64,000 nucleotides of DNA from NCBI GenBank assembly GCA_022703585.1, contig JAKLDJ010000001.1, positions 182,891 to 246,890 of the forward strand. The letters are read 5' to 3'. Positions 1 to 64,000 of this stretch are shown here, piece by piece. The notes beneath the pieces were generated by a model. That model was not told where the DNA came from and did no database searches. It saw nothing but the letters and a program-made list of their open reading frames with translations. The position numbers and the translations under genes are program-made. How positions within the stretch are numbered: position 1 is the first letter of the stretch; the number at the start of each line of letters is the position of its first letter. The DNA is from Candidatus Omnitrophota bacterium. Its GTDB lineage: Bacteria; Omnitrophota; Gorgyraeia; Zapsychrales; JAKLDJ01.

Positions 1-600
1 CAGATCTTGGGGCGTGATCTTATCCATCGGTGTCGGAACGATAGGAATTACTGGCATATTTTGGGCGGCATTCGGATCTCCAGGGTTAGGGCGCATAACC
101 ATCTGCCTGTCCTTTGATGCCATCAGAATGACCGTGCCCTCGGGAATAATCAGTTCATCCAGCCATGGCGGAACAATAACACGGCCCTTACCGAAGTTAC
201 ATACGGCCAATAAGAGCCTCCCGGGATCAAAGGGCCTGTAATATTCTTCCAAAAATTCTCCGACAGGCCGCCCGTTTTTCTTAAGACAAAGCATGCTATC
301 CTGGGAAGCATAACCGTGCAGTTCCAGAATATTTATATCTTGAAAAACATGATATTGGCCGCGAGTCGCGCTGACCAGGTAAACCATGCCTTTCGAGTAA
401 TGTTCCAGTTTCGGATAATAGAAAGACGGAGCATCATCGGGGACAATGCCAAGCACCCTGAGCGTTTCTGCAAGCTCCGTGTACATTCTAAAGACAGCGC
501 CAAGGTCATTCTTGACTTCGGAGTAAATATACTGAAGATAATCCGGCTTATAAATACTGGTAGAATCTGATGCGTCTGCTTCGGCGGTTTGGGGTATCGT
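1..600 (-). other. C-terminal-side domain of unknown function, preceded by a signal-anchor-like segment; a second copy lies at 10363-10960
   Basis: Verified translation includes ...GRPVGEFLEEYYRPFDPGRLLLAVCNFGKGRVIVPPWLDELIIPEGTVILMASKDRQMVMRPNPGDPNAAQNMPVIPIVPTPMDKITPQDL. I could not assign a family. Confidence 0.4.
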
Positions 601-775
601 GCCAGGTCCGGATATAACCGACAGCAAGACCAGCGCCAAAATCAAAACAGGACGTCTCGCCCGAGAGATGTGCCGCGCTTCGCCGACGGCGCGCGAAGAA
701 AGAGGATTATTGTCCGTCCGGATCATCCCCAAAATGGGCCCGGACCCGATGAGGCCTAAAAGACTAAAGAGGGCC
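1..775. repeat. Direct repeat copy A of an intragenic segmental duplication (partner 10363-11137, about 98-99% nucleotide identity)
   Basis: Positions 1-775 align base for base with 10363-11137 with only a few mismatches (e.g. tactgg vs tgctgg, ataacc vs atgacc). Identity ends at 775/11137. The copy may extend beyond the window start. Confidence 0.9.
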
Positions 776-3700
776 GACCTCGTCCCGAGGAGCCATGACA
801 ATAGGGACTCGGCCCCGAGGGAGGCGGGCACAAAACACCCCAAAGCGCCGGAGGTGTCTTTTTTCTCAACCACAGGCGCCGACAAAAGACGCCGGGGGTC
901 AGTCTCGGCTTCAGAAATCTCAGAAAACCATTCCTTAAAGAACCGGAGATTACCGGCCATGGTTATTAAAAGCCTTTTACAGGCAATTAAAGTCATGTAT
1001 TCCATTTTTTCTTTTTCGTCCGCCGTGCCGATCGCAGTCCGTTTGCCCAAATCATTTTTGATAATACGGCTTCTAAAGAGGTGCTCAATGTATTTCACCG
1101 CTGCGGGCTCCGTGAATCTACGCCGCGAGAAAATCCCTAAGTGCTCCGCGGCCCATTTCACGATAAATTTCTGGGCCCATTGCTGCATTTCGGGATGGAG
1201 CCCGGTCAAATCCCTCAACCGGGACTTGATTTCCTTATTGGCAGCCGCCAGATTTATTAAACTGAAGAAATTATCCGTCAGAATCTTGTAGAGCTCATCA
1301 AAATCCTCGCTGCACCCAGCGATCAGGAAAAGCCGGTAAGCCGTATTCTCGATTTCCGCGTTATCGGTTTCGAATTCTTTTAATACAGCGGCCCGGCGCT
1401 GTATCTCTTCGGTAGTGAGCTTCATGATTCCGGACAAATCTTCCAAAATGACATCGGCGCGCCGGGCCGCGCGAAACTTAAGCTCCCCGGCAGATTCCTT
1501 GGGCGCTTTATGTTCTTCTCCCCGGACAAAAGTTGACTCACCTAAATGATAAGTCCGATTTTCATTTCCAAAGCGCTCAGCCAGCGGATGATCGCGAGGA
1601 ATATTCAGCGGATAAATATCGTAGATATGCTGGGGTTTTAATTCTTTGGCATTCAGGATAGCAAATAATTTTTCTTTCTGCTGCGGATCAAAATGTAAGA
1701 TTTTAGGGAAATAGCGGTAACGGCCCCTGGCCGAAGCCCCTTTCCATACCGCCAGACGATAAAGGGCCTCAATTTCTCCCCGCGTCCATTGTCCTAAATT
1801 CACTGCCCTTAAATAGCCCACGACCGTCGAAACAGCATCTTCTTTAAAAAGTTTATCCAGCTTCTTGGCTGTGTCCTTGTCAAAATCCGGATAAACCGCC
1901 ATAAAGAGTGCCACGGAACGGTTCTTGAGAGCCTGCTCTATAAATATCCTTTCCATGGCCTCAAAATGGCTTGCGTCCACTTCTTTGAGCCCGGTTAATT
2001 TCCTGAGCTGGCTGAGATCAAACATCTGCCAATTTTGAAGGACCACTTCGCTGGCATAGAGAGTGAGATGTTTTGCCATGACCTTTAATCTCTTATGGTG
2101 AGCGGCATTGCCGGACTCTGCCGCGCGAACCATTTCCTCCAAAACAGCATGCGAGAGAAACGGCCGGTGCTGAAATTCTTCATCACGGTCAAAGGCAAAA
2201 TCTTCGTGGTTGGCGGCAATTTCAGGATCAATCAGAAATTCCAACGTTTTTTGGGAAAGGGCTGAATGCATCAAAAGCCTGCCAAAATGATCCGGATGAG
2301 AATCCAGTGAATTAAAAATACTTAACGCATTCCACACCGTTTGTCCGGATTCTTCTTGAAAGTGGAGAGCAAAATAGCTCGTGGCATGGGCATATTCGGA
2401 GTGCGCGGCCCCGGCAAAAGAAGCCAAAAACGCGCCCATCTTCCGGCCGAATCTCTGGGGTGCCATTTCCATCAACAAATTCAATGTCCTGGTACCGTCC
2501 ACGTCAAGACGGTTGCTGTAATTACCCTCATACTTTGTCAGGGAATAAAACGCATGAGACGCCGGAATTTGTTCACGCTTATCTGTTCTCCTTGAATAAC
2601 TGTAAAATTTGACCGTGCCGTCCTCCGCTATCTCGGCCTCGCCCCCTGAGTAATAGTCAAACAAGAAATCATCATTCAGGAAGCTTCGGCGAGAAGCCGA
2701 TAAAACAGTTTGAAGAATACACCGCGTCCGGAGCAAATTCTTAAACGTCCACTCGTGGCCCATGGCGCTGCCTTTTTCATCCCTCCATACATGCCAATGT
2801 TCTTTATCAAGCACCTTCACAAGATGCTCAATAAAACGCTCCGGGTTAATTTCTCTTCTGGCTGCCAGGACATAATACCGGTTCATGACCGCATCTTTAT
2901 GGTTATTCCAGTCCTCTTCCGCAAGATTCTCAACGGCCAGGAAAAATTGTTCTGCCGGCATACCGGAAAAAGATTCTTCTGCGCCGGGCCGCGAAAAATC
3001 AAATCCGGGCAGGCAAAACTGGGTGGTTCGATATTCTTCCAAGGCAGGATTGATCGGGACAACGCCTTGATATTCCTGGATAAACTGGACAACAGCGTTA
3101 TAGGTAAACAGCATGCGCAAAACATGCCGTATCTGCTGACGGCCTCCGCATAATTCATAACCTTTATTGCTAAAATACCCCCGGCGTAAGACAGTGTCAA
3201 ATTTCATAAAGCGCCAGGTGATCTTGTCGGCAAACATCTCATAAAGCCCAGAATGATTCATGAAGAAATGCGGCTCATCCCGGACAGTTTTTTCTGTCTT
3301 GGTTTTCGCAATATTGTCAAAATAACCGACGCAGTACGGGTCGGCCGACAAGGGCGATTCGCCCGTGCGGACGGCAAATTCCAGGATAAAGGCCACCGTC
3401 GAGTAGCCTGAAATAAAACGGAAGGCCTCTCCCGGCTGCGGCTTCAGCTGAGGCAAAAGCGTTTCCCTGACTCTGTCAATATTGTCTTTAAAGCGATTAT
3501 CGGTTTTATAGGAATAATGAAGGCTTTGCAAATAACGGTTATGAAAATCAATCCAGCGCTCTTTGTCCGGGATATCGCCTTTTCTTATTTCCGTTGAGGT
3601 ATAAGCACTGCGCATGATTGTGCCGAGAGATTCGTCGTGCATGGGGTCCCGGTAACCACAGCCCATCTCAATGAGTACGATTTCCTGCTCGATCCCCAGG

Positions 3701-6700
3701 GCAATAAGCAAGGCATGGGCTGCTTGATATAGCGAGGTGTCCTCAAGCAAAAAGACCCAGGTTTTCCCGTCGCGGGGGATACTGGCCGCGCGGATAATCA
3801 ATTCAAAGATATCCCGGTTAAGTTCTGCGAAAGAAATCTTTCCGTCATCGAAGAAAACCGGATCATCGGTTTCCGGAGGATTATACGTAAAGCGCATATT
3901 GCCTTTTCTTAAAGCCGCCGCACATTGCGTGCTCATACCAGGCAACTGCTTGCGTTCTTTCTCGCTATCGCATTGATCAATCACGCCTCGGGCGAAGGAA
4001 TCAAAGCGTACTGCCATTTCCTGTGGAGTTAAGACCCGCAGTTTACCGCTGGAGTCTCTGACAAAAAGCGAAGCCATAGGCTCAAGAAGATACATTTGCG
4101 CTGCCCGGGAAAGATCCAGCGCCGCATCCTCGGCCTTTTCGTCCTCCAGAGGGGCAGAGAGTAACGGTGTCTCCACGTGCGCTAATTGCGGCACTTTCTC
4201 ATCCGGATTACTTAACAATCCCGGGACATAAGCCATGTCCAGGTCAGGGTGGTCTACGGACTTTCCAAAATACTTTGAGATTGAACCCGATAAACTTTCT
4301 TCAGGCGAAGTAATACTTTTAATCAGGTTTTCAAAATATTCCTTGACCCGGTCTTTTAACCAACCTCTTTCGTTCTCTTTTACTGTTTCATCATGACGGT
4401 CAGCCATGGCCTCAGCCAACGCCTGAAGGTTCCGGGTGAACTCAACATGTTCCTGGTCCAACGGATAGAGGCTGAAGTCATGGATGCCATTATTAAAATG
4501 ATGGGTTTGACTATTGAGCGGTACCCCTTCATCGCTTAAAACCCAAGCGGCGTTTTGATAAAAGACGATCAGGAAGCTTTTTTTGTGGATCTTGATTTCT
4601 CCGACCCAGGCGTCATCGTTGATTCTGAATATACTGGAATCATAAATGTCCACATAATGCGTTAAGGCCAACGGTAATTGATTTCGGCTAATAAATTGCC
4701 GGACTGCTTTTTGTTCGCGCCGGTTAAATTTCTTGCTTTCATCACTATTCGATTCATAAAAATCATTCTTGATAAGATATCCGCTCAATCGTTCAATAAC
4801 CTCTACGACAAGCCTGGCCTTTTGAACGGTAGGCATAACGTCGATACCACCCAGGAAGGTGAGGGTTTCGTAGGTGCGAGCCAAGCGTACGGCTTCAAGA
4901 TAAAACGGCCTTAAATATTGGGGAATTGATTTTAAAAGGCCAATTGCGGACGGCTTCCCTAAACGCAGCAGGGCAAAATCAATCAGGATGTGTTCGGCAA
5001 CATAAACCTGCGACGAAACGCGCTTGGGCACATCTTTGACGGCACCGTCTTCACCGAGAAGCCCGAGTTTTTCTGCGAGCGCGGAAATCCTCTTGTCCGA
5101 ACCTTTGGCAGTCTTCAATTCCCGTGCCAATACGCGCAGCTTCCGGCGGTCAATGAGCTCTCGGATTTCTTTGCGGATTTGATTTTCCGCTTTGCCTTCG
5201 AGAATGTCCTTTGTCCCGTCGGAAACCAGCCCTAAGACAGACAGGCCCGCCAACACAGCAGTGGCGGGCAGGCCCGTCAGCCCCGTTAGAAATGTTGAGG
5301 GCAATAAGAAAGTTGTTAAAGTTTCTAACGGGGCCAGGGGCAACGAGAAAAACGCGAGGCAGCCTAATGTTTCGATGCCTCGAATCATTTCATCTTGCTT
5401 TAATTTTCCGCTGATAACAATAGCAAGTTGCTCGTATACAACTGAGAAAAAAAGTTGAGAAGTTACATAGTCGGACACTCTTATGCTGCCCAACCCGCAG
5501 TTTTCAATGCGTAAGACGTGCGTGCCGCTTCTTACGAAATAGAGCTGTTCATTGTACCTGCCTCTTGAAAGGGGTTTGATAGCGGTCCATAAGTCCTCAC
5601 TAAATCCTGCAATATTCGCAGTTTCATCGTAATGGATAACGCCAACAAGCTTTCCTGCAGAGTAGTCAAAAACAAGAAGATGGCATCCCGGAGGTTTGTT
5701 AAAAGCTTCCGAAAGAGGGGGACACTTTTCCTTATCCCAGCGGATGCTGATTTTGACTGATTCGGGATCTAGTATCGTCCGATGCAGATAAAGCATGACC
5801 GGATTATTAGTCCCTTTGTAATACACTATTCCTCTGGAAAGCGCGTGCTGACGCAGCCAACCGAGAATAGCCTTGGCAATTCCTTCTATTTGAAAACAGG
5901 ATTGTATGTGCAGGTGTTCCAATAGCAATTGAAAGCCACCAAGATAAAAGACTAAACCCGACGTGCGGCTTTGGCCCGGATCATCGATTCTCAGGTTATC
6001 CAGCCATATTTCATATTCCATGCCATTCGAAAAAGGGTCGCTTGAGCGGACGATTATAATGGTATTGCCTCGATGGGGTATCAATACCTTGACAGGATTT
6101 TCATTTTCATCGCGCCATTCTTGGGTTCCGTCGAGATACGCCACCCTGCGCGTCCACTCTTTCCCTTGGGCCGTATCGTCATCCGCGCCTTCTCGCACCA
6201 TTCCCGCGATAAAGACGGCGGGCCCCGCCAGAAACAGCGGGGCGGGCAGGCCCGCCAAGGGCAAGAAGAGCGACACAAAACACCCTAAGCGCCCTTCATC
6301 CTGCGCGGTCAGTTGTTGATAGATCTCCTGCGCGCGGCGCTGCTGGTCTTCGGATAACCACGCTACAGCGAGCCCATAACTTTTTGCTTCGAGATTCGGG
6401 TCAGGCGAAACAGTATAACGGGAACTGACTTTATTTGTCTTCTCATCAAAATCAACATCGGTTTTCCATAAATCAAACCCGAGTTTTTGCGCGGCAAGCT
6501 TAAGCCCGTCGCGGATATGGGTATTAAAGATAACCGTGACGTTTTGCTGGCGCAGGTAATGCAATACCGCCAGCTGAATCGCCGCCAATTCGAAATTATC
6601 GGTGCCGTGCAGCTCATCTAAAATAAGCAGGCTATCCGGCGAGACACTATTAATCATATCCGCATACTGTTTGAGAATATTAAGAAAATAACTTTCGCCG

Positions 6701-9700
6701 GTTTCGGTCACATTGCGGCCGCCAAAAAACGCCCCGATTCCGCCGAATCTGCTCATGGTTAAATCACCCGAGACATAAAAACCATGCCGGGCAAAGACGG
6801 CATTGATAAAACTATTAAGCATCAAGACACTCTTGCCGCTGGAATTGGATCCGGTTAAGATAAAAACCGGTTTTTGGGGGTTAACCGCAAACGTCTGCGC
6901 CACACCTCCCTGCAAAAACGGCCCACGCCCCCAGAAAAATGAATGGTTCGGGAAGAAGGGCACGCTATTTTCTAATCTAAATGTTCGATACTCATCAACG
7001 AGAGTCGGCGGCTTGATAGAATTCAAAATGACAGAACGGGCAATACCGGTAAATTCATCCACCCCCCTAGCAATCATTTCAAAATCTTTCCCAAGATGCT
7101 GGCAGGCCTCGCCCCATTCAGCTTCCAATCTTTCCCGTTCTTTCTTGCTTAAACCGGCAGGATCAACGGTATATTTTTGGCGCATCTCATCCAGCGCGGA
7201 TTCCTTTTTCTTCAATAATAGTTTTGTTTTGTCAACCAGGGGCTCCTGCGGCAAGGTCTCAAGGTGCTCGATAAGCAATTTCATTTTTTCTGCAAGCGCG
7301 TTGATCTTTTTCTCATTTTCTTTAACATCATATCGCGCCCAGCGAAATTCCCGGTCGATACATTTATTGACCGACGAAAGAAGTTCGGTAATTTTTTTAA
7401 GGTACTCTGCGCCCTGGGAAACAAAAAGCGCAGTCAGGCGCAGGCGGACATCAACCGCATCCTCCTGCGCGGTATCGTCCTCTTTTTCTGTCTGCGGCGC
7501 GGTTGTATCCCTGCCGCCTAAAAGGGACCCAAGAATTTCTTCTTTATCCGTCGGTTCTTCAATATTATCTGCATCGACATCCCCGGTAAATATGCCGAGC
7601 AACCGTTCCGGGGTCTTACGGAACGCGAAATGTTCCCCAGGGTAGAGATTAGCAAAAACCACTTCAAACATTGAAAAAGCCGCGGATTTCTTATCCAGCT
7701 TCAAAGAGGATGATTTGGAATCGCCCATTTTCTTAATCGGAATCTCCTCAATATCGCCCCCCTCGATAATGCAGCGATAATACGCCCGCGCCAAAGTAAT
7801 CATCTCCTTAGGAAACCCGGCCTGGCGCATTAATTCAATCGCGTAGCTGTGTTTCGCGATGCCGGGCACCAGTCCAAAATCAGGAACAATCCGGCCCTTG
7901 TTCTCTTTAACCGTATGCATAAAGGGCTGTTGGCCGGTGCGCGCCTGTAACAACTCGTACATTTTCTTCAAGTGGCTGGTAACAATAACCGTGGCGCCGC
8001 TACGGATCAGATCTTCGATAAGGACCGTGGCAATCGCCACCAATTCGTGATAATCCGTACCCGTCGGGACTTCATCAAGGATAATCAAATCTCCGGGCCC
8101 GGCCTTTTTAATCAAGTCGGTTAATTTTTCAATCAACATCCCGAAATAACCGTATCCTTTGTGCAGCTGTTCCGGCTCGGGAAAGACCGTGTAGATATTA
8201 CGAAAGACACCGATGGCCGGCGCGTCATCGGGAACCGGCAGGCCAACCTGGGTATAAAGCGCGGCACGGCCAAGGCCGCGGGCAGTCGTGGTTTTTCCAC
8301 CCATGTTGGGGCCGCTCAATAAAAGCGCATTATGCCCGCCGCCTAAAGAAATCTCGACGGGGTGAATGCCTTTTAAATCATCCTGTTGTTCTCTTTCGCG
8401 TTTCCGTCGCGTCTTCGCATCAAAGGCCTCAAGGAATCCATCGAAGATGTCACGGTCCGGTTTTGGCTGGAAGGCACGGGCAATGAGAACCGGGTTGCGG
8501 TAACGTGCCAATTGTATAGTGCCGGTAGGCTGCATGATATCGGCAAAACGGTAATTATTCTGAACGGCAAAAAGGGCAACACGCGCGTAATAATCAATTT
8601 CTGCCAAATAATTCTGCATCATCCCTGCCGGGAATTGGCGCAGGAACGAATGCTTGTCGCCGCTATTTTTCGCGCGCCGCCTTGAGGCGTAGGCCTCGTC
8701 TCGTTCCCGGCGTTGACGCCCCGCAGCTTGCCGAACAAAAGAGTCCAGACGTCTTAGGCCGCCTAAGAAGCCATCTGCATCATCATCGTCTTCTACATCC
8801 AAATCGTCATCGTCTGAAGAATCTGAAATTTCTTCCTCATCTTCATCCGGCTCGCTGTCTTTTTTGGCGGCTTTTTGTTGACGCTTCTCAAACAAACCCG
8901 GATTTTGAGGATACGGGTCCCCTTCTATGTGAGATTCGATGTTAATCACCCATAAATCGGATAATTTCTCCACCAGCGAAGAAAATTCTTTTATAACATC
9001 ATCAAAGAGCCCCTGCTCTTGAAGCTGTTGCTGTATTTCCTCCTCCATACTCGGCTTATCATTGTCCGAGTCATCGTCTTCATACAGCGCGCTATAAAGG
9101 TTACGCCCCTTATCGCGCCGATGAGAAGCATTCTTTTCCCGGTGCTTTTTAAGAATTTCCGGAGCGACAAAAACATTCGCATCGACGCGCCAATCTCCCA
9201 CAGCATTTAAGAATTTCCTTCGTTCCAAAAATGGCTTTAGCTCCGGCCGGCGTAACGTGACCTGAATCTTTTCTTTCCATCGTGCCATAACCGGAGAATC
9301 ACTCTCGGGCAATGCCTGTTCGACAGCCTCCAGGCACAAAATAACTCGTCCCAGCGCAATCAAAGCAGGCGCCACGTCGGGATAAGCCTCATCGAATTCC
9401 AGGGGTCCGTCGTTCCATTGCCCCTTGGATTCACGGTCCAAAATACTACTCCTCTCTTTCTTTTTGGGCACAAAGAACGGATAATGGTAGCGTCGTAACG
9501 TGCGCAGCTCTGAAAGAAAGTCTTCTTTTTCTTTATGATAGCGCGCGATTAGTTTTGTAAGCTGTTCTAGCGGATTGTCTTCGCTTGTTCCCTGAGCGGC
9601 AATCTCCATCAGGCTTTCGATGGCACGCCGGGCTATTAGAATATCCTTGTGCTGCCTCCAGGGGCGCAAGAGCCTTTGTTGCAAAATCCTTTGCACGTCT

Positions 9701-12700
9701 TCCGTCGCGTTGGCAAAAAACGGAATAACGTTTTCCAAAAGCCATTCTCCCTCGCTCTTAATTTCTAAATTTACCAAGTCATGCCCTTCAAGTTTCATCT
9801 TTCCGGGCCAAAAATCAGGGTCACCGTAGACGGGAATCCTAAATCTATTTGGTTCTTGGGCATCGTTTCCTGCGTCCTTCACCATCCCCATCACCGGCAG
9901 AAACATTAAGAACGGCCCGGCCCCGACGAGGCCTAAAAGATTAAAGAGGGCCGAGGCGGACAGGAACGCGAGCGGCGATAGGAACATAAGGGCCCGAAGC
10001 GTTTCAACTTCTTTCCAGTCATCGTCCTCCTTCGCCTCATCCCTCACCTCCTCCCAAGCCTCCCCCCGGCCTGGAAGAATGCTGCCTCTATAGTCAACAT
10101 CTTTTGCCGTCGGAAAGATTCTTTCAGGTTGGGCAGCGCCTGACCAACAAGAATCAAAAGGGTTGAAAAGCGACCACCATGTTATAGGCAGCTCTTGGCC
10201 TTTACTGAAACGCTTCCAGTCATCTGCCACAACAATAAAGATTAAAGGAGTTTTATCGGATTGCACTGAATCCGGTTGAAAGCCTATCCAGTCGCCTATC
10301 ATCATGCCAAACCAAGGCTCCCACCAAAGGTGTTTGACGTTGTTTCGCCGCTTGAGAACCTCCAGATCTTGGGGCGTGATCTTATCCATCGGTGTCGGAA
10401 CGATAGGAATTGCTGGCATATTTTGGGCGGCATTCGGATCTCCAGGGTTAGGGCGCATAACCATCTGCCTGTCCTTTGATGCCATCAGAATGACCGTGCC
10501 CTCGGGAATAATCAGTTCATCCAGCCATGGCGGAACAATAACACGGCCCTTACCGAAGTTACATACGGCCAATAAGAGCCTCCCGGGATCAAAGGGCCTG
10601 TAATATTCTTCCAAAAATTCTCCGACAGGCCGCCCGTTTTTCTTAAGACAAAGCATGCTATCCTGGGAAGCATAACCGTGCAGTTCCAGAATATTTATAT
10701 CTTGAAAAACATGATATTGGCCGCGAGTCGCGCTGACCAGGTAAACCATGCCTTTCGAGTAATGTTCCAGTTTCGGATAATAGAAAGACGGAGCATCATC
10801 GGGGACAATGCCAAGCACCCTGAGCGTTTCTGCAAGCTCCGTGTACATTCTAAAGACAGCGCCAAGGTCATTCTTGACTTCGGAGTAAATATACTGAAGA
10901 TAATCCGGCTTATAAATACTGGTAGAATCTGATGCGTCTGCTTCGGCGGTTTGAGGTATCGTGCCAGGTCCGGATATGACCGACAGCAAGACCAGCGCCA
11001 AAATCAAAACAGGACGTCTCGCCCGAGAGATGTGCCGCGTTTCGCCGACGGCGCGTGAAGAAAGAGGATTATTGTCCGTCCGGATCATCCCCAAAATGGG
11101 CCCGGCCCCGACGAGGCCTAAAAGATTAAAGAGGGCCGAGGCAGGCAGAAGCCCCGGAATAAAGCAGGCCAAACCTTTAGGCTCTCCGGTATCAGCAGCC
11201 GTCAAATCACGCTCCCACCACCATCGGCCGCGTTCAAAAACAAAGCGATATCCGGCATCTCTATATAAATCATCAAGCCGTGCAATACTTGTCGCCGGTA
11301 GATAAAGGGTCGTCGCTGAAAAAAGGCTGCTGCCCGCCGGCGCCAAAATTCGCCCCAGCTTTTGCTTTCGCGCATAAGCACGTACGGCCTGTTCAAGAAT
11401 ACGCTCAACCGAACCAAGTTTTTCGCGAACCAACCGCGGCGTACGGCGACAATTGATATAAAGCCTGGCCTGCAGAGTATTGATTTTTAGCCCGGCCTTC
11501 TTGCCTTCAATCTCAAAATCGACAAAGCCTAAAGGAAGTGAGTCTTTAAGCAAGGTTTCACGATATTCCCTGGGGACATCGCTGCCATTAACCCTAAGCT
11601 GTTCGTTAACAATAGGCCTTAACAGCGCCAGCATTTCTTCGTCGTGCAATAATACATTAAGCCTCTTTCCCGGCATTCCCATGCCCAGGCTCAAACTCAA
11701 TGCGCCTTCGTTTGACAAGGTATCCGGCCTAAAACCGGGAAGCGCCACACGCTCATTAATCTTTGCCCGAGATAAATCGAAGATTTGATAGTTGACCGGC
11801 TGTTTCGAAGGAAGGATAGCGAGCGCTCGCTCAAGAATCTTTATCCCTTGAGCTTGCGGGCTTCCGCTTAGATCTGCGCGCCTGATTGTGTCTGCGATAC
11901 AATTAATGTCTGTCGCCCGATTAAATCGACGGCCGTCAAAGCAAGCATATCCGGATTGAAGTGTCTTGGTTGTATAATGACGTAACCCCGCTAAATTTAT
12001 ATTTTTAGAATGATTTTTTCCGGTCACGGCACAATAAACAGTCCACAAAAACGCGATATTACTGCGGCTGGGCACCCTGAGGCTGTTTTTCCTGGCGTAT
12101 ATAAAATAATTTAATAATAGCCCGATGAAATGATTAGGGAATTCATCCAGGATTACACCAAATCCTTGAGCCCCTTCAAAATAATAGAATTCATTTTCGT
12201 AGTGCAAGTGCAATAAATCGGCAATATTAATTAACGGCAAACCTGCCCTTTGCGCGCGCTTGATAAACGGCCAACGCTTCGGGTTAACCAGATGCCGGCC
12301 CATTAAGGACAGCGCCTTTTGCCAGTCCGCGTCAAAATTGTCCCGGATAAACGCGGCCACCTTGTCCGGGTCATCCGTATCCGGCGGCAGCGCATTTTTT
12401 ATCGCCTCAAGCGCACTATCTTCGGTTCTCGGCGCTATACCGGCCATCAACACGGGTAGGAATATCAAGCCGGGAATAAAACAACCTAACCCTTGCGGCT
12501 TTTGGTAATCAGCGGCGGTAATAGTAGCACCCGGAGATCTCTTACGTGCAATCCATGCGACTTCGGTCATCATCCGGCTATACCCGGCCAAGGTCGGGGA
12601 GGGAATAAAACCATACCGGTGTGCCAACGACTGGTCGCGCGCAATCACATGCTTGTGTTCCTCGCTCAAATAGCCGCCCGCGATCAGCGCAACAATTTCA

Positions 12701-15700
12701 TCTCCCGTTACCCTTTCAATGCCGCGAATCAAAGCAATGCTGTTCGAATTATCGACGGTATACCCTACCCAGCGGCCAATGTTGGAAACAAGGACTGCCT
12801 TTTTATGCAATTTCGGCAGCCGCTCAAAAAGAGGCCGAAGATGTTCGGCATCTTTGAGATCACCCCGGATAAGATGGTACTGCCGGCTCGGCCGGTAACC
12901 GTTCAATAAAAGATGTTGTTGTGCCGCGGCTAAGGCTTCGTCGTCTTTTTCTATCAGAACAACCGATGACGCCCCCAATTTCAGCGCCACCAATGACAGC
13001 ATGCCGTCCCCGGCGCCGCAATCATAAATGCGCCTGCCGTCCATGGCGACATTCATCGCGGCTGCCATCGAGGCCATGGTGAAATACATCAGAGCCTTAC
13101 TGTCGACAATCGTATCGTGCAGATTTTTCAGGATAATAACATTGCGGTTAAGGGCTGTCCGCAGGCGGAGACTCAATTCCCCGTAGGCCTCGCTATCAAG
13201 GATAAATAAATGCCCGGCACGGATAAAACAGGAACCGAAATAGTCCGGCCGAAGAATTGGGCAAACAGGTGTGGGCATCCACGCCTCATGTACCTGCGGC
13301 TTTCCGGAAATCCTCTCCCAGCGTTCATTGGCGTATATTTTCTTGCCGTAGACAAGGCCTGATTCTTCCTCGAGCTCCCGGAATCTTTGACCCGACGGCT
13401 CAAGGCGTAATTCTTTAACGATGCGGCGGCTCAGGCGCCGGCACAATTCTTCATCAATTCCGACGGCAGGTGCCGAGAGAGGATTATTGTCCGTGCGGAC
13501 CATCCCCACCAGCGGCAGGAAAGGCAATCCCGGGAGCGTCAGAGGCAGCATAAAACAGCCGAGAGTTTCACGCGTTATTTGCGAAACGTCCTCGAATCCG
13601 TTGGTTGGGCTCTCTAAGGATGTCGCGTATTTTGGAACTACCTCTCGTCGCAAAGATTTTTCTCTGCTCTCTATTCCACGACGAACTGTTGACATCGTCT
13701 TTTCTAAATCTTGGAGGTTTAATTCGCGGCTTTTTCTTATTTCAGAAAGCCTCCTTAAAGCTTCCCCAATAGAATCTTCCAGATAAGACACCGACTCTCC
13801 CCAGGTGGAGAATGGTTTAGAAAGTCCTTTCATTAGAGTCCTAAATATATAATCTTCATTTGCCCTGGCACCCTGAATAACTCGAGACAATATATAAGCC
13901 AGATCCTGGGGATCAATTCTTATTGTTTCCCTGGACCCACCTCTTAAAAATGAAGAATGTGGATGAGAAATGGCTAAAGCTACTTTCAGCCACCAAGGAT
14001 ATCTTTCCCAGTGATAGCTGATCTCCCAAGATTTTTCTGCCTTGGAATATAGGATCTCCTCTTCTTTTTCTGGGGCGATGATTTCCCGAATAAAGTCGGG
14101 TAATCGATCCCAGATATCATCATCCATAAGAGATTGTTTAGTTGGTTTTTTGCCTGGCGTCGCGAGTTTTCTGGAAACTTTTTCAAATGTCTTATGCTCT
14201 TTCAAAGTAATAAGTGTCCCTGGTTTTTTCTTTTGGCCTAACAAGATAAGATCGTTTTTTTCATCTAACATCAGCCCAAGGATATGTTGTATCTGATCAT
14301 AATCATAACCTGCCTGAATCATCAAATTGACGGCAGAGTTCAAAGAGTATGTTCCCCACTGGGGACCCTTTTTTCTTTTTCGAGTTTTCTCTCTTTTCAA
14401 AGGTTTACGCCCCAGTGAACCTAATTTGGCATCTGTGAATTGAGACTTGGATGGTTTTCTTTTCCTTTCATATCCCCCATTGATGGTTTTTATGCCTGGG
14501 GCTGTCTTTCTTTTGTGACGGCTGAGATGATTTTGGCTGGCCTGGCGCGATTGAGGAACTCTCAAGGTATCCAATCGCTTGTCGAGCTCAAGCTTCCTGA
14601 AACGTCTCTGTTTTTCAGCGTATCGAGTACGATAGTCTTCCCAATCTTCAGGACTCACCATCCCCACCATAAAGACAGCGGGTAGGCCCAAGAACGGTAG
14701 GCCCGCCAGCCCCGCTAGAAATGTTGAGGGCAATAAGAAAGTTGTTAAAATTTCTAACAGGGGCAGGGGCAGAATAAAACAGCTGAGCGATTGAGAGGAC
14801 GGATGAAAATCAATAAGCAGAGACCCGAATCTATTCACTTCAAAACTTATTCCGCCAACGCCCTCGGGGACGAGGAATCTCCTGATTAAATCTGCATTAA
14901 AATCTGTTGTTTCCAGAGACGACATGGTTTCATTAATCATCCTACGGTTGTTTACGGCTTCGATATTGCCCAGCCTGGAAGATGTGCGAGCCATCAGGTT
15001 GCAAAAATTGATATTTCGAAATCCGGGAACTCTGAATATTCTGGATATCATCATGGATAAATACAGCAATTTGATTTGCGCCTCCGGGGCCAGTTCCGAA
15101 AGTGCTGTCTCTGGGTACCAGAAGCTGAAACCATTTCTTTCTCTTAACAGAAAGTCATAAAACAGGTCTCGTCCCGCCGGGTCACCGGCAAATACTTTCT
15201 CGACAGCAGGTAACATCCCTTCTTCTTTATCCGGATTGAGCCTGTTGAGCCTTTCTATGGCCAAATTCTGGCGTCCATGAGCAGCCCGGAGACGTTTGTC
15301 AAATATCCCCTCCAGAACAACCTCTACCGCCACGACACCTGTCACGGCCTTGCTGAGGAGAAGCGCTTCTTGAACCACCTCCGCCATCTCCAAGTATATT
15401 TGCTTGAAATAATCAAACAGCTCCTGGGTAAATAAACCTTCAGAAACTGTCGCCGTATCAATCACATTGATAAGAAAATAGAGTTTTAGAATATTGACAT
15501 TCTTCTTCCCGAGCGCGAACGCCATCACCGGGATTAAAACCTCTCTGGTGACCTCCCCCCGCTTCAACTGCCCGATCCAGCCATGTTCCCGGACCATGAC
15601 TAAAGCGACCTCACACTCTTGTTTGGCATAGCCGATTTTTGTAAATGTCTTTTCTCTTCTTAAAATCTCTGCCCCAGACTTCGGGTGGTTGGTAAAATCC

Positions 15701-18700
15701 AGGTCTGCGAAGGCGGGGTCGTTTTTATATTTTTCTGATTTACCGATATCATTCAATAACCCGATATGAATAGACAAGTTGCCAAATTCCTGATAGGCAT
15801 CAAAGAATAAGCCGGTCAAAAATGAAAACGCCTCTCGAGACAAAGGCGTTCTTCCCAGCTCCTCAAACTTGGCGCTATCCTGAAAATCTTCTATCGACAT
15901 GCGTGCCAAGGCTTCGATTTTATGAAGTTTTTTCATAATATGCTCATGGGATGTCGTATCGTAGTCCGGACTCTTGACGACAGTGTGGAAGGCGCGAATT
16001 TCTTCAAATGCCTCTTCCAATTGATTCGCCGGAATAATCGCGAGCGGACCGGCGATTTTATTAATGAGGGGCTGAACCTGGGCAATGGTCAGGCTAAACG
16101 CCGCCATGAGTTTGTGCAATTCTTCTGAAATTGTCGTATGATTGATCAACGGCGCGTCGGTGCCCAAGGCAATATGGATACCGTGCTGGTAAAACCGGTA
16201 GAACGGGTGTTCGAAGATGTCTTTGACAGCGCCTGTCTGGAGATTGCTTGAGGTATTGATTTCGATAATAATACCTTCGTCGGCAATCTTTTTGAGAAGC
16301 CGATTCTGCCGGGTTTTAAGTGCCTCAATCCTGCTTCTGTCGTAGACCTCGCCGTGGCCGTCCAGACTACCGAAAAGTTTCTCAGGGTCCATGCCGGCCG
16401 CGATGCCATGGCCGATCCTGTTAACCTTTAAAATCTTAATGGAATCTTCCATGCTCTTAAGCCCTTCCTCAAGGCTGTCAAAGGATTCGCCGGCGTGGGA
16501 AGTCCGAACCCTAAAGAGCTTCGATGAGCGCACCATCTGATAGGCCTTCTTGAATTTGCGAAGGTCACAGCCTTTTTCCGCTCCGGCGGTATCGATTCCC
16601 ACAAGATGGCTTTTTAAATCAACAGGCACAGACGGGTCATTTTTGATGCGGATAAGTTCTCCCGCGATTTTCTCAGGAATGCCTGCCTCAACGTGCTTTT
16701 CTATGATAACCACCATGCCGTATTTAAATTCCGGGTACTGCCCGGCCACTTTCTTCAACCCCTGATAACAAAGAGTTATTTTCTTTAATACGGAAGACTC
16801 TTCCGACGCATTAACAGGGACGGAAAAACGGAGTTCTAAATACCGAACCCCGTCCGCATAAGCATCTTCGGCAATTTCTCCGGCAACCCGGGTGATATCT
16901 TCATCCGAACGAATCAGCCTTCTTGCGATATCATATCTCCATCGGTATTCGTCCAGCGTGCCGGTTAAATCCGGCCTTCCCTGGCCCGCAATTATCCTGC
17001 CAAGCGCTGCTTCGTTTCCTTCTCTAATGATGGTTTCGAGACTAACGCCGTATTTTTCGTTGATGTCACTCCACGATATCTCGGATTCGTACTTTCTCGC
17101 TAACTCAATCAGCGTAGAAATCCGGGTAGGTACCAAATGAATATGGAAATCCGCGGTTTGAAATGTTCGTTGGATGACCGACCGCACGGTATCCCGGCGG
17201 CTATCGCTGCTTTTCGTCATCCCCGCTAAAAACAAAAAGCTCATCCCCGCCAACGGCATCATGAGGCAGCATTCCAGGCTTTCCTGGCGCGTACCTTCTT
17301 CAATAAATTCTTTAGAAGTGCTTATGCGAAACACCTCCGCATACCACGGCCCCGGATTCGGCAGATACCCCAGCTGTTTTAATATCCTGCCGGTCTTCCG
17401 GTTCCTATCCCGGGCGCGTTGCCAGAATTCACGCGGGTCAAAACTCGGAAATTCCGGCGGGTGAAGCTGCGACCGATGCGCCCGGATACTTTTTATCTTG
17501 CGACGCATGAGATCCCTGCTAAAAGGAACAACAATCAAACCTTTTTCCTGGGCGTCATGAAGCGGCCATTCTTCGTATGCGCCCCGGTAACCCCACATCC
17601 GGATACCATCGGCCGCATCCTCATGACGTAATGCCCGACGGAGAACCTCCGCGCCGAGGCCATGCGCCCCATGCGGGTCCCGTTCGGCGGAATAAAAGAT
17701 ATTCTGCGGTTTAAATTCTTTTAGAACCCTTCGCACCGCGGCCACATCCCCTTGCTCATCAATTGCTTTAATATGGACAAAGCCCCGGTGGTAATAATAA
17801 GGAAGGTCAAGAAAGACGGTATTTCCGACGCCCAGCATGCCGGCCGCGGCACGCGCCTCCGCCTTCCGGACTTCAATCCGTGCCCTGCGCCACAAATCAT
17901 TGATGTCTTTTTCGGACAAAGGATAGCTGCGGCTTAAGGAATCGGCACAAAATTGTTCAAAAAGACGTCTCGTCTCCGGGTCAGTCATCCGAACCGCGTT
18001 CTCTCCCGATGTCATATAAATAACGGTAACATCATTGCCCCGGACCGAAAGCTGCGCAACTGTAGCCGCCATGGTAATAACATCGTCGTCGGGATGCGGA
18101 GAGAATATAACAATGCGTTCACCCCGGGGCAAGAGGTCATGACCAATGCATGAAATCACCGGCCGCAAGAATTCCATAGCCCGTTTCTGTACCGCCCGCA
18201 TGCCGCCGACGCCCTCGATATAATCGGTAGAAAAACCGATATCCTCCATATCCTTAAGGGTCAATTTCTGCACCGTAAGCCCCGGCTGTCGGCGCAATAT
18301 TTCAATTGCCGCCTGAAGCGAACGCGGACGCGTCCATTGTAATCCGAGACCGGCTATTTGCCACGGTGTTCTCCTGTGAGGCAGCTTGCTGGCAGCGTCT
18401 TCGTCTAAAAGCCAACGGACATTCGAATGGTATTTTGTGAAGGTAACAGGAAAATCACCCGTGGGATCATTATCGTAAAGTCTCTTGATAACAGGCGATT
18501 TTTCTTCGCCGTCGGCCAAAATAATAATTTCACTGCTCTCAAGGATATTCATAACACCCAGGGTGATAGCCCGAGACGGCACCGACGCGCTCCAGCTGCC
18601 GCCCATCCGCCTAAGATTATAGAAACGGAATGCGGTATCAAGCCTGGTCTTGGGCGAAAGATCCACCGGCCGGGTGCGGTCAGTCACACGCGAGCCCGAT

Positions 18701-21700
18701 TCATTAAACCCCATATGGCCTCCCAACAGGATCGTACGGCCCCTGGCGTCTTTTAAAAATTCAAATGTTGCAGAGTCCCTGACCGGAAAAGCACCGCCGA
18801 TGCCAATTATCGCCAAATCGGCTTTGCCGCGCCCGGCTTGGGCAATGGCTGCTTGCAGCTGCTGCTCGTAGGCGTCGGCGACCGTTTGCGCGTCACTATA
18901 TTCAAAAACCGGGGGCAGATAGCGGTTGCTCTGTTTGGGGGCCCGCGACGGGTCAATCCGGTCAAGCCGTCGATAAAATACCTCATCCATATAAAACGCG
19001 TAGCTTAAAGGATGCCCCCGCTCAAGGCCGAGGTATTCATCGAGGTTGAAAAAGACAACGCGGGAAAAATCGATCGTGCGGTCTTCTTTGTACCGGCGCA
19101 CCAAGGCGGCCCACATCGGTAAGGGTGTCGCTCCCGTCGGAACGATAATGACCGCATCGGGAATCATTTTAACCAACCTGATCACGCGCTCGGCTGCCGC
19201 TTCGCCCAGCAAGGCACTGTTGGCAAAAATATTAATTGAGGTAGGACTATACAGCGGCCGGCGTATATCCTCCGTCATCCCCGTCATAAAGACAACAGGC
19301 AGGCCCGCCGAAGACAAAAACACCACGCCCGGCAGAAAACAACCCAGGCTGTCATCTATATCATTCCGCGGCGCGGACGCGCGCGCCTTTTGGGCGAGCC
19401 GGTGTTTCACTTCACCAAAAATTTCCCCTTCATTCCACTGAAAAGTAAATTGATTAAACAGCATGTCGATGGAAAGCTCATCAGCCCCCGTGCGCATAAT
19501 AGCCGCTATCATCTGCTCAACCGAAATCTTCTGGGCGATACCCTCGCGCACAATCTTGCGAATATGCTTTGCCGTCTCCCAATCGTTATGGAAAAGTGCT
19601 ATCGCCGCTATAATCCTCCGGTGCGCCCGCCGGTATTTTGGCAGCCGAAACACCCGCGCAATCGCACTGAATCGCCCATAATATTTCAGGCAATAGGCAA
19701 GCCACACATCGCCGGGGACAAGATGTTCTTCGTCAAAATCGACTCTGCCATAAATATCCCGCTGGCGTCTTACATGATGAATATTCGCGCATGCGACAAT
19801 GGCTTCTACAATTCCAATATATGTCCCACCCTGTGAATTTCCATGTACGATTTTGCGCACTGATGAGGCAATGACCCGTTTGGCATAGGCAATATCATCC
19901 AGGGTTAAATACTGCGAGTGTTGAGAATCTTCCAATGGCGAAATCACGAGGTTCCATCGGTCGTCATCAATCGTAGTGGTTGTCTGCGCGTCAATATCCT
20001 CGGGGAAATATTCCAGAGCCGGAATTTCTTTCCACCAATGACCAAATACATCCTCATCGGGAATATCATCCCAGCGCTCCAGGCTCACGCGCACGCCTAT
20101 AGCGGTATAAAACCGTACAATGATGTCGTATAAGTCAGCCCATTTTGTAAGAGGATACGCCTCGCGAGGAAACTGCTGCCGGTATTCTCGTAAGAGATAC
20201 TCGATAAATTTCCTCTCCAGCGCCGCGTAATCAATAACACCCTGCTCGTTTCGAAGCACCGAACCTGAAACCTCAAAGCATGTAATACCATAGTGATGAA
20301 AAACATAAAAAGAACCGTTAAGATGCGAAGCCGTAGCAACGTCATTAAAGCCGGGAAGAATGACAGGCCAAAGCCTGTCCGTCGCCAGAGGGTGATGATG
20401 ACTATGGATATCAGAACCTTCAGCATCTTTGGCCTCAACCCAAACCGTCATCTGCGTTTCTTCCGGTGTCCTCCCCCGGACTAGACGCCAACGCCCGCTC
20501 TCGGAAGAACGATATAGCGCAACCTCAAAACCCAGGCCGGTTAAAGCCTTGAGCATCCCTTTGGTCGGCTTGGCAATATCAAAAATATCACCCGGCTGAG
20601 CATCGACGATCGTCTGTATATCCACATCCCCCGTCATTCCCGTCACAAATAGGGCGCCCAGGCCCGCCAGCCCCGTTAGAAATGTTGAGGGCAATAAGAA
20701 AGTTGTTAAGATTTCTACCGGGGCCAACGCCAGCATTAAAAGGCTTTCGAGACCGAAGCCGGGTAACAGAGCTCTAATAGCCTCCGGGGCTGAACCCCCA
20801 TTTTCCCTGTCCGTCTCTATCTTCTGGCTTAACGCCTTCTTGCACGGATTCGAAATCCATGTATTGGCCTCCGCTGCCCCCTGGCGAATAGCCCTGACAG
20901 TTTTTTCTGAATAAGATGGCACATTAAAATGTAATAACGCCCGTGCGGCCATGCAACGCACGTACTCGTTGGGGTCGTTTAAAAGAAGATCCGCGAGACA
21001 CTCTTCAACTTCTCGCGATTGAATGCCCAATTTCCAAAGAAAGGCTACAAAATTCGACCGATACTGGGTAAACCCAAATTGATCAATCAGCGTATATCCT
21101 GACGCCCTCATTAAAACCTCGCACCCCTCCTGTATTTCTAAATCTGCGATTCTCTGGCCAGCGTCAAGCGCCGCAGTCAAAATGTCGCGATTTGCTTCGT
21201 CATTCTTTTCGACCAAAGTAAGTCCTTCATGTATCAAAAATAGTTTTTCGACCGCCTTAATTAAAGTAACGGATTCAGAAAATTGTCCTGAGTCAGAGCT
21301 TACCATCTCATCGGGGCTTGAAGCCGGCGTTTCGCTAGCCGGGCCGGGCGAAGAATATTTCGCCTTTAAATAGCTCACAGCCATGGCACAGGCTAGGCTA
21401 ATATCACTGATAGGCGTGTCTTCGGCGGGATTATGGCTGATGCCGTTTATGCTGCGGACAAAAAGCATAACAGCCCTGACGCCTTTTTTGGCAAAATATG
21501 CGGTATCGTGACTGGCACCACTGTGAAGATTAAGGAAGGGAATATTTTTTTCGCGGGCGACTCGCCGGAAATCATCCTGCAGATCTTGGTCCAATTCAAC
21601 CGGTTTTCCCGGCGGCCCATGCTCGGTAATCGGATACAAAAGCGTTTCTTTTAAGAGCTGCACTAATGTATCGCGAACTCCTATGTTGTACCCACGAATA

Positions 21701-24700
21701 TCAATGCTCACTTCCAACTGACGGCCATCACGGAAGATTTTTCCCACGGTTGCGACCGGGCGGTTTTGAGAATCTTCCTGCGCCTCGGCGGCCTGTCGCG
21801 CTCTTTCTTCAACCGCGCGGACAATCTCCAGGGCCTGCAGGTAGGAATCAGAGGCCATATCAAAAATTCCCTGCGAAGGCTTGCTGACTTTCAGAATTGT
21901 GGTGGTATTTCTTCGCGCCGCGACAGAGCGCAATACCTCTTCGGCCCGGACGCGTTCCTGCGGCATAATATACAGAGCCATAGTCACTTTACCGGGAATA
22001 GTATTCATCGAGCCGTTCTCGATTTCGATACCGGCGACGAGATCCCTTCTTTTAAGGATATCTCTCAGCATGACCGCCAACTCCGTGGCAGTGGCCAAGG
22101 CATCTTTTCGACCATCCATCGGCGTCGCCCCGGAATGATCCTGCTGGCCCTGGATTTCAATAAGCTGCAGATCCTTATCATTAACGCGGCGCTCATCCGT
22201 GATGTCGGCCACATATTTAAAGCGATGGGCGGCGGCAATACCCTTGACGATACCGACGGGGCAGCCGGCCTTTTCCAATACCGGGCCCTGCTCGGGATGT
22301 ATTTCCAAAACGAATTCGATATTTCTTAAGTTGTCTCTATCCTGCTCCGCTGCCAGCGGATCAAGCCCGCGGCCTCGCATGGCCTCAAGTATTTCCTGCT
22401 TGGTGCGTATAGGCCTTCCTTGAGCGTCAGATTCTTTAAGCGCGGACCACTGGAATGCGCCGGTAGCAAAACCGCTTCCGATCATGGCAATATCAAAACG
22501 GGTCGATTCTTCGCAGCGATAGGCGACAACCTCGAGAGGATTGGTTAATCGCACGCCGGATTCTTTTAGCTGTCTGACGATTTCAAGCCCGGAAACAACC
22601 CCGGTTATCCCGTCAAATTTCCCTGCGCCTTTAACGCTGTCCAAATGGCTGACGATACGAATAACCTTGGCGCCGGGATTAAGCCCTTCAAGCCGTCCAT
22701 AGAGATTGCCGGCCGCGTCCGTCCGGACGGTTAGGCCGAGAGAGAGCATTTGTTTTCTTACATAGTCGTGGGATTCATCTTCCAGGGAAGAATACCCCAG
22801 CCGTGTTCTTCCTTTTTCCGGGTTGTCACGGGAGGCGCCGATGGCTCCGATGGCTTCAATGTGCCGGGCAATTTCCTCCTGCGCTTCTTTCTCGCCTTTG
22901 ATCATTCCTAAAGGCCCGGCCTCGCTGAGGCCTGCGAAGGCCGAGGCGGGCAGGAACATCAGCGGGCCAAAGAACATAAAGGCTCTTAGCTTATCGGAAT
23001 CATCCGCGTCAAACGGATTATCAACTCCCAAGCGCTTGGAAAACCTTCTGATAAAATCATCAAAGTCATGCGGTTCGGCGCCCAGCATGTCCCGTCCTAT
23101 GGACCGGCCTTCTATATTTTCTTTTAAATCCGCGAAGACACCGACAAGAGCGCAGATAACGCTGAATTCTTGCGGAGTGTATTCCATCTCCGCAATAGTA
23201 AACCTAATCGAACCTTCAAGGTATGCTAATACCCGGCCGTTATGGACAGGAATTTCTGGCTTAGACTGCGATTTGTCGGCAAGGTCTTTAAGAATATGGC
23301 GATGGTCGTACGCGTCAATTGCCATGACAATGCTTGTATCGGGCATTTCATAGGCAACCCATTTTAAGGCAACTATATTGCCGAATCCCTGCTGCTCGAG
23401 TTCATATCCTGAAGTTATCCCATGGGGTATGCGCTCGGCATCATATATCCTGACCTCCGGCAATCTCCTTCCTGCGTCGTGGCTCCGGGGAAATCTGCGC
23501 AGGCTTCCCTGCTGCTCAAGCGCCTGCAATGCCTTAAGCACTGCCTCGGAGCCCATAGAATCAAACAATTCCTTGGCAAATATCTGCCCGGCGTGGCTGC
23601 CCTCATCAAACCCCACACAGAAACTTCCCGCGCCGATAAGCATTTCTCTATCGGCATGCGAACCCTCGTCACCAAACACCGCAATCTCATCAATCGAAAG
23701 GTTATGTTTATCGGCAAAATCAAAAAGCGCAAGCGCCTTGTGCCGCGCTGTCTCATAGCCATCAATCTGCTCAACCAGGGATGCGTCATCCACAAACCGT
23801 TCCAAGTATTTTTTATACCCTCCTGTCCCGCCGCCGGTAATAAGCGCGACCGGATATCCGCAAGCCAGCAGTTTTCCGATAAAACGCGCGAGCTTCTCTT
23901 TTGTTTCTTCTGTCTTTCCATCAAATGAGATGTCCAGCGTCCCGCCGATGTCAAAGGCAAAGCCCCTGACCCCGCGCCATTTAAAGATATTCCATTTTTG
24001 CCGGTTACTTAATCCCTCAAACCGTTTGGCATCCCTGGCTAAAACAGTTTCTATGACATCGCGTATCATGGATTCTGCCTGGCGGTCTCTTTCTTGCGAA
24101 AGCTGTTGTAAACGTACCATCGCCTGCGCGTCAATTCTCCCGCCGGGTTGAATAATATTCAGCAGATACTGCGAAAATGCCTCATTAACCCATTTCTTTA
24201 TTTGCTGATAGGAAATATAATGGTTCCGGGCGATCTCAATCGCGTTAACCGGTTTACCGTCACGAACAATGGCGTGAGTTTCCTCCTCGAGATCCCTGAT
24301 TCGGATATACGAGCCGTCGTTAAACCGTGAAATAAGCCTTTGCAGAACGTGAATTGCAAATGAAGGAACAGCAGGAATAAAACGCAGGGCAAGATAGCTT
24401 GTTAAGTGCAGCGGCGCAAACGGGGCATAGAGCCCTAAATACCACAGCCGGCCAATAATCTGGCCCGAAAGGTAGCATTCCCGCAAGAATTCGGGATAGA
24501 AAACATTCAATGAACCGCGGCGCGAAGTTAATATTTCATTGCTCCACTTAAAAATAAGAATTTGACGGATCATCAAGTACTTCCGCAGCGTCGGGTTAGC
24601 ATTAGCGGGAAGCGCGATTTTTAAATCAAAATAGTCGTTTTCATCAACAATAAAGCTTGTTTTTATATCGTCAACGGGATTAAATCCTTTGGCATAATGC

Positions 24701-27700
24701 ATGATCGCCCAATACAAAACCCAATCCAGTTTCTTTGCGGCTTCGTCCTCTAAATCCTTAAGCATCGCCTCTGCTGTTTTTTGTTCCTTATTTGGATTTG
24801 GCCTCCTCAGCAGAACAAGCGCCCCCAACGCATTTAAAATAACGCCTCCCGCCAAAATAAACATACCTATTTCAAGCGGCGACAGGGCGCGCAACGTATC
24901 TTCTTGATCCGTAGACACTTTATGATTTTCAGGAATCATCAGCTGGCGCATCATTTCACGCATTTGCGCATCTTCTTCTTCCCTTTCGTAGTTTCTCTTC
25001 GGGCGCGCGTTAATCCAGGACAGGTCGCGGCGCATATCCGCAGTAATCCGCATTTTTTCTTTGCCTATTCTCTCCCAGACATTATCCGCTATTTGATACC
25101 GCTTCTGCCCCGTAGGCGGCAGGCACTCATATTTCTTGCGGGAATCCCTCATCCTTCGCCACTCTTTTTCAAAGCCACGGCCGGCAAAACGCTCGTGTAA
25201 ATACCGAGCCATGGCCTCACGGGCCCAGAGGTGAGCGCCAGGGGAAAACGTATCTTGATTGTGCCCGGATAACTCAATAAAATTCGATAAGCCTCCCGTT
25301 CCCTTATAGCCGTACAATCCTGCCTCGGCCAGGTCCCAATAAAGGACATCACTTCGCTCATCAACCTTAAGCTTGCGCAGATATTTCTCGGCCAGGCCAA
25401 AAGCAATGCCCTGATACAACCCAAATAACATCCAGCGGATATTATTGCGGACGCGCGCGCTACGCGTGGTTTTAAGCAGTTTAAAGAGAAGGCCCGATTC
25501 ATATTCGAATTTTGGATAGGATAACAGCGTAAATCCGTGCACGCTAACGGTTTTGCGCGCACGCAACATTTTTTCCATCACATTTTGGTAGGCAAAATTC
25601 ATAATGCGCGCCTGGCTTTGCCGCTGCATCGGCAAAAACATCGTAAAGACAGAACCGGCCTTTCCGTCTGATGCCACCTTAATTCTGCTATGCATGCAAT
25701 ACATAATATGCGAAATGAAATCCAACGTAAGCGTACTGCCAGAAACCCTTTCGTTCCTGACCGCATGGCGGACCATAGAAAATAATCCTTGTTGATTTTC
25801 TTTTGGAATACCCTTGCCTGTATCTTTGACCTTGACGATAGCGCCGTCAATCAACCTCGCGTACCCAAACAGATTTGCTGTTCCTCTTCTCACGACAATG
25901 CGCACAAGGCCCTTCTCAGTATGTTTAACGGCATTAGCAATAAGTGTACGGACGGTGGCGCGCAGCAACTGCTCTTCACAGTCATCAACAACTAATCTCC
26001 TTTGGTCACTGTCAATCTCAAAATCAAGGCCCTTGGCCTCGGCAGCCGCACGCAGCTTCTCGGCCTCATCCTTGACGATTGGCACAATGTCCAGCGTCCT
26101 AAAATCAATACCGATTTCCATCGTATTAATATACGTATTGGCTTCGTTAGCAATGATTTCGTACCTGCTGAGGCTTTTTAGCCATCGCACGATTTGCTCC
26201 TGACGCTCCTTTTCCTCCGTGCCAAGATAGTCAAGAAGGCTCCCTATCTGCCGTGCTATACCGGCAACATCAAAGATGTCTATGCCACCGTTATGGCGCA
26301 AAACCAACATAAAAGTATCAAGGCTTTTATACCCATGTTGACGCATATAACGCCGGACAACACCCCAGGGGGCACTGCCGTCGGCCACCATCTCTCCCAA
26401 CATGCAACGCAGATGCTTCCTATCTCTGGCAGTAACCCGACCAAAACGTTGTCGAAACTCTTTTGACCGGCCGATATAAATATTAATAAGCCCGTCATAA
26501 TTTCTACGCCAAAACTTGTGATCCGTACTCCCCACAACCATGGATGCTATGCCTAATTGGTACAGATGTGCCCGAGCCTCGACTCGTTTATCCGATGTGA
26601 CGTTAGCCCTGTCATTCTTTTCATTCCTTGTAAACTCCGGGCCGATTTCGCGGCCCCGTACCACAAATTCTTTAAGCTGCCACTCACTTAACCCGCCGCT
26701 ATACCAGAATTGATAATTCCAATTGACCGAGAAGCTGACAACAACCTTGTCCACTTTAAATTCTCGCTTGATACGCTCGATCACCGGATCGACGAGCTTT
26801 CTGGGCGTCGGCTCGCTAAACCCAAGAATAGCGGCAAGCCCCGCGACCTTAAAGTGTGCCTCTTCAATGACCGTGCATGTCTGCCGGATAGCCGGCCATG
26901 CCTTTTCTTTAAATGCCGGCAAACCTTCATTTTTCAATACTTCGGAGCCATACGCGCACGCCTCACGAAACGGGCGCTGGGCGTCGCGGAATTCAACCAT
27001 GCCTTCATAAAGGATCCGACGTGTTTCCTGCAAATTAAGCCTGCGCGGCGCTCGATCGGAGGAATCATCGTCACGGTCAACAGCGTCTTTGATCACCCCC
27101 AAAAGAAACAGCGAGAAAACAGGAAAAACAAAACACCCCAGCGTATCTTCGCGGCCGGCGCCGATTTCACGCATGACCTGTTCATAATACGCAGTGACTT
27201 TCTGGGCTTGAATGTCAGTTTCTAGGATACGATCAAGCATGGTTAAAGCAGCCAATTCAAACCCATGGTCCCGGTCATGAAATAACCGGCGGTATCGTTC
27301 TTCATCACGTTCTCTTAGGCTATCAAACGCTCGTCCAAAGACCTTACCCTGAGCAATGAGTGTTTGATGCCGCTCGACTGCTTTTTGCCCTTGCTGGCGG
27401 ACAGTTTCCATGAATATTTGAAGCGGGCGACCATGCCCTCGGGAGACAAACCATAAAAACCACAGTTTCACGTCAAGCATGGACATAAATCGGTTCTGCA
27501 GCGATGCATCGTCATTGTAATCTTCATGCTGGTTCAGCCGGATTTTATCGAGGAGGATTTCGATTTTCCGTGGATCAGCCGGGGCGTGCAGATATCCAAG
27601 AAAGAATCGGGCATACTCTTCGAATTGCTTTTGTTCCCCTTCCGGTGTGCGGACAATATAGACGTCCGCGAATGCCTTCATCCATGTTTTTACTTTCTTT

Positions 27701-30700
27701 TCTGCGTCAGAAATTCTCCGCAAAATCGCAAAATAAACGGCATTATGCAGACCATGCAGAATAAACGGCACAACAAAAACCCCTGTCTTCCAGTAGGCAT
27801 AGCCCCAGAGAATCCCCATCCCGATCCTGAAGATGCTGAACCGGTTATCGCTGTGAATCAAGGCAAACGCCACGCTGCTAACCAAAAGAGCGATGGATGT
27901 CGATACAGGCATACCCGCGACGATTGAGATCAGACCGCAATAATTCAAAAGCGCCTGGAGACCCATAAATAAGCCGGCCCGGAATATTAATTCTTCGACC
28001 AGCGGTATCTCAATCGCGATGGTGGTATAGGTTTTTAAAGGTTCCCCATAAATAATAGGGTGCCGGCTATCACGTCTTGAGGAATCTTTTAAATACCGCT
28101 TGGCAGACAGAACAAAGAAGAAGAATACCGGAGCACACAACAGGGCAACCATTTTAAGAGTGTAGAGCAGCGCCGGGATTATTTCCCGCCGGTCATGATA
28201 GGTCAACGCCAGGGCGATCGCCGCCGGGATAATATTGGCGACCAAAATTCCTGCCCAGCGCCAAAGCTTGTCGTCTTTCTCCTTTTGCCCATTAGTCTCT
28301 TCCTGCACCATCCCCACCAGCCCCGTTAGAAATGTTGAGGGCAATAAGAAAGTTGTTAAAATTTCTAACGGGGCCAGCGGCACAAACAAAAGCGGCCACA
28401 GAGCGAAGGGCGTAAGACAGCCGAGATTACCTTCTCGTGGCGACGCGTCGTCGCGGTATTTCACCTTTTCGATAACGATCATCATATTGCTGTCGGGAAG
28501 TGCGACCTCGCGTCCTTCTGAATCAAGGAGCCTGGCTTTGCCTTTTAAGTTGTCAATATACCCTTGCTGCAAATACGATTCTTCGTCTTTAGCTAACGGC
28601 AGAGATCTAACCACCATGCCTTCTTCTTGGGCAATCGCGGTGATCAAATCAATGTAACCCTGACGGGTCAAAACACCGTATTGCTCGCGCACTTCATAGG
28701 GTAAGCTGCTTGGGTCAAATTCGGGACGATAGGCCCAAGTCAATGTAAAGAGAAACTCCATCGCGTCTTTCCGTAACATGCGAATACGCCATATCTCCTG
28801 AGCGGTATCTTCAGAAACTATTTCATAGGCATCCGATAAATTCCGGCCTTGGAAATTATTCACAAAGAAATCAAAGACTTCCTTATTTTGCCTGCCTGTC
28901 AACTCAAGGATTTGCATTGCCTCGCCATCAGGCGGAATGGCGCCGTCGCGGATAAGAAGCCTGCCGCCAACGCCTAAAACCTGCAAGGCTGCCCTAAAAA
29001 GATCTCTGATCGATTCGATATTAAAACGCCGGCCGTCTTTTTCGGTATAGCTGTAGACTTCATGCAAGAGCGCGCAAAGAACAACCGTGTGGGCCATTGT
29101 TTCTCCGGCAGAGGCTAAGGCCGCTTTTAAATCGTTGGCGTTGGCTTTGATAACTCTCGCGGAGAGATTCTTTGCTTTTATTTTATGATCAAGTGCCTGC
29201 ACAGCCTCCTCGGAAACTTCAACGGCCAAGATCCTCTCAATGCCGTTGACCTGCTTAAATATTTCGGCGATCTCAAGCGTTGTGCCTTCACCGGGCCCGA
29301 TATCCACCCAGACGGGCCCACGGCCGTGCCTAAGAAGTCTGGCCTTGTCGCTTCGGGCAGCGGCCATTCCTTTTAAATAAAGCGCCTCATTGCTGACGCG
29401 GTCAAAGTTATCTTTACGGATGCCGTAGGCATCAAGAAGCATCTTAAGAACCTCGTGGAAGCGCAATGAATTGCTCACCTCATAGATATGAAGAAGTTCC
29501 AGCAAGTGGTTTGCTTCTTCGCTAAACCTGAAATCAAACGATATCGACTCCACGCCGGGGATGCCCAGATCGGCCGTTCCCAAAACAGGCTTTTCGCCGT
29601 CATGATGATCCGTCTTGTCAAATACTGAGACCGTCTCAGAATTAACGATCAGTTCTTCAAGGTCAACCCTGTCAAGCAATGCCTCCAGAATGCGAACCTT
29701 ATACGGGTCAAACTGATGCCGACCGCAAGAAAGCTGGCGCATAAGATCAAAGAAGCTGATATGAAACGGCCTTGTCATATCAATACCTTTTCTTTGGGCA
29801 AAGGCAAACGCCAAGGCAAGCACTTTAATTTGAGGCTCTGCCCTTAAATCGAATGTCGCACTTTCAACGTACCAGCCCTGGAAGTGCCTTAAGTCTTCGA
29901 TGAGAATCCGAATCGCCTCCGACGAAAGATTGTCAATCACGCGCTCTAATTCTTCTTTCGGCTCGCCTAACTCTCTTCTTTCCTGACGGAAGCGTCCCAG
30001 CCGGTCTTTTAGATACGCCCGCCGGGATTCTTCGGTTGCAAAGTTATCCCAACGCGCACGATAAACATCATCCCAGGAAACAGGGAATGTTTCGCCTTCG
30101 GGCGTAATAACACGGCAGAAATTATTAAAGAATCCGCGCATCTCCTCATTAAGCCGCGAGGTAAATAATCCTTCGCGAATACTCGATACATCCAAAACAT
30201 TTAACAGGTAAACAATATCGCCGACTCTTCGTGCAGCCAAGAGGGCATCATCCTGAGCGCCAACAGCCTCGGCAAGCTCTCCAAAATGCTCACGGATCCA
30301 ACCCGTGAAGTCTTCAAAAACATCGTAGGAGACTTCCCCTCTGACCCACTGCCCGGCAAAACCTCGGGTTTCGATAACGCGATAGAAGAATTCATTTAAT
30401 ACCATTCGGTGCGGATACGCCCTTAAAAGTTCAATATTCTCAAAAAGGCCTCTGTGCCAGCTTAAGGATGCCATATTACGCAAAATGAGCGCCGCTGCCT
30501 TATTAGGCAGACGAAAATCAATGCCCTCAATCTGCGCCCACTCTCGAAGCAACTCCGGCAGCGCACTTTTAGCCACATCATGATAGAGAAAAGCAATGCG
30601 TATGTAGGAAAGGATATCAAGTTTCTCGAGGGTGGCCACCACGTCCGCAAGATACTCAAATTCTCTGTTGGAGATACCCGGCTCGTCCTGAAAGAGTTTT

Positions 30701-33700
30701 AGATCTCCTCTTTCCAACCCCAGCAGTTTTCGAGCAAAGCCCCGTTCAAGGATATGCTTAACTAGAGATCTATTTCTTCGCGGCTGAACCGGCACCGGCG
30801 TGGCATCAAAGTTCATCGAGCCGGGCGCCTGGAACAAATATCCGTGAATCTCCGGAAAAAGCCGTTGTATCTCATTTTCTGCGGCAGTCTCGCGCGCACC
30901 CAAAAGTGGTTGGAATTCATTTACTAATGCTTGTGTATCGGTATAAATCCTTTGTTCGATGCGGTCTTTGTGGACAACAACAGCGGTCTTGATCGCCCCG
31001 GGTTTGGGACGGATCCGGTAGACTTGAAGGGTATGCCAATACGGCTCTTCGTCGACCCGTGCGTCAGCCTTGAACCTTAAGCCGCCTTCTTGAATCAACC
31101 AGTCTTTCCATTCCTGCGTAACCGACCCTATTTTTAGCGGCACCTCGAACGGCTCGCCTAATTTCTCGACGATAAGCCGGTCCCCGAATTCTTCAAGATA
31201 CCTTTCGAAATCTTTCTTCCCCAAACTGCTAACGTTCATAACAATACAGGCATCCGGATTATGCGGATTAAGATGGTCGACGCCGATTTCCAGTACCTCG
31301 CGGATAAAACCTGTTCCCCGATAAGGGTCTTTTTCATCCGTTTTCATGAAAGGCGGCAAGCTAATATAAGGCGGATTGATGATCATAATATCATACGCTA
31401 TATCAAGGCCCCGTATCCCTTTGCCCCAATAGGAATGAAGCTTAATAGAATTCCTGGGGCCCCGGTATGCCTTAACCGCCAGCACGGACGCTCTTAGGGC
31501 ATAAATACTGATATCGCTAAATCCGACGTGTTTGACGCCCGGGAATCTTGACAATATCGTCGCAGTAACCTTTCCGCCGCCGACTCCTCCTTCAAAGATG
31601 GATTTAATACTCGCCTTGTGCAGAATACCGGCTTCATCCATGCGCTTGATCAACAAAACCGTATCAATATTGGTCGTCCACACATCCCTGTCGATGCTCA
31701 AATCCCAGGAAACAATGACTCCCCGATAATGGGTATAGCGTCTGTTTTGTTTTAATAAGGCATTGAGCGCTTCTCTTGTTTCACCGGCAAGATGATGGTC
31801 AATAAATCTTTGCGGAGTAATAAGCCGGCAGTTGGGGATAGTGGCGACGGGCTTGTCTTCTAAAACCACGGCCTCATAATCGACGCTGCCGTCCTCTCTA
31901 AATACCTTTGAATCATCCAGAACACGGTAATAACTTATATCAAAATCACCTCTCTCATTATCCTGAATATCGATAAACAAAGATAACGGGTTGGTGCGAT
32001 CGGCAGGCAAAACAATCGATAGTTCCTGCGTCGGCCCTTCGGCAACAGCAACTTTCTTATTTTCATTCTGAACAACATTCGGGACAGTCAATAACTCGAT
32101 TACTTTAGAAAAATCGTTCCAGCCGCGCAAAAGATAATCGGCTCCGTTTTGGATCAATACGCTGCGGTTATACTCAAATTCTTTGCCTTCGCCTTGCGGC
32201 AGGCCAAAGGCAATACCGCCTAATTCATTAACAACGCTTAGCCCCCCAATCCAGTCATTGAAATAAACAAAGGTATGGTACGGGAATTGTATCTTGAGCT
32301 CCCGATAAACCTTTTCGCGCGAGATAGACGTATCAAGATTTTCCTCGGCATCTTTTTTGCCGACAACATGATTAACGGAGATATATTTGGTAAACCCGCG
32401 CCGGCGCAGTTGTTTGACGGCAAGCGCCGTCGGACTGCCGGTTATAACGACCATGGGAATATTGCGTTCGAAAAGCTCTTTAACAAATTCTAAGGCACCA
32501 GGCATGGCCTCGGGGACATTCTGGCGCAGCATATTGCGCTGATGCTCAAGCTCCCAGACGACTTCCTTTTCCGGCCTGCCGCAAATCTCGGCGATACGCC
32601 GGATGATCTCTTTTTCGTCGACATGGACCGCGTTGGCCTCAACCCAGGCAAGGCCGTCAGAATTACCGGTCAAACTATTGTAGGTGTAGGCATATTCGTG
32701 TTTCCATGTCGGCATAAAAAGCGTGCCGTGCATGTCAAGAACAGCCATAACAGGCCTATCCTGCGGAATGATTTTTTGTTTATCGGGATGGATGATTTCT
32801 ATATCCGTCCCGGGGATAAATCGCCTTACAGACAAGTCTTCTCTTTTGTCCACGCCATCGTTGTTGACGGCTCCTGCCAGCGACATAAACATCAAGGGTC
32901 CCAGGGCGAAAGGCAACACGAGACAGCCAATCGCTACAGCATCATCCTTAACTAAAACTCCTTTAAAGCCGTTGGAGAAATAGCGCACCTTTTGTTTACT
33001 GACCTTAAATACAAATGTCTCGACCGTGCCGTCTTTTTTCCGAGCCTGGATAGAGTGTTCTTGCCATTCCAACGAAGGAACGCTGCCTTCCATAATTCCG
33101 GGGATAGAGGCAACCGTCACACCCTCTTCTCTTAACTGGATACGAAGATGGGAAATCCTGGTAACTCTCCAGGAATCGATACGGACAGGCACCGCATTGC
33201 TAAAGTCGCTCGGGCAACGGGTGGCGATCAAGGCATCGTCAAAGGTTAATCCGACATGTTCCAAGATTTTGTGAATATACAAGTCGGTTTCGTCCAGAGA
33301 TCTGGCATTGATCTCTCCGATGATGTACCCGGCAAAACCGCCCCCGGCGGTTTTGCCGAGCGACACCGGCACCTTCACGATAATATCTTCCGGGGCGAAC
33401 TCGGGAAGCCTTTCGATATCGGGCGCATTTTCACCCGTAATAGGCCTTGCCTGGACGATAAAAAGGTCTTCGCCCTTAAAGGCAAACTCCACATCCACCG
33501 GAAATCCTAATGCATCCTCTAATCCCATGACAACATCCCGGAGCCTCTTGATTTCTCCCTGAGTCAAAGGAGAATCTTTCATTCGGCCGTCACGAGTTTC
33601 TACGGACGCTTTCCGGGAATGCCATAAGTCCTTAACAAAGCTTTCCATATCAGCGCGTTCCTGGCCGGAAGAAAGGCTAAGCTGTATCCCGTCCCATACG

Positions 33701-36700
33701 GCACCTTTAGGCTCGCCGGAGAATCCGTAATAAACCTCCAGGATATCACCGGTTGTGGCGTCAAGATCGATGATGGTGCTATAGTTACCGGCGACGGCCA
33801 TCATGCCTTCTCCGATCACGGTTTCGATGGTGGTGTATCCGGCCAGATGTGAAAAGGCAACTCCTGATTTTTCCGCGAAGATGTAATCCTGCAGGAAGGG
33901 ATGACGGTTACGCCTTGCTTCCATCTGAGCAACTCGACTCCCGAGTTTTGGTTCCGGACCAAATTCATGATCCATAGCCAAATCGGCCAAATCCTTGAAG
34001 CGATCCGTGAGCGAACTTACGAACCTGCCGGCATAACTTTTCTCAAAACTGTCTTCGCCAGGCTCAGAAGAACGCCATATGCGGCTTTGGGAAAGCCCGG
34101 ATACTTTCTTGAGCCAGCGGCCCTTTTCTTGCGCCGACAGCATCCTTAAAAATAAGAATTGGTCTATCAGCCAATCAAAATGATATCTGGAATCATGCCA
34201 CATGCGTTCATACAGCGACGGGGATATGTTGCCATTATATTTTAATAACCGAGTGATAAAAGGCGCGTTTCTTAAATCCAGGAATAACTCAGTCCACTCG
34301 TCTTCGGGGGCGTATTCAATAAACGGTTTAAACACGCTTTCAAAGAGCTGTCGAATCCTCTGCCTAAAATCATTTTCATCGGAGGCGTTTAAGTAAAGCT
34401 GCCTTAAGTAAAAAGAGCGACTGAATTTTCGGCTCTCTTCATCCGCCGGCAGAGCGGCTGCATCGCCTTGCGTATAAAGCCTCACCTCAATCGAGCCCCC
34501 TTCAGATGCCACGCGGATATACGGGCCCGGAATCTTGAAGATAGCTTCTTCAATCTTAACCTTGGCATATATGACACCGCTATGCGCATAGCGGTAGGCC
34601 AGGTCTTTAAGGTATTCGTTTTCAAAAATAACATAGGGAGGAATTTTAAAGCCCAGTTGCCGTGCCAGGCCCAGCTCATCCAAAATTATCAGCCAGGCCG
34701 CCTTGCCGCCATGCACCGGCATCAATTCCTGGAATCTTTCCCGAGACGATTTGCGATTGCTCTGGAGGACCCCCAACAGCGGCAGGATGAAGAAAAACAT
34801 ATCCGGAATAATAAAGGCGTGAAGTTTTGTCGCCGTCAACTCAAAGCAATCCACCATCCCTTCCCGAAGAATGCTGTTTTGAAGCAGCCACTTTAGAGCC
34901 TCAACACCGGTCAGCCGCCATGTGCGCGGATCCTGGAAAGAAATCCGGAACTGCCCGAAGCCGGCCTGGCCCCGTAAATACCCCATCAATGTCCCGGCAA
35001 TAACCTCTTCAAGGGATACTTCACCGGTTCCGCTGACCTTTTCAACAACACGATAATGATCGCTGCGCCGGTGCACGTTTCCGTCGATATCGCTCACGTA
35101 ATAATCCTGATATAATGTTTTCCTCGTTTTCAGATTGGCAATCTGCCTGAACGACTTAAGTGTGATACCGACAGGCAACACGTCTTTTAAAATCCTGTAG
35201 AACTGAAGACCCAGCCTTTGGCCGGAGAGATGAATCACGACATTCGGGCTAAAGGAAACATAATCCAGATTAATAACGATCGATAATACGTCCCCTGTGC
35301 CGTCTTTCCCGGGGGACTTGATCAGTTTCACAATCGGCTTGGCGGATACCAAATGGTCGCTTTCTCTTTCCAGGAACACTTCAACGGCATCCGGCTTATA
35401 ATCCGGTATGTGTGCCCTCAAGCTGTAGCATGAATGATCTTTCGCCGTCATTTCTTTTCCGCTCAGCGCGCGCGCGATATCGGAGAGCACAATCATGGGG
35501 AGGCTATGAGAGCAATCGCCCTGCCGCAGTCCGGCGGGGTCAGGGGCCAATGCGCCCTCATTGATTCCTTCGGGGCGCATTGGCCCCACAGCGTTTTCCT
35601 CAAAAAGCGGATTTAAAACGACAAAAAGCGTCGTGGTTACCGTTTCGCCTTCCCTTAAATACTCAAGATGCACTTGGGTTTTTTCCATCAGTCGACCCAA
35701 GCCCTGCATGCCACAGCCTTTATTACGATAATCACTTCCCCACCTTCTCCGGCCGCCTGTATCTGCCAGGTAAACAAGGCCCTGCCTAAGGCCTCGTTGG
35801 TTTTTCTGGAGCATGCCCCAGCATTCTTTGCTGGCCAATCCATTTTGTCGGAGTATAACCTGTAAAATATATTCCATCGCCCCGCTTTCCGTTGTTCTTA
35901 AATAAATCCCCATCGCGCGATATCCAATAACACCACCCCGGCTGTGATATCCGGCATTATCTTCCAGCCCTGAAATCGCATACACCAGAGGACTCTTATT
36001 CACGGTTCTTCCGATTTCGCCCTCAAGAATTTGAATAATATCGTAATCCCGATAAATACCGTTGATGGCCAGTTCTTTCGGCCCAAAAACTCTTTCTCCT
36101 GACCCGCGCGCCTCTATTCCGCCTTCCATATTGGTAAAAACAATTCGTTCGCTGTCATCAAAAACCATGCCGGCAATCGCCGCCAGGGGAGCCAACGTTA
36201 AGAAAACAAGGCAGGAAACATCTTCACCGTCATTTGAATCGCGCTTCAGGGACGTATCCAAAAGATCAACATGAGCAGCCGGCTCACCGATAGCTTTGGT
36301 CGCCCGTTCAATCTCCTTAAGGCAAACGCCTTGGAATAAGGTTACACAATCGGCAACAAATTCCTGCACGGCCGTCTTCCACCGGTCAAGCTCGCCTTGC
36401 CCAAGACGCGCAGCCTCCAGCAGGGAGAAAAGCTCTCTTTCGACAGCATAAGCTTCTTGAGCCTGCCCTGTTGCTCTTAAAGCAGTCATCATCCTTGATG
36501 CTATGAAAATGCTATCGCAAAGATTTCTTTTGCGTGCCTTGACGTTAATCTCTTTTTGGGAAACATACCCTATTTCCCTATGCGCCGACTGTGCCGCCTC
36601 TCGGATTTGTTCAACAGTAAAGAAGCTCATGTCCGCAACAAAACACTTAAATTCTTCTTTATCCGTCGTAAGCTGCCAAGCTACGGCATCGGCAATAACT

Positions 36701-39700
36701 TCACCAAATACCCTTCCCATCATTTCAAAAGGAAAGAAACTGCGTGGGTCAACTTCATAGGACCGCTCGGGAATATAAAGCCCGCTGATATATTGACTGC
36801 CACATGGAGCATTATAGAGACGTTTGGATAGAATCTCTTTTTCAGCTCTTTCGCTATATTCGATCGTTTCAGGAAATTCATGAAAGACAGCGCCATGGCC
36901 CAGTTCATGACGCGCCACCACCTTTAAGCCAAGAAGAATTCTATCAGCCGTATATGTCAATGCACCCGTAAAAAGTGAAAGGCCGTATTGGCGGTCATTC
37001 TCACAACGCCCCCTGACATGAAACATCATTGGGGTGATGGCATGAACGCCTTCTGCCATTCCTGCTTTAACATGTAAAAATTGGACCTTGATGCCAAAAT
37101 GTTCCTCAAATCGCTTGATTTCTTCGCTAAGAACAGTAACGGCGCGGACAAGTTTTTCAAGAGTCCAGCCATTTTGTTTTCCTTCATCCAAGACACGCAT
37201 CAATTCTTGTTCAACGAATTCAAAATGTCTGCGCATCAGCCCCTGCAGACCAAGCTTTTCTTCAAATTGCAAATTATCGTAACCATGCACGAGAAGCGGA
37301 CAGGAAAGAATAATCTTCTGGATGGGATTTGGATTGGCTTTAGCCGCCTCCAGAATTTCATCCCGCCTTTTGCATTCCGTCTTCGCATAGAGAGCGATCT
37401 CAAGCCATACCTCCAGCATCCCCGGAAAGGCCATCTGACCAAAACCCGTCAGGCGATTGATCTCCGCGCTTGACCGCGACCAGTAGTCACCGGTTAAAAC
37501 TCTCTGCGTAATAAATCGCTCAAAACCGGAGCCAGAGCCCAGCAAACCTTTGTATCGCCCTTCAAGGATCTCCGTGCGAAGGGCATCAATAGCTTTTTGG
37601 CTGCCTTTATATTTTTTCTTAGCGGCGCTGGCTTTTGCCAAAAATTCAGAAAACCCGGACTGCGCATCTTTAAAGCTCGCAACAATCTCTGCGGAATAGT
37701 CAACATCGTCTTCTTGTTGGTCCACGGCACCCAAAGATAACAAAGGTAAAATGGGCAGACCCAAAAGCGGAAAAACAAAACAGGAAACATCTTCGCCTCC
37801 TGATTTCTTCTTCGTAGAACGAGTGCCGGAATTCTTATATTTTTTACCTTTGTATCGCTCCTCACACTCTCTGCGATGGGCCTCCTGCGCAAGAATACGC
37901 TGGCGTTCCTGAGGAGGAAAGAGATGCCGGGTGCGGCTATCCAACGCCAGATAATACCTTGCTTTTGCTTCTATTTGGCGCACGCGTTCCCGCGTTAGTT
38001 CAAAGCGTTGCCCCGCCTCTTCAAGCGGTATCGCATCCTCGTAAGTCTCATCAAAACGGCCACCCTCCACCCCCCAGCGAATAGAGATCAGCTCAATATC
38101 GCGCTCGGGCATGCCGTGCTCGAAAAGAACCTGTCTGACCAAGACAACCAGTTTAGGCCCATCCAATTCAAAATCGCGCTGCGCGACAAGCTCCAGGTCG
38201 TTCTCGTCGGCAAACGGCAACGGCTCCATGTCTTCGTCTTCCCAGTGAAAATCAAGCCGTATCAAAGGATCTGACGAAGCCATAACTCTATGCATATCCT
38301 TAAGCTTTATGCCCAGACGCTCGGCTACCTCTTCATCGCGGACAGACCGTTGTCTTTCTTTTTCTAAAGCGGCCCGCGCTTTCCTTATTTTATTTGCCGT
38401 TTCAGCCCGATTGATGGGGATACGTACGGTTCGGCTTTCATTCCCAAGGCAGCGCTGGATCGCCTGGCGTACCCACCAGGCGGCGTAGGTCAAAAATCCT
38501 TCGCGCGCCGGATTCCAGCGCTCTGCCGCGGTGCGCAGGCCCATATTCCCTTCGTTGATCAAATCAAGAAATGTAAGCGGGGAATATTCGCTCAGATACT
38601 GGGCGTATCGTTTTGCAATGGAAACAACAAAACGCAAATTTGCTTCTATCAGATATTGCTTGGCGATCGGGTTGCCGCGCTGTATCTCGCGGCCCAGCGC
38701 TCGCTGCACACGATTAGACAAAAGGCGGAACTGTTTGATGTCGTTTAAGTACGCGGCAATGGCGTCGTCCGGTGCGCGCCGAGATGTCGACGGGGAGTCA
38801 CGGCGCATCGCAAAGGGCGCGATCGCGTCCGCTGTCACCTGCCAGTAATGAACAAGCAGCTGGTGTGTCACACGATAACGGTCCTGGTGCGGTATTTTTT
38901 CCAGAATTCCGCGCGCCACAAGCACACGCAGGCCGTCGCGGATAGTAGCACGTTGCAACCGGTAAAGGACTGTGTACCTTTTACCTCTATATCTTAATCT
39001 CTTTGGAAGGTTCCTTTGTGACGACGGGTACAGAGGGGTTCGCTCTTTCAGCATCTTCGAAGGCGGGGTAAAAACCCAGAGAGTGCGGTGCTCGTCGATA
39101 ACGACACGCGAAAGCGCAACTCTACCTTTAAACGCAACGTACCGGCGTAGCGCATCAAGGTAAGTATCAAAATCAAATTCCTGCCGCTCCATCAGCGAAT
39201 CCTCTTTATCGTCTTTTCCGCGCCAGCGCAGGACTTTTTCTGCCGTCCGAAGCGTACCAAAAGCAAAGTCCCGGCTGTCATGCTGCGCCACCGCCGCCTT
39301 ACTCTCCGAAAGTCCGGGCTTTGACGAGTCTGGGCTTTGTCGAGATTTCCCCGCACGCGCGCGACGGGCCTTCGGCTGAGGTTCATCAGCCGGGTTCGTT
39401 TCGACTTTCTCCTCGGGCAAAACCGGAGCCGTCATTGCCGCAGCAGCCGAATCCTCTTCGCGATTGCCTGCGGCCGCTAAAAGCACGCCCACAAGAATCG
39501 CCATCACCTCTAGCGGGCTGGGTTCGAATGTACGCGGGAACTGTGCATTAAATTCTTTAGCGCGATCCGGCGATGTTAAATTCACTCTAAAACGCAATCC
39601 GTCTTTGCTGTATATCTCGGCACCGTCTTTATCTTTAATAAAAATAACCTGCGCCGGCTTGCCGTCTTTTATCATGACCACAACCTCGGCGCCGCGGAAT

Positions 39701-42700
39701 TCTGTGTACGTCCCGTAGTATTGCCCGAAGACGTACAGTGTCCCGTTTTCGGCATGAATGTAATACCGGAAAAATAGTTTGTTACCCATCCCCGCGGCGC
39801 GCTTAATCATCCGCCGCTGGTTCATCTGGTCAAAGGTATCTTCGAGGATACCGGTTTCCTCATCGCAGATGTAGCATAATCGTTTTGAGACACCGGTCAC
39901 GGTATTGCCCTGGACATCCCGGACAACCGAGGCAGCCACCACAAAGGTACGGGATCCACTCGGGTTCACAATCTCGACATCCGACCGGCCGTAGGGATAC
40001 TGGCCAAACGCGACCCAGGGTTCGCACTTTCCGTCTGCCTCGCGCCGGCAACGCAATCGCAGGCTACCGCGTTTATCGAGTGATACATTCTTTAAAATAT
40101 AACAATCGGTCAGCGCATTAAATTCGGCATCGCTTAATTCAATAAACACGCTGACATCCTTTTTAAGCTCCGTGTCGTAGACAACCGAAAATTCGCAATC
40201 AAGGTCGGATTCTAATGACTTAAACCGATAGACAAGCGCGTCACGAACAAACGCTATCCCCCACTGGCTGCCATATTTCACGGCGAAATGCGCCCATTCG
40301 CGGTTTTCCATGCGCGGCCCGTCGACTGTCATCACCGGCCTGCCGCCGCCAAAATTCAACGATCCCCTGTTGCCCAATTGCGTCACAACCGCGATATGCG
40401 TATGCGCCGCGCATAAAGGAGCAAAGACGTCATGGCGCACCTTGGTCCGCTCAAGAATAATCGCGCCCGTATCCATATCAATCAGCCGCGTCTTGCCGTC
40501 TTGTTTTGAAAGCGCGTAGGCGTCATCGATTGCCCGGCGTAGCGATTCAGGGATCACCCACGGAACAAAGAAACACCCCAACGCTTCGGACTCGCGAGAC
40601 GAATCAGGAACGACCCCTTTTTCTCTTTCGGCATCCTTTCTTTCGGCAAGAACAGCAAGAGTTGCTTTTCCGTTTTGAGGCGTGTAGCCGAGATCTTTAA
40701 AAGGACTTTGATAACCGAATCCGCTATGAAACGGCAGGCGACGAATAGTCATTTTTCTCTTTCGAGTCTTAGCCTGGGCGAAAAGATTATCGATATCAAT
40801 GCCTTGCCTGGCAAATTCTTGATGCGGAGGATTGCGCAATCGTTCATGCACCCAGTCAATAATCTGAAAGACTCTAACGCGCGTCATGCCAAAGTCACGG
40901 GCGACTTCATCGCCTGTCCCGCCTAAAAACAGATAGCGGATAACAACCTTGCGGTTGCGCACAGAGACATTTCTTTCGCTCATCACGATATCCAAGACCC
41001 CCATCACTCTCGAGCGCCTGTTTTGGTTTTCCTCACTTTGCTCAAAATCATCGGAGAATTCCGCATGTGCATTTTGGACGTTATGCGCCAGCCAAGATTC
41101 GCTATACCGGTCTGTTTCTTTTCTTCTGGACCTCGACCGCGACATAATGCCTTGCTGGATAAGATAATTGGAAACAGCATTGGCTAAAAATCCGCGCCGT
41201 CGTTCATTTCCCCTAAGAAGACTGATAAATTCCCGGCTCGTTCTTGGCTTTCTTTCATCACGCGTCACAAAATCGATCGCTTTAGAAAAGACCATCTGCG
41301 CCATATAACGGATATCCCCGGCATCGATACCCTTCTCCCGGTAATCGCCGAAATACGAAAGCAGGAGCTTCACAACGCAATATTCCAGATAACCACGAAA
41401 GCGCCTGTTTAATGCGTCGTACGCATTACCGTTGTGCTCACCGATCAAACGCAAGAGTTCAGTCGCGATATCTTCTCTGGTAGGTAGCCGCAAAGCCTCC
41501 TTGACTTTTTGACCGTTGTCCTTTGAATGTACACCCGTCCAACTCCATGTGATGCGCCGGCGGTCGGGCTCGGGAATCCCGAAGGCCTCACGCAGCCGCT
41601 GAATACCGCCGAACTTTCGAATCATCCCGGCAAGATCGGGATGTGTTTTATTGATGTCATTCAATCCGACACGAGTCAAATCATAGCCGCCTTCTTTTAA
41701 TCGCACCTGGAGATAATCGGCAAGAATTTCCGAAGGAATAAATCTCAAGAAAACTATCGGATTCTTCAGCCGCCGCCGGCGGTCGATCCAGTCAAACCAA
41801 AAGGCCGCCAGGGTTTCAAATTTCGAGCCGGTATAATCAACCCGTAAGCGATAGAGCGCCTCGATCTCATACACAGCACCATCGTTAAGATAGGAATACA
41901 AAAGCCCGATCAAACTTTTGCCGTTGAAGGCCTTGAGCGGTTCGCGGAAATCATTGGGTATTAAATCCCCGGCCGATGAACGCCTGTCTTTGAATTCTTC
42001 GAGCAGAATATCAACGAAGGCCCGAATGACAACCAATCGCTCTGCTTCGCCAAGCGCGTGGATCTCCTTCCAGAATCCTTGCTTGCCGGATTTTCGCCCT
42101 GTCCGGAATCGCTCAATCCACGGCTGGGCCGTTAACCCGTTATCAGAAATTGTGCCTGCCAGCCCAAACAAAAGGGCCGGGAAGAAAAAGGCGATGCATT
42201 CCAGCGATCCTTCCTGTGCCGTCGAACCACCGGCCGCGTCTTCCGCTCCTAAAATAAATTTGATCACTTCAATCTGATCCGGATCATAAAGTCCTCTGAG
42301 ATAATAATCAAGCGCCGTCTCAAGCGCACTGGGACTAACCGCTTCAAGCGTATCAGCCTTTTCACTGATCGTCATCAGCCGGTCGTAAAATCCATCCGTA
42401 TCAACCAAGGAATCCAGAATCTGAATAACTTGACAGGCTGCTTCAACGCGCCCGCGGACTGTCATCGTGAGGCGGCCCGAAGGGCCGCCGGAGTACATTT
42501 CGCGTAAAAGTGCGATCATCGTAAAGTCATGAGCCGGTAATCGGCCGGCGCGCACCCGAATAAAATCCTCTGTCCGGACAACCCAGGGCAAGGTCGCCGT
42601 CCCGGAAACTTTGTACGGGACAAAATTCCTCCTCGCCTCGGCAACGATCCCATAGGCATCACTGACATCCCTTGCCTTTCCTGCTTTCTGGATCCACAAA

Positions 42701-45700
42701 CCGACGGTTGCCGACCAACGCGGGTCTTTGGGAGATGTCTCACTAAGGAGAAAATCTTCGAAAATCTGTTTTAATTCTATGCCGAGCTCGATGCGCATGA
42801 TTTGATTGAGGGCCGCCATATCAAATCCATCCTCGTCAACAGCGGGATGGCTGTCTTCAAAGAACACTCTTTGGCAAATTTCCTTGAATCGACGCCAGCC
42901 ATCTTCAATATTGTCATACTCCTGTTCTTCGCCTTCGTCCGGCGCATAATCGCCATCGAAAACAATCCTTCTCTCGATAACAATCCGGTCAACAATATCC
43001 ATAATCTGCCGAAAAGCATCTTTGAGTTGTTCACGGCACTCCCGCCACCGGACATTGTGGACCCTGGCTTGCTGGGAATTAAAAAGCTGAACTTGTTCGA
43101 ACTCCGACGAATCAGAGCATCGGACCCACATAACAGGAGAATCCAGCCGGGCGTCATGGGCAAAGCCCTCAACCACAGCAGGAACATACCGACCCTTTCT
43201 CTGCTCAAGCAGCATGACCGCCTCGTCTTCTTTAAAGAGGCGGCTTTTCCTGGCGGCAACTTTTTCATCGACCCCGAGCGGATAAACGCGCACAATCGCG
43301 TCTTTGTGCCGCCGGCCTAAAAATCCGTCGGAGGTTAAAAACATGATCATCCGCCTGTTTTGAAGATTGGGCTGCTCAAGGACGGCGACTTTCTGGCCGC
43401 CGACCTTATATCGAGGCTGCTCGCCTTTCGTGAGGGGAATTTTGTACTGGAGAAATACGATTTGACCGGGCCTCACCTTAAGGCCCTGACTATCCTGATC
43501 GACGATGAGGTCTGCCTGATTGAGCTTTTTGTTGACCAGAAGCTCCGGGTAACCGAGCCGATTCAATATAAAGTTAATTTCGGCGAGCTTGCCCGGCTGG
43601 CGCTCCAGCTCTTTAAAATCTTCGCTGAACAGTTCCTTAAGCCTCCCCTGCCAGTCCTCGGACGTGGGCCCGTTGTCGATTTGGCCCAAAAATATAACGG
43701 GGAGCCCCGCTATAAAGACGGCGGGCCCCGCCAAAGACAGCCCGGCTTCGCCGAAGGCGAAAGCCGAGGCGAGCGGGGTAAACAGGTCCGCCAATGGCAC
43801 AAAACATCTCAAACCGCCGGAGACATCCTCATCTTTTTCTTCATTTCTTCGCCCGGGAATGCTCCAGGTAGAAATGAAATGGGGCGGCAATTTAGGTTCG
43901 CTATTAGGATCTACGCGGTTTGCGATTACTTCAAAGTCCGGAAATGGAATTTCCGGATACCAATTCCGAATAACCATTTGCCCGGGAGGAAAAATACCTT
44001 CGTATTGTTTCTTTCCGGTTTTCCGGCCTTGTCTGTTTAAATACGGGACCAGGATTCCTTTATGGGGCTTTACCATCACCCAGTTTAAACCATTGACAAA
44101 GGCCATTCCGTTTAGAGCCAACACCCGTTTAACGTCTTTTAAAGCCTTAAGTTTATCAGTAACATAACCCAGTGTTTCCCATGTCAATAAGACCAAGTCA
44201 AAATGTCCGTCGGGGTACGGCAGTCCGTTTCCGACATCCCAGAGCCGGGCATGGCTTCTAAAATATTCCATGAACGCTCGAATCTCTCTTAAAGAAGGAT
44301 AAAATTCATGCCGAGTTAACGCTCTCATAAACTGGGATTCATAAATGCGAATATCTTCTTTGTTGATAAAATGCGTCTCCACGTCCGGATAAATTTCCAT
44401 AAATTCATACACAATAACTCCGGCGCCCGCGCCGATAATAAGCGCGCGCTGTCCTTTTCGTCCGGAAAAATCCCTCGACACCATATGAGAAAATTGTTCG
44501 TCCTCAGAATCAAACCCTCGCGTAACATTGACATAGGAGAAATAAGGATTATGGTAATCTTCGTCCATCATTCCCACCAAAAACACGGCGCTCATCCCCG
44601 CCATAAACGGCAGGATAAAACATCCCAAATGATCCGTCGGTTCGCCCTCTTTGTCCGGCGTATTGGTTGATACGAAATCGTCCTTCGAATCCAGCGTTTC
44701 TTTGAGGGTCGGGGGCCACCAGTGATAACGGCTATTGGCCGCCCTCGGCAGCCGCGCCAAGGCCTGGAGGACTTCGGGAACTTTCTTGTGATCCGTAACG
44801 GTATCAGGCGAAACCCCGGCTTTTTGCGCGACCATTTCTCGCGTGGCCGCTATACCCTCGGATATAAAGAATTCTGCTGCCGCAATAATATCATTACTAC
44901 AGGAAGACCGTCCGTGCCTTGATTCCGGTAGCCGGGCAAAGGCTTGGGCAACGGCGGGATTGGATTTTCTGGCTTGAGCAAGAGTAGTAAGGCCAACTTT
45001 GGCTTTGTTCGCGACCATGGCTCTGGTAACTACCCCACCCTGCAACACAAAAAACTCAACCGCCGCGATGATGGCGGAGTGGCTGGGGCATTCTTTTGCC
45101 TTCGCCTTCGGCAACCGGGCAAGGGCCCGGGCAACGGCGGGGTTGGATTTTTTAAACTGGGAAACAGTATTAGGATTAACCCGTGCCCTGTGGGCCACCA
45201 TCTCCTGCGTAACATAAGGAGTACCTTGATTGATAAAATACCTGACGGCAGAAATAATTCTCCTGGCGGGAGGAGTTTTTAATCTTTTGGCTCCCGAAAC
45301 CTGCCCGTCTCGGCCTTTTGTCCGTCCGTTGGACGAGATCTCGTCCCGCTTTTGGGCGGGACGGACCTCGCCGGATCCGGATCTGTCCTGACTTTGAGCC
45401 TCGCCGGAACCGGATTCAATATGTGGAAGTTCCTTAAATAGGCCGCCGTAGTATCTTTCGAGCGTACTGGATGCAATACCCAGAAAATCCGCCGCTTTTG
45501 AATACGAGCCTTTTGCCTGTTCGAAAGCCAAATATACGGCATATCTTCGGCCGGATTTAATCGCAGGAAAAGCAACTTCTAGGTCATTTAACTCTTTCAC
45601 AAATTGCGGCAATTGCCTGCGCACAGCCCCAAAAACGGACGAGTCCGGGCCGGAATCTCTCATGATTTTTTTAACCCCGGGAGCATGAAGCCGTAACAGG

Positions 45701-48700
45701 CGTGCCGCTTGGTCGATATCATTGTCTTTAATCAAAAGCGCCGCATAGACGAGAAGCGTCTTGACAAAGACAATCCACTGCGACAATAAGCCGCTTTCTA
45801 CGATTGCCGTGCGCACAAGCAATTCGGCCATCGTTAATTGTTTCGCGACCCCGGGAATAACCTGGCCATCCTTTTGAAGGACACTCCCGTATTTTCTCTT
45901 TAGCATTGCCGTATTAATCCCCAAAAATTGTGCTGTACTCTGTTGATTGTACTCAGCCTTTTCAAAGGCAATGTCAACGACCAATTCCTGAGCCTCGGCA
46001 AGCGTGGGTAATCGTCGCGCGGAACCGGCATACGCCTCAATAAAATTCTCCAGGGATGCCTCGAGCGCAGTCGTTAAAACCAGGTCTTCGCGGACAAGAG
46101 ATGGGGGGCCAATATTGGTATAGATCGCCCGCGGCCCAGTACCGACCATTTTGGCGGCAACGGCATACGTACCTCCCAGACGATACGCCGCGCGGAATAA
46201 AAGAGCTTTGGTAAACGAAAACCATTGAAAATAAAGACCGCTTTCCTCCAACGCACTCTTTAGAGTAATACGCGCGTATCCGGAATCATACAGGGGACTG
46301 GGAGTAAGAGGCTCCATTCCCGGTAATGGCGATAGCCTGTCAATCTCGGGAGAAATTACGGCGTCTCCTCCCTCTATCTCCGGAACCATACGGGCGCGAT
46401 AAACCCGCCAGAAGGTTGTCGAGTGAATGCCGAGCAATTGGCTGGCCAGGTCCCTGCACCGCCCGCTTCGGCAATAAGCGATATTAGCAACAATCTCAAA
46501 CGATTCTCGAAATGTTGGAAAAGCCGTAATACCGGAGGTTTTCAAAAGGGACAGAAAAGCATCTACCTGGCTTAATGCCTTCTGGGTAATGAGCGGATAA
46601 TGCTCGGCATTCTTTATTTGATGAGACAGGGTCGTCGGATCGATACCTAAGATAGGGGCCGCACGCCGACGGATTCCCCGGTTCTCTTGAAGCGCGGCAT
46701 AAATCAACAAATACCGTGTAAATAAAAGCCAGTCGGATGTTAAGCCGCTGGTGATAAGAACGCGATTAAGGATATCCCGCAAAGAAGCTAAATTCCCGAC
46801 ACCGGTCACGGGCTTAAGCGGCAATTGTTTCTCAACGGCAGCAATATCGTACGCGGCATCGAGGTCTCCGAGCAATTGAATCCAGGTCCCTTGTTCTTGT
46901 TCCGAAAATCTGTAAAATCTCTTTTTAGATATTGATGGACACAAGGCGGCCAATTCTTTCGCCAGCCACATGCGATAACTATCCCTATCGAGATTTTGCT
47001 GCCTGGCTGATGTTTGATGTAGAAAATCAACTGATTGTTTGAATAATTTGTCCGCTCTCGGAGATGTATAAGCAATATCGGGATTCTGATACAGCATCTG
47101 AATTAAAGAACGCAGCGTATCGATTTTATAGGCAATAATGTTACAGTAATTGAGCACCTCTAAGCGCGCCTCCCGGTTGTGAGCCTCAGCGGCCATTTGC
47201 ACAGCCCGGATAGTTTCATCGACGGTCGGCCCGGCTAAGAAGCCTGCGGCCTCTTGCTGAAAACTGCGCACAAGCTCTTCGAGGACATCGGCAGAAATAA
47301 AACGCCTCAACAATTTATCCTCAAGGCTGGCATAAAACCGCACGCTCCCCGGGCTACCCTGGCGCGCGACGCGCTTTTTTGCCTGATGGTCAATACGACG
47401 CTCATCATTGACCGAAATAATCGCGTGTAACCCGCCCAGCGCCTCTGCCCGCGGCTCCAGCACAATATCGGTTCCCCGGCCGGCAATATTCGTTGCCACG
47501 GTCACGGCCCCAACCTTTCCTGCTTCAGCAACAATACGCGCCTCATGAGCGTCATTGCGGCCGTCCAGAAGGTTGTGCGCCACCTCCCAATCCCTTAGGA
47601 TCGTGCTCATAATATGCGCATCCTCAATGGTCGAAAAGATAATCAGAACCGGACGTCCCTGGGCATGCACTTCTAACGCGTCTACGGTCATCCTTTCAAA
47701 TTTCTTTGAGCGCGTCTCGGATAATACCGAATGAAATGCCGTCATTCGCGATTCCTGATTCAGAGGAATACACAGGCTCTCAATACCGTATAGATCAAAA
47801 ATATCAGCAGCCTGCCGGCCAATCGTACCGCTCATCCCCGCCACACGGCCGCCGCGCGTGATAAGCATCCGGTAAAACACCGGGTACATCATAAGGGCAA
47901 TAAATTTCCGGGACCCGGTAAGAGCAACACCCATTTTGATTTCGACTAATTGCTGGATATAGTGAGCCCAGACCGTCCTAAATTTAAGACGCCCAGTATG
48001 GCTATCAACGATAACAACTTCACCGTCCTCAATAACAAAATGTTCATTCTCTTTATAAAATTCTTTGACTATCAGTGCCCGGGGAATAAACGATTCCACT
48101 GAGTTGATATACTGCGCATGTGCCAAAGTTGAAGCGGCAGCCCGATTCCGGACTTTCCTTCTTCCGGCTTCGGTTAGAGTCACGGTTTCATGGATTTCAT
48201 CAACTTCGTAATCAGGATCGCCGACTTTTACCAGGCTATCGGCTATTGAATAAACCGTCTTCAAGAATTCCGGAGTAAAAGATTCGTCGCTGCTTCTTCG
48301 GCCACCCCACCTTGTCCTTTGTCCCTCGGCTATAACCAGGGGAAAACCTGCCTCGTCGACAAAGATACTGTCAACCTCATCTACGACTGTCAAAAACGGC
48401 AATTGGTGAGCCAGGACATGTTTCTTCCGGTCTAACTCAACCTGGTCATGGAGATAATCAAAAACAACCTCGCTTTTATCCGCATACACGATATCGGCGC
48501 TATAGACGGTTTGCGCCTCATGCCAGGGAATGTGCCGGAAAGAGCCGGCTTCTTCATCATCAGGAAGCGTATTGTCAAAAAGATACCGCCCCCGGTGCGT
48601 GACCACCCCAATCGATATGTTTAACCGCGAAAGAATCGTACCCGCCAGTTCGGCATCGCGCCGCGCCAGATAACTATTAAAGGTATGGATGTGGGCTGGG

Positions 48701-51700
48701 CCCTTACCAATGAGAGTAGTTAAATACGCAGGCAAGAGACCGGCCAATGTCTTTCCTTCGCCGGCATCCATTTCTATGGCGTAACCTTCGTAGAGGGCGA
48801 TACCGGCCAAAAGCTGCGTATCATAAAGCCGCTTGGCCGTTATGCGCCGTATGTGCTCCCGTAAAAACGCGAAGGCGTCGACAAGAAGGTCATACGGTTG
48901 CGCTCCGTTTTGCGCCTGATGTTTCAGCAGTAAATGACGCGCTCCCCATTGGTGAGCAGGCACAGCCATCAGGGCAGGTTCTTGCTCGTTGATTCGCGCC
49001 ACCAAATCACGGTAATACTCCGGCACACTGGGCAGTTCATCGCCAAAGAGCCTTTTTGCGGGGCCGGCCTCCTCGGCGACGATTGTCTTTTCAATTAAAT
49101 CTTCCGGGGGTATCCCGGCCGCTTGACAGGCGGCTTCCCACGAGCCAAAGTATTTCGGATGCGCGGCAGAGAAATATATCGCCCGCCCTTTAATCGCGAG
49201 GCCAAAATATCGCTCAAGGATATCTGTCGTTTCGACAGATATATCGTGAGAGATGGCCTTTTGCCAAAGACCAACACCTTCCCGGTGCAAAATTCTGATA
49301 GCCTCAATCAGCAGTTCCTTGCTCCACGACATCAGTACGCGTTCACGCCGGATGCGATCAGCGTCAAGCCCTAACGCTGCCAATACCGAATACCAGGGGC
49401 CGATGTTTTCAACCGTTTGAAGATAGACGTCACGCCCGGTCATTTGAAGACCTCTAAAATGCAACGCAATAATTTTCCCTGCCCTGTCGGAGTCTCGTAT
49501 CCGCAACAAAACCGGATTAAGCGATACGCCGCTAGCATGCAGAGTGTGAATGATCTCATGCATGAGTTTCTGCGACGCTGCCTGTTCTTTGCTTGTATCG
49601 CCTTCTTCTACCATCCCCGTCAGCCAAAGGCCCAGAAATAGAATATCCATCCCGGGTAAAAACGCGCCCAGGAGGCTGTCCGTCTCGACAGGGCTTTGAG
49701 TATTTTCTCCGGAGATGTCAACGGGTTCCGGCGGCAGAGAAGCGGCGCGCTTAAAATGAACCCCAAGAAGAGCGCTGATTTTCCGCGTAACCTCGACATA
49801 ATCCACTTCTTCGAATCCGGCAGGCATAAATGCCTCGATAATCGAGATACCCCTGGCCGCTTCCTCGATCCAAAGCGGCACACCATGCGATCTATTAAGA
49901 TGATGCAGGCTCTTTTTTCCGGTAACCGTTGTCACCTTAAAATGATGTTTTGCCGATGCCGCGAAATGGCCCAGGACAACGACGGCCTTGACCCTTTGCA
50001 ATTGCCGTAACGGTTCCCGTATCTTACCCGCGTCGTCAAGAAGATAATGATTTTCGGTATACCGGGCAGGACCGGCCCAAAGCCTGTCAGCTGTCTGCAG
50101 GATAAGCGATTCCTTTTCACTGCCAAAAACCAATCCCGTATGCCGCATCAGATAAACCATCAACAGCGCCTTATCGGTTTCGTCCCGGACAAAAACAAGG
50201 ACCGCGCCCTTGCCCGGAATAAAAAGAAGCCCGCAGGCGCTTTTTTCTTCCCGAATACTTATAAGAAGATCAGCGTACCGATGGGAGAATTCACGCACCG
50301 GCAAAGACGGCAGGGCAATGCGATGAGACCGGATATATACCATTTCATTGATAAAGGAAACCGGGGTCCGGCAACTGCGCATCAGATGGTCGAGATATAA
50401 AGGATACACGCGCTCCAGGGAATCGGCAAATTCCTGCAAAAGCGCACCAGTGACGGCTCGAGGATAGCGTTCCAATAACGAAGTTTTATCTTTGGCCGCC
50501 ATCTCTCGCAAGGTCACGGCGCAGGGTTCGTCGCGAAGAAGGGCGCGGCGTTCAAACAGGGTAACAGCCTTTTTAAAGACCCAGGTATAAATAATTTCCC
50601 CGGCTTCCTGTTCGCCGCGGCCTTTAAGGCCGAGCCATTCTTTTAATTCATCGACGGTGACACGCTCGTGCGTCCGGGGGTCATGAAGCAGATAGGACAA
50701 GACATCCTGAAATTCCCGGAAGTTTTTCTCCAGGAGGGCAACTTTTTTCTGATAGCCTTCTTCTTGGCGGTAACGAATATCCGCGTTAAAATACGAGGGA
50801 ACAAAAAGCATGGCTCTATTATCCGAGCTCCAGGTAACAAAGGTCACCTTCCAGCCCAGATGAAGCAACAACTCCTCCATCCATTCAGGTATCGCCGGAA
50901 ACACATCATCAAATTTAGCCAGGAAAATAATTTCGTTTAATCCATTGGCACAATCACCCAGCATCTTTCTGACCTCTTCCCGGATTTGTATGGAATTTTC
51001 GGCGTTCATAAGATACTTGAGCTTGGCCATGGTATGCTCGCTGAGTATGTCCCTATCCGACGACACAGTAATCTCAACCAAGGCTAAATGCCCGTCTTGT
51101 TTACGGATGAGCCCGTCAAACTCCATGTAATGAAAGTCCAGGAGGGCTTCGGGGACAACGCTGTATCCCAGCGTCTCTAAATATTGAAGTCCCAACAACT
51201 CGCCTATTGCCCCGGCCATCTTTTTCTTTGTTTCTTCGATACCCGTAGAAACCCAACGACGGTCAGATAAATTTATCTCCTCTAAAAGATTCCCGCGCAA
51301 TGAATGCAACGACCCCCATCGGCCGATGAGCGCGACCAGCTCTTCTTTCTGCTGGGGATCCTCGCCGATTTCAATCAATGCCTTAGCGTGCAACGGCGAC
51401 CATCCCGCACGGCTTTGAGCCGTCACCCGCCGGATATTCTCGCTGATACCTTGCGCAAGGGAATCATCCATGCCTCTTAAAAGCACCCTAAGAGCATCTT
51501 CGGTCCGCCAGTAATCCGACAAGGAGCCAAAGATCTTCGATAAGACCTCGGGTTGTCCTTCCCGTAATTGTTCGACGTGGATAACACAGTGGTCCCGATG
51601 CTGTGATTCGGAAACCGGAAGGCGGATTGTCCATTTTGTCCCCCGGTCACCTTCACGCTTGACCGCCAGGCGTCCGTGAAAAATTCTTTCGACAGTGTCA

Positions 51701-54700
51701 GTAATCATGGGTTGTTGCTGCCCCTGTTCCCAGGATTTAAGGCGGTCATTTTGATTGATGCCTTGAGGGGCATCGTCAACAAGAGCGATAACAAGCTGCT
51801 TGTCCTTGAAACGTAAAGAGATTTTGATCTCTCCGGCGCCAAACTTAAGGGCGTCTTCGATGATCGAGAATAGCCGGTTACCGAGCTCGCGGCGGAACGA
51901 TCCTTTGGGAATTTCGAAGTACTTTGCCTCCGGTGCGATGCTGATTTGGAAAACCGCCTGCGGATACTGCCTGCCATAACGTTCCCCGGCGAGCTGAATA
52001 ACATCCTCCAGAAGCCGATGGACACTTAAGGTGCTGTCCGAAACCCCCTGCACCGTCCCCAAAACCGGCAACAAGGCCAAATATATGGCAGATAAATCTC
52101 CAGCGAGCATAAACGGCACCATCAGCGTAAACGGTAAAAATCCGTTCAAGTCATCTTTTTTGCCTGCTTTGGCCTTAGCCTTATTTTTCAAAATCGGCGC
52201 GGCCTTGCGAGTTTTCGAAAGCCTGCGATCAGGATGGGTGATGTATTTCTGCCACAAGGCATCAGAGATAAATCCGAGATCACGCAACATTACAATGTGG
52301 AACGCAAGCCCATGCGGATTGGAAACAATGCCGGTAAGAATAGCACGGTTGTATGCCGCAAGAACAGACGGTGAAAACGCCGAACTTCGTAAGTGTAGCA
52401 AGAATGATATATTTTTAATTTGACCAGAACGATTAAGCATCGTAAAAGCCTGAAGACGCCTAAGGACCTCATTGCCAAGCTCTGTTTTGCGGATTTCAAA
52501 TTTCTCTGCCTTCGATTTTTTCCGACGTTGCGGCGTCTGCCGCCCGGAAGCTTTATCTGACGCCTTATTTCTGCCCGGCGGGCATTGGACTATTCCATAT
52601 CGTTTTAAATCATCCGGATGATTTCGAAAATAGTATGCGAGCCCTGTCTGGGTCACGCCCATCACCTTAGCTGCCTGGGTGGGGTTAAGGCCCCGGAGTT
52701 TTTTCAATCCGGCCTTAGCTAAAAGTGCGGGAATCTTGGAACCTCTTCCCCTTCCTTTTCCTTTGCTGATTCCATAGCACTGGAGATCGTCGGGATGTTT
52801 CCGAAAATACTCAGCAAGACCCGTTTGATGAACACCTATGACTTTGGCTGCCTGTGACACATTAAGGCCCTTAAGCTTTTCTATCCCTGCCTGGACCAGG
52901 AGGCCGGGAATACCGGATTCTTTTTGTCCCCGTACCACCCCATAATGTTCAAACTCATCCGGGTGTTTATTAAAATAATAAGAGAGGCCTACCTGGGTTA
53001 CCCCGAGCAACGCGGCCGCCTGAGTAAAATTAAGACCATTGAGTTTCTCAGGGCCGGCTTGGGCCAGGAGAATGGAAATTTTGGATTCCCTCTTTAATCC
53101 CCCTGATTTTCCTCCTTTAACAATGCCATAACGCTTAATATCGTCGGAATTCTTGCGAAGATACTTCAAAAGGCTCATATAGTGTACGCCTATGACTCTG
53201 GCCGTCTCAACAATATTAAGGCCGCGAAGCTTCTCAGGGCCGGCCTGGGCCAGGAGAATGGAAATTTTGGATTCCCTCTTTAATCCCCCTGATTTTCCTC
53301 CTTTAACAATGCCATAACGCTTAATATCGTCGGAATGCTTGCGAAGATACTTCACAAGACTCATATAGTGTACGCCTATGGCCCTGGCCGCCTCGATAAC
53401 ATTAAGACCGCGGAGTTTCTCAGGGCCGGCCCGGGCTAAGAGGCCTGAGATCTTGAGTGCGTTCTTTCCTCTTATTATTCCGTAGCGTTCAAGATCTTCG
53501 GGGTGCTCTTTAAAATGCCTGCCAACATCTTTCAAGTTTCTTCCTATAGCCTTGGCCGTCTGCGCAATATTAAGACCCTTAAGTTTCTCCGGGCCAACCT
53601 GGGCCAGAAGGGCGGGAATCCTGGGTGCTTCCCTGCTATTGACTACCCCGTAACGCCCGAGTTCCTCAGGGTTTTCTCTGAAGTACCTGGAAAAGCTTGT
53701 CTGGCCTACCTTAAGAGCCTTGGCCACCTGTGTAATATTAAGACCCCTGAGTTTCTCGGGACCGGCCTGGGCCAAAAGGTCTGGGATCTTGGATCTTTTT
53801 TTCCATTCTCCCCTGCCTTTTCCTTTAATAATGCCATAACTCCGGGCATCGTCAGGATGCTTGCAAAGGTACGCCGCAAGACCATTTCGATGCACACCTA
53901 TAATTTTGGCTGCCTGAGCAAGATTAAGACCTTTGAGCTTCTCGGGACCGGCCTGGGCCAGGAAGTTGGAAATCTTGGATTCCCTCTTTGTTTTTCCTCT
54001 AATCAATCCGCAGCAATCAACCTCATCCGGATGCTTTTGAAGATACCGCGAAAGTCCTACTAGGCTTACACCGATCAGCTCGGCCACCTGGGTAAAATTA
54101 AGACCACTGACCTTCTCGGAGCCGGCTTGGGCAAGAAGAACGGCAATCTTGGGCTCCCGCTTCAATTCCCCCGGTTTTTTTCCTTTAACAATGCCGTAGC
54201 GCTGAATATCGTCGGGATGTTTCCGAAGATACATTGCGAAACCTGTTGGATTCACACCTATCACTCCAGCCACCTGTAACACATTAAGACCTCGCAATCT
54301 CTCGGGGCCGGCCTGGGCCAGGAGGCCGGGGATCTTAGATCTTTTGTTTCCCTTTCCTTTCCCTTTGATAATTCCGTAACGATTGATTTCATCCAGATGG
54401 GATTTAAAATACCGCCGAAGGCTTTCCGACCTCAGTCCGATAATTTGAGCTGCCTGGGTGATGCCAAGACCGCGAAGTTTTTCCGGGTCAGCCTGGGCCA
54501 GGAGACAGGGAATCTTGGATCCTTTTTCTCCTCGTACTACCCCGTAACGCTTAAGCTCATTCGGGTGTAGATTAAAATGCCGAGAAAGGCCTGCTTGGCT
54601 TATACCTATCATCGCAGCCACCTGAGCGATATTGAGACCTCTGAGTTTTTCCGGGCCTGCCTGGGCCAGGAGGCCGGGAATCTTGGATCCTTTATTTCCC

Positions 54701-57700
54701 TTTCCTTTGATGATGCCGTAACGCTTGATCTCATCTGGATGTTCTTCAGCGTACTTGCAAAGACTTGAATAAGTAATTCCTGTAACTTTAGCTGCCCCGG
54801 CTATATTAAGTCCTCTCAATTTCTCCTGGCCGGCCTGGGCCAGGAGGGCCGCGATTCTTAACTCCCCTGCACCCTTGACGATCCCGTAACGTATAAAATC
54901 GTCGGGGTGCCGCCGAAGATGCCTGGCGAGAGATAGAATTTTTACTCTGATAATCCTGGCTGCCTGGGTGACGGTGCGGCCCTTAAGTTTTTCCGGGCCG
55001 GCCTGGGCCAGAAGTACGGAGATTTTGGATCTCCTTTCTCCCTCTTTTATTTCGTAGAGTTTACGATCTTCCGGATGCTCATTAAAATATTGCAAAAGGC
55101 CGCCCTGGCTTACCCCGATTAGCGCAGCTGCTTGAGCAACGGTAAGGCCGCGAAGTTTTTCCACTCCCATCTGGGCCAGGAGGCCGGGAATCCTGGACGC
55201 TCTCTGCCCCCTGGTTATTCCATAGCGTGCGGCCTCGTCCGGGTGTTTCCTGAAATATTGAGAAAGACTTGTGTCACTCACCCCTATCACTTTGGCCGCC
55301 CTAAAGATGCTGAGGCCTCTTAATTTCTCTATCCCTGCCTGAGCCAGGAGATCGGAAATTGCCACCTGTTTCGGACCCTTGACGATCCCGTAACGATTGA
55401 TCTCATCCGGATGATTCTTGAGATATATTTGAAGGACACCTGACCCTGTTTTGATAACTTGAGCAGCCTGAACAATATTAAGGCCCCTCAATTTTTCTAT
55501 CCCCGCCTCGGCCAAAAGGCCTGGGATACGGGAATAAATGCTATCTCTCGCCTTCTTTCTCTCCGACGGAGACGGCATCACAACCCCTTCATAAATGAAA
55601 TAGGCCTGGTTGATCCCGACGCCCAATGCCGCGGCCGCGCTCTTAAGATTCTCATACTTCTTGCCGAATTTACCCTCCAGCATCCCAACGATAACAAGAC
55701 GTTGCGCCTGTCTAAGAGTGGGTAACGCCTGCGGCTCCGCGGCAAAGAGGCCGGCAAATTCAAGATAGCATTGCCTAACCTCGTGGGCAGCCACAGAGGC
55801 TTTGTCAACATTCTTTAAGGCGTTGCCGTAGACGGCTTCCGAGATATCCAGGAGCCTGGCGGCAATCCCGTAATTTCCCCGCGCCAGGATATTCGCCGTA
55901 TAGGCAAAAAGGATCTTGGCAAATTCAAGATAATACCTCTGCGGTAAATGGCTTCTCTCAAAACTTTCTTTAAGAAATCTCATGGCTGTTTCGATGTCGC
56001 GGTGATTACCATTCCCTCCATTTGAACCGCGCCGCTTCTCATAGGTTCTCAAGAATTCAAACGAGATACCGGCTTCGTGCAGAAAATCAAAAAAGCGCTG
56101 CGTATCGGCTCCGGAAAGACCGATAATCCCTCGAGAAGTCAGGCGCACCGGTTCGTAGAGGATGGCAGCCAGTTTTTGTTCTGTCCAGATTCGGTAGGCC
56201 TCGGCATCGGCCTCACGACTTTGATACTGCGCCTCCTCTAAAAAGAAGGGAATTTCCTGTAACAGCGCCCATGCGGCATCTTTGGATTTACAGATCAGGT
56301 GGACTATGCCCCAGAGAATTTCAAGCCGCTCAACGATAAAATTAAAATTCCTAAGCACCTCTGTGCGCAACCTGCGGCTGCCTTCTTCCGTTGCGGCCTG
56401 GGCCTGTTCCAAAATCTGCTCAACCGCATCCCCTTCAAAAAGACGCGGCAAATCACCGCTACCGGATCTTTCTAATTCTTTAAACTGCGGGACAAAGGCC
56501 TTTAACAAACGTTCCTCAAGATTTGAATAAATACGATAGCTCCCCGGCGCCCCCTGACGGGCCGCGCGCCGCTCGGCCTGGGTATCAATACGCCGTTCGT
56601 CGTTAGCCATGAGAATAACGTGCAGCCCTCCGCGCGCGAGCGCCGCCTCATCAAGAACAATGTCTGTCCCGCGTCCGGCGACATTGGTTGCGACCGTGAC
56701 CGCGCCCAAAGCACCTGCCGCGGCAATGATAACAGCCTCCGCCTCATCGTCGAGGCCGTCGAGGACCTGGTGCTCTATTTCCATCTGACGCAACAGCACG
56801 CTCACGGCATGAGCATCCCGGATAGTCATTGTCACCGCCAAAACCGGACGGCCCTTTTTGTGTTCCTCGATGATCTCCTGGGCCATAGCCGCATATTCTT
56901 CTGCCGCGTTTTCCAGGACCGTCGTCGGATATCGCGTCAAACGTGACGATCTGTGCGGAGGAATTGCAACACTTTGAATGCCATAGTTTTCTTCTATCTC
57001 CGCAGCCTGCGCGCCGATGGTTCCACTCATGCCGCTCACCACTGCCCCCAGCGCCTTCAGGCGCCGATAAAACATCGGAAAAGTAGTCAACGCCTCGGCC
57101 CGATAGGGAAGAGTGATGCCCACCTGCGCCTTGATCTCGACAAATTGATGGAGATAATTCATCCACATGTGGCTGTGTTTCCTGCGGCCGGTGTAAGGGT
57201 CGATAATCACAATGCGCCCTCCTTCACGGATAAATTGCACATTCTCTTCATAAAACTCCTTGACCACAAGCGCCGTCTCCAGTAATCGCCGGGTCACCGG
57301 CCGCTCAAAATTGACAAATAATGACTGTGCCTGCGCAGAGGATATAGCAGCAGTAATCCCTTGCGGGGTTAACATGGCCGTCCGGTGATCCCGATTAAGC
57401 TCATAATCTCCGGGCGTATTTAGTTTCTCGGCTATTTCATAAAGCGCCTTTAGGAAAATCGGGAGCATCTTGGCGCTCTCTCCCTTCGAGAGAATCAGGG
57501 GTGAAGCCGACTCATCAACCCACACGCTGTCGGCCTCATCCACAATCACAAAGGACGGCGCATAATGAATCGGTATCCTATAGCGCGGAGCAAGGCTTAA
57601 ATTCGCGCTTAGATAATCAAAGACCGCCGCGCTTTTTTCGGCATAGAGGATATCAGCGCCGTAAGCCTGTTTCTCTTCCTTCTGAATGAGACTCTGCGAG

Positions 57701-60700
57701 AATCCCTTGACCCTATAATAGCGCCCTTCACAGACACAACTGACCGATACGTCCAGCGGAGAAAGAATCTCCGCGGCCTGCAGGGCATCACGCCTGGCCA
57801 GGTAATTGTTGAACGTATGAACGTGCGCGTGCACTCCTCGCGGCAACGAGTGCACATAAGCGGCCAGGATTCCGGCGTAGGTCTTACCTTCACCGGACTC
57901 CATTTCGACAGCGAAACCTTGATACAAACAGGCCGCGGCCAGGATCTGCTCGTCATAAAGCCGTTTCCCGTTCAATCTTCTGATGCGTTCCCGGAGAATG
58001 GCAAAAGCTTCAACCAGAACTTCGTCAAGAGTATCCGGCGTGGCCCGTTTCTTCAACTCCAGGGCTTTTTGATACAAGCCACTGTCCGAAAGCGCCCGCA
58101 GCGCCTCTTCTTCGGCCGCGACCTCTTGAACAATCCTTGTTAATTCGTCCGGCGGAGCGGGCAGACGGCCTCCGTCGATAGAAGAGAACGCTCCGACATT
58201 ATCCGGCGCCTGTGTCCGTGCATCTTCCTCATCCCTTACCGTACCCGGGAAGGCAAAGACGAACGGCAACAAGGCCAAAATCCAAATCCCCGGCCACGCC
58301 AAGATGAAACCGCAAAAATCTTCTTCCCCGAAGGGCAGCTGCGCGTCCTTTAGGGGTAATTCCGACTGGGTCCGGTCTAACCCTAAAATAAACCGCACAA
58401 CCGCTAATTCATCCGGATCGCTCAAATCCTTGGAATAAAATTCCATCGCATAAACCGCGGCCTTGGGAGTTATCCCTCTAAATTTCCGGAGATCATTGCG
58501 CAGACGGACAATCGCGTTATAAAACAGGTCCTCCGGCGTCCAATGGTCCAGCGCCCGGGCAATCATCATAGCCCATCGAATACGCTCACCGATTGTAGTC
58601 AAACGTGCGCCCGTGTCCCTTAACAGGGCAATCATGGTATAGCCGTGACACGGCAGAACATCAGCCAGAATCTCATGATAAAACTCTTCTTTAACAGCCC
58701 AGGGAATCGTTCGCGTCGCGGCAACCCGCTGGCCGACAAAATCGTTTAAGGCTCTTTCAATCTGCTCATACGCCTCCCGGACTTTTTCGCGCTCACCCGG
58801 CATAAGCCAATTGCCTAACTCTGCCGCCCAGGCCGTGTCCGTCCCGTCAGGATTGTCGTGCAAAATTTCAGAAAGTATCCGGGGCAACGTAGCCCGCAAC
58901 CGGCTCTCGGTAAAGGGCTGAATAAACAGGACATACGAATCCAACCCTTCTTTCGAGAACCAATCATTACTCTTAAAGAAAATATTCCGGCATAGGCGCG
59001 CAAATTCATCCCAGTCTTTTAAAACGCTCTTTACGCCGCTCCTGAAAGGCCTTTCAAGGTCAATCCGATTTTGAATGATGTCGACGATGTCCCGTAAGCC
59101 TTCCCGGAATTCTCGGCGGGTACGGGCAAACTCATAATTATGCTCAAGGACTTCATCCGCCCTGAAGAATTGAACTTCGCGGGCAGACTCCTCTCCCGGC
59201 ACCTGAACCGTCATGAAACGGCCGATATCCGAGCGATAAAATCCGGAAACCGCACCTGTAGCCTTCTTTCCGTCGATGTCGATAAGCACAACCTGGTCAC
59301 CCGAAACAAACAATGCCTCTTTCTTTGCCGAAACCTCCGCATCGATTTCCAGGGGAATAACGCGCAAGATATTGCTGAACTTGATTCGATAAACTTCTCC
59401 TCCCGGCAATAACCGAATCAACGGCCGGTCATCGTTTTCAACCTCCGCCGGCTCTAAGATAACAACCTTGCATCCCGAAACCGTAGTACGGTCAATAACC
59501 ACTTGGTCTGTCAGGGTAAATTGCATATAGGCAATCAGCCCCTTGCGCAGGCTAATCTGCGCTGCCGGCTCCCGGTCGCTCATCAGGTACTGGAATATTT
59601 GATTTTCCGGGACAAGCGGTTTCAGCCCCAGCTTTTCCAAAAGGCTATTCACGCGCGCGAACTCTTCTGGGGTAAGCTCCGAGCTCGGTTTATCCAACAG
59701 AGAACTAAGCTCCCTTAAAGATGCATTAGTATCATCGTTAACGGCCATGCCCAAAACCGGCAATAACATCAGCGGTAGCATAAAGCAGGCAAGATTTTCT
59801 CCTCTTTGTTTTCCGGCAATCATTTCATTTCTATCGTCAAACAACGTCAATCCAAGCTCAAATCCAAGCTCTTGGGTAATAACACGCCGGTATTCTTCAA
59901 ATTCCTTTCGCGTATACATCATAGTAAGATCAGCCAGAATCCCGGGCAACCTGGTGCCAAAAGGAGAAACTTCTTCATTCGCAATTTTAGATTCTTTAAG
60001 TAATGCCTGCATTTGCGTGTTACCGCCGTACAGGATGGTGCACATGGCCCCGGGCGTTACGATACGATGGCTGACCATTGTGCCTGTTATTCTGAATATA
60101 TCCGCCAGGGCCAGTAAATCGCCCGTCGAAGGCAAGCTGTCTGCCGTCATATTTCGCTGAACCGGTAAAATAACCCCATCTTTGGGATGGGTATGCCCTT
60201 GCTCTTTAAAAGCGGCCGTTGTCATCTCGGAAAAATTATCCGTCATTTCAGTAAGCGTTTTTAAATCGGCCCACAGCGGAATAAGCTGTTCCCCTCTAAG
60301 CGTCGACGTAAGCAGACCCCGCTCGACACCGTCTTTGAGATCTCTGCCTTTTCGAAAATACCAGACATCCTCTTGCTCTAACCGGCCAAAAGTAATCTCG
60401 GAATCTGAAGCTGTTATGGCCAACGCTTGATAAAAAACATCTGTCGCAGTAATCGAACCCGGTATACAAACAACTCTTAATTGTTCATACGGCTTAAGCG
60501 CGCTTAATCGGATCAAAAGATCTTGGAGAGAATTAAATGTTATCGTCTTTGTCCGCGGAATATATGTTCCCATCTTTTCAAGTTGAAATATCAAGTATTC
60601 AACCACATCCCCAACAACATCGCTAAAGGTGGCCATCACAGCAGGAACCTCTTTTAAAAACGGCAACAAAGCGACCCTCCTCGTATTCGTTGCCCACTCA

Positions 60701-63700
60701 AGCTCCTCGCTCACCAAAAATCTTTTACAGATATCGTCAACGTTTTCCCTGCTCAGAATTACCATCTCAATACCATTGATACGCGTGAGCCGTTCGGTGA
60801 AAATCCTTCGGACAATATCAAACTCATCATCCGGGGCCATAATGCCAAGGAAGTGCGGGTCATGCGCCAAAACAAGCAATAGCTCGTCGATCTGCTGGTT
60901 AACCTGCGCCCTTCCATCCTCCAGGCTGCCGATGACGGGTAAAACAACCAAGCTAATTAGCGCCCCCAGGGCAAAAATGTTTTCAAGCCCGGCAAAAGGC
61001 AAGATCAAGGCAGCAAGCCCTTGCTGTCTTGATTGTTCGGATCGTTTTTGCTTCTGTGCTCGGTTAGAATCCGGCGTATAGCCCAAATCTTCAAACGGAC
61101 TTACATATCCTTCACCGCTATGAAACGGGCTTCGAACCGCGGCTCTTTTGATTCTCCTTCTGACTTGGAAAAGTAATTCAATATCGGCTGCTAAACCCTT
61201 GAACCGGGGATCGCGGTCTAGCTTTCTTCGATAATCATTAATGATGCCACTGACACGATTTCTTGATATCTTAAAATGGGCAGCCACCTCCGTGTTCGAC
61301 CGGCCAAGAACAAGCCATTGATTGATAATGCGCCGGTTTCTATCAGATAACCCCAGCTGCGCCATCGTATAGTTCAGGTCAGAGCTTACTCTCTCCCACT
61401 CATCATTATCAATTAACATATCAAGAACATTCCTTGTCCCGTCGGGGACATCGCCGTTCCTTAAGCCGTCAGTCGACAGGCCATTGCCGTTTTCTTCTTG
61501 CTCGGAAATCGCCTGGAGCGATAGCGTACGCCGCTGCCGCTTCATTTCCTTGAAAACTCCCAGGCCTCTTAAATATGTGATCACTTCATTGCGGATAACA
61601 CCCCTTCGCGCAGTAGGATATTCTGACAAGCGACTGCCGTTTAAGAGGGAAATAAAACTGGGGAAACCTAAAGTGCCGCCCCGGCGCATAACATAGGTCA
61701 CGGCTCTTTTAAGCGCGAGATCACCGATAAAGTTAATTTCAACGCTCGAGATTGTTTCCAAACCATGATTTCCCCAAGTGCAATAATTCAAATAGTACCT
61801 GACCCGGGCCCGCAATAAAGGAGCTAAAACTTCCCTTAAGGCTAAGTAGGCACTGCTGTTCCCCTTTTCGATAAGCCTTAATAGCGCCTTCCCTCGTTCG
61901 TATTTGCCTGCGATGCCAAGTGCTTCTTCAACTTCTTTTTCATCCGCATACGTCCCTTCCCATTGAGGAATCTTTCTTTTGTCAGAAGGTTTCTCCAATC
62001 CTAAAATTTTGCGTGCGTTTGTCATTCCGCCGACCATCCTCACCGCAATTCTTAGCCGACCGGTCAGTTGTCCGTCGATAAATGTCTCAACCGGCCTTCC
62101 GGATTCTTCCCATACCTTCTTTAACCAAAGAGCTTTGACCTCAAAAGGGACATACCCGGAGACTATGACCTCCCCGTGTTTGAGCCTTCGCTCTATCCAG
62201 CCAAGCCAAAACTCTGCCAAAGTCCTGAATTCCGACCTGTCCTTGGAGGCTGATAAATCATCCTGTAGCCGGTAAAGCGTTTCAACGGAATATTCCAGGA
62301 TATGCTTCCGGTAGGAATACAAAAGCCCCCGGAGGCTCTTGCCGCCAAAAATCCCGTTTCCGGATTGCGTGAAATCGTCCGGAATCAAATCCCAGATAGA
62401 ATCTTTCTTGACCGGCTGACTTCTAAGAAGAACATGGATAAATCTTCTAAAGATGGCGGTCTTAACTTCAGGAGATAGTTTGTGAATATCCTGCCAAAAA
62501 TCCTTTTCTCCCGAAGACCGGACTTCCCTGAACCGATTGACATAAAAGTCACAGACACTCTTTAAGGCCGGCCGCCAGTAGCGCCTAAGATCACCAATAT
62601 GAACCCCGAGATCTTCCTCGATGCGAGAGACAACCTCGCTGCGGGACAGAGGGCCTGATGTCGTGCTCATGACCAAAACAATTGCCTGCACGACAGAAAT
62701 ATGTTCAGCGATAATCGATTTTGTCTCACCGCTGCTCCTTTCCAATGCCGCCTGTAATATCTTCGGCCAGTGACAAGAAATCGCCCTTCCTTTGAGATGA
62801 ATTTTCTCGGCCAACCATACTTGAGACGGCACCCGGCCGTTTTCCTCTACGGTTCTTATAAGCAGGCTGACCGCCTCATCTAAATCAAATCTCCCTAAGG
62901 AGGATTGTTCCCCCTCCCACAACCTGATAGCTTCTTTGACTCTTTCATCACCCCGCGCCTTCAAGGTTTCCAGAACCTTCGACCAATAGCTCCCAATCGT
63001 ATCAGGATCAACGCTAAATACTTTGCCCAGCTGAGGCTGGGTGGGCAGATAGACTCGCGCAGGATCGTTTTCAAACAATGACATAATGTAATTGGCAATA
63101 GCCTCAAAAGGATCAATATAGTACTGCACCACCCATCTTAGTTTTTCATTATCCTGTTCCATCAAGGCAGGCAAAATTTTGGTCGGCCAGTACGCCTTAA
63201 TCGTGCGCAAGCTGACACGGGCTTTAAGAGCAACTGTTTCCTGTGTCGGAAGTTTTCCAGTTTTTTCAAAGATATTTTTGATGATCCGAACAGTTTTTTT
63301 CAGGTCAAATGTGCCGCGGGAGGCACGCTGTTGGTTGCGGGCGCGGACAATTTCCGCTACTCTGGCATCGCCCTGTTCTTCAAGGCCGCCTAAGATTTTC
63401 TGAAGATGAAGCCCTGCGGTAGAAATGCTGACCCCAACCCCATCGGCAATAAAGGGAATGGTGGGCATTTTTTTGGCTTGCGGATTTTTACTGAAATAAT
63501 CCAAGAGAAAATCAATGGTCCTCTGCAAATCAAAATCACCGCTGGGTTTTCTTTCTTTGGCCATACCGATAACAGGGAAGAAAGAACAAAGGGCCGCACC
63601 AACTGTCCACTGACCAAAATTAAAGAGGGCCGCTGCAGCACCAGTTCCAACCCCACCAGCCACGGAAGAGGTTATTAGAACTGTCAACTCAAAGAGAGTT

Positions 63701-64000
63701 TGCTGCAGCGGCCCAAATACAACAAATAAAATCGCAGTTAAAAGACTGATGCCAATAAGCAATGAAATAACTGCTGAGCTATTTCTGCGATTGACTTTGG
63801 AATTGGCTCCGGCCTGCCGTTTGGTGTTTCTATCCGCCAACCACACCGAACAAACCGAATGCCTGCTGCGCTGTTCAAAGGCCGTTAAAGGATTGATAAC
63901 AAATCCCAGCGACTTAATCGCCTCCTGGTCTTGGATGCGATCGTCATCATTACAGGCCATTTGATACCCGCCCGCGACAAATACGGTAACCCCGCGGATT
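1..64000 (-). CDS. Giant multidomain ORF, partial at both ends (no start or stop inside the window), at least 21,333 codons
   Basis: Hand translation of the minus strand at more than 25 sites gave protein-like sequence in the same codon phase (low end = 1 mod 3) with no stops. Sites checked: 1-240, 600-1080, 1320-1587, 5281-5400, 6190-6295, 7981-8340, 9880-9990, 11040-11175, 13000-13050, 13480-13570, 14641-14770, 16150-16290, 17100-17280, 20710-20780, 21421-21500, 22620-22720, 25800-25960, 27130-27175, 27721-28500, 30541-30660, 33421-33520, 38521-38640, 41461-41520, 47461-47520, 48721-48830, 53161-53360, 56641-56710, 57841-57960, 60181-60240, 62461-62520, 63841-64000. None of the 48 minus-strand ORFs in the supplied track is in this phase, as expected if the frame contains no stop at all. 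Confidence 0.8.
600..845 (-). other. Punctuation module (Cys motif + hydrophobic segments)
   Basis: TSGALGCFVPASLGAESLLSWLLGTRSALFSLLGLIGSGPILGMIRTDNNPLSS ... RRPVLILALVLLSVISGPG (verified). Confidence 0.7.
5225..5400 (-). other. Punctuation module
   Basis: IETLGCLAFFSLPLAPLETLTTFLLPSTFLTGLTGLPATAVLAGLSVLGLVSDG (verified). Confidence 0.7.
5281..5333. repeat. 53-bp conserved element with 13-bp inverted repeat, copy 1 (one stem mismatch)
   Basis: ccccgttagaaatgttgagggcaataagaaagttgttaaaGtttctaacgggg. The minus frame encodes PLETLTTFLLPSTFLTG. Confidence 0.9.
6190..6295 (-). other. Punctuation module
   Basis: EGRLGCFVSLFLPLAGLPAPLFLAGPAVFIAG (verified). Confidence 0.65.
7950..8400 (-). other. 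MutS-type (domain V) ABC ATPase-like domain
   Basis: Walker A GGHNALLLSGPNMGGKTTTA (rc of 8281-8340) and Walker B-like GPGDLIILDEVPTGTDYHEL (rc of 8041-8100). These resemble the MutS/MutS2 ATPase core. Confidence 0.55.
9880..9990 (-). other. Punctuation module (no Cys)
   Basis: LRALMFLSPLAFLSASALFNLLGLVGAGPFLMFLPVMGMV (verified). Confidence 0.65.
10363..11137. repeat. Direct repeat copy B of the 775-bp duplication
   Basis: See copy A. In addition, a 41-bp stretch (cccggccccgacgaggcctaaaagattaaagagggccgagg) is shared by 11105-11145 and 9915-9955. Confidence 0.9.
10960..11175 (-). other. Punctuation module (duplicate of 600-845 plus GLACF)
   Basis: DTGEPKGLACFIP ... SALFNLLGLVGAGPILGMIRTDNNPLSS (verified). 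Confidence 0.7.
12420..12495 (-). other. Punctuation module
   Basis: PQGLGCFIP verified; GLIFLPVLMAGIAP follows. Confidence 0.55.
12650..13150 (-). other. Class I SAM-dependent methyltransferase-like domain
   Basis: Motif I AMDGRRIYDCGAGDGMLSLVALKLGASSV, verified as the rc of about 12990-13047. Confidence 0.5.
13495..13570 (-). other. Punctuation module
   Basis: RETLGCFMLPLTLPGLPFLPLVGMVRTDNNPLS (verified). Confidence 0.7.
14641..14795 (-). other. Punctuation module (Ser-Cys variant, contains conserved element copy 2)
   Basis: SQSLSCFILP ... LLEILTTFLLPSTFLAGLAGLP ... MVGMVSPEDW (verified in parts). Confidence 0.65.
14710..14763. repeat. Conserved element copy 2 (degenerate: gctag, aacagggg)
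   Basis: ccccgctagaaatgttgagggcaataagaaagttgttaaaatttctaacagggg. Encodes PLLEILTTFLLPSTFLAG. Confidence 0.85.
16050..17160 (-). other. Adenosine/AMP deaminase-like amidohydrolase domain
   Basis: Verified ADEGIIIEINTSSNLQTGAVKDIFEHPFYRFYQHGIHIALGTDAP (rc of 16150-16284), matching the A_deaminase CP(I/L)SN ... SLNTDDP signature. N-terminal metal-binding motif DFHIHLVPTRISTLIELA (rc of about 17100-17160). Confidence 0.65.
17210..17280 (-). other. Punctuation module
   Basis: LECCLMMPLAGMSFLFLAGMT (verified). Confidence 0.55.
19265..19345 (-). other. Punctuation module
   Basis: DDSLGCFLP verified; hydrophobic stretch ending ..MTGMTED follows. Confidence 0.55.
20630..20780 (-). other. Punctuation module (no Cys, contains conserved element copy 3)
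   Basis: PGFGLESLLMLALAPVEILTTFLLPSTFLTGLAGLGALFVTGMTGDVDIQ (verified). Confidence 0.65.
20671..20723. repeat. Conserved element copy 3 (one stem mismatch)
   Basis: ccccgttagaaatgttgagggcaataagaaagttgttaagatttctaCcgggg. Encodes PVEILTTFLLPSTFLTG. Confidence 0.9.
21380..22900 (-). other. M20 family Zn amidohydrolase, N-carbamoyl-amino-acid hydrolase / allantoate amidohydrolase type
   Basis: Verified RTDAAGNLYGRLEGLNPGAKVIRIVSHLDSVK (rc of about 22625-22720) and the C-terminal motif ASHDTAYFAKKGVRAVMLFVRSINGISHNPA (rc of about 21425-21515). Both are hallmark motifs of the AmaB/HyuC-type M20 subfamily. Confidence 0.7.
22930..22995 (-). other. Punctuation module (no Cys)
   Basis: DKLRAFMFFGPLMFLPASAFAGLSEAGPLGMIKGEKE (verified). 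Confidence 0.55.
24820..24870 (-). other. Punctuation module (short)
   Basis: LSPLEIGMFILAGG. Confidence 0.4.
25700..26050 (-). other. GHKL (histidine-kinase-like) ATPase domain
   Basis: N-box LIANAVKHTEKGLVRIV (rc of about 25880-25960) and G1 box LIDGAIVKVKDTGKGIPK (rc of 25801-25860). Confidence 0.55.
27120..27175 (-). other. Punctuation module (single hydrophobic stretch)
   Basis: MREIGAGREDTLGCFVFPVFSLFLLGVIKDAVDRD (verified). Confidence 0.65.
27720..28320 (-). other. CPBP family intramembrane glutamic endopeptidase domain (CAAX protease/Abi, PF02517-like)
   Basis: All three family motifs verified within a polytopic hydrophobic region: motif 1 EELIFR (rc of about 27985-28002), motif 2 FALIHS (rc of about 27851-27871), motif 3 HGLHNA (rc of about 27741-27759). 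Confidence 0.85.
28300..28430 (-). other. Punctuation module fused to the N-terminus of the CPBP domain (contains conserved element copy 4)
   Basis: DDASPREGNLGCLTPFALWPLLFVPLAPLEILTTFLLPSTFLTGLVGMVQEETNGQ (verified). Confidence 0.75.
28321..28373. repeat. Conserved element copy 4 (perfect 13-bp stems, 27-nt loop)
   Basis: ccccgttagaaat-gttgagggcaataagaaagttgttaaa-atttctaacgggg. Encodes PLEILTTFLLPSTFLTG, immediately N-terminal to the CPBP domain. Confidence 0.9.
30300..30750 (-). other. HD-domain metal-dependent phosphohydrolase-like domain
   Basis: Verified RIAFLYHDVAKSALPELLRE (rc of 30541-30600), the HD signature. Upstream EFEYLADVVATLEKLDILSYI (rc of 30601-30660). Confidence 0.55.
32880..32945 (-). 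other. Punctuation module
   Basis: AVAIGCLVLPFALGPLMFMSLAGAVNNDG. Confidence 0.5.
33400..34250 (-). other. PEP-utilising enzyme N-terminal ATP-grasp-like domain (pyruvate phosphate dikinase / PEP synthase PPDK_N type)
   Basis: Verified EDALGFPVDVEFAFKGEDLFIVQARPITG (rc of about 33432-33520), matching the conserved DIEWA..G.LYILQ.RP.T C-terminal motif of PPDK_N domains. Confidence 0.5.
35455..35525 (-). other. Variant Cys-containing hydrophobic segment
   Basis: LRQGDCSHSLPMIVLSDIARALS. Confidence 0.3.
36170..36235 (-). other. Punctuation module (Ser-Cys variant)
   Basis: GEDVSCLVFLTLAPLAAIAGMVFDDSER. Confidence 0.5.
37735..37800 (-). other. Punctuation module (Ser-Cys variant)
   Basis: GGEDVSCFVFPLLGLPILPLLSLGAVDQQEDDV. 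Confidence 0.5.
38000..38900 (-). other. RNA polymerase sigma-70 family-like domain (regions 2-4)
   Basis: Verified region 2 NLRFVVSIAKRYAQYLSEYSPLTFLDLINEGNMGLR (rc of about 38533-38640). Downstream, recalled but not re-verified, a region-4-like LTRERVRQIEAKAR. Confidence 0.65.
40560..40600 (-). other. Punctuation module (short)
   Basis: ESEALGCF followed by a short hydrophobic run. Confidence 0.45.
40600..41150 (-). other. Sigma region-4/LuxR-like HTH followed by a PFHSGxGYxSPFxDLGYTP motif (paralog of 61030-61450)
   Basis: Verified RLPFHSGFGYQSPFKDLGYT (rc of 40681-40740). The HTH segment upstream was read less carefully. Confidence 0.4.
42150..42235 (-). other. Punctuation module
   Basis: GSLECIAFFFPALLFGLAGTISDNG. 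Confidence 0.45.
43690..43835 (-). other. Punctuation module (Arg-Cys variant, long)
   Basis: EDVSGGLRCFVPLADLFTPLASAFAFGEAGLSLAGPAVFIAGLPVIFLGQIDNG. Confidence 0.5.
44000..44560 (-). other. Rossmann-fold methyltransferase-like domain
   Basis: Verified SRDFSGRKGQRALIIGAGAG (rc of about 44425-44485), a GxGxG nucleotide-binding motif. Family assignment is tentative. Confidence 0.35.
44570..44640 (-). other. Punctuation module
   Basis: PTDHLGCFILPFMAGMSAVFLVGMMDEDYHN. Confidence 0.5.
44740..45290. repeat. 3x tandem repeat (about 183 bp units) encoding about 60-aa units ending in ...A(L/F)ARLP
   Basis: Repeated DNA cores cggcagccgcgccag (about 44745), tgattccggtagccgggc (about 44925) and cgccttcggcaaccgggc (about 45105). 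Gggcaacggcgggattggatttt is repeated at about 44950 and about 45130. The minus-frame units encode VxxxxAxxMVAxKAGVxxxTVxxxKKxxPxVxxALARLP. Confidence 0.6.
45300..47350 (-). other. Region with repeated Fis-type (HTH_8-like) helix-turn-helix modules
   Basis: I read repeated motifs of the form AA.(F/L)LGI..(S/T)TL.R.Y in the minus frame. Only partly re-verified, so confidence is low. Confidence 0.3.
47300..49100 (-). other. SecA-like preprotein-translocase motor ATPase domain, copy 1
   Basis: Verified AKRLYDTQLLAGIALYEGYAIEMDAGEGKTLA (rc of about 48735-48830, SecA motif I/Walker A) and GKVGAVTVATNIAGRGTDIV (rc of 47461-47520, SecA motif VI). Confidence 0.75.
49600..49680 (-). other. Punctuation module (Gly-Ala-Phe variant, no Cys)
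   Basis: TDSLLGAFLPGMDILFLGLWLTGMVEEGD. Confidence 0.5.
51700..52050 (-). other. Second GHKL-like ATPase segment
   Basis: Verified RLFSIIEDALKFGAGEIKISLRFKDKQLVI (rc of about 51790-51880), an N-box-like motif. Downstream DDAPQGI was not re-verified. Confidence 0.35.
52575..55560. repeat. Tandem array of about 17 repeats (about 170-185 bp each) encoding about 57-60-aa helix-turn-helix-like units
   Basis: Conserved core ggccggcctgggccaggag recurs at about 52885, 53055, 53235, 53425, 53595, 53760, 53945, 54125, 54310, 54490, 54660, 54830, 55000, 55170, 55335 and 55505. Verified unit (rc of 53161-53358): LVKYLRKHSDDIKRYGIVKGGKSGGLKRESKISILLAQAGPEKLRGLNIVETARVIGVHYMSLLKYL. Adjacent units 53040-53220 and 53225-53400 are about 98% identical at the DNA level. 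Confidence 0.85.
55900..58150 (-). other. SecA-like motor ATPase domain, copy 2
   Basis: Verified LNGKRLYDEQILAAACLYQGFAVEM + ESGEGKTYAGILAAYVHSLP (rc of 57841-57960) and GALGAVTVATNVAGRGTDIVL (rc of about 56645-56710). Confidence 0.75.
58250..58335 (-). other. Punctuation module
   Basis: GEEDFCGFILAWPGIWILALLPFVFAFPGTVRDEE. Confidence 0.5.
59745..59805 (-). other. Punctuation module
   Basis: AGKQRGENLACFMLPLMLLPVLG (verified). Confidence 0.55.
60000..60930 (-). other. Possible metallophosphoesterase-like domain
   Basis: Verified DNFSEMTTAAFKEQGHTHPK (rc of 60181-60240), a GHTH motif. Other calcineurin-like motifs were not confirmed. Confidence 0.25.
60940..61030 (-). other. Punctuation module (no Cys)
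   Basis: GLAALILPFAGLENIFALGALIS (verified). Confidence 0.5.
61030..61450 (-). other. Sigma region-4-like HTH plus PFHSGxGYxSPFxDLG motif (paralog of 40600-41150)
   Basis: Verified AVRSPFHSGEGYVSPFEDLG (rc of 61081-61140). Confidence 0.4.
63545..63665 (-). other. Punctuation module
   Basis: SSVAGGVGTGAAAALFNFGQWTVGAALCSFFPVIGMAKER (verified). Confidence 0.6.

Follow-up and report, generated by a model that had tools for sequence, protein, structure and literature searches.

A giant Omnitrophota open reading frame with an embedded CPBP protease domain and a recurring hydrophobic module at its unit junctions

Does a giant bacterial protein that carries its own intramembrane protease cut itself into separate enzymes? 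The question is raised by a 64,000-nucleotide stretch of Candidatus Omnitrophota DNA (the window, analysed over its whole length), for which a first-pass annotation had proposed that an embedded CPBP domain cleaves the surrounding chain at internal, CAAX-like Cys motifs. One minus-strand frame (63999..1) contains no stop, whereas the remaining frames contain 588-1439 stops each.

1..63999, minus: single open reading frame of 21,333 codons, both ends open, portion of a larger giant gene

This frame is a string of protein-sized units, at least 28 of them head to tail, with a hydrophobic module at each junction. They include two SecA-like units, described below, as well as sigma-70-like, PPDK-like, HAD, histidine-kinase-type ATPase, M20 peptidase, NagB/PIG-L, adenosine deaminase and MutS-like units and several methyltransferases.

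56650..58146, minus: SecA-like unit 1 (SecA_DEAD 189.6 bits, PP_bind, P-loop_SecA), beginning ~30 aa past m04
47446..49020, minus: SecA-like unit 2 (SecA_DEAD 186.7 bits), 41-46% identical to unit 1

Every Pfam domain lies between modules and none crosses one. Paralogous blocks likewise end at modules, and their order is shuffled (486-995 pairs with 7294-7796, 1408-1873 with 6766-7251, and 1928-2613 with 4971-5686). Our searches found no close relative of the window sequence and nothing related to the giant gene among viral contigs; the gene, at least 64 kb long, appears to be non-viral.

The 28 modules follow the consensus [E/D]-x-L-G-C-F-hydrophobic-P...G-M-V-acidic and are spaced by ~540 aa:

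63556..63594, minus: m01, ALCSFFPVIGMAK
60892..61017, minus: m02, Ala replaces Cys
59737..59793, minus: m03, LACFMLPLMLLPVLGMAVN
58237..58320, minus: m04, DFCGFILAWPGIW...
52048..52152, minus: m05, Gly replaces Cys
49606..49671, minus: m06, LGAFLPG..., Ala replaces Cys
44563..44628, minus: m07, LGCFILPFMAGMSAVFLVGMMD
43681..43812, minus: m08, LRCFVPLADLF...
42145..42204, minus: m09, LECIAFFFPALLFGLAGTIS
40546..40581, minus: m10, LGCFFVPWVIPE, truncated core of 8 aa
37720..37788, minus: m11, VSCFVFPLLGLPILPLLSLGAVD
36160..36219, minus: m12, VSCLVFLTLAPLAAIAGMVF
34762..34824, minus: m13, LHAFIIP..., Ala replaces Cys
32863..32931, minus: m14, IGCLVLPFALGPLMFMSLAGAVN
28303..28425, minus: m15, LGCLTPFALWPLLFVPLAPLEILTTFLLPSTFLTGLVGMVQ, directly N-terminal of CPBP
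27088..27141, minus: m16, LGCFVFPVFSLFLLGVIK, closes the CPBP unit
22897..22989, minus: m17, LRAFMFFGPLMF..., Ala replaces Cys
20626..20778, minus: m18, Ala replaces Cys, hairpin element 20671-20723 inside
19270..19347, minus: m19, LGCFLPGVVFLSSAGLPVVFMTGMTE
17212..17277, minus: m20, LECCLMMPLAGMSFLFLAGMTK
14653..14787, minus: m21, LSCFILPLPLLEILTTF..., hairpin element 14710-14762 inside
13495..13563, minus: m22, LGCFMLPLTLPGLPFLPLVGMVR
12427..12489, minus: m23, LGCFIPGLIFLPVLMAGIAPR
11080..11172, minus: m24, LACFIPGLLPASALFNLLGLVGAGPILGMIR
9877..9999, minus: m25, LRALMFLSPLAF..., Ala replaces Cys
6193..6288, minus: m26, LGCFVSLFLPLAGLPAPLFLAGPAVFIAGMVR
5221..5367, minus: m27, LGCLAFFSLPLAPLETLTTF..., hairpin element 5281-5333 inside
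718..843, minus: m28, LGCFVPASLGAESLL...GPILGMIR

Both module ends are conserved, with [E/D]-x-L-G-C-F first and G-M-[V/T/I] plus acidic residues last. A seed HMM recovered 18 Cys modules and none in five shuffles, and L[GSAE]C[FLIC] was observed 15 times against 1.06 expected. The tetrapeptides CFVF, CFML, CFIP, CLTP and CFLP, from which the earlier annotation had drawn its recurring motif, all occur among the modules, but the Cys itself is found in only 21 of the 28, with Ala in six and Gly in one. The background frequency of Cys is 0.7%.

Short marks also stand at the unit boundaries of other giant ORFs, each specific to its lineage: R[SA]ELR in L001 (12 occurrences, 0.04 expected), ASPL in L002 (17, 0.42 expected) and GFG in P0024 (9, 1.2 expected), the last of which has no Cys at all. 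In a further relative, P0001, Gly occupies the module Cys position. Among the few relatives found, lineage-specific punctuation thus seems to be general and would fit polyprotein processing, as regular short boundary marks are the pattern expected of polyprotein cleavage sites.

Some of the modules also share sequence at the DNA level, the clearest case being a repeat first seen in m15:

28321..28373, minus: 53-nt palindromic element in m15, with 13-bp perfect arms and a 27-nt loop

Its predicted RNA stem comprises ~20 bp including flanking bases (dG -32.9 kcal/mol, z = -4.8). Four copies are present in the window, where none is expected, and they are almost identical across m15, m18, m21 and m27 despite differing flanks. 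m24 and m25 share an identical 45-nt stretch, of which m28 has a near-identical version, and m08 and m26 have a 26-nt stretch in common, so that some module similarity lies at the nucleotide level. These cassettes would suit modules that are mainly recombination junctions or in-frame repeat elements, driving or recording cassette shuffling and otherwise serving as neutral hydrophobic linkers that have no particular function as protein, as would the shuffled unit order between paralogous regions and the ASPL mark of L002, which is almost always written GCC TCG CCG CT(G/T) in codons that are minor in that ORF. However, synonymous codons vary for Leu, Gly and Cys at the L-G-C-F head, and likewise in the RSELR mark of L001, which argues that selection acts on the protein. 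Neutral linkers would also leave the excess of Cys at one module position over its background unexplained, and we regard a mainly DNA-level origin as very unlikely.

The protease domain itself lies in a unit bounded by two modules:

27088..28425, minus: CPBP unit, comprising m15, six CPBP hydrophobic helices, soluble 'domain X' and m16
27721..28257, minus: CPBP membrane domain, six hydrophobic helices (aa 11914-12092)
27979..27996, minus: CPBP motif 1, EELIFR (EExxxR, catalytic Glu pair)
27853..27867, minus: CPBP motif 2, FALIH (FxxxH)
27742..27756, minus: CPBP motif 3, HGLHN (HxxxN)
27142..27717, minus: soluble 'domain X', homologous to P0001 (39% identity) and P0024 (31%)

That a complete CPBP/Rce1-like domain is embedded in the giant ORF was borne out by a match to PF02517 at 49.9 bits (E = 4e-13, cutoff 22.4; 46 bits in another Pfam run) and by the three intact motifs. 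In an alignment of 26 CPBP sequences E, E, R, F, H and H are invariant and N nearly so, and the window CPBP has all of them. The two marks reported to precede it fared differently: NLGCLTPF (28405-28428) does so, but EDTLGCFVFP (27121-27150), placed ~1.1 kb upstream by the first-pass annotation, lies 428 aa (1,284 nt) downstream because the gene runs on the minus strand, and closes the CPBP unit. The homologues of 'domain X' in P0001 and P0024 stand directly behind a punctuation mark, without a CPBP. Exactly one CPBP occurs in the 21,333 aa, where no second intramembrane protease domain was detected and where M20/M28 are the sole other peptidase families found by Pfam. The loop preceding the EExxxR helix (AKRYLKDSSRRDSRH) is basic, as is the C-terminal tail RRISDAEKKVK, from which, by the positive-inside rule, we infer an active site near the cytoplasmic leaflet.

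It is established how the units are arranged, that the module ends are conserved as protein sequence and that a CPBP with intact catalytic motifs stands directly behind a module. The best explanation of these findings, which we hold tentatively and at somewhat less than even confidence, is that the CPBP forms one of the units in a punctuated giant protein whose modules serve as points of membrane attachment and processing. The modules would dip into the cytoplasmic leaflet and hold enzyme units of cytoplasmic type at the membrane, and they would also be the sites at which the chain is cut into separate proteins. The embedded CPBP would be the leading candidate cutter, because its active site appears to lie near the cytoplasmic leaflet, and it would probably recognise a helix-breaking hydrophobic module instead of following the strict CAAX logic of a lipidated Cys. 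Intramembrane-protease substrates typically contain helix-breaking residues, and the module cores have 11% Pro and 9.7% Gly, compared with 4.3% and 7.1% overall and with 4% Pro in the CPBP helices.

The same hydrophobic cores (8-45 aa, median ~17-19 aa) could instead be uncleaved membrane staples, that is, permanent hairpin or half-span anchors by which a single, very large multi-enzyme chain stays attached to the membrane. The CPBP would then be a mere passenger that acts on something else, such as prey or self peptides, or that has a role of the immunity type known from other bacterial CPBP proteins. Giant Omnitrophota proteins have indeed been described as membrane-associated, with a TM helix predicted about once in every ~1,000 aa (10.1101/2023.11.21.568195; 10.64898/2026.06.07.730766; PMC10066038). 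The module Cys is dispensable, and the nearest embedded CPBP, that of L002/P0002, behaves as an ordinary passenger, forming a self-contained unit between two ASPL marks that are polar and lack both Cys and a hydrophobic stretch. Yet anchors need no conserved ends, whereas the protein sequence of [E/D]xLGCF and GM[VTI]-acidic is conserved while the codons vary, and the equally regular marks of the relatives (RSELR, ASPL, GFG) are polar and hence not anchors. Many cores are also too Pro-rich and, at 17 aa or less in 13 of 28 modules, too short, fitting poorly with stable membrane-spanning helices, and the module flanks are net acidic (-1.2 on each side), which is unusual for TM segments. The short modules m07 and m14 each divide two units with ATP-, SAM- or cytoplasmic-type enzyme domains, which suggests that not all modules are single spans. 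Permanent anchoring is, on balance, somewhat unlikely.

As to processing, from sequence we put the chance that the modules are cleaved by any protease at about even. A Sec-type signal-peptide-like segment lies ~25 aa behind both m24 and m28, which would make sense if a free N-terminus were generated there. Self-processing by the embedded CPBP, as originally claimed, is partly supported by the string of units with junction modules, the intact catalytic residues, the sole intramembrane protease detected, its inferred cytoplasmic-side active site and the myxosortase precedent, in which the CPBP enzyme MrtX cleaves signals made of a Cys motif plus a helix and is sufficient in E. coli (PMC11980579). 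The CAAX part of the claim fared worse. Both CAAX and myxosortase logic require an invariant Cys (bioRxiv 10.1101/2023.06.07.544157), and the seven modules without Cys, the Gly of P0001, the acidic instead of Arg-rich flanks, the absence of a Pfam-detectable prenyltransferase domain within the window and the lack of a match between the modules and known sorting-signal HMMs (NCBIfam), or between the CPBP and myxosortase models at their cutoffs, argue against strict Cys dependence; lipid-dependent, CAAX-like cleavage is highly doubtful. Nor did the co-occurrence of CPBP and module expected in other giant genes emerge: in a very small sample, the L002/P0002 CPBP sits in an ASPL-marked ORF and no CPBP was found in the punctuated proteins L001 and P0024, which leans against a specific link. 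Module cleavage by the embedded CPBP would thus be unlikely, though a serious candidate.

Punctuation without a CPBP in L001 and P0024 would be explained if the polyprotein were cut at its modules by another protease, such as signal peptidase I (after the small residue G in ..x-G-M-V), a rhomboid, a site-2 protease, or a C39 or S8 enzyme outside the window. C39 and S8 domains are reportedly common in archaeovorin-type giant proteins and have been proposed as the cleaving enzymes (West-Roberts et al. 2023, 10.1101/2023.11.21.568195); as the gene extends past the window, such proteases may be encoded beyond it. The hydrophobic-x-G-M-V end resembles a signal-peptide c-region and the short cores (12-17 aa) have h-region length, but the n-region is acidic, not basic, and Pfam detected neither C39 nor S8, rhomboid or S2P domains in the 21,333 aa of the window. 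Overall, a cutter other than the CPBP is quite unlikely.

Several known systems resemble parts of the reading we prefer, that of a punctuated protein processed at its modules. Lipoproteins (Lgt/LspA) have a hydrophobic region before the Cys, an N-terminal signal and a basic n-region. The window modules share with the bacterial lipobox an L-x-G-C-like tetrapeptide containing Cys, but they lie inside the chain, with acidic residues ahead of the Cys and the hydrophobic region behind it. Flavivirus and picornavirus polyproteins combine fused proteins, short conserved junction motifs, an embedded protease and membrane-threaded segments. The window gene similarly has head-to-tail proteins, short junction motifs and an in-chain protease, but it is apparently non-viral and at least 64 kb long, its candidate protease is an intramembrane glutamic one, and its processing is putative.

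The window CPBP has the EExxxR, FxxxH and HxxxN motifs of eukaryotic and archaeal Rce1, and, as in the CAAX box, the residues after the module Cys are aliphatic or aromatic. The CAAX box, however, stands at the extreme C-terminus and its prenylated Cys is absolutely required (10.1101/2023.06.07.544157), whereas the window sites are internal and do not all have a Cys, and Pfam searches of the window yielded no prenyltransferase domain. The myxosortases MrtX, MrtC, MrtP, MrtJ, MrtS and MrtA and their MYXO-CTERM signals likewise pair a CPBP glutamic intramembrane protease with a Cys motif, a hydrophobic segment and a charged cluster (PMC11980579; 10.1101/2023.06.07.544157). Unlike those signals, the window modules are internal, occur in 28 copies in the same polypeptide as the protease and have an acidic cluster, and many cores are too short or Pro-rich for a helix; the window CPBP also scores far below the family cutoffs (Mrt_core 16 vs 100, MrtJ 34 vs 75).

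Among published genes, the giant genes of Omnitrophota that carry SecA are similar to the window gene. Like archaeovorin-type genes, it has an ORF of tens of kilobases with many hydrophobic segments and long stretches that lack annotation, and it encodes divergent SecA DEAD/PPXD domains without the C-terminal SecA parts, together with methyltransferases, peptidases, PPDK-like domains and HEAT-like repeats. Descriptions of giant Omnitrophota proteins state the cleavage points as unknown and mention neither a CPBP/CAAX protease nor a conserved junction motif (10.1101/2023.11.21.568195; 10.64898/2026.06.07.730766; PMC10066038). The window gene carries both an embedded CPBP and a conserved junction module.

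The minus strand carries one open frame from position 63999 to position 1 of the window, comprising 21,333 codons and no stop, and the other frames contain 588-1439 stops each. The giant gene crosses both window ends, and its ORF encodes at least 21,333 aa. All coordinates are window coordinates, the top base of residue i (counted from 0) being 63999-3i. The GC skew of the plus strand is negative throughout the window, as expected of one long minus-strand gene. A recoded genetic code was rejected, all three stop codons being absent from the frame, and a plus-strand ORF of 171 aa (26710-27225), antisense to the giant frame, was taken as chance.

The first-pass annotation had drawn attention to a recurring motif of Cys followed by aromatic or aliphatic residues, and this motif is real: LGC[FL] recurs in the giant ORF, L[GSAE]C[FLIC] has 15 occurrences where 1.06 would be expected, and a seed HMM picked out 18 Cys modules in the protein, while five shuffles gave none. 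Inspection of all hydrophobic segments extended the set to 28 junction modules (m01-m28), all of them internal, with a median spacing of 541 aa. The module head has an acidic residue (E/D) at -4, Leu at -2 (21/28), Gly at -1 (12/28), Cys at position 0, Phe or Leu at +1 (22/28) and Pro at +3/+4. Position 0 is occupied by Cys in 21 of the 28, by Ala in six and by Gly in one. After the hydrophobic core, the tail reads G-M-[V/T/I] followed by acidic residues. The codons for L, G and C differ among the copies, which places the conservation of the head motif at the protein level.

Every Pfam domain in the ORF falls inside an inter-module interval, and none crosses a module. The intervals hold two SecA DEAD/PPXD/P-loop sets, many HTH domains, sigma-70 r2, r3 and r4, PPDK_N, HAD, several class I methyltransferases, a CPBP domain (Rce1-like intramembrane protease), HATPase_c, peptidase M20/M28, a glucosamine-6-P isomerase-like domain with PIG-L, adenosine deaminase, a PrmA-like methyltransferase and MutS domain V. 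The two SecA-like copies (189.6 and 186.7 bits) share 35-37% identity with housekeeping SecA, and the first begins ~30 aa past m04. Self-comparison of the protein revealed paralogous blocks (residues 486-995 with 7294-7796, 1408-1873 with 6766-7251, and 1928-2613 with 4971-5686) that end at modules and are arranged in a different order. The modules are thus unit boundaries, and the ORF is a head-to-tail concatenation of protein-sized cassettes.

Several units have features of their own. The sigma-70 r2/r3/r4 unit (~37950-38650) and MutS domain V (~7780-8320) are of housekeeping, information-processing type and, with the two SecA motors, stand beside metabolic enzymes. The first SecA unit is followed by a long tandem array of HTH-type repeats (~52579-55689, residues ~2770-3806), whose units are ~50-59% identical to one another and contain recurring peptides such as LLAQAGPEKLRGLN. 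Strong unique hairpins lie within coding units, away from modules (35543-35587, 33330-33358 and 45301-45380), with perfect stems of 13-15 bp (up to ~20 bp) and 80-nt minimum free energies down to -47 kcal/mol, compared with a mean of -18.8.

The module cores are unusual as membrane helices. Their length ranges from 8 to 45 aa (median ~17-19), with 13 of the 28 having 17 aa or fewer, and they contain 11% Pro and 9.7% Gly, compared with 4.3% and 7.1% in the whole protein; the CPBP helices contain 4% Pro. The flanks are net acidic (-1.2 on each side), with a mean net charge of -1.25 over the 12 residues past the core. The short modules m07 and m14 each lie between two units with ATP-, SAM- or cytoplasmic-type enzyme domains, from which we infer that a single membrane span is not possible for every module; half-spans or hairpins at the cytoplasmic face fit better. 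The modules might also never be cut and serve as permanent staples in the membrane, the CPBP being a passenger, a reading to which we give some weight while thinking it unlikely.

The interiors of the modules look like mosaics of short DNA repeats. Four long modules contain a 53-nt palindromic element, CCCCGTTAGAAAT, 27 nt, ATTTCTAACGGGG, which is in frame and encodes PLEILTTFLLPSTFLTGL:

28321-28373, minus strand, copy in m15
20671-20723, minus strand, copy in m18
14710-14762, minus strand, copy in m21
5281-5333, minus strand, copy in m27

The copies differ from that in m15 by at most 2 nt, and their flanks are unlike. The RNA hairpin predicted for the element has a dG of -32.9 kcal/mol (z = -4.8), and two substitutions in the copy at 14710 preserve pairing as G-U. 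The element had no match in Rfam at gathering thresholds over the whole window, nor among viral contigs. Possible explanations are a miniature repeat that stays in frame, a signal for RNA pausing or processing, and gene conversion. Other stretches are also repeated: 45 nt encoding ASALFNLLGLVGAGP are identical in m24 (~11095-11139) and m25 (~9910-9954), whose units are unrelated outside this stretch, and near-identical in m28 (~733-777), and 26 nt encoding AGPAVFIAG are common to m08 (43681-43812) and m26 (6193-6288). The hairpin element common to four modules and these other DNA-identical cassettes suggest modules of largely DNA-level origin, a reading that we nevertheless consider very improbable for a set whose head motif is conserved through varying codons.

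A recent internal duplication (~10363-11211 and 1-894, 89% identity over ~298 aa) takes in m24 and m28. Each of these modules is followed, after about 25 aa, by a segment resembling a Sec-type signal peptide, ISRARRPVLILALVLLSVISGPGTIPQTAEA (10939-11031 and 577-669). Segments of this type normally work at a free N-terminus.

The CPBP domain reported in the first-pass annotation is present and intact. It scores 49.9 bits against Pfam PF02517 (E = 4e-13, cutoff 22.4; 46 bits in another scan), and a CPBP profile search of the 21,333 aa found exactly one copy. Its unit is arranged in the following order, with a 13-aa polar linker between m15 and the six hydrophobic helices:

28303-28425, minus strand, module m15, with NLGCLTPF
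27721-28257, minus strand, CPBP domain
27979-27996, minus strand, EELIFR (EExxxR motif)
27853-27867, minus strand, FALIH (FxxxH motif)
27742-27756, minus strand, HGLHN (HxxxN/D motif)
27142-27717, minus strand, soluble domain X
27088-27141, minus strand, module m16, with EDTLGCFVFP

Both modules had been placed ahead of the protease; m15 does precede it, while m16 is found 428 aa downstream, at the end of the unit. In an alignment of the window CPBP with 25 ordinary CPBP proteins (26 sequences), the only invariant columns were the two Glu, the Arg, the Phe and the two His, the Asn being near-invariant; the window CPBP has all of these residues. Hydropathy places the six helices at residues 11914-12092, with the catalytic motifs in helices 3, 4 and 6. 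The scores stayed below the NCBIfam subfamily cutoffs (MroQ, 38.1 vs 270; MrtJ, 34.1 vs 75; Mrt_core, 16.3 vs 100; MrtC, 15.4 vs 195), so that the domain is a CPBP, a predicted protease, outside the curated myxosortase families. A single-sequence AlphaFold2 model of m15 and the CPBP, computed with no alignment, was too poor for use (pLDDT 49.8), and no Rce1 match emerged when PDB sequences were searched with a profile. The loop ahead of the EExxxR helix (AKRYLKDSSRRDSRH) and the tail beyond the last helix (RRISDAEKKVK) are strongly basic. From the positive-inside rule, we infer that the N-terminal linker and domain X are cytoplasmic, which would put the catalytic residues near the cytoplasmic leaflet.

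To find relatives, we performed an exhaustive HMMER search over 1.84 billion representatives, which gave 36 matches, three of them relevant (P0001, P0002 and P0024). Protein homologue searches gave no match for the CPBP unit or domain X; for the SecA unit, all the matches were ordinary SecA proteins, 830-930 aa long. No match was obtained from a genome scan with the CPBP unit, a metagenome scan with the long-module alignment or the viral-contig scans. A genome scan with the SecA alignment yielded one locus (L001, 33% identity), and a metagenome scan with the CPBP alignment also yielded one (L002). None of the searches turned up a close relative.

The best match to the CPBP region, P0002 (2,740 aa), is only part of a giant ORF; its metagenome counterpart is L002. 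L002 (Ga0268280_1000297, plus strand) is one open frame of 6,766 aa (39.8% GC) with an embedded CPBP (PF02517, 52.5 bits). Its punctuation is not the Cys module; it is a polar mark, [S/A]-A-S-P-L, observed 17 times against 0.42 expected, with one copy just ahead of the CPBP helices and one just behind. The ASPL mark is nearly always written GCC TCG CCG CT(G/T), in a constant frame and never on the opposite strand, with codons that are minor in this ORF (TCG, 13% of Ser codons; GCC, 21% of Ala codons), and its conservation is at the nucleotide level. The 53-nt hairpins of the window, and GCCTCGCCGCT in the L002 lineage, are candidate RNA processing or pause sites.

L001 (MAG contig CAYSSX010000005.1, locus 2198-20728, plus strand) encodes 6,177 aa with SecA-like, APH, GNAT and methyltransferase domains. 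Its mark, R[S/A]ELR, has 12 copies (0.04 expected), which use varied codons and all lie between Pfam domains; Pfam found neither a CPBP nor any other protease domain in this locus. P0024 (5,942 aa) contains no Cys, and the CPBP profile found no copy in it; its mark, [S/A]-G-F-G-[A/V]-acidic (9 observed, 1.2 expected), looks like the window module minus its hydrophobic core. In P0001 (293 aa), LSGFFLPIVLFLPVWGMAESKG, a window-type module with Gly replacing Cys, stands directly before a homologue of domain X. The domain X homologues of P0001 (39% identity) and P0024 (31%) both directly follow a punctuation mark and lack a CPBP. Regular, lineage-specific punctuation thus appears to be general among the few giant ORFs of this kind that we retrieved. 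In this very small sample, the presence of a CPBP does not track Cys-type punctuation, which leans against the expectation that modules and CPBP would co-occur in other giant genes. Another protease, possibly encoded beyond the window, might cut the modules; we consider this unlikely.

That the giant ORF encodes a punctuated enzyme chain in which a motif-intact CPBP is embedded is firmly established, and the searchable literature contains no description of such an architecture. Self-cleavage of the chain is a plausible proposal. In the most far-reaching model, dozens of complete enzymes would be translated as a single chain and released at lineage-specific punctuation motifs; in the window lineage the Cys-headed hydrophobic modules would sit in the membrane as separators, and the CPBP glutamic intramembrane protease of the same chain would cut them from the cytoplasmic leaflet. 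We put the chance that the modules are cleaved by any protease at about even, mainly on account of the protein-level conservation of short junction motifs in the window and its relatives, the helix-breaking composition of the cores, and the signal-peptide-like segment after m24 and m28. That the embedded CPBP makes the cut is a tentative proposal, which we would not expect to hold on present evidence, and the model taken as a whole, with true polyproteins cut by their built-in protease, is doubtful.

Several points hold practical value. The window modules and the RSELR, ASPL and GFG marks of the three other giant ORFs are concrete candidate cut sites, and the junction marks show where such ORFs divide naturally into units, both for predicting structures and for semi-specific searches of proteomics data. 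Should the CPBP be the processing enzyme, the myxosortase/Rce1 principle would extend from C-terminal sorting tags to internal polyprotein self-processing; if it is not, the punctuation is still a useful and apparently undescribed organising feature of giant genes.

Judged by its sequence, the window gene fits what has been published on the Archaeovorin giant genes of Omnitrophota, which bear SecA domains and many predicted transmembrane helices and for which cleavage by C39/S8 domains was suggested (10.1101/2023.11.21.568195). Like them, it is well above 10,000 aa (at least 21,333), has 28 modules in addition to other hydrophobic segments, and contains two divergent SecA DEAD/preprotein-binding domains. 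The Archaeovorin papers do not mention a CPBP/CAAX protease or a junction motif (10.1101/2023.11.21.568195; 10.64898/2026.06.07.730766; PMC10066038). Papers on giant bacterial proteins describe both the cleavage points and the motifs recognised by proteases as unknown, and leave open whether the product functions as one chain or is cut (10.1101/2023.11.21.568195; PMC11573180).

The nearest mechanistic precedent is myxosortase. [quoted passage not shown] The window modules share the layout of Cys and then hydrophobic residues. They differ in being internal rather than C-terminal, in having a Cys that is not invariant and in having an acidic rather than Arg-rich tail, and ten modules searched against NCBIfam at E <= 10 matched no sorting-signal model. 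In the CAAX box, the Cys is fourth from the C-terminus, prenylated and absolutely required, whereas here the sites are internal, the Cys is not universal, and a Pfam scan of the 21,333 aa revealed no prenyltransferase; a canonical CAAX was rejected, and strictly Cys-lipid-dependent, CAAX-like cleavage is highly unlikely. The canonical lipobox (Lgt/LspA) was also rejected: there the hydrophobic region precedes L-x-[GAS]-C in an N-terminal signal peptide with no acidic residues just upstream, whereas in the internal modules it follows the Cys and the upstream flank is net acidic. Three further candidates were rejected, namely Hedgehog/intein-type G|CF autoprocessing (the motif is trailed only by an 8-45-aa hydrophobic stretch, with no Hint-sized domain), internal translation start at the G-M-V Met (GGG abuts ATG, there is no spaced Shine-Dalgarno, and the relatives' marks lack Met) and 2A-like ribosome skipping at RTDNNPL (present in only three modules). 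Should the proposed self-processing hold, CAAX/MYXO-CTERM processing would have a counterpart that is internal and repeated, and the giant gene, if its product is cut, would be a cellular counterpart of viral polyprotein expression.

Follow-up and report, generated by a model that had tools for sequence, protein, structure and literature searches.

A stop-free multi-enzyme reading frame spans the window

The window, by which we mean the whole 64,000-nucleotide stretch of Candidatus Omnitrophota DNA that was analyzed, is taken up on its minus strand by one giant open reading frame (ORF).

1..63999, minus strand: single stop-free, giant multi-enzyme ORF of 21,333 codons, open at both ends

Its frame contains no stop codon over all 21,333 codons, compared to 588 to 1,439 in each of the five alternative frames of the 64-kb window. 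The giant ORF, which had been claimed in the initial annotation without a strand, is thus confirmed, and it continues beyond both window ends. It is tiled by Pfam domains, among them two SecA, HTH arrays, methyltransferases, PPDK_N, HAD, an Rce1-like domain, HATPase_c, M20/M28, PIG-L, adenosine deaminase, and MutS_V; about 20 distinct families are represented and none is dominant. Both SecA units (SecA_DEAD, 6.3e-57 and 6.3e-56, plus SecA_PP_bind and P-loop_SecA) are nearest to SecA of Chloroflexota, with 32 to 37% identity. Elements of a DNA-binding type comprise 17 tandem HTH units, a Fis-type HTH (HTH_8, 1.8e-12), and MutS_V (4.7e-45). The ORF further harbors 47 hydrophobic segments, is poor in cysteine (0.7% overall), and shows frequent internal duplications. 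At the DNA level, a direct repeat of ~780 nt (~99% identical) links window positions 1-780 and 10,363-11,140.

No sequence matching the window was found in the genome, metagenome, viral, plasmid, and phage collections searched, and none of them yielded a close relative of the giant ORF. In its content, the ORF matches the published class of giant multi-enzyme proteins of Omnitrophota (West-Roberts et al. 2023, 10.1101/2023.11.21.568195; class 1 of 10.64898/2026.06.07.730766), which combine hundreds of unrelated Pfam families in collages and are mostly sequence-unique (10.64898/2026.06.07.730766).

A recurring Cys-hydrophobic separator punctuates the giant ORF

About 19 separators were found along the ORF, each consisting of the signature [DE]x(L)(G/S)C(F/L)xxP (in short, [DE]xLGC[F/L]) followed by about 15 to 47 hydrophobic residues, G(M)(V), and acidic residues. 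The separator motif occurs 18 times, compared to 0.03 times in shuffled sequences (shuffle maximum, 1), and matches to a separator HMM reach 2e-20. Since the Leu and Gly codons of the motif vary synonymously, the separator is conserved at the peptide level. The modules between separators are gene sized (median, about 600 aa), the Pfam domains within them are matched nearly full length, and at 12 of the 19 separators the G-M end falls right before the polar stretch. All instances are internal to the giant ORF and none is C-terminal. None of the NCBIfam models of C-terminal sorting signals was matched by the separators, and no relative with the same separator was detected in any collection searched.

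We then considered membrane topology by a crude, hydrophobicity-based analysis. The separator flanks are net acidic or neutral, without positive-inside alternation: the 15 residues that follow the separator carry a net charge of -6 to 0 in 18 of 19 cases and of +2 in the remaining one. On the same crude basis, a naive alternating topology would place the sigma module described below opposite the PPDK_N ATP-binding domain across the membrane, and would likewise part the SAM-methyltransferase from the HATPase_c module. Judged from these features, the separators do not seem to behave like ordinary alternating transmembrane helices.

The giant ORF encodes a complete sigma-70-family module

A sigma-70 region 2 had been annotated at about 38.5 kb, within positions 38,000-38,900. 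What we found there is stronger than this claim, namely, a module running from region 1.2 to region 4.2. Most of it lies inside that range, and region 4 extends just below it.

37915..38772, minus strand: complete sigma-70-family module (codons 8410-8695), defined by Pfam, NCBIfam, PDB alignment, and column conservation
38,671-38,766, minus strand: sigma region 1.2
38,434-38,652, minus strand: sigma region 2
38,212-38,403, minus strand: sigma region 3
37,957-38,109, minus strand: sigma region 4

Exact matches to NLRFVVSIAKRY at codon 8454 (window 38,640 downward, minus strand) and to FLDLINEGNMGL from codon 8477 place the module in the frame of the giant ORF. Profile support reached beyond this short motif, as Pfam cut-offs were exceeded by Sigma70_r2 (PF04542; 5.2e-12, 45.8 bits versus 24, model positions 1-69 of 71), Sigma70_r3 (PF04539; 1.6e-10, 41.3 bits versus 25.3), and Sigma70_r4 (PF04545; 3.8e-7, 30 bits versus 24.1). 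Sigma70 r1_2 (PF00140) scored under its cut-off (E 0.0065, 16.9 bits versus 22); region 1.2 is spanned by the alignment with SigA from the PDB. This alignment extends to the end of region 4.2 (best, 9.6e-42), with TRERVRQIEAKA facing the 4.2 helix of SigA, and RpoD and RpoS chains likewise aligned end to end. Among NCBIfam models, TIGR02937 (sigma-70 superfamily) reached 63.6 bits versus a cut-off of 42.9. RpoS and RpoD matched with 2.6e-50 and 3.3e-47, respectively, below their equivalog cut-offs (171.6 bits versus 378.7 and 161.8 versus 555). The closest relatives among 1.84 billion representatives were ordinary sigma factors, with 35 to 43% identity over query positions ~595-880.

We next compared the module with its 16 nearest free-standing sigmas. 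Of the 45 columns that are near-invariant among these (at least 90% conserved), 39 are kept, and the six that differ include the start Met, an F-to-W change, and an E-to-D change. The consensus is matched in DLINEGNMGL, TYAAWWVRQAIQR, RTVRIPI, and TRERVRQIEAKA. The module carries a substitution to Q at what we take to be the position of E. coli T440. Its GC3 (0.57) is near that of the giant ORF (0.527 ± 0.040), indicating that it is not a recent foreign insert.

On the strength of these comparisons, a genuine and intact sigma-70-family sigma factor, complete from region 1.2 (by the alignment with SigA) through regions 2, 3, and 4, is almost certainly embedded in the giant ORF, and it probably acts as a transcription factor. 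The giant-gene papers searched (the main texts of 10.1101/2023.11.21.568195 and 10.64898/2026.06.07.730766, plus one supplement) do not mention sigma-70 domains. The anti-sigma-like partners that the initial annotation had proposed to look for did not emerge: no recognizable anti-sigma domain was found within the 64-kb window, and the sole HATPase_c module of the giant ORF resembles histidine kinases, not RsbW/SpoIIAB.

The sigma region is part of a conserved cassette

Sigma forms the C-terminal half of a module of ~930 aa, in which it is preceded by a beta-rich N-domain, a short hydrophobic segment, and a linker, and followed by a basic tail.

40540..40587, minus strand: degenerate separator EALGCFFVPWVIP between PFHSG module 2 (see below) and the sigma module (HMM E 0.051; 10 hydrophobic residues only)
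39592..40485, minus strand: beta-rich N-domain of the sigma module (codons 7839-8136), with homologous copies in other giant proteins
39460..39528, minus strand: short hydrophobic segment MAILVGVLLAAAG inside the sigma module (Kyte-Doolittle 1.63), without Cys motif
38773..39459, minus strand: pre-sigma region, with a low-complexity linker (acidic and Pro-rich, then basic) and, after it, ~150 helical-looking aa
37792..37914, minus strand: basic tail after region 4.2 (ending RYKGKKYKNSGTRSTKKKSGGEDVS) that leads into the separator, defined by sequence and charge
37720..37791, minus strand: separator closing the sigma module, DVS-C-FVFPLLGLPILPLLSLGAV-DQQEDD (HMM 43.9 bits, E 7.5e-16)

The 15 residues before the Cys of the closing separator carry a net charge of +2, more than at any other of the 19 separators; a positive value (+1) recurs just once elsewhere. 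The pre-sigma region had no detectable homologue in PDB or Pfam. The N-domain, whose AF2 model has a pLDDT of 66, showed no PDB fold match; homologues were found in two unrelated giant-protein fragments, P0001 (a giant gene's C-terminal fragment of 4,769 aa) and P0016 (3,621 aa), each with two full copies of 26 to 32% identity (E 1e-28 to 2e-21). In all three proteins, the N-domain lies 195 to 260 aa upstream of a sigma-like region. P0001 also contains a fuller sigma (Pfam r2, 2.5e-9; r4, 4e-5), which stops 13 residues short of this protein's own separator, a Ser run. Sigma domains are present in a giant-gene fragment of independent origin, from a JGI metagenome. The retention of the N-domain and sigma as a cassette across three giant proteins sharing no more than ~25 to 32% identity argues for purifying selection.

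Two paralogous PFHSG modules carry a sigma-4-like HTH

60937..62544, minus strand: paralogous module 1 (codons 486-1021), with an HTH at 61,219-61,353 and the PFHSGEGYVSPFEDLGYTP motif at 61,072-61,131
60,919-61,017, minus strand: hydrophobic segment without Cys after paralogous module 1
40549..42120, minus strand: paralogous module 2 (codons 7294-7817), with a sigma-4-like HTH at 40,834-40,959 and the PFHSGFGYQSPFKDLGYTP motif at 40,678-40,737

The shared PFHSG motif had been noticed in two segments described as paralogous, and both observations held. Of its two exact copies, one lies at codon 958 (window 61,128) and the other at codon 7756 (window 40,734), both on the minus strand and in the frame of the giant ORF, with GY(V/Q)SPF(E/K)DLGYTP coming next in either case. 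The segments turned out to be the C-terminal ends of two modules of ~520 aa that are 34% identical (BLAST E 1e-29 to 4e-34). They had also been said to stand immediately before a punctuation module. Like sigma, they do stand 35 to 50 residues ahead of a hydrophobic segment, but the Cys motif there, which is full after sigma, is degenerate after copy 2 and absent after copy 1.

The claim of a sigma region-4/LuxR-like HTH in both segments stood in part. When the modules were compared to the sigma alignment by hhalign, a match was obtained with a probability of 77.5% (E 1.9e-5, 53 columns), confined to regions 4.1-4.2, and the best matches of their PDB profile were sigma region-4 domains (E 0.036 to 0.6). 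However, Pfam r4 (E 0.015 and 0.03; 14.3 and 15.2 bits versus 24.1), GerE (14.1 bits versus 23.5), and TIGR02937 (E 1.2e-5 and 0.002) all stayed under their cut-offs. The AF2 model was too poor to rely on (pLDDT 52). Region 2 was absent by Pfam r2, by hhalign, and by the sigma HMM, of which only positions 227-298 were matched; these modules are thus probably not sigma factors. They are paralogous helical modules, each with one HTH at the same position relative to the separator, whose likeness to sigma region 4 is moderately supported by the profile comparisons. They are probably DNA-binding or RNA polymerase-associated accessory beads.

A CPBP/Rce1-type protease module is encoded in the same ORF

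27670..28419 (core 27,691-28,026), minus strand: multi-pass Rce1/CPBP-type intramembrane glutamic protease module (PF02517), candidate separator-processing enzyme

PF02517 matched this module with 1.3e-13 (51.5 bits versus a cut-off of 22.4), and the catalytic motifs EExxxR, FxxxH, and HxxxN are present as EELIFR, FALIH, and HGLHN. The nearest NCBIfam models were MroQ (3.6e-10, 39.7 bits versus 270), MrtJ (1e-8, 35.7 bits versus 75), Mrt core (0.003, 17.5 bits versus 100), and MrtC, the scores given here being under the specific cut-offs. CPBP enzymes have been proposed to cleave sorting signals made of a Cys motif and a transmembrane segment (10.1101/2023.06.07.544157), and Cys-dependent cleavage of such signals by MrtX has been shown experimentally (PMC11980579). 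The module of the giant ORF may, however, act on something other than the separators.

A proposed model of sigma as a tethered pro-sigma

We propose that sigma, tethered to or embedded in a membrane-associated giant chain, would be a pro-sigma that is not free to join core RNA polymerase. Cuts at the flanking separators would set a sigma-containing fragment free in the cytoplasm, and this fragment could then bind core RNA polymerase and read promoters with near-canonical -35 and -10 elements. The most obvious candidate enzyme would be the CPBP/Rce1-type module of the same ORF, whose family processes Cys-transmembrane sorting signals elsewhere. Membrane sequestration followed by proteolytic release is consistent with the predicted anatomy, namely, Cys-hydrophobic separators on both sides of sigma, a CPBP/Rce1 module, and flanks without charge alternation. 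Release on the N-terminal side is less obvious, given the degenerate form of the separator that precedes the sigma module. It also counts against the proposal that passengers of known Cys-type signals are extracytoplasmic, which a sigma could not be, that the separators are internal and acidic on their downstream side, and that the CPBP module scores under all specific Mrt and MroQ cut-offs. Taken as a whole, with its mechanism, we consider this proposal plausible at slightly below even odds. A need for proteolytic release in sigma activation is a tentative suggestion, and it is doubtful that the CPBP module is the protease. A fuller version, in which the giant ORF would be a polyprotein punctuated by separators and cut by its own CPBP/Rce1 module, perhaps after lipidation of the Cys, to free a sigma that activates a regulon, appears rather unlikely.

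Sigma could also work in cis without ever being released, the intact megaprotein serving as a membrane dock for core RNA polymerase or for promoter DNA and thereby sequestering the polymerase or coupling transcription to the other DNA-handling beads (the 17 HTH units, the Fis-type HTH, and the MutS ATPase). The unusually many DNA-binding-type elements in the same ORF speak for this, and the N-domain and sigma cassette would equally suit a fixed scaffold. A sigma factor, however, must cycle on and off core RNA polymerase and accommodate about 80 bp of DNA, which thousands of flanking residues would presumably make sterically demanding, and this model leaves both the regular conserved separator and the intramembrane protease module unexplained; we consider it unlikely. 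Alternatively, the giant ORF could be an operon that lacks stop codons, with sigma, like the other beads, arising separately from internal translation initiation or transcripts and the separators being fossil intergenic spacers. The gene-sized modules, the G-M that precedes the polar stretch at 12 of the 19 separators, and an in-frame ATG at codon 8270, which precedes the sigma match (codon 8396) by ~126 codons and has a GAGG 8 nt upstream, would fit such an origin. Shine-Dalgarno-like motifs are nevertheless not enriched upstream of in-frame ATGs (12.5% versus a background of 12.6%), hairpins are not enriched at separators (p = 0.14), and promoter- and terminator-like sites around sigma stay within about 1.7 standard deviations of shuffles. 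Furthermore, the separator peptide is conserved although its codons vary, a frame that stays fully open over 64 kb implies that continuous translation is selected for, and Seymour et al., as cited by West-Roberts et al., counted against it. An operon of this kind is thus improbable.

The initial annotation had also allowed for domain capture without regulatory function, in which sigma and the HTH modules would be mere passengers of a fast-evolving, recombining giant gene. Giant proteins are indeed mostly sequence-unique collages of unrelated families (10.64898/2026.06.07.730766), internal duplications are frequent in this one, and the HTHs of the PFHSG paralogues are degenerate. Yet the four sigma regions are intact with 39 of 45 near-invariant columns kept, the composition of sigma matches that of its host ORF, and the cassette recurs in two other giant-protein fragments at ~25 to 32% identity, all of which disfavors capture and makes it an improbable account too. 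As for mis-assembly or chimerism, whether of the continuous frame or of the sigma within it, the ~780-nt repeat shows that repeats able to confuse an assembler exist, and no matching sequence was found in any collection searched. However, 21,333 codons without a stop could not result from chance joining, separators of one family stand on either side of sigma within a uniform composition, and sigma domains occur in the independent JGI metagenome fragment as well. We regard such an artifact as very improbable.

Implications for giant bacterial genes

Two questions about giant bacterial genes are touched by the window, namely, whether their products stay a single chain or are processed into fragments, and at which positions such processing would take place. 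In the giant-gene literature, cleavage is an open question, and the main study states that the cleavage points are unknown (10.1101/2023.11.21.568195). The window offers handles on both: a recurring separator peptide of unmistakable statistical support, an intramembrane protease module of a family that processes Cys-transmembrane signals, and a full sigma factor as passenger. Since sigma must be cytoplasmic and able to cycle on RNA polymerase, it represents a natural reporter for processing. If sigma were active only after release from the tethered form, giant genes would include self-contained regulatory circuits, and the activation route would differ from anti-sigma degradation as well as from that of sporulation sigmas with their short pro-sequences. 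If the polyprotein model were correct, translation and processing of one gene would yield a set of enzymes plus their own transcription factor. If sigma were never released, it would represent a new way to anchor RNA polymerase at a membrane megacomplex.

Comparison with known systems

The giant ORF shares with the giant multi-enzyme proteins of Omnitrophota a length above 10,000 aa, SecA units with divergent DEAD, preprotein-binding, and P-loop parts, many hydrophobic segments, and methyltransferase, HATPase_c, HAD, peptidase, and sugar-modifying domains. Internal duplication and the lack of close sequence relatives are common to both. The regular Cys-hydrophobic separator, in contrast, is not described in the papers on those proteins.

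With regard to Cys-type tripartite sorting signals, the separators are similar in that a signature with an invariant Cys is followed by a hydrophobic segment of membrane-spanning length and that many unrelated passengers are served; as in those systems, an intramembrane glutamic protease of the CPBP/Rce1 family is encoded with them (10.1101/2023.06.07.544157; PMC11980579). Unlike those signals, the separators are internal, are followed by acidic residues, and have no Arg cluster. In addition, the giant ORF has a sigma and enzymes of a cytoplasmic type as passengers, whereas known Cys-type sorting handles extracytoplasmic surface proteins.

The sigma module itself is collinear with SigA/RpoD and RpoS through regions 1.2, 2.1-2.4, 3.0-3.2, and 4.1-4.2, and shares with group 1 and 2 sigmas the core-binding DLINEGNMGL, TYAAWWVRQAIQR for -10 recognition and melting, and the -35 recognition helix TRERVRQIEAKA. 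It differs by the absence of region 1.1, by a 5-aa insert in 2.1/2.2, and by a 7-aa insert in 4.1/4.2. Moreover, group 1 and 2 sigmas are separate genes of 250 to 650 aa, while this one sits inside a reading frame at least 21,333 codons long. MzaA (NF041931), which belongs to the sigma-70 family and to the MZA anti-phage system, is likewise a long protein whose sigma domain is C-terminal, and it was the second-best NCBIfam match (1.5e-49). An assignment to MzaA was rejected (169.5 bits versus a cut-off of 800), the match being carried by the generic sigma domain only.

The proposed release of sigma finds its closest mechanistic precedent in Bacillus subtilis, where Pro-sigmaK and pro-sigmaE are inactive, membrane-associated sigma precursors that are activated by proteolysis, through SpoIVFB and SpoIIGA, respectively, the sigmaK enzyme being an intramembrane protease (PMC11486902, PMC6242693). 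These proteases are an S2P metalloprotease or aspartic; Peptidase_M50 (S2P) had no Pfam match anywhere in the 64-kb window, and the only intramembrane protease seen in the giant ORF is of the CPBP type. Furthermore, the candidate cleavage sites of the giant ORF are Cys-hydrophobic separators, unlike those of the Bacillus pro-sigmas, and while the Bacillus pro-sequence consists of about 20 to 30 N-terminal residues, the sigma of the giant ORF is held between flanks of thousands of residues.

Domain content of the giant open reading frame

Ordinary genes are lacking in the window. Instead, one continuous minus-strand frame runs through all 21,333 codons without a stop, against 588 to 1,439 stops in each of the remaining five frames, and because this frame is open at both window ends, the gene must be longer than 64 kb. 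No Rfam family or tRNA was found in the window. All of the sigma and PFHSG peptides quoted in the initial annotation lie within this one frame.

Features of the giant open reading frame (window coordinates)
56,161-58,218, minus: SecA-like unit (DEAD, preprotein-binding, P-loop), from the Pfam scan
~52,510-55,553 (codons 2816-3830), minus: tandem helix-turn-helix (HTH) array of ~17 head-to-tail units of ~58 aa, from the Pfam scan and self-comparison
46,942-49,089, minus: SecA-like unit (DEAD, preprotein-binding, P-loop), from the Pfam scan
~45,430-46,780 (codons ~5741-6190), minus: second, more diverged HTH array, after the second SecA unit
~7,800-8,320 (codons ~18,560-18,740), minus: MutS domain V ATPase (Pfam, 4.7e-45)
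Elsewhere in the frame, minus (all Pfam): several SAM methyltransferases; PPDK_N ATP-binding domain; HAD hydrolase; HATPase_c of histidine-kinase type; M20/M28 peptidase; glucosamine-6-P isomerase-like domain plus PIG-L deacetylase; adenosine deaminase; PrmA-like methyltransferase

The two SecA units are 39 to 44% identical to one another. Outside the ORF they most resemble free-standing SecA proteins of Chloroflexota/Dehalococcoidia (32 to 37% identity), and a SecA unit used as bait recovered ordinary SecA only, mostly from Chloroflexota, and no SecA domains of other giant proteins. Blocks of the main HTH array share 46 to 57% identity, with a consensus of roughly KIPGLLAQAGPEKLRGLNIAQAAKVIGVSQTGLSRYFRKHPDEIKRYGIVKGK; a tandem HTH array this large within one protein is unusual. 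Around the MutS domain V ATPase, no further MutS domains were detected. A direct DNA repeat, ~99% identical, joins window positions 1 to ~780 (codons 21052-21333) and 10,363 to ~11,140 (codons 17609-17879), which lie 10,362 nt apart. It contains one of the separators described below together with the ISRARRPVLILALVLLSVI hydrophobic segment, and it extends to the window start, leaving ~780 nt of it visible. This near-perfect repeat is the product either of recent duplication within the ORF or of an assembly problem.

A complete sigma factor within the frame

The sigma factor lies in a module bounded by two separators.

Features of the sigma module
Codons 7814-8739, minus: module between the flanking separators, 926 aa
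Codon 8454, window 38,640 downward, minus: NLRFVVSIAKRY, exact, in the giant frame
Codon 8477, minus: FLDLINEGNMGL, exact, in the giant frame

The initial annotation had recognized a sigma-70 region 2 here, and profile searches bore this out and carried it further. Pfam Sigma70_r2 (45.8 bits), r3 (41.3), and r4 (30.0) all matched the 926-aa module above their gathering scores, with region 1.2 scoring slightly under threshold, and profile support clearly did not fail. Solved SigA, RpoD, and RpoS chains aligned collinearly from region 1.2 through region 4.2 (best E value, 9.6e-42), the only differences being small inserts of 5 aa in region 2.1/2.2 and of 7 aa in region 4.1/4.2. The region ahead of the sigma factor had no PDB relative. 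Among NCBIfam models, RpoS (2.6e-50) and RpoD (3.3e-47) matched and the sigma-70 superfamily model scored above its cut-off; the equivalogs RpoD, RpoS, RpoH, and MzaA each remained far below their own cut-offs, on which ground membership in MzaA was rejected.

A full HMMER search of 1.84 billion representative proteins returned 56,474 relatives, the sigma part being 35 to 43% identical to ordinary sigma factors; a word-indexed protein search with the 926-aa module had returned none, probably because its candidate selection missed them. In an alignment with the 16 nearest free-standing sigma factors, 45 columns are conserved at 90% or more among these, and the embedded sigma kept 39 of them, the six changes including the initiator Met, an F-to-W, and an E-to-D replacement. 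The DLINEGNMGL, TYAAWWVRQAIQR, and TRERVRQIEAKA stretches, which are associated with core binding, with -10 recognition and melting, and with -35 recognition, respectively, are all present. Judged by its sequence, this is a complete sigma factor of the group 1/2 type without region 1.1. Its GC3 (0.57) is within ~1 standard deviation of the ORF mean (0.527 ± 0.040), which rules out recent acquisition as a foreign insert.

Separators punctuate the giant protein

The recurring peptides that had been described as punctuation modules proved to be real and sharply defined, with 18 copies of a simple pattern compared to 0.03 in residue shuffles (maximum, 1). A separator consists of a polar, often acidic run, the motif (L)(G/S)C(F/L)xxP, and 15 to 45 hydrophobic residues, among which Leu, Phe, Pro, and Gly are abundant; G-M-(V/I/T) is its common ending, and acidic or polar residues follow. 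Cysteine is rare elsewhere in the giant protein (0.7%). Conservation acts at the peptide level, since the Leu and Gly codons of the motif vary synonymously. Many separators end in the nucleotides GGGGATG (Gly GGG plus Met; e.g., window ~13,500, ~14,660, ~17,220, and ~19,280, minus strand), showing a preference for one Gly codon beside the conserved Met, in a position unlike that of a Shine-Dalgarno (SD) site. The spacing between separators is gene-like, from 272 to ~5,000 aa (median, ~600), and the Pfam domains between them match their models nearly full length.

Separators do not look like the helices of an ordinary polytopic protein. On either side, the net charge is acidic or neutral in nearly every case, and the alternating positive-inside signal is absent. 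A naive alternating topology, which is weak evidence resting on a crude hydrophobicity scan, would separate the sigma factor from the PPDK_N ATP-binding domain by the membrane, and likewise the SAM methyltransferase from the HATPase_c modules. From the end of sigma region 4.2 to the separator Cys there are 45 residues, forming a basic tail of net charge +2, the highest of the 19 separators.

Other identities for the separators were rejected: SD-like motifs precede 12.5% of in-frame ATGs versus a background of 12.6% (internal translation starts), upstream folding energy is -6.9 versus -6.1 kcal/mol (P = 0.14; RNA hairpins or terminators), and no NCBIfam model of a known C-terminal sorting domain matched, even at an E value of 10. 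A terminator-like hairpin with a T-tract (CAGGAGGCGAAGATGTTTCCTG TTTTGTTTTT; window 37,802-37,781, minus strand) falls exactly on the post-sigma separator, its T-tract being the Cys-Phe-Val-Phe codons TGT TTT GTT TTT. This hairpin is probably incidental, because the other 18 separators show no such enrichment.

Two paralogous modules end in the PFHSG motif

Features of the two PFHSG modules
Module 1, codons 486-1021, minus: PFHSG...DLGYTP at codon 958, window 61,128 (motif, 61,072-61,131)
Module 2, codons 7294-7817, minus: PFHSG...DLGYTP at codon 7756, window 40,734 (motif, 40,678-40,737)

The proposed paralogy of the two PFHSG segments holds over far more than the segments themselves: these are the C-terminal ends of ~520-aa modules that are 34% identical end to end. 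The duplication is larger and ancient, also taking in another, uncharacterized module along with the SecA units. The claim that both segments carry a sigma region-4/LuxR-like HTH stood in part. Pfam r4, GerE, and HTH_28 were all under threshold, as was TIGR02937 (1.2e-5 and 0.002). Alignment of the paralogues to the sigma alignment with hhalign gave a probability of 77.5% (E value, 1.9e-5) over 53 columns, confined to regions 4.1-4.2, and in a PDB profile search with the HTH, sigma-4 domains ranked first (E values, 0.036 to 0.6). Profile comparison thus moderately supports a sigma-4-like HTH only, and since region 2 is missing, these modules are not sigma factors.

The motif PFHSGxGYxSPFxDLGYTP is the same in both copies at 16 of 19 positions, far above the surrounding 34%. 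It falls in a stretch, predicted to be disordered (AlphaFold, module pLDDT of 52), that separates the HTH from the hydrophobic segment, and it might serve as a short linear motif for docking or processing. JGI metagenome contigs yielded no match to it in a degenerate DNA scan, and the paralogue alignment retrieved no relatives in a word-indexed protein search.

Sigma modules recur in other giant proteins

The top two matches of the representative-protein search were not sigma factors but fragments of huge proteins, P0001 (4,769 aa) and P0016 (3,621 aa). Each contains two full copies of the beta-rich N-domain that opens the sigma module, at 26 to 32% identity. P0001 (L001:2-14311) represents the C-terminal portion of a giant gene truncated where a 31-kb contig begins (JGI metagenome sample 3300021498), and ordinary TPR, radical-SAM, and chemotaxis genes come after it. 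In all three proteins, the sigma HMM found a sigma-like region 195 to 260 residues downstream of an N-domain copy.

N-domain and sigma positions
Window ORF (codons): N-domain 7839-8136; sigma from 8396
P0001 (residues): N-domain 33-317; sigma-like region 511-579
P0016 (residues): N-domain 1407-1716; sigma-like region 1937-2031

P0001 has a second, fuller sigma at residues 3769-4016 (Pfam r2, 2.5e-9; r4, 4e-5), which stops 13 residues ahead of a separator of that protein's own type. In P0001 and P0016, separators are short Ser runs (3 or 4 residues) with L, I, P, or A after them (e.g., KSSSSLF and FSSSPL), mostly spaced by ~190 to 740 residues with outliers of 18 and 1,658; the separator type may therefore be lineage-specific. 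This pattern indicates that sigma modules recur in the giant class, C-terminal in their bead and beside a conserved N-domain.

The N-domain is the best candidate for a putative anti-sigma-like partner. Its AF2 model reaches a pLDDT of 66 overall and more than 80 over the first 140 aa, and no PDB fold matched better than an E value of 0.17. The HATPase_c module was rejected as an RsbW/SpoIIAB-type anti-sigma factor, as it resembles histidine-kinase catalytic domains (PhoR, 4.7e-6).

A candidate protease and the possible release of the sigma factor

27,670-28,419 (codons 11861-12288), minus: multi-pass Rce1/CPBP-type intramembrane glutamic protease module, passing the Pfam Rce1-like threshold

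The EExxxR (EELIFR), FxxxH (FALIH), and HxxxN (HGLHN) motifs of this module are intact. Its closest NCBIfam models (MroQ, MrtJ, the myxosortase core, and MrtC) are all below cut-off, so that it belongs to no assigned CPBP subfamily. It starts with a long separator variant (...PLEILTTFLLPSTFLTGLVGMV), which recurs, slightly altered, at codons ~14,412, ~16,415, and ~19,555.

In the giant chain, an intact sigma factor is the final domain of a module bounded by separators, and another module of the chain is a protease whose general type would suit. We propose that the sigma factor, embedded in or tethered to the chain, would be held inactive, that cleavage at the separators would free it, and that the freed sigma would read promoters near the canonical -35/-10 sequences. 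That activity requires release is a tentative suggestion, a real possibility falling short of probable; that the CPBP module is the releasing enzyme is doubtful.

Alternatively, the sigma factor might act in cis, docking RNA polymerase on the megaprotein, which we regard as rather unlikely. Its separate synthesis from internal starts seems less likely still, as we found neither SD nor hairpin enrichment and no excess of promoters or terminators. A similarly low standing is given to functionless capture, against which speak the conservation of the sigma factor and the recurrent cassette of N-domain and sigma. That the arrangement is an assembly artefact is very improbable.

The main limits are that there is no close relative for comparative work and that the gene ends and genomic context lie outside the window. 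Exact 52-mer scans of viral, genome, and metagenome collections were empty, no relative of the locus was found among GTDB genomes, and a 20-kb megablast query had no match in plasmids and phages. Nor did the protein, viral, genome (GTDB), and metagenome collections searched contain relatives carrying the window's separator.

Comparison with known systems

The architecture of the ORF is that published for giant Omnitrophota genes, in which transmembrane regions are numerous and SecA DEAD domains divergent (West-Roberts et al., 10.1101/2023.11.21.568195) and which include a multi-enzyme class tiled with methyltransferase, HATPase_c, HAD, and sugar-metabolism domains (2026 preprint, 10.64898/2026.06.07.730766). 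The main texts of both do not mention sigma domains, which may occur in their supplementary tables, and a published survey of huge proteins does not mention them either. Neither the sigma fold nor the giant-gene class is new in itself; the novelty, judged from the literature searched, lies in a complete sigma factor as a bead of a giant gene, together with a regular Cys-hydrophobic separator and an embedded CPBP protease. These three elements make it testable whether giant proteins are cut, and where.

[quoted passage not shown] Of these three parts, the separators have the first two, a Cys signature and a hydrophobic segment. However, unlike these sorting signals, they occur internally, have acidic residues after them, and fit none of the known sorting-signal models; the resemblance is one of working principle, not of membership. 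The closest mechanistic precedent is Pro-sigmaK, a substrate of the intramembrane protease SpoIVFB (PMC11486902), although that system differs in protease family and in scale from the one described here.

Follow-up and report, generated by a model that had tools for sequence, protein, structure and literature searches.

The giant multi-enzyme and tandem-repeat proteins of the Omnitrophota have been described in two preprints (West-Roberts et al., 2023, bioRxiv 10.1101/2023.11.21.568195; 2026 preprint, 10.64898/2026.06.07.730766). They are read there as surface effectors, and the repeat classes given for them are TSP3, WD, HEAT, TPR, hexokinase, and dockerin; neither text contains the term "HTH" or "helix-turn-helix", and DNA-binding content is unmentioned in both. 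The window analyzed here, a stretch of 64,000 nucleotides from a Candidatus Omnitrophota bacterium, contains a reading frame that bears the marks of these giants: a very long single ORF (more than 21,000 aa), many hydrophobic segments (about one per 500–1000 aa), SecA_DEAD and preprotein-binding (PP_bind) domains without the scaffold/wing domain, methyltransferase, HATPase_c, PPDK_N, HAD, and HEAT content, and internal domain repeats with decayed nucleotide similarity. It differs from the published giants in an array of helix-turn-helix (HTH) units, content that those papers do not mention. We read this array as a flexible chain of 17 basic HTH domains that forms a putative cytoplasmic, multivalent, low-specificity DNA tether in an Omnitrophota-type giant membrane protein, and give this reading a probability of about one half. 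Such a putative many-point grip on DNA is undescribed for Omnitrophota giant proteins.

The general idea of several small helical DNA-reading units placed serially on one polypeptide is familiar from other systems. Eukaryotic tandem HTH DNA binders include Pipsqueak, with four Psq repeats, and Myb, with its R1R2R3 repeats, while TALE repeats are two-helix units of 34 aa that form a rigid superhelix and present variable residues on the DNA-facing surface. The array differs from Psq and Myb proteins in copy number (17 units, rather than three to four) and from TALE proteins in architecture, with predicted independent domains on flexible linkers rather than a rigid superhelix.

The enclosing frame and the modules beside the array

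The frame in which the array lies represents part of a giant gene of more than 64 kb (Table 1). A hydropathy scan of the frame returned 49 peaks, bearing out the description of the protein as membrane-punctuated in the initial annotation. Its Pfam content is varied, including SecA_DEAD (twice), sigma-70 r2–r4, methyltransferases, PPDK_N, HAD, HATPase_c, and Rce1-like domains, as well as M20, HEAT, PIG-L, A_deaminase, and MutS_V. The presence of a sigma-70 r2–r4 module and a MutS_V domain in the same giant protein is a side observation in favor of DNA binding.

Table 1. Positions of the array and neighboring features (window coordinates; residues of the translated frame)
Feature	Window position	Strand	Residues (aa)	Details
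Enclosing reading frame	1-63999	(-)		21,333 codons, stop-free, open at both window ends (six-frame stop scan)
Hydrophobic separator upstream of module A	58249-58305	(-)	1899-1917	hydropathy scan
SecA-like ATPase motor A	56161-58218	(-)	1928-2613	SecA_DEAD, PP_bind, P-loop_SecA
Fis-type HTH no. 1, module A	55801-55932	(-)	2690-2733	upstream of array
Fis-type HTH no. 2, module A	55573-55716	(-)	2762-2809	14 residues before unit 1
HTH array u1-u17	52564-55530	(-)	2824-3812	net charge +91
Block u8-u9-u10	53791-54336	(-)		older partner of three-unit block duplication
Units u13 + u14	53083-53454	(-)		youngest duplicate pair; 87% aa identity; dN 0.07
Block u14-u15-u16	52738-53268	(-)		second partner of three-unit block duplication
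Post-array tail	52126-52563	(-)	3813-3958	both ends very basic
Hydrophobic separator downstream of module A	52051-52125	(-)	3959-3983	hydropathy scan
Paralogous SecA-like motor B	46942-49089	(-)	4971-5686	40% identical to motor A
Fis-type HTH run after motor B	45442-46731	(-)	5757-6186	five clear copies and one weak partial

The array shares one membrane-delimited segment with a SecA-like motor (motor A) and two Fis-type HTHs; between the two hydrophobic separators there is no further membrane-like segment except one strand, buried within the SecA P-loop domain. Motor A, whose Walker A and B motifs are intact, keeps GEGKT (Walker A), DEAD (DEAD-box), MSGT, and AGRGTDI. PF07517, PF01043, and PF21090 each occur twice in the frame; the SecA scaffold/wing domain PF07516 found no match in it, and motor A is without this domain. 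The first Fis-type HTH was detected with an i-E of 1.4e-16 by a Fis-type HTH profile whose seed alignment includes this very sequence. The tail that follows the array matched no known family. The pairing of motor and HTHs recurs, being found at motor A, at motor B, and in the Omnitrophota fragment P0076, where Fis-type HTHs, some four or five of them, adjoin a SecA-like motor, and this recurrence also lends support to DNA binding.

Identity and predicted fold of the unit

The initial annotation had reported 16–17 tandem units at 52575-55560. The array proved to be real and to consist of exactly 17 in-frame units of 56–62 aa (168–186 bp; mean 58.2 aa) over about 3 kb, with the limits given in Table 1. 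Searched with a profile derived from the units, the 21,333-aa translation yielded 17 matches, all within the array and 0 outside it, and each unit scored 77–101 bits against a profile built from the remaining 16. At the DNA level, a repeat search recovered an 80-nt core in 16 copies in register, spaced by 168–186 nt. The 17 units reproduce the consensus proposed earlier, K-I-P-x-L-L-A-Q-A-G-P-E-K-L-R-G-L-N-x-x-Q-A-A-x-x-I-G-V-x-x-x-x-L-x-x-Y-F-x-x-H-P-D-D-x-x-R-Y-G-I-V-K-G, and are joined by linkers of 4 to 10 residues.

The classical 20-residue HTH motif is present at unit positions 19–38, with Ala at motif position 5, Gly at position 9, and hydrophobic residues at positions 4, 8, 10, 15, and 18; the corresponding unit residues are A22/A23, I26, G27 (in 14 of 17 units), V28, L33, and Y36. 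Against Pfam, HTH_3 (PF01381) matched the array with a summed E of 1.9e-23 and 82.7 bits (cut-off 23), no individual stretch passing alone. Taken singly, nine of the 17 units matched HTH_3 (best E 0.0017), none reached the threshold of any curated family, and all remaining weak Pfam matches belonged to the HTH clan, among them HTH_psq in one unit. A Fis-type (HTH_8, PF02954) assignment was considered but found no specific support: only two units matched, below threshold (E 0.099 or worse), and the N-terminal helix differs from the long one that typically precedes the HTH in Fis/NtrC C-termini. An hhalign comparison of the unit with the Fis-type HTHs that adjoin the array in the same protein family gave a probability of 93% (E 3e-07), for an alignment confined to a 26-column core (unit positions 14–39). 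Membership in the resolvase/invertase family (HTH_7, PF02796) was likewise unsupported, with a match in one unit at E 0.049. Thus, of the earlier reading of the unit as a resolvase- or Fis-type HTH followed by a Gly/Lys-rich linker, the HTH domain and the linker stand, while the family assignment is not specifically supported. Compared with classical HTHs, of which the nearest are the Cro/C1 type (HTH_3) and the Fis type (HTH_8), the unit has the same 20-residue core, Ala5, Gly9, hydrophobic pattern, and G-V-S turn, but it begins with an N-terminal helix of its own (I-P-x-L-L-x-x-x-G) and is closed at the C-terminus by an extension, H-P-D/E-D-x-x-K/R-Y-G-I-x-K-G.

AlphaFold2 models, built on shallow alignments of 5 and 17 sequences that were all paralogous units, predicted a compact helical domain for one unit (pLDDT 86.3, pTM 0.64, helices at 19–25 and 30–39) and, for three units, a model with a pTM of 0.34 and linker pLDDT below 50. 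Because a compact single-unit domain and floppy Gly/Lys linkers are predicted, the units resemble beads on a string, independently folded and flexibly joined. The initial annotation had offered a structural solenoid as an alternative, in which the units would pack into a continuous rigid rod; the regular 56–62-aa period and the conserved unit termini would suit such an arrangement. However, the fall in pTM from one unit to three and the disordered linkers, in models resting on these shallow alignments, speak against a fixed inter-repeat interface of the TPR, HEAT, or TALE kind, as do the variable linker lengths and the pairing of the conserved termini inside one unit (bridge 17–50) rather than across units. 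We consider a solenoid hardly plausible. A Foldseek search with the predicted unit fold gave no significant match (best E 0.57 in the PDB and 0.85 in BFVD); the top, non-significant matches were HTH or winged-helix proteins, led in the PDB by ScpB and with PhyR/NepR sigma-like mimics among the best.

Divergence, selection, and relatives

The units are far more diverged than had been supposed. The initial annotation gave adjacent units up to about 98% DNA identity, but pairwise identities are 49–75%, with the single exception of u13/u14 at 88% (21 mismatches in 186 positions), and neighboring units are generally no more similar to each other than distant ones. Tandem Repeats Finder accordingly reported only the u13/u14 pair (2.1 copies, period 186, 93% matches to its consensus). 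An older event is visible as a three-unit block duplication at an offset of six units, where u8-u9-u10 and u14-u15-u16 have identities of 0.70, 0.70, and 0.72 over a background of about 0.58. Synonymous sites are saturated in 50 of 136 unit pairs. The median pN among the units is 0.32, compared with a pS of 0.69; the youngest pair has an omega of 0.2. The array is old and under purifying selection. Because synonymous sites are largely saturated, it is not in slippage-driven flux, and the ongoing expansion or contraction suggested earlier finds no footing even in the youngest pair, where dS is already 0.33.

Repeats are prone to mis-assembly, and an array of this kind could in principle have been produced by the assembly, or be an expansion that has no function and is decaying. 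Units that differ by 25–50% in DNA, however, could not have been collapsed or inflated by an assembler, with even u13 and u14 still 21 positions apart; the frame is open across all 17 units and all 21,333 codons, pN is well below pS, and the GC content of the array matches that of the rest of the window. The chance that the array is spurious or without function is practically negligible.

The unit is rare, being found in about 19 representative proteins among 1.84 billion, with at most 5–6 copies in each. All named carriers are Candidatus Omnitrophota/Omnitrophica MAG proteins, save one labeled only "[bacterium]", and they comprise only fragments of Omnitrophota giant proteins and a few small proteins. 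Two relatives have DNA-related neighbors, which again favors DNA binding: in P0003 a five-unit array is followed by SNF2, Helicase_C, and HhH_5 domains, and in P0001 the array comes after a run of XRE-type (Cro/C1-like) HTH repeats. The same profile also finds small poly-HTH proteins, such as P0034 (seven units in 353 aa), P0023 (five units), and P0026 (about ten units), that occur in other bacteria, e.g., Legionella and Coriobacteriales. Like the array, these have head-to-tail HTH units, of about 52–56 aa, with a similar pattern (L-L-x-x-x-x-I-x-x-A-A-x-x-L-G-V-S-x-x-x-L-x-x-F-x-K-K-H-G-I). In contrast to the array, which is a module of a giant protein, they are entire small proteins; their similarity to the unit profile is limited to the HTH core, and the H-P-D-D...R-Y-G-I extension is absent.

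Charge, location, and possible ligands

The net charge is +91 over the array, compared with −4 over the entire 21,333-aa translation. The charge of the array is polarized, averaging +1.35 per unit on helix 3 and +1.53 on the linker, against −0.94 on helix 4. The canonical DNA-contact positions of the units are 29% K/R, 40% polar, and 7% acidic. The charge polarity and this composition speak indirectly for a possible DNA contact through helix 3. The best-conserved residues of the unit are structural (helix 1, G-L-N, H-P-D, and Y-G-I), while the recognition-helix positions are the most variable; an unconstrained surface would fit this variability equally well, which speaks against DNA binding. 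Beyond the observed or computed repeat anatomy, HTH motif, predicted fold, distribution of charge, selective constraint, confinement to Omnitrophota, and occurrence alongside SecA-like and SNF2 motors, we infer for the array a cytoplasmic location, DNA as the ligand, and a tethering role; the multivalent DNA binding suggested by the initial annotation remains the best reading, on inference.

In the proposed mechanism, the chain would have arisen through tandem and block duplication inside this lineage and been maintained by purifying selection. It would lie on the cytoplasmic side, a topology deduced from coarse hydropathy scanning together with the motor's need for ATP, in the inter-membrane segment that it shares with the SecA-like motor and the two Fis-type HTHs. 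Each unit would offer a polar, basic recognition helix, with the Lys/Arg/Gly linkers contributing more charge, and many weak, low-specificity contacts could sum to high-avidity binding of dsDNA. The chromosome, or another nucleic acid, would in this way be tethered to the membrane-embedded giant protein near the SecA-like motor.

The pattern of conservation, mainly in the core and structural positions, would also suit units that have kept the HTH fold but lost nucleic-acid binding. As a protein-protein docking platform or a flexible spacer, the array would then bring in or place partners such as RNA polymerase, further modules of the giant protein, or substrates on which the SecA-like motor acts. 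HTH folds are often re-employed for protein contacts. ScpB, the top PDB match above, is a winged helix that binds protein rather than DNA, and the sigma-like PhyR/NepR mimics, also non-significant matches, point the same way, as does the preprotein-binding domain retained by the adjoining motor. Docking would not, however, need a strong positive charge concentrated on helix 3 and the linkers; in addition, the canonical motif is fully retained with Gly9 and Ala5, and arrays in relatives adjoin SNF2/HhH and other HTH modules. We regard a docking or spacer role as unlikely, though worth bearing in mind.

The same basic charge would also suit RNA. An array that binds RNA rather than DNA could hold the giant gene's very long mRNA, which at 64 kb or more would presumably need protection, or ribosomal RNA, for co-translational handling beside the SecA-like motor; SecA interacts with ribosomes and nascent chains. 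Set against this, the unit matches only classical dsDNA-binding HTH families and no RNA-binding family, and in relatives it stands beside an SNF2 dsDNA translocase and HhH, so that RNA binding appears improbable.

A location outside the cytoplasm, where the array would bind polyanions (for example DNA from the environment or from prey, or acidic polymers of the cell wall) and so contribute to the attack function that has been proposed for the giants, would agree with their published reading as surface effectors (10.1101/2023.11.21.568195; 10.64898/2026.06.07.730766). The small relative P0008, in which a signal- or lipoprotein-like N-terminal segment precedes the units, hints that units can be exported. 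But the array lies in an uninterrupted soluble segment with a motor that needs cytoplasmic ATP, the Lys-rich stretch directly before the downstream hydrophobic segment agrees with the positive-inside rule, and P0002 and P0003, both carriers of arrays, show no hydrophobic segment anywhere in the protein by hydropathy scan. An extracytoplasmic array is therefore very improbable.

A further role for the putative DNA tether, which we put forward as a long shot, is that it acts in cis while the giant protein is being synthesized. The 17 HTHs of the new type and the two Fis-type HTHs beside the SecA-like motor would catch the chromosome, possibly at the protein's own gene, and hold it at the site of membrane insertion; if true, this would physically couple the transcription of a gene of more than 64 kb with its translation and with membrane insertion. 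In a variant of this reading, the hypervariable recognition-helix residues may give unit-specific specificities, such that a long composite DNA site would be read along the chain much as TALE proteins read theirs. The array is made early, about 2,800–3,800 residues into the visible chain, with at least 17,500 residues still to come.

Reading frame and anatomy of the array

The six-frame stop scan reveals one stop-free frame on the minus strand, running from base 63999 to base 1 (21,333 codons), the second-longest such stretch across all frames of the window spanning only 288 codons. This frame is open at both ends, so the window holds part of a giant gene that exceeds 64 kb. The translated frame contains 17 head-to-tail units (u1–u17) of 56–62 aa (168–186 bp; mean 58.2 aa), with the consensus KIPxLLAQAGPEKLRGLNxxQAAxxIGVxxxxLxxYFxxHPDDxxRYGIVKG followed by a Gly/Lys/Arg-rich linker of 4–10 residues. 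The tandem units, consensus and Gly/Lys-rich linker described in the initial annotation were reproduced from the 17 translated units, while its figure of up to about 98% DNA identity between adjacent units proved too high: measured values are 49–75%, with a maximum of 88% reached only by u13/u14.

A profile of the unit matched the 21,333-aa translation exactly 17 times, with no match outside the array, and each unit scored 77–101 bits against a profile of the remaining 16. A DNA repeat search recovered 16 copies of an 80-nt core in register at a spacing of 168–186 nt. Tandem Repeats Finder reported only 2.1 copies, corresponding to the u13/u14 pair, because the units are too diverged; the array therefore had to be defined at the protein level. 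A plus-strand ORF lies antisense to the array, and since antisense stop-free stretches of 150–290 codons are common throughout the window, it most likely arises as a by-product of the long sense frame.

Features of the window protein and its coding region (aa numbering follows the minus-strand frame)
Feature	aa	Window position	Strand	Detail
Hydrophobic separator	1899–1917
SecA-like motor A	1928–2613			Walker A, DEAD, MSGT and AGRGTDI intact; without scaffold/wing domain
Fis-type HTH, first	2690–2733
Fis-type HTH, second	2762–2809
17 HTH units	2824–3812	52564–55530	minus
Basic tail
Hydrophobic separator	3959–3983
SecA-like motor B	4971–5686	46942–49089	minus	40% identical to motor A
About six Fis-type HTHs	5757–6186	45442–46731	minus
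Sigma-70 r2-r3-r4, complete module	8450–8681	37957–38652	minus	Pfam, each region above cut-off
MutS_V (MutS domain V)	~18560–18740	7780–8322	minus	Pfam, 149 bits
SecA_DEAD / PP_bind / P-loop			minus	Pfam, two sets
Ancient paralogous blocks	486–995, 1386–1639, 1663–1873 vs 7294–7796, 6739–7000, 7035–7251			26–31% identity
Long-range duplication	21036–21333 vs 17597–17879	1–894 vs 10363–11211	minus	89% protein identity over 298 aa
L-(G/A/S)-C-F separator	e.g. 1405, 6460, 8740, 12289, 16815, 17173, 19240			15 sites in window
Antisense ORF		53503–54063	plus	186 aa, GTG start

Nature of the unit

Unit positions 19–38 match the classical 20-residue HTH, with motif position 5 occupied by Ala, position 9 by Gly, and positions 4, 8, 10, 15 and 18 by hydrophobic residues. 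Over the array, Pfam HTH_3 gave a summed E of 1.9e-23, and the remaining weak Pfam matches all fell in the HTH clan. Single units matched HTH_3 in 9 of 17 cases (best E 0.0017), HTH_8 (Fis-type) in two and HTH_7 (resolvase) in one, none of the 17 passing a curated threshold; the resolvase or Fis affiliation suggested earlier is not borne out by these counts. Neither NCBIfam nor PHROGs includes a family for the unit, and both returned sub-threshold matches only, mostly to DNA-binding or regulator families. Comparison by hhalign with ten Fis-type HTHs, drawn from the window protein and the Omnitrophota fragment P0076, gave a probability of 93% (E 3e-07) over a 26-column core. The signature shared across the family is I-P-x-L-L-x3-G-x3-L-x-G-L-N-x2-Q-A-A-x2-I-G-V-S-x2-G-L-S-x-(Y/H)-(L/F)-x2-H-P-x-D-x3-Y-G-I-x-K-G, two parts of which, the N-terminal helix and the H-P-D...Y-G-I extension, are unique to this unit family.

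AlphaFold2 predicted a single unit (pLDDT 86.3, pTM 0.64) with helices at residues 2–9, 11–14, 19–25, 30–39 and 41–47 and with a small bridge from residue 17 to residue 50 that closes the domain. Foldseek searches of PDB and BFVD returned no significant match for the unit; the top-ranked, non-significant structures (ScpB, MarR, TetR, homeodomains, LysR, GcrA, InsA) are all HTH or winged-helix proteins, and a PDB sequence search gave matches at E 0.3 or worse only. Motif, profiles and predicted model together back the original reading of an HTH followed by a linker. A model of three consecutive units kept good per-unit confidence, with linker pLDDT below 50 and a pTM of 0.34. Although the alignments behind the models are shallow, this indicates beads on a string, and the rigid solenoid that had been offered as an alternative is disfavoured.

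Age and distribution of the array

Synonymous sites among the units are near saturation (median pS 0.69; 50 of 136 unit pairs uncorrectable), and the median pN of 0.32 is half of the synonymous divergence. Even the youngest duplicate pair, u13/u14, has a dS of 0.33, with a dN of 0.07 and omega of about 0.2. Neighbouring units are no closer to each other than units far apart, while at an offset of six units u8–u10 and u14–u16 share identities of 0.70–0.72, the trace of an older three-unit block duplication. The nearest relative of every unit (17/17) is another unit in the same array, and units average 54% identity to one another versus 40% to units of other proteins, so the array grew inside this lineage; its GC content is the same as the window's. 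This is an old array that grew through duplications of single units and of blocks, and purifying selection has maintained it. It is no artefact of assembly, and the ongoing slippage once read from high identity between units finds no sign at these levels of synonymous divergence. Arrays of this unit family do amplify, as in the related protein P0001, whose five units are mutually 78–98% identical, but the window protein has not done so recently. A separate long-range internal duplication, with copies about 10.3 kb apart and one reaching the window end, is recent and far younger than the HTH array.

An exhaustive profile search over 1.84 billion representative proteins (cut-off E <=1e-3) returned 76 hits. 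About 19 proteins carry near-full-length units, 38 units in total and at most 5–6 per protein; the 17 of the window protein are the largest copy number seen. The named carriers are partial proteins from Candidatus Omnitrophota/Omnitrophica MAGs, with one exception tagged only '[bacterium]', and most near-full-length carriers are pieces of very long ORFs. The other matches cover the HTH core only; several that were examined are small uncharacterised poly-HTH proteins of other bacteria with 5–10 units in 250–620 aa, and their gene neighbourhoods were uninformative. The whole array, used as query in a word-indexed protein search, gave no match, and no relative contig was found in the genome and metagenome contig collections scanned. 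Among unit carriers, nothing beyond the unit is shared with the window except the SecA motor in P0076. The unit is an uncurated HTH subfamily restricted to Omnitrophota.

Charge, molecular setting and possible role

Net charge is +91 for the array (+9.2 per 100 aa), compared with -4 for the whole 21,333 aa. Charge is polarised within the unit, with per-unit values of +1.35 for helix 3 and +1.53 for the linker, and -0.94 for the acidic helix 4. At the canonical DNA-contact positions, Lys/Arg make up 29% of residues, polar residues 40% and acidic ones 7%, and no other positions of the fold vary more. Of the readings considered, a multivalent DNA tether of low specificity is the best supported, and for it we infer topology, ligand and tethering role: a flexible cytoplasmic chain would bind DNA with high avidity but little sequence specificity, and would hold it to the membrane-embedded giant protein close to the SecA-like motor. 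Rival readings of the same basic chain are an RNA binder, an extracellular polyanion binder, and a protein-docking platform or spacer. Binding of the array to its own repeated coding DNA was considered and rejected because the spacings mismatch, the DNA repeats lying about 174 bp apart and the protein units only a few nm.

The compartment bears on the extracellular reading. The array segment lies between two hydrophobic separators and comprises, in order, SecA-like motor A, two Fis-type HTHs, the 17 units and a basic tail. Its sole strongly hydrophobic stretch belongs to the SecA P-loop domain, where it forms a buried strand. With no separator within the segment, the array shares a compartment with the ATP-dependent motor, by inference the cytoplasm.

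HTH arrays are recurrently paired with SecA-like or SNF2 motors. The pairing with a SecA-like ATPase recurs within the window protein, where about six Fis-type HTHs come after the paralogous motor B, and in P0076, where about four or five adjoin a SecA-like motor. A query of SecA plus linker recovered ordinary SecA proteins only (~32% identity); close giant relatives were absent from its results. Array context is also DNA-related in two relatives: in P0003, which lacks any hydrophobic segment, a five-unit array lies upstream of SNF2, Helicase_C and HhH_5, and in P0001 a series of XRE-type (Cro/C1-like) HTH repeats precedes the array. Ancient segmental paralogy connects the regions flanking the two SecA-like modules of the window protein, with a block order that differs relative to the motor.

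To date, the giant proteins of Omnitrophota have been interpreted as multi-enzyme scaffolds that act at the surface or attack cell walls, with cell-surface and metabolic functions. Published descriptions cover their SecA-like domains, numerous membrane segments and tandem domain repeats that have decayed, and mention no HTH or DNA-binding content (West-Roberts et al., 2023, bioRxiv 10.1101/2023.11.21.568195; 2026 preprint 10.64898/2026.06.07.730766). The domain content of the window fits that multi-enzyme profile: adenosine deaminase and PIG-L deacetylase domains lie within the same 5,000-aa stretch as MutS_V, and Pfam further identifies methyltransferases, PPDK_N, HAD, Rce1-like, HATPase_c, M20/M28 peptidase and HEAT domains. 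Internal repeats are the rule in such proteins. What is new is a putative nucleic-acid-binding theme in a class discussed only as cell-surface or metabolic. One polypeptide combines the 17-HTH chain and its SecA-like ATPase, motor B with its Fis-type HTHs, a sigma-70-like module and a MutS domain, and the HTH, sigma-70-like and MutS content together suggest that giant proteins have a connection to the nucleoid that has gone unrecognised. Being small, soluble and modular, the array should lend itself to expression in fragments, making it one of the few giant-protein parts open to direct biochemistry (DNA binding, avidity versus copy number).

Hydrophobic segments punctuate the whole chain. A recurrent module separator has an acidic/polar lead, (S/T/G)-L-(G/A/S)-C-F-x-L-P, about 18 hydrophobic proline-rich residues and then G-M, and looks less like an ordinary transmembrane helix than like a sorting or processing signal. 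Another hydrophobic motif, LTTFLLPSTFL, is present in four copies, of which three fall inside EILTTFLLPSTFLTGL. Cleavage or punctuation sites of giant proteins are stated to be unknown (West-Roberts et al., 2023, bioRxiv 10.1101/2023.11.21.568195; 10.64898/2026.06.07.730766). In two relatives the unit array forms a cassette bracketed by lineage-specific motifs that recur protein-wide and are candidate cleavage or punctuation sites: (R/S)(S/A)EL(R/Q) in P0001 (locus L001; 16 occurrences; array aa 6014–6284 between motifs at 6008 and 6281) and ETTEPSSIG in P0002 (nine occurrences; array aa 679–898 between motifs at 657 and 899). Both motifs are absent from the window. Units also occur in smaller proteins: P0004 (locus L002) has three units and lies 8 bp downstream of an ORF of >3,480 aa, P0005 (297 aa) consists almost entirely of units, and P0008 (489 aa) carries the unit behind a signal- or lipoprotein-like N-terminal segment, a hint that units may be exported there.
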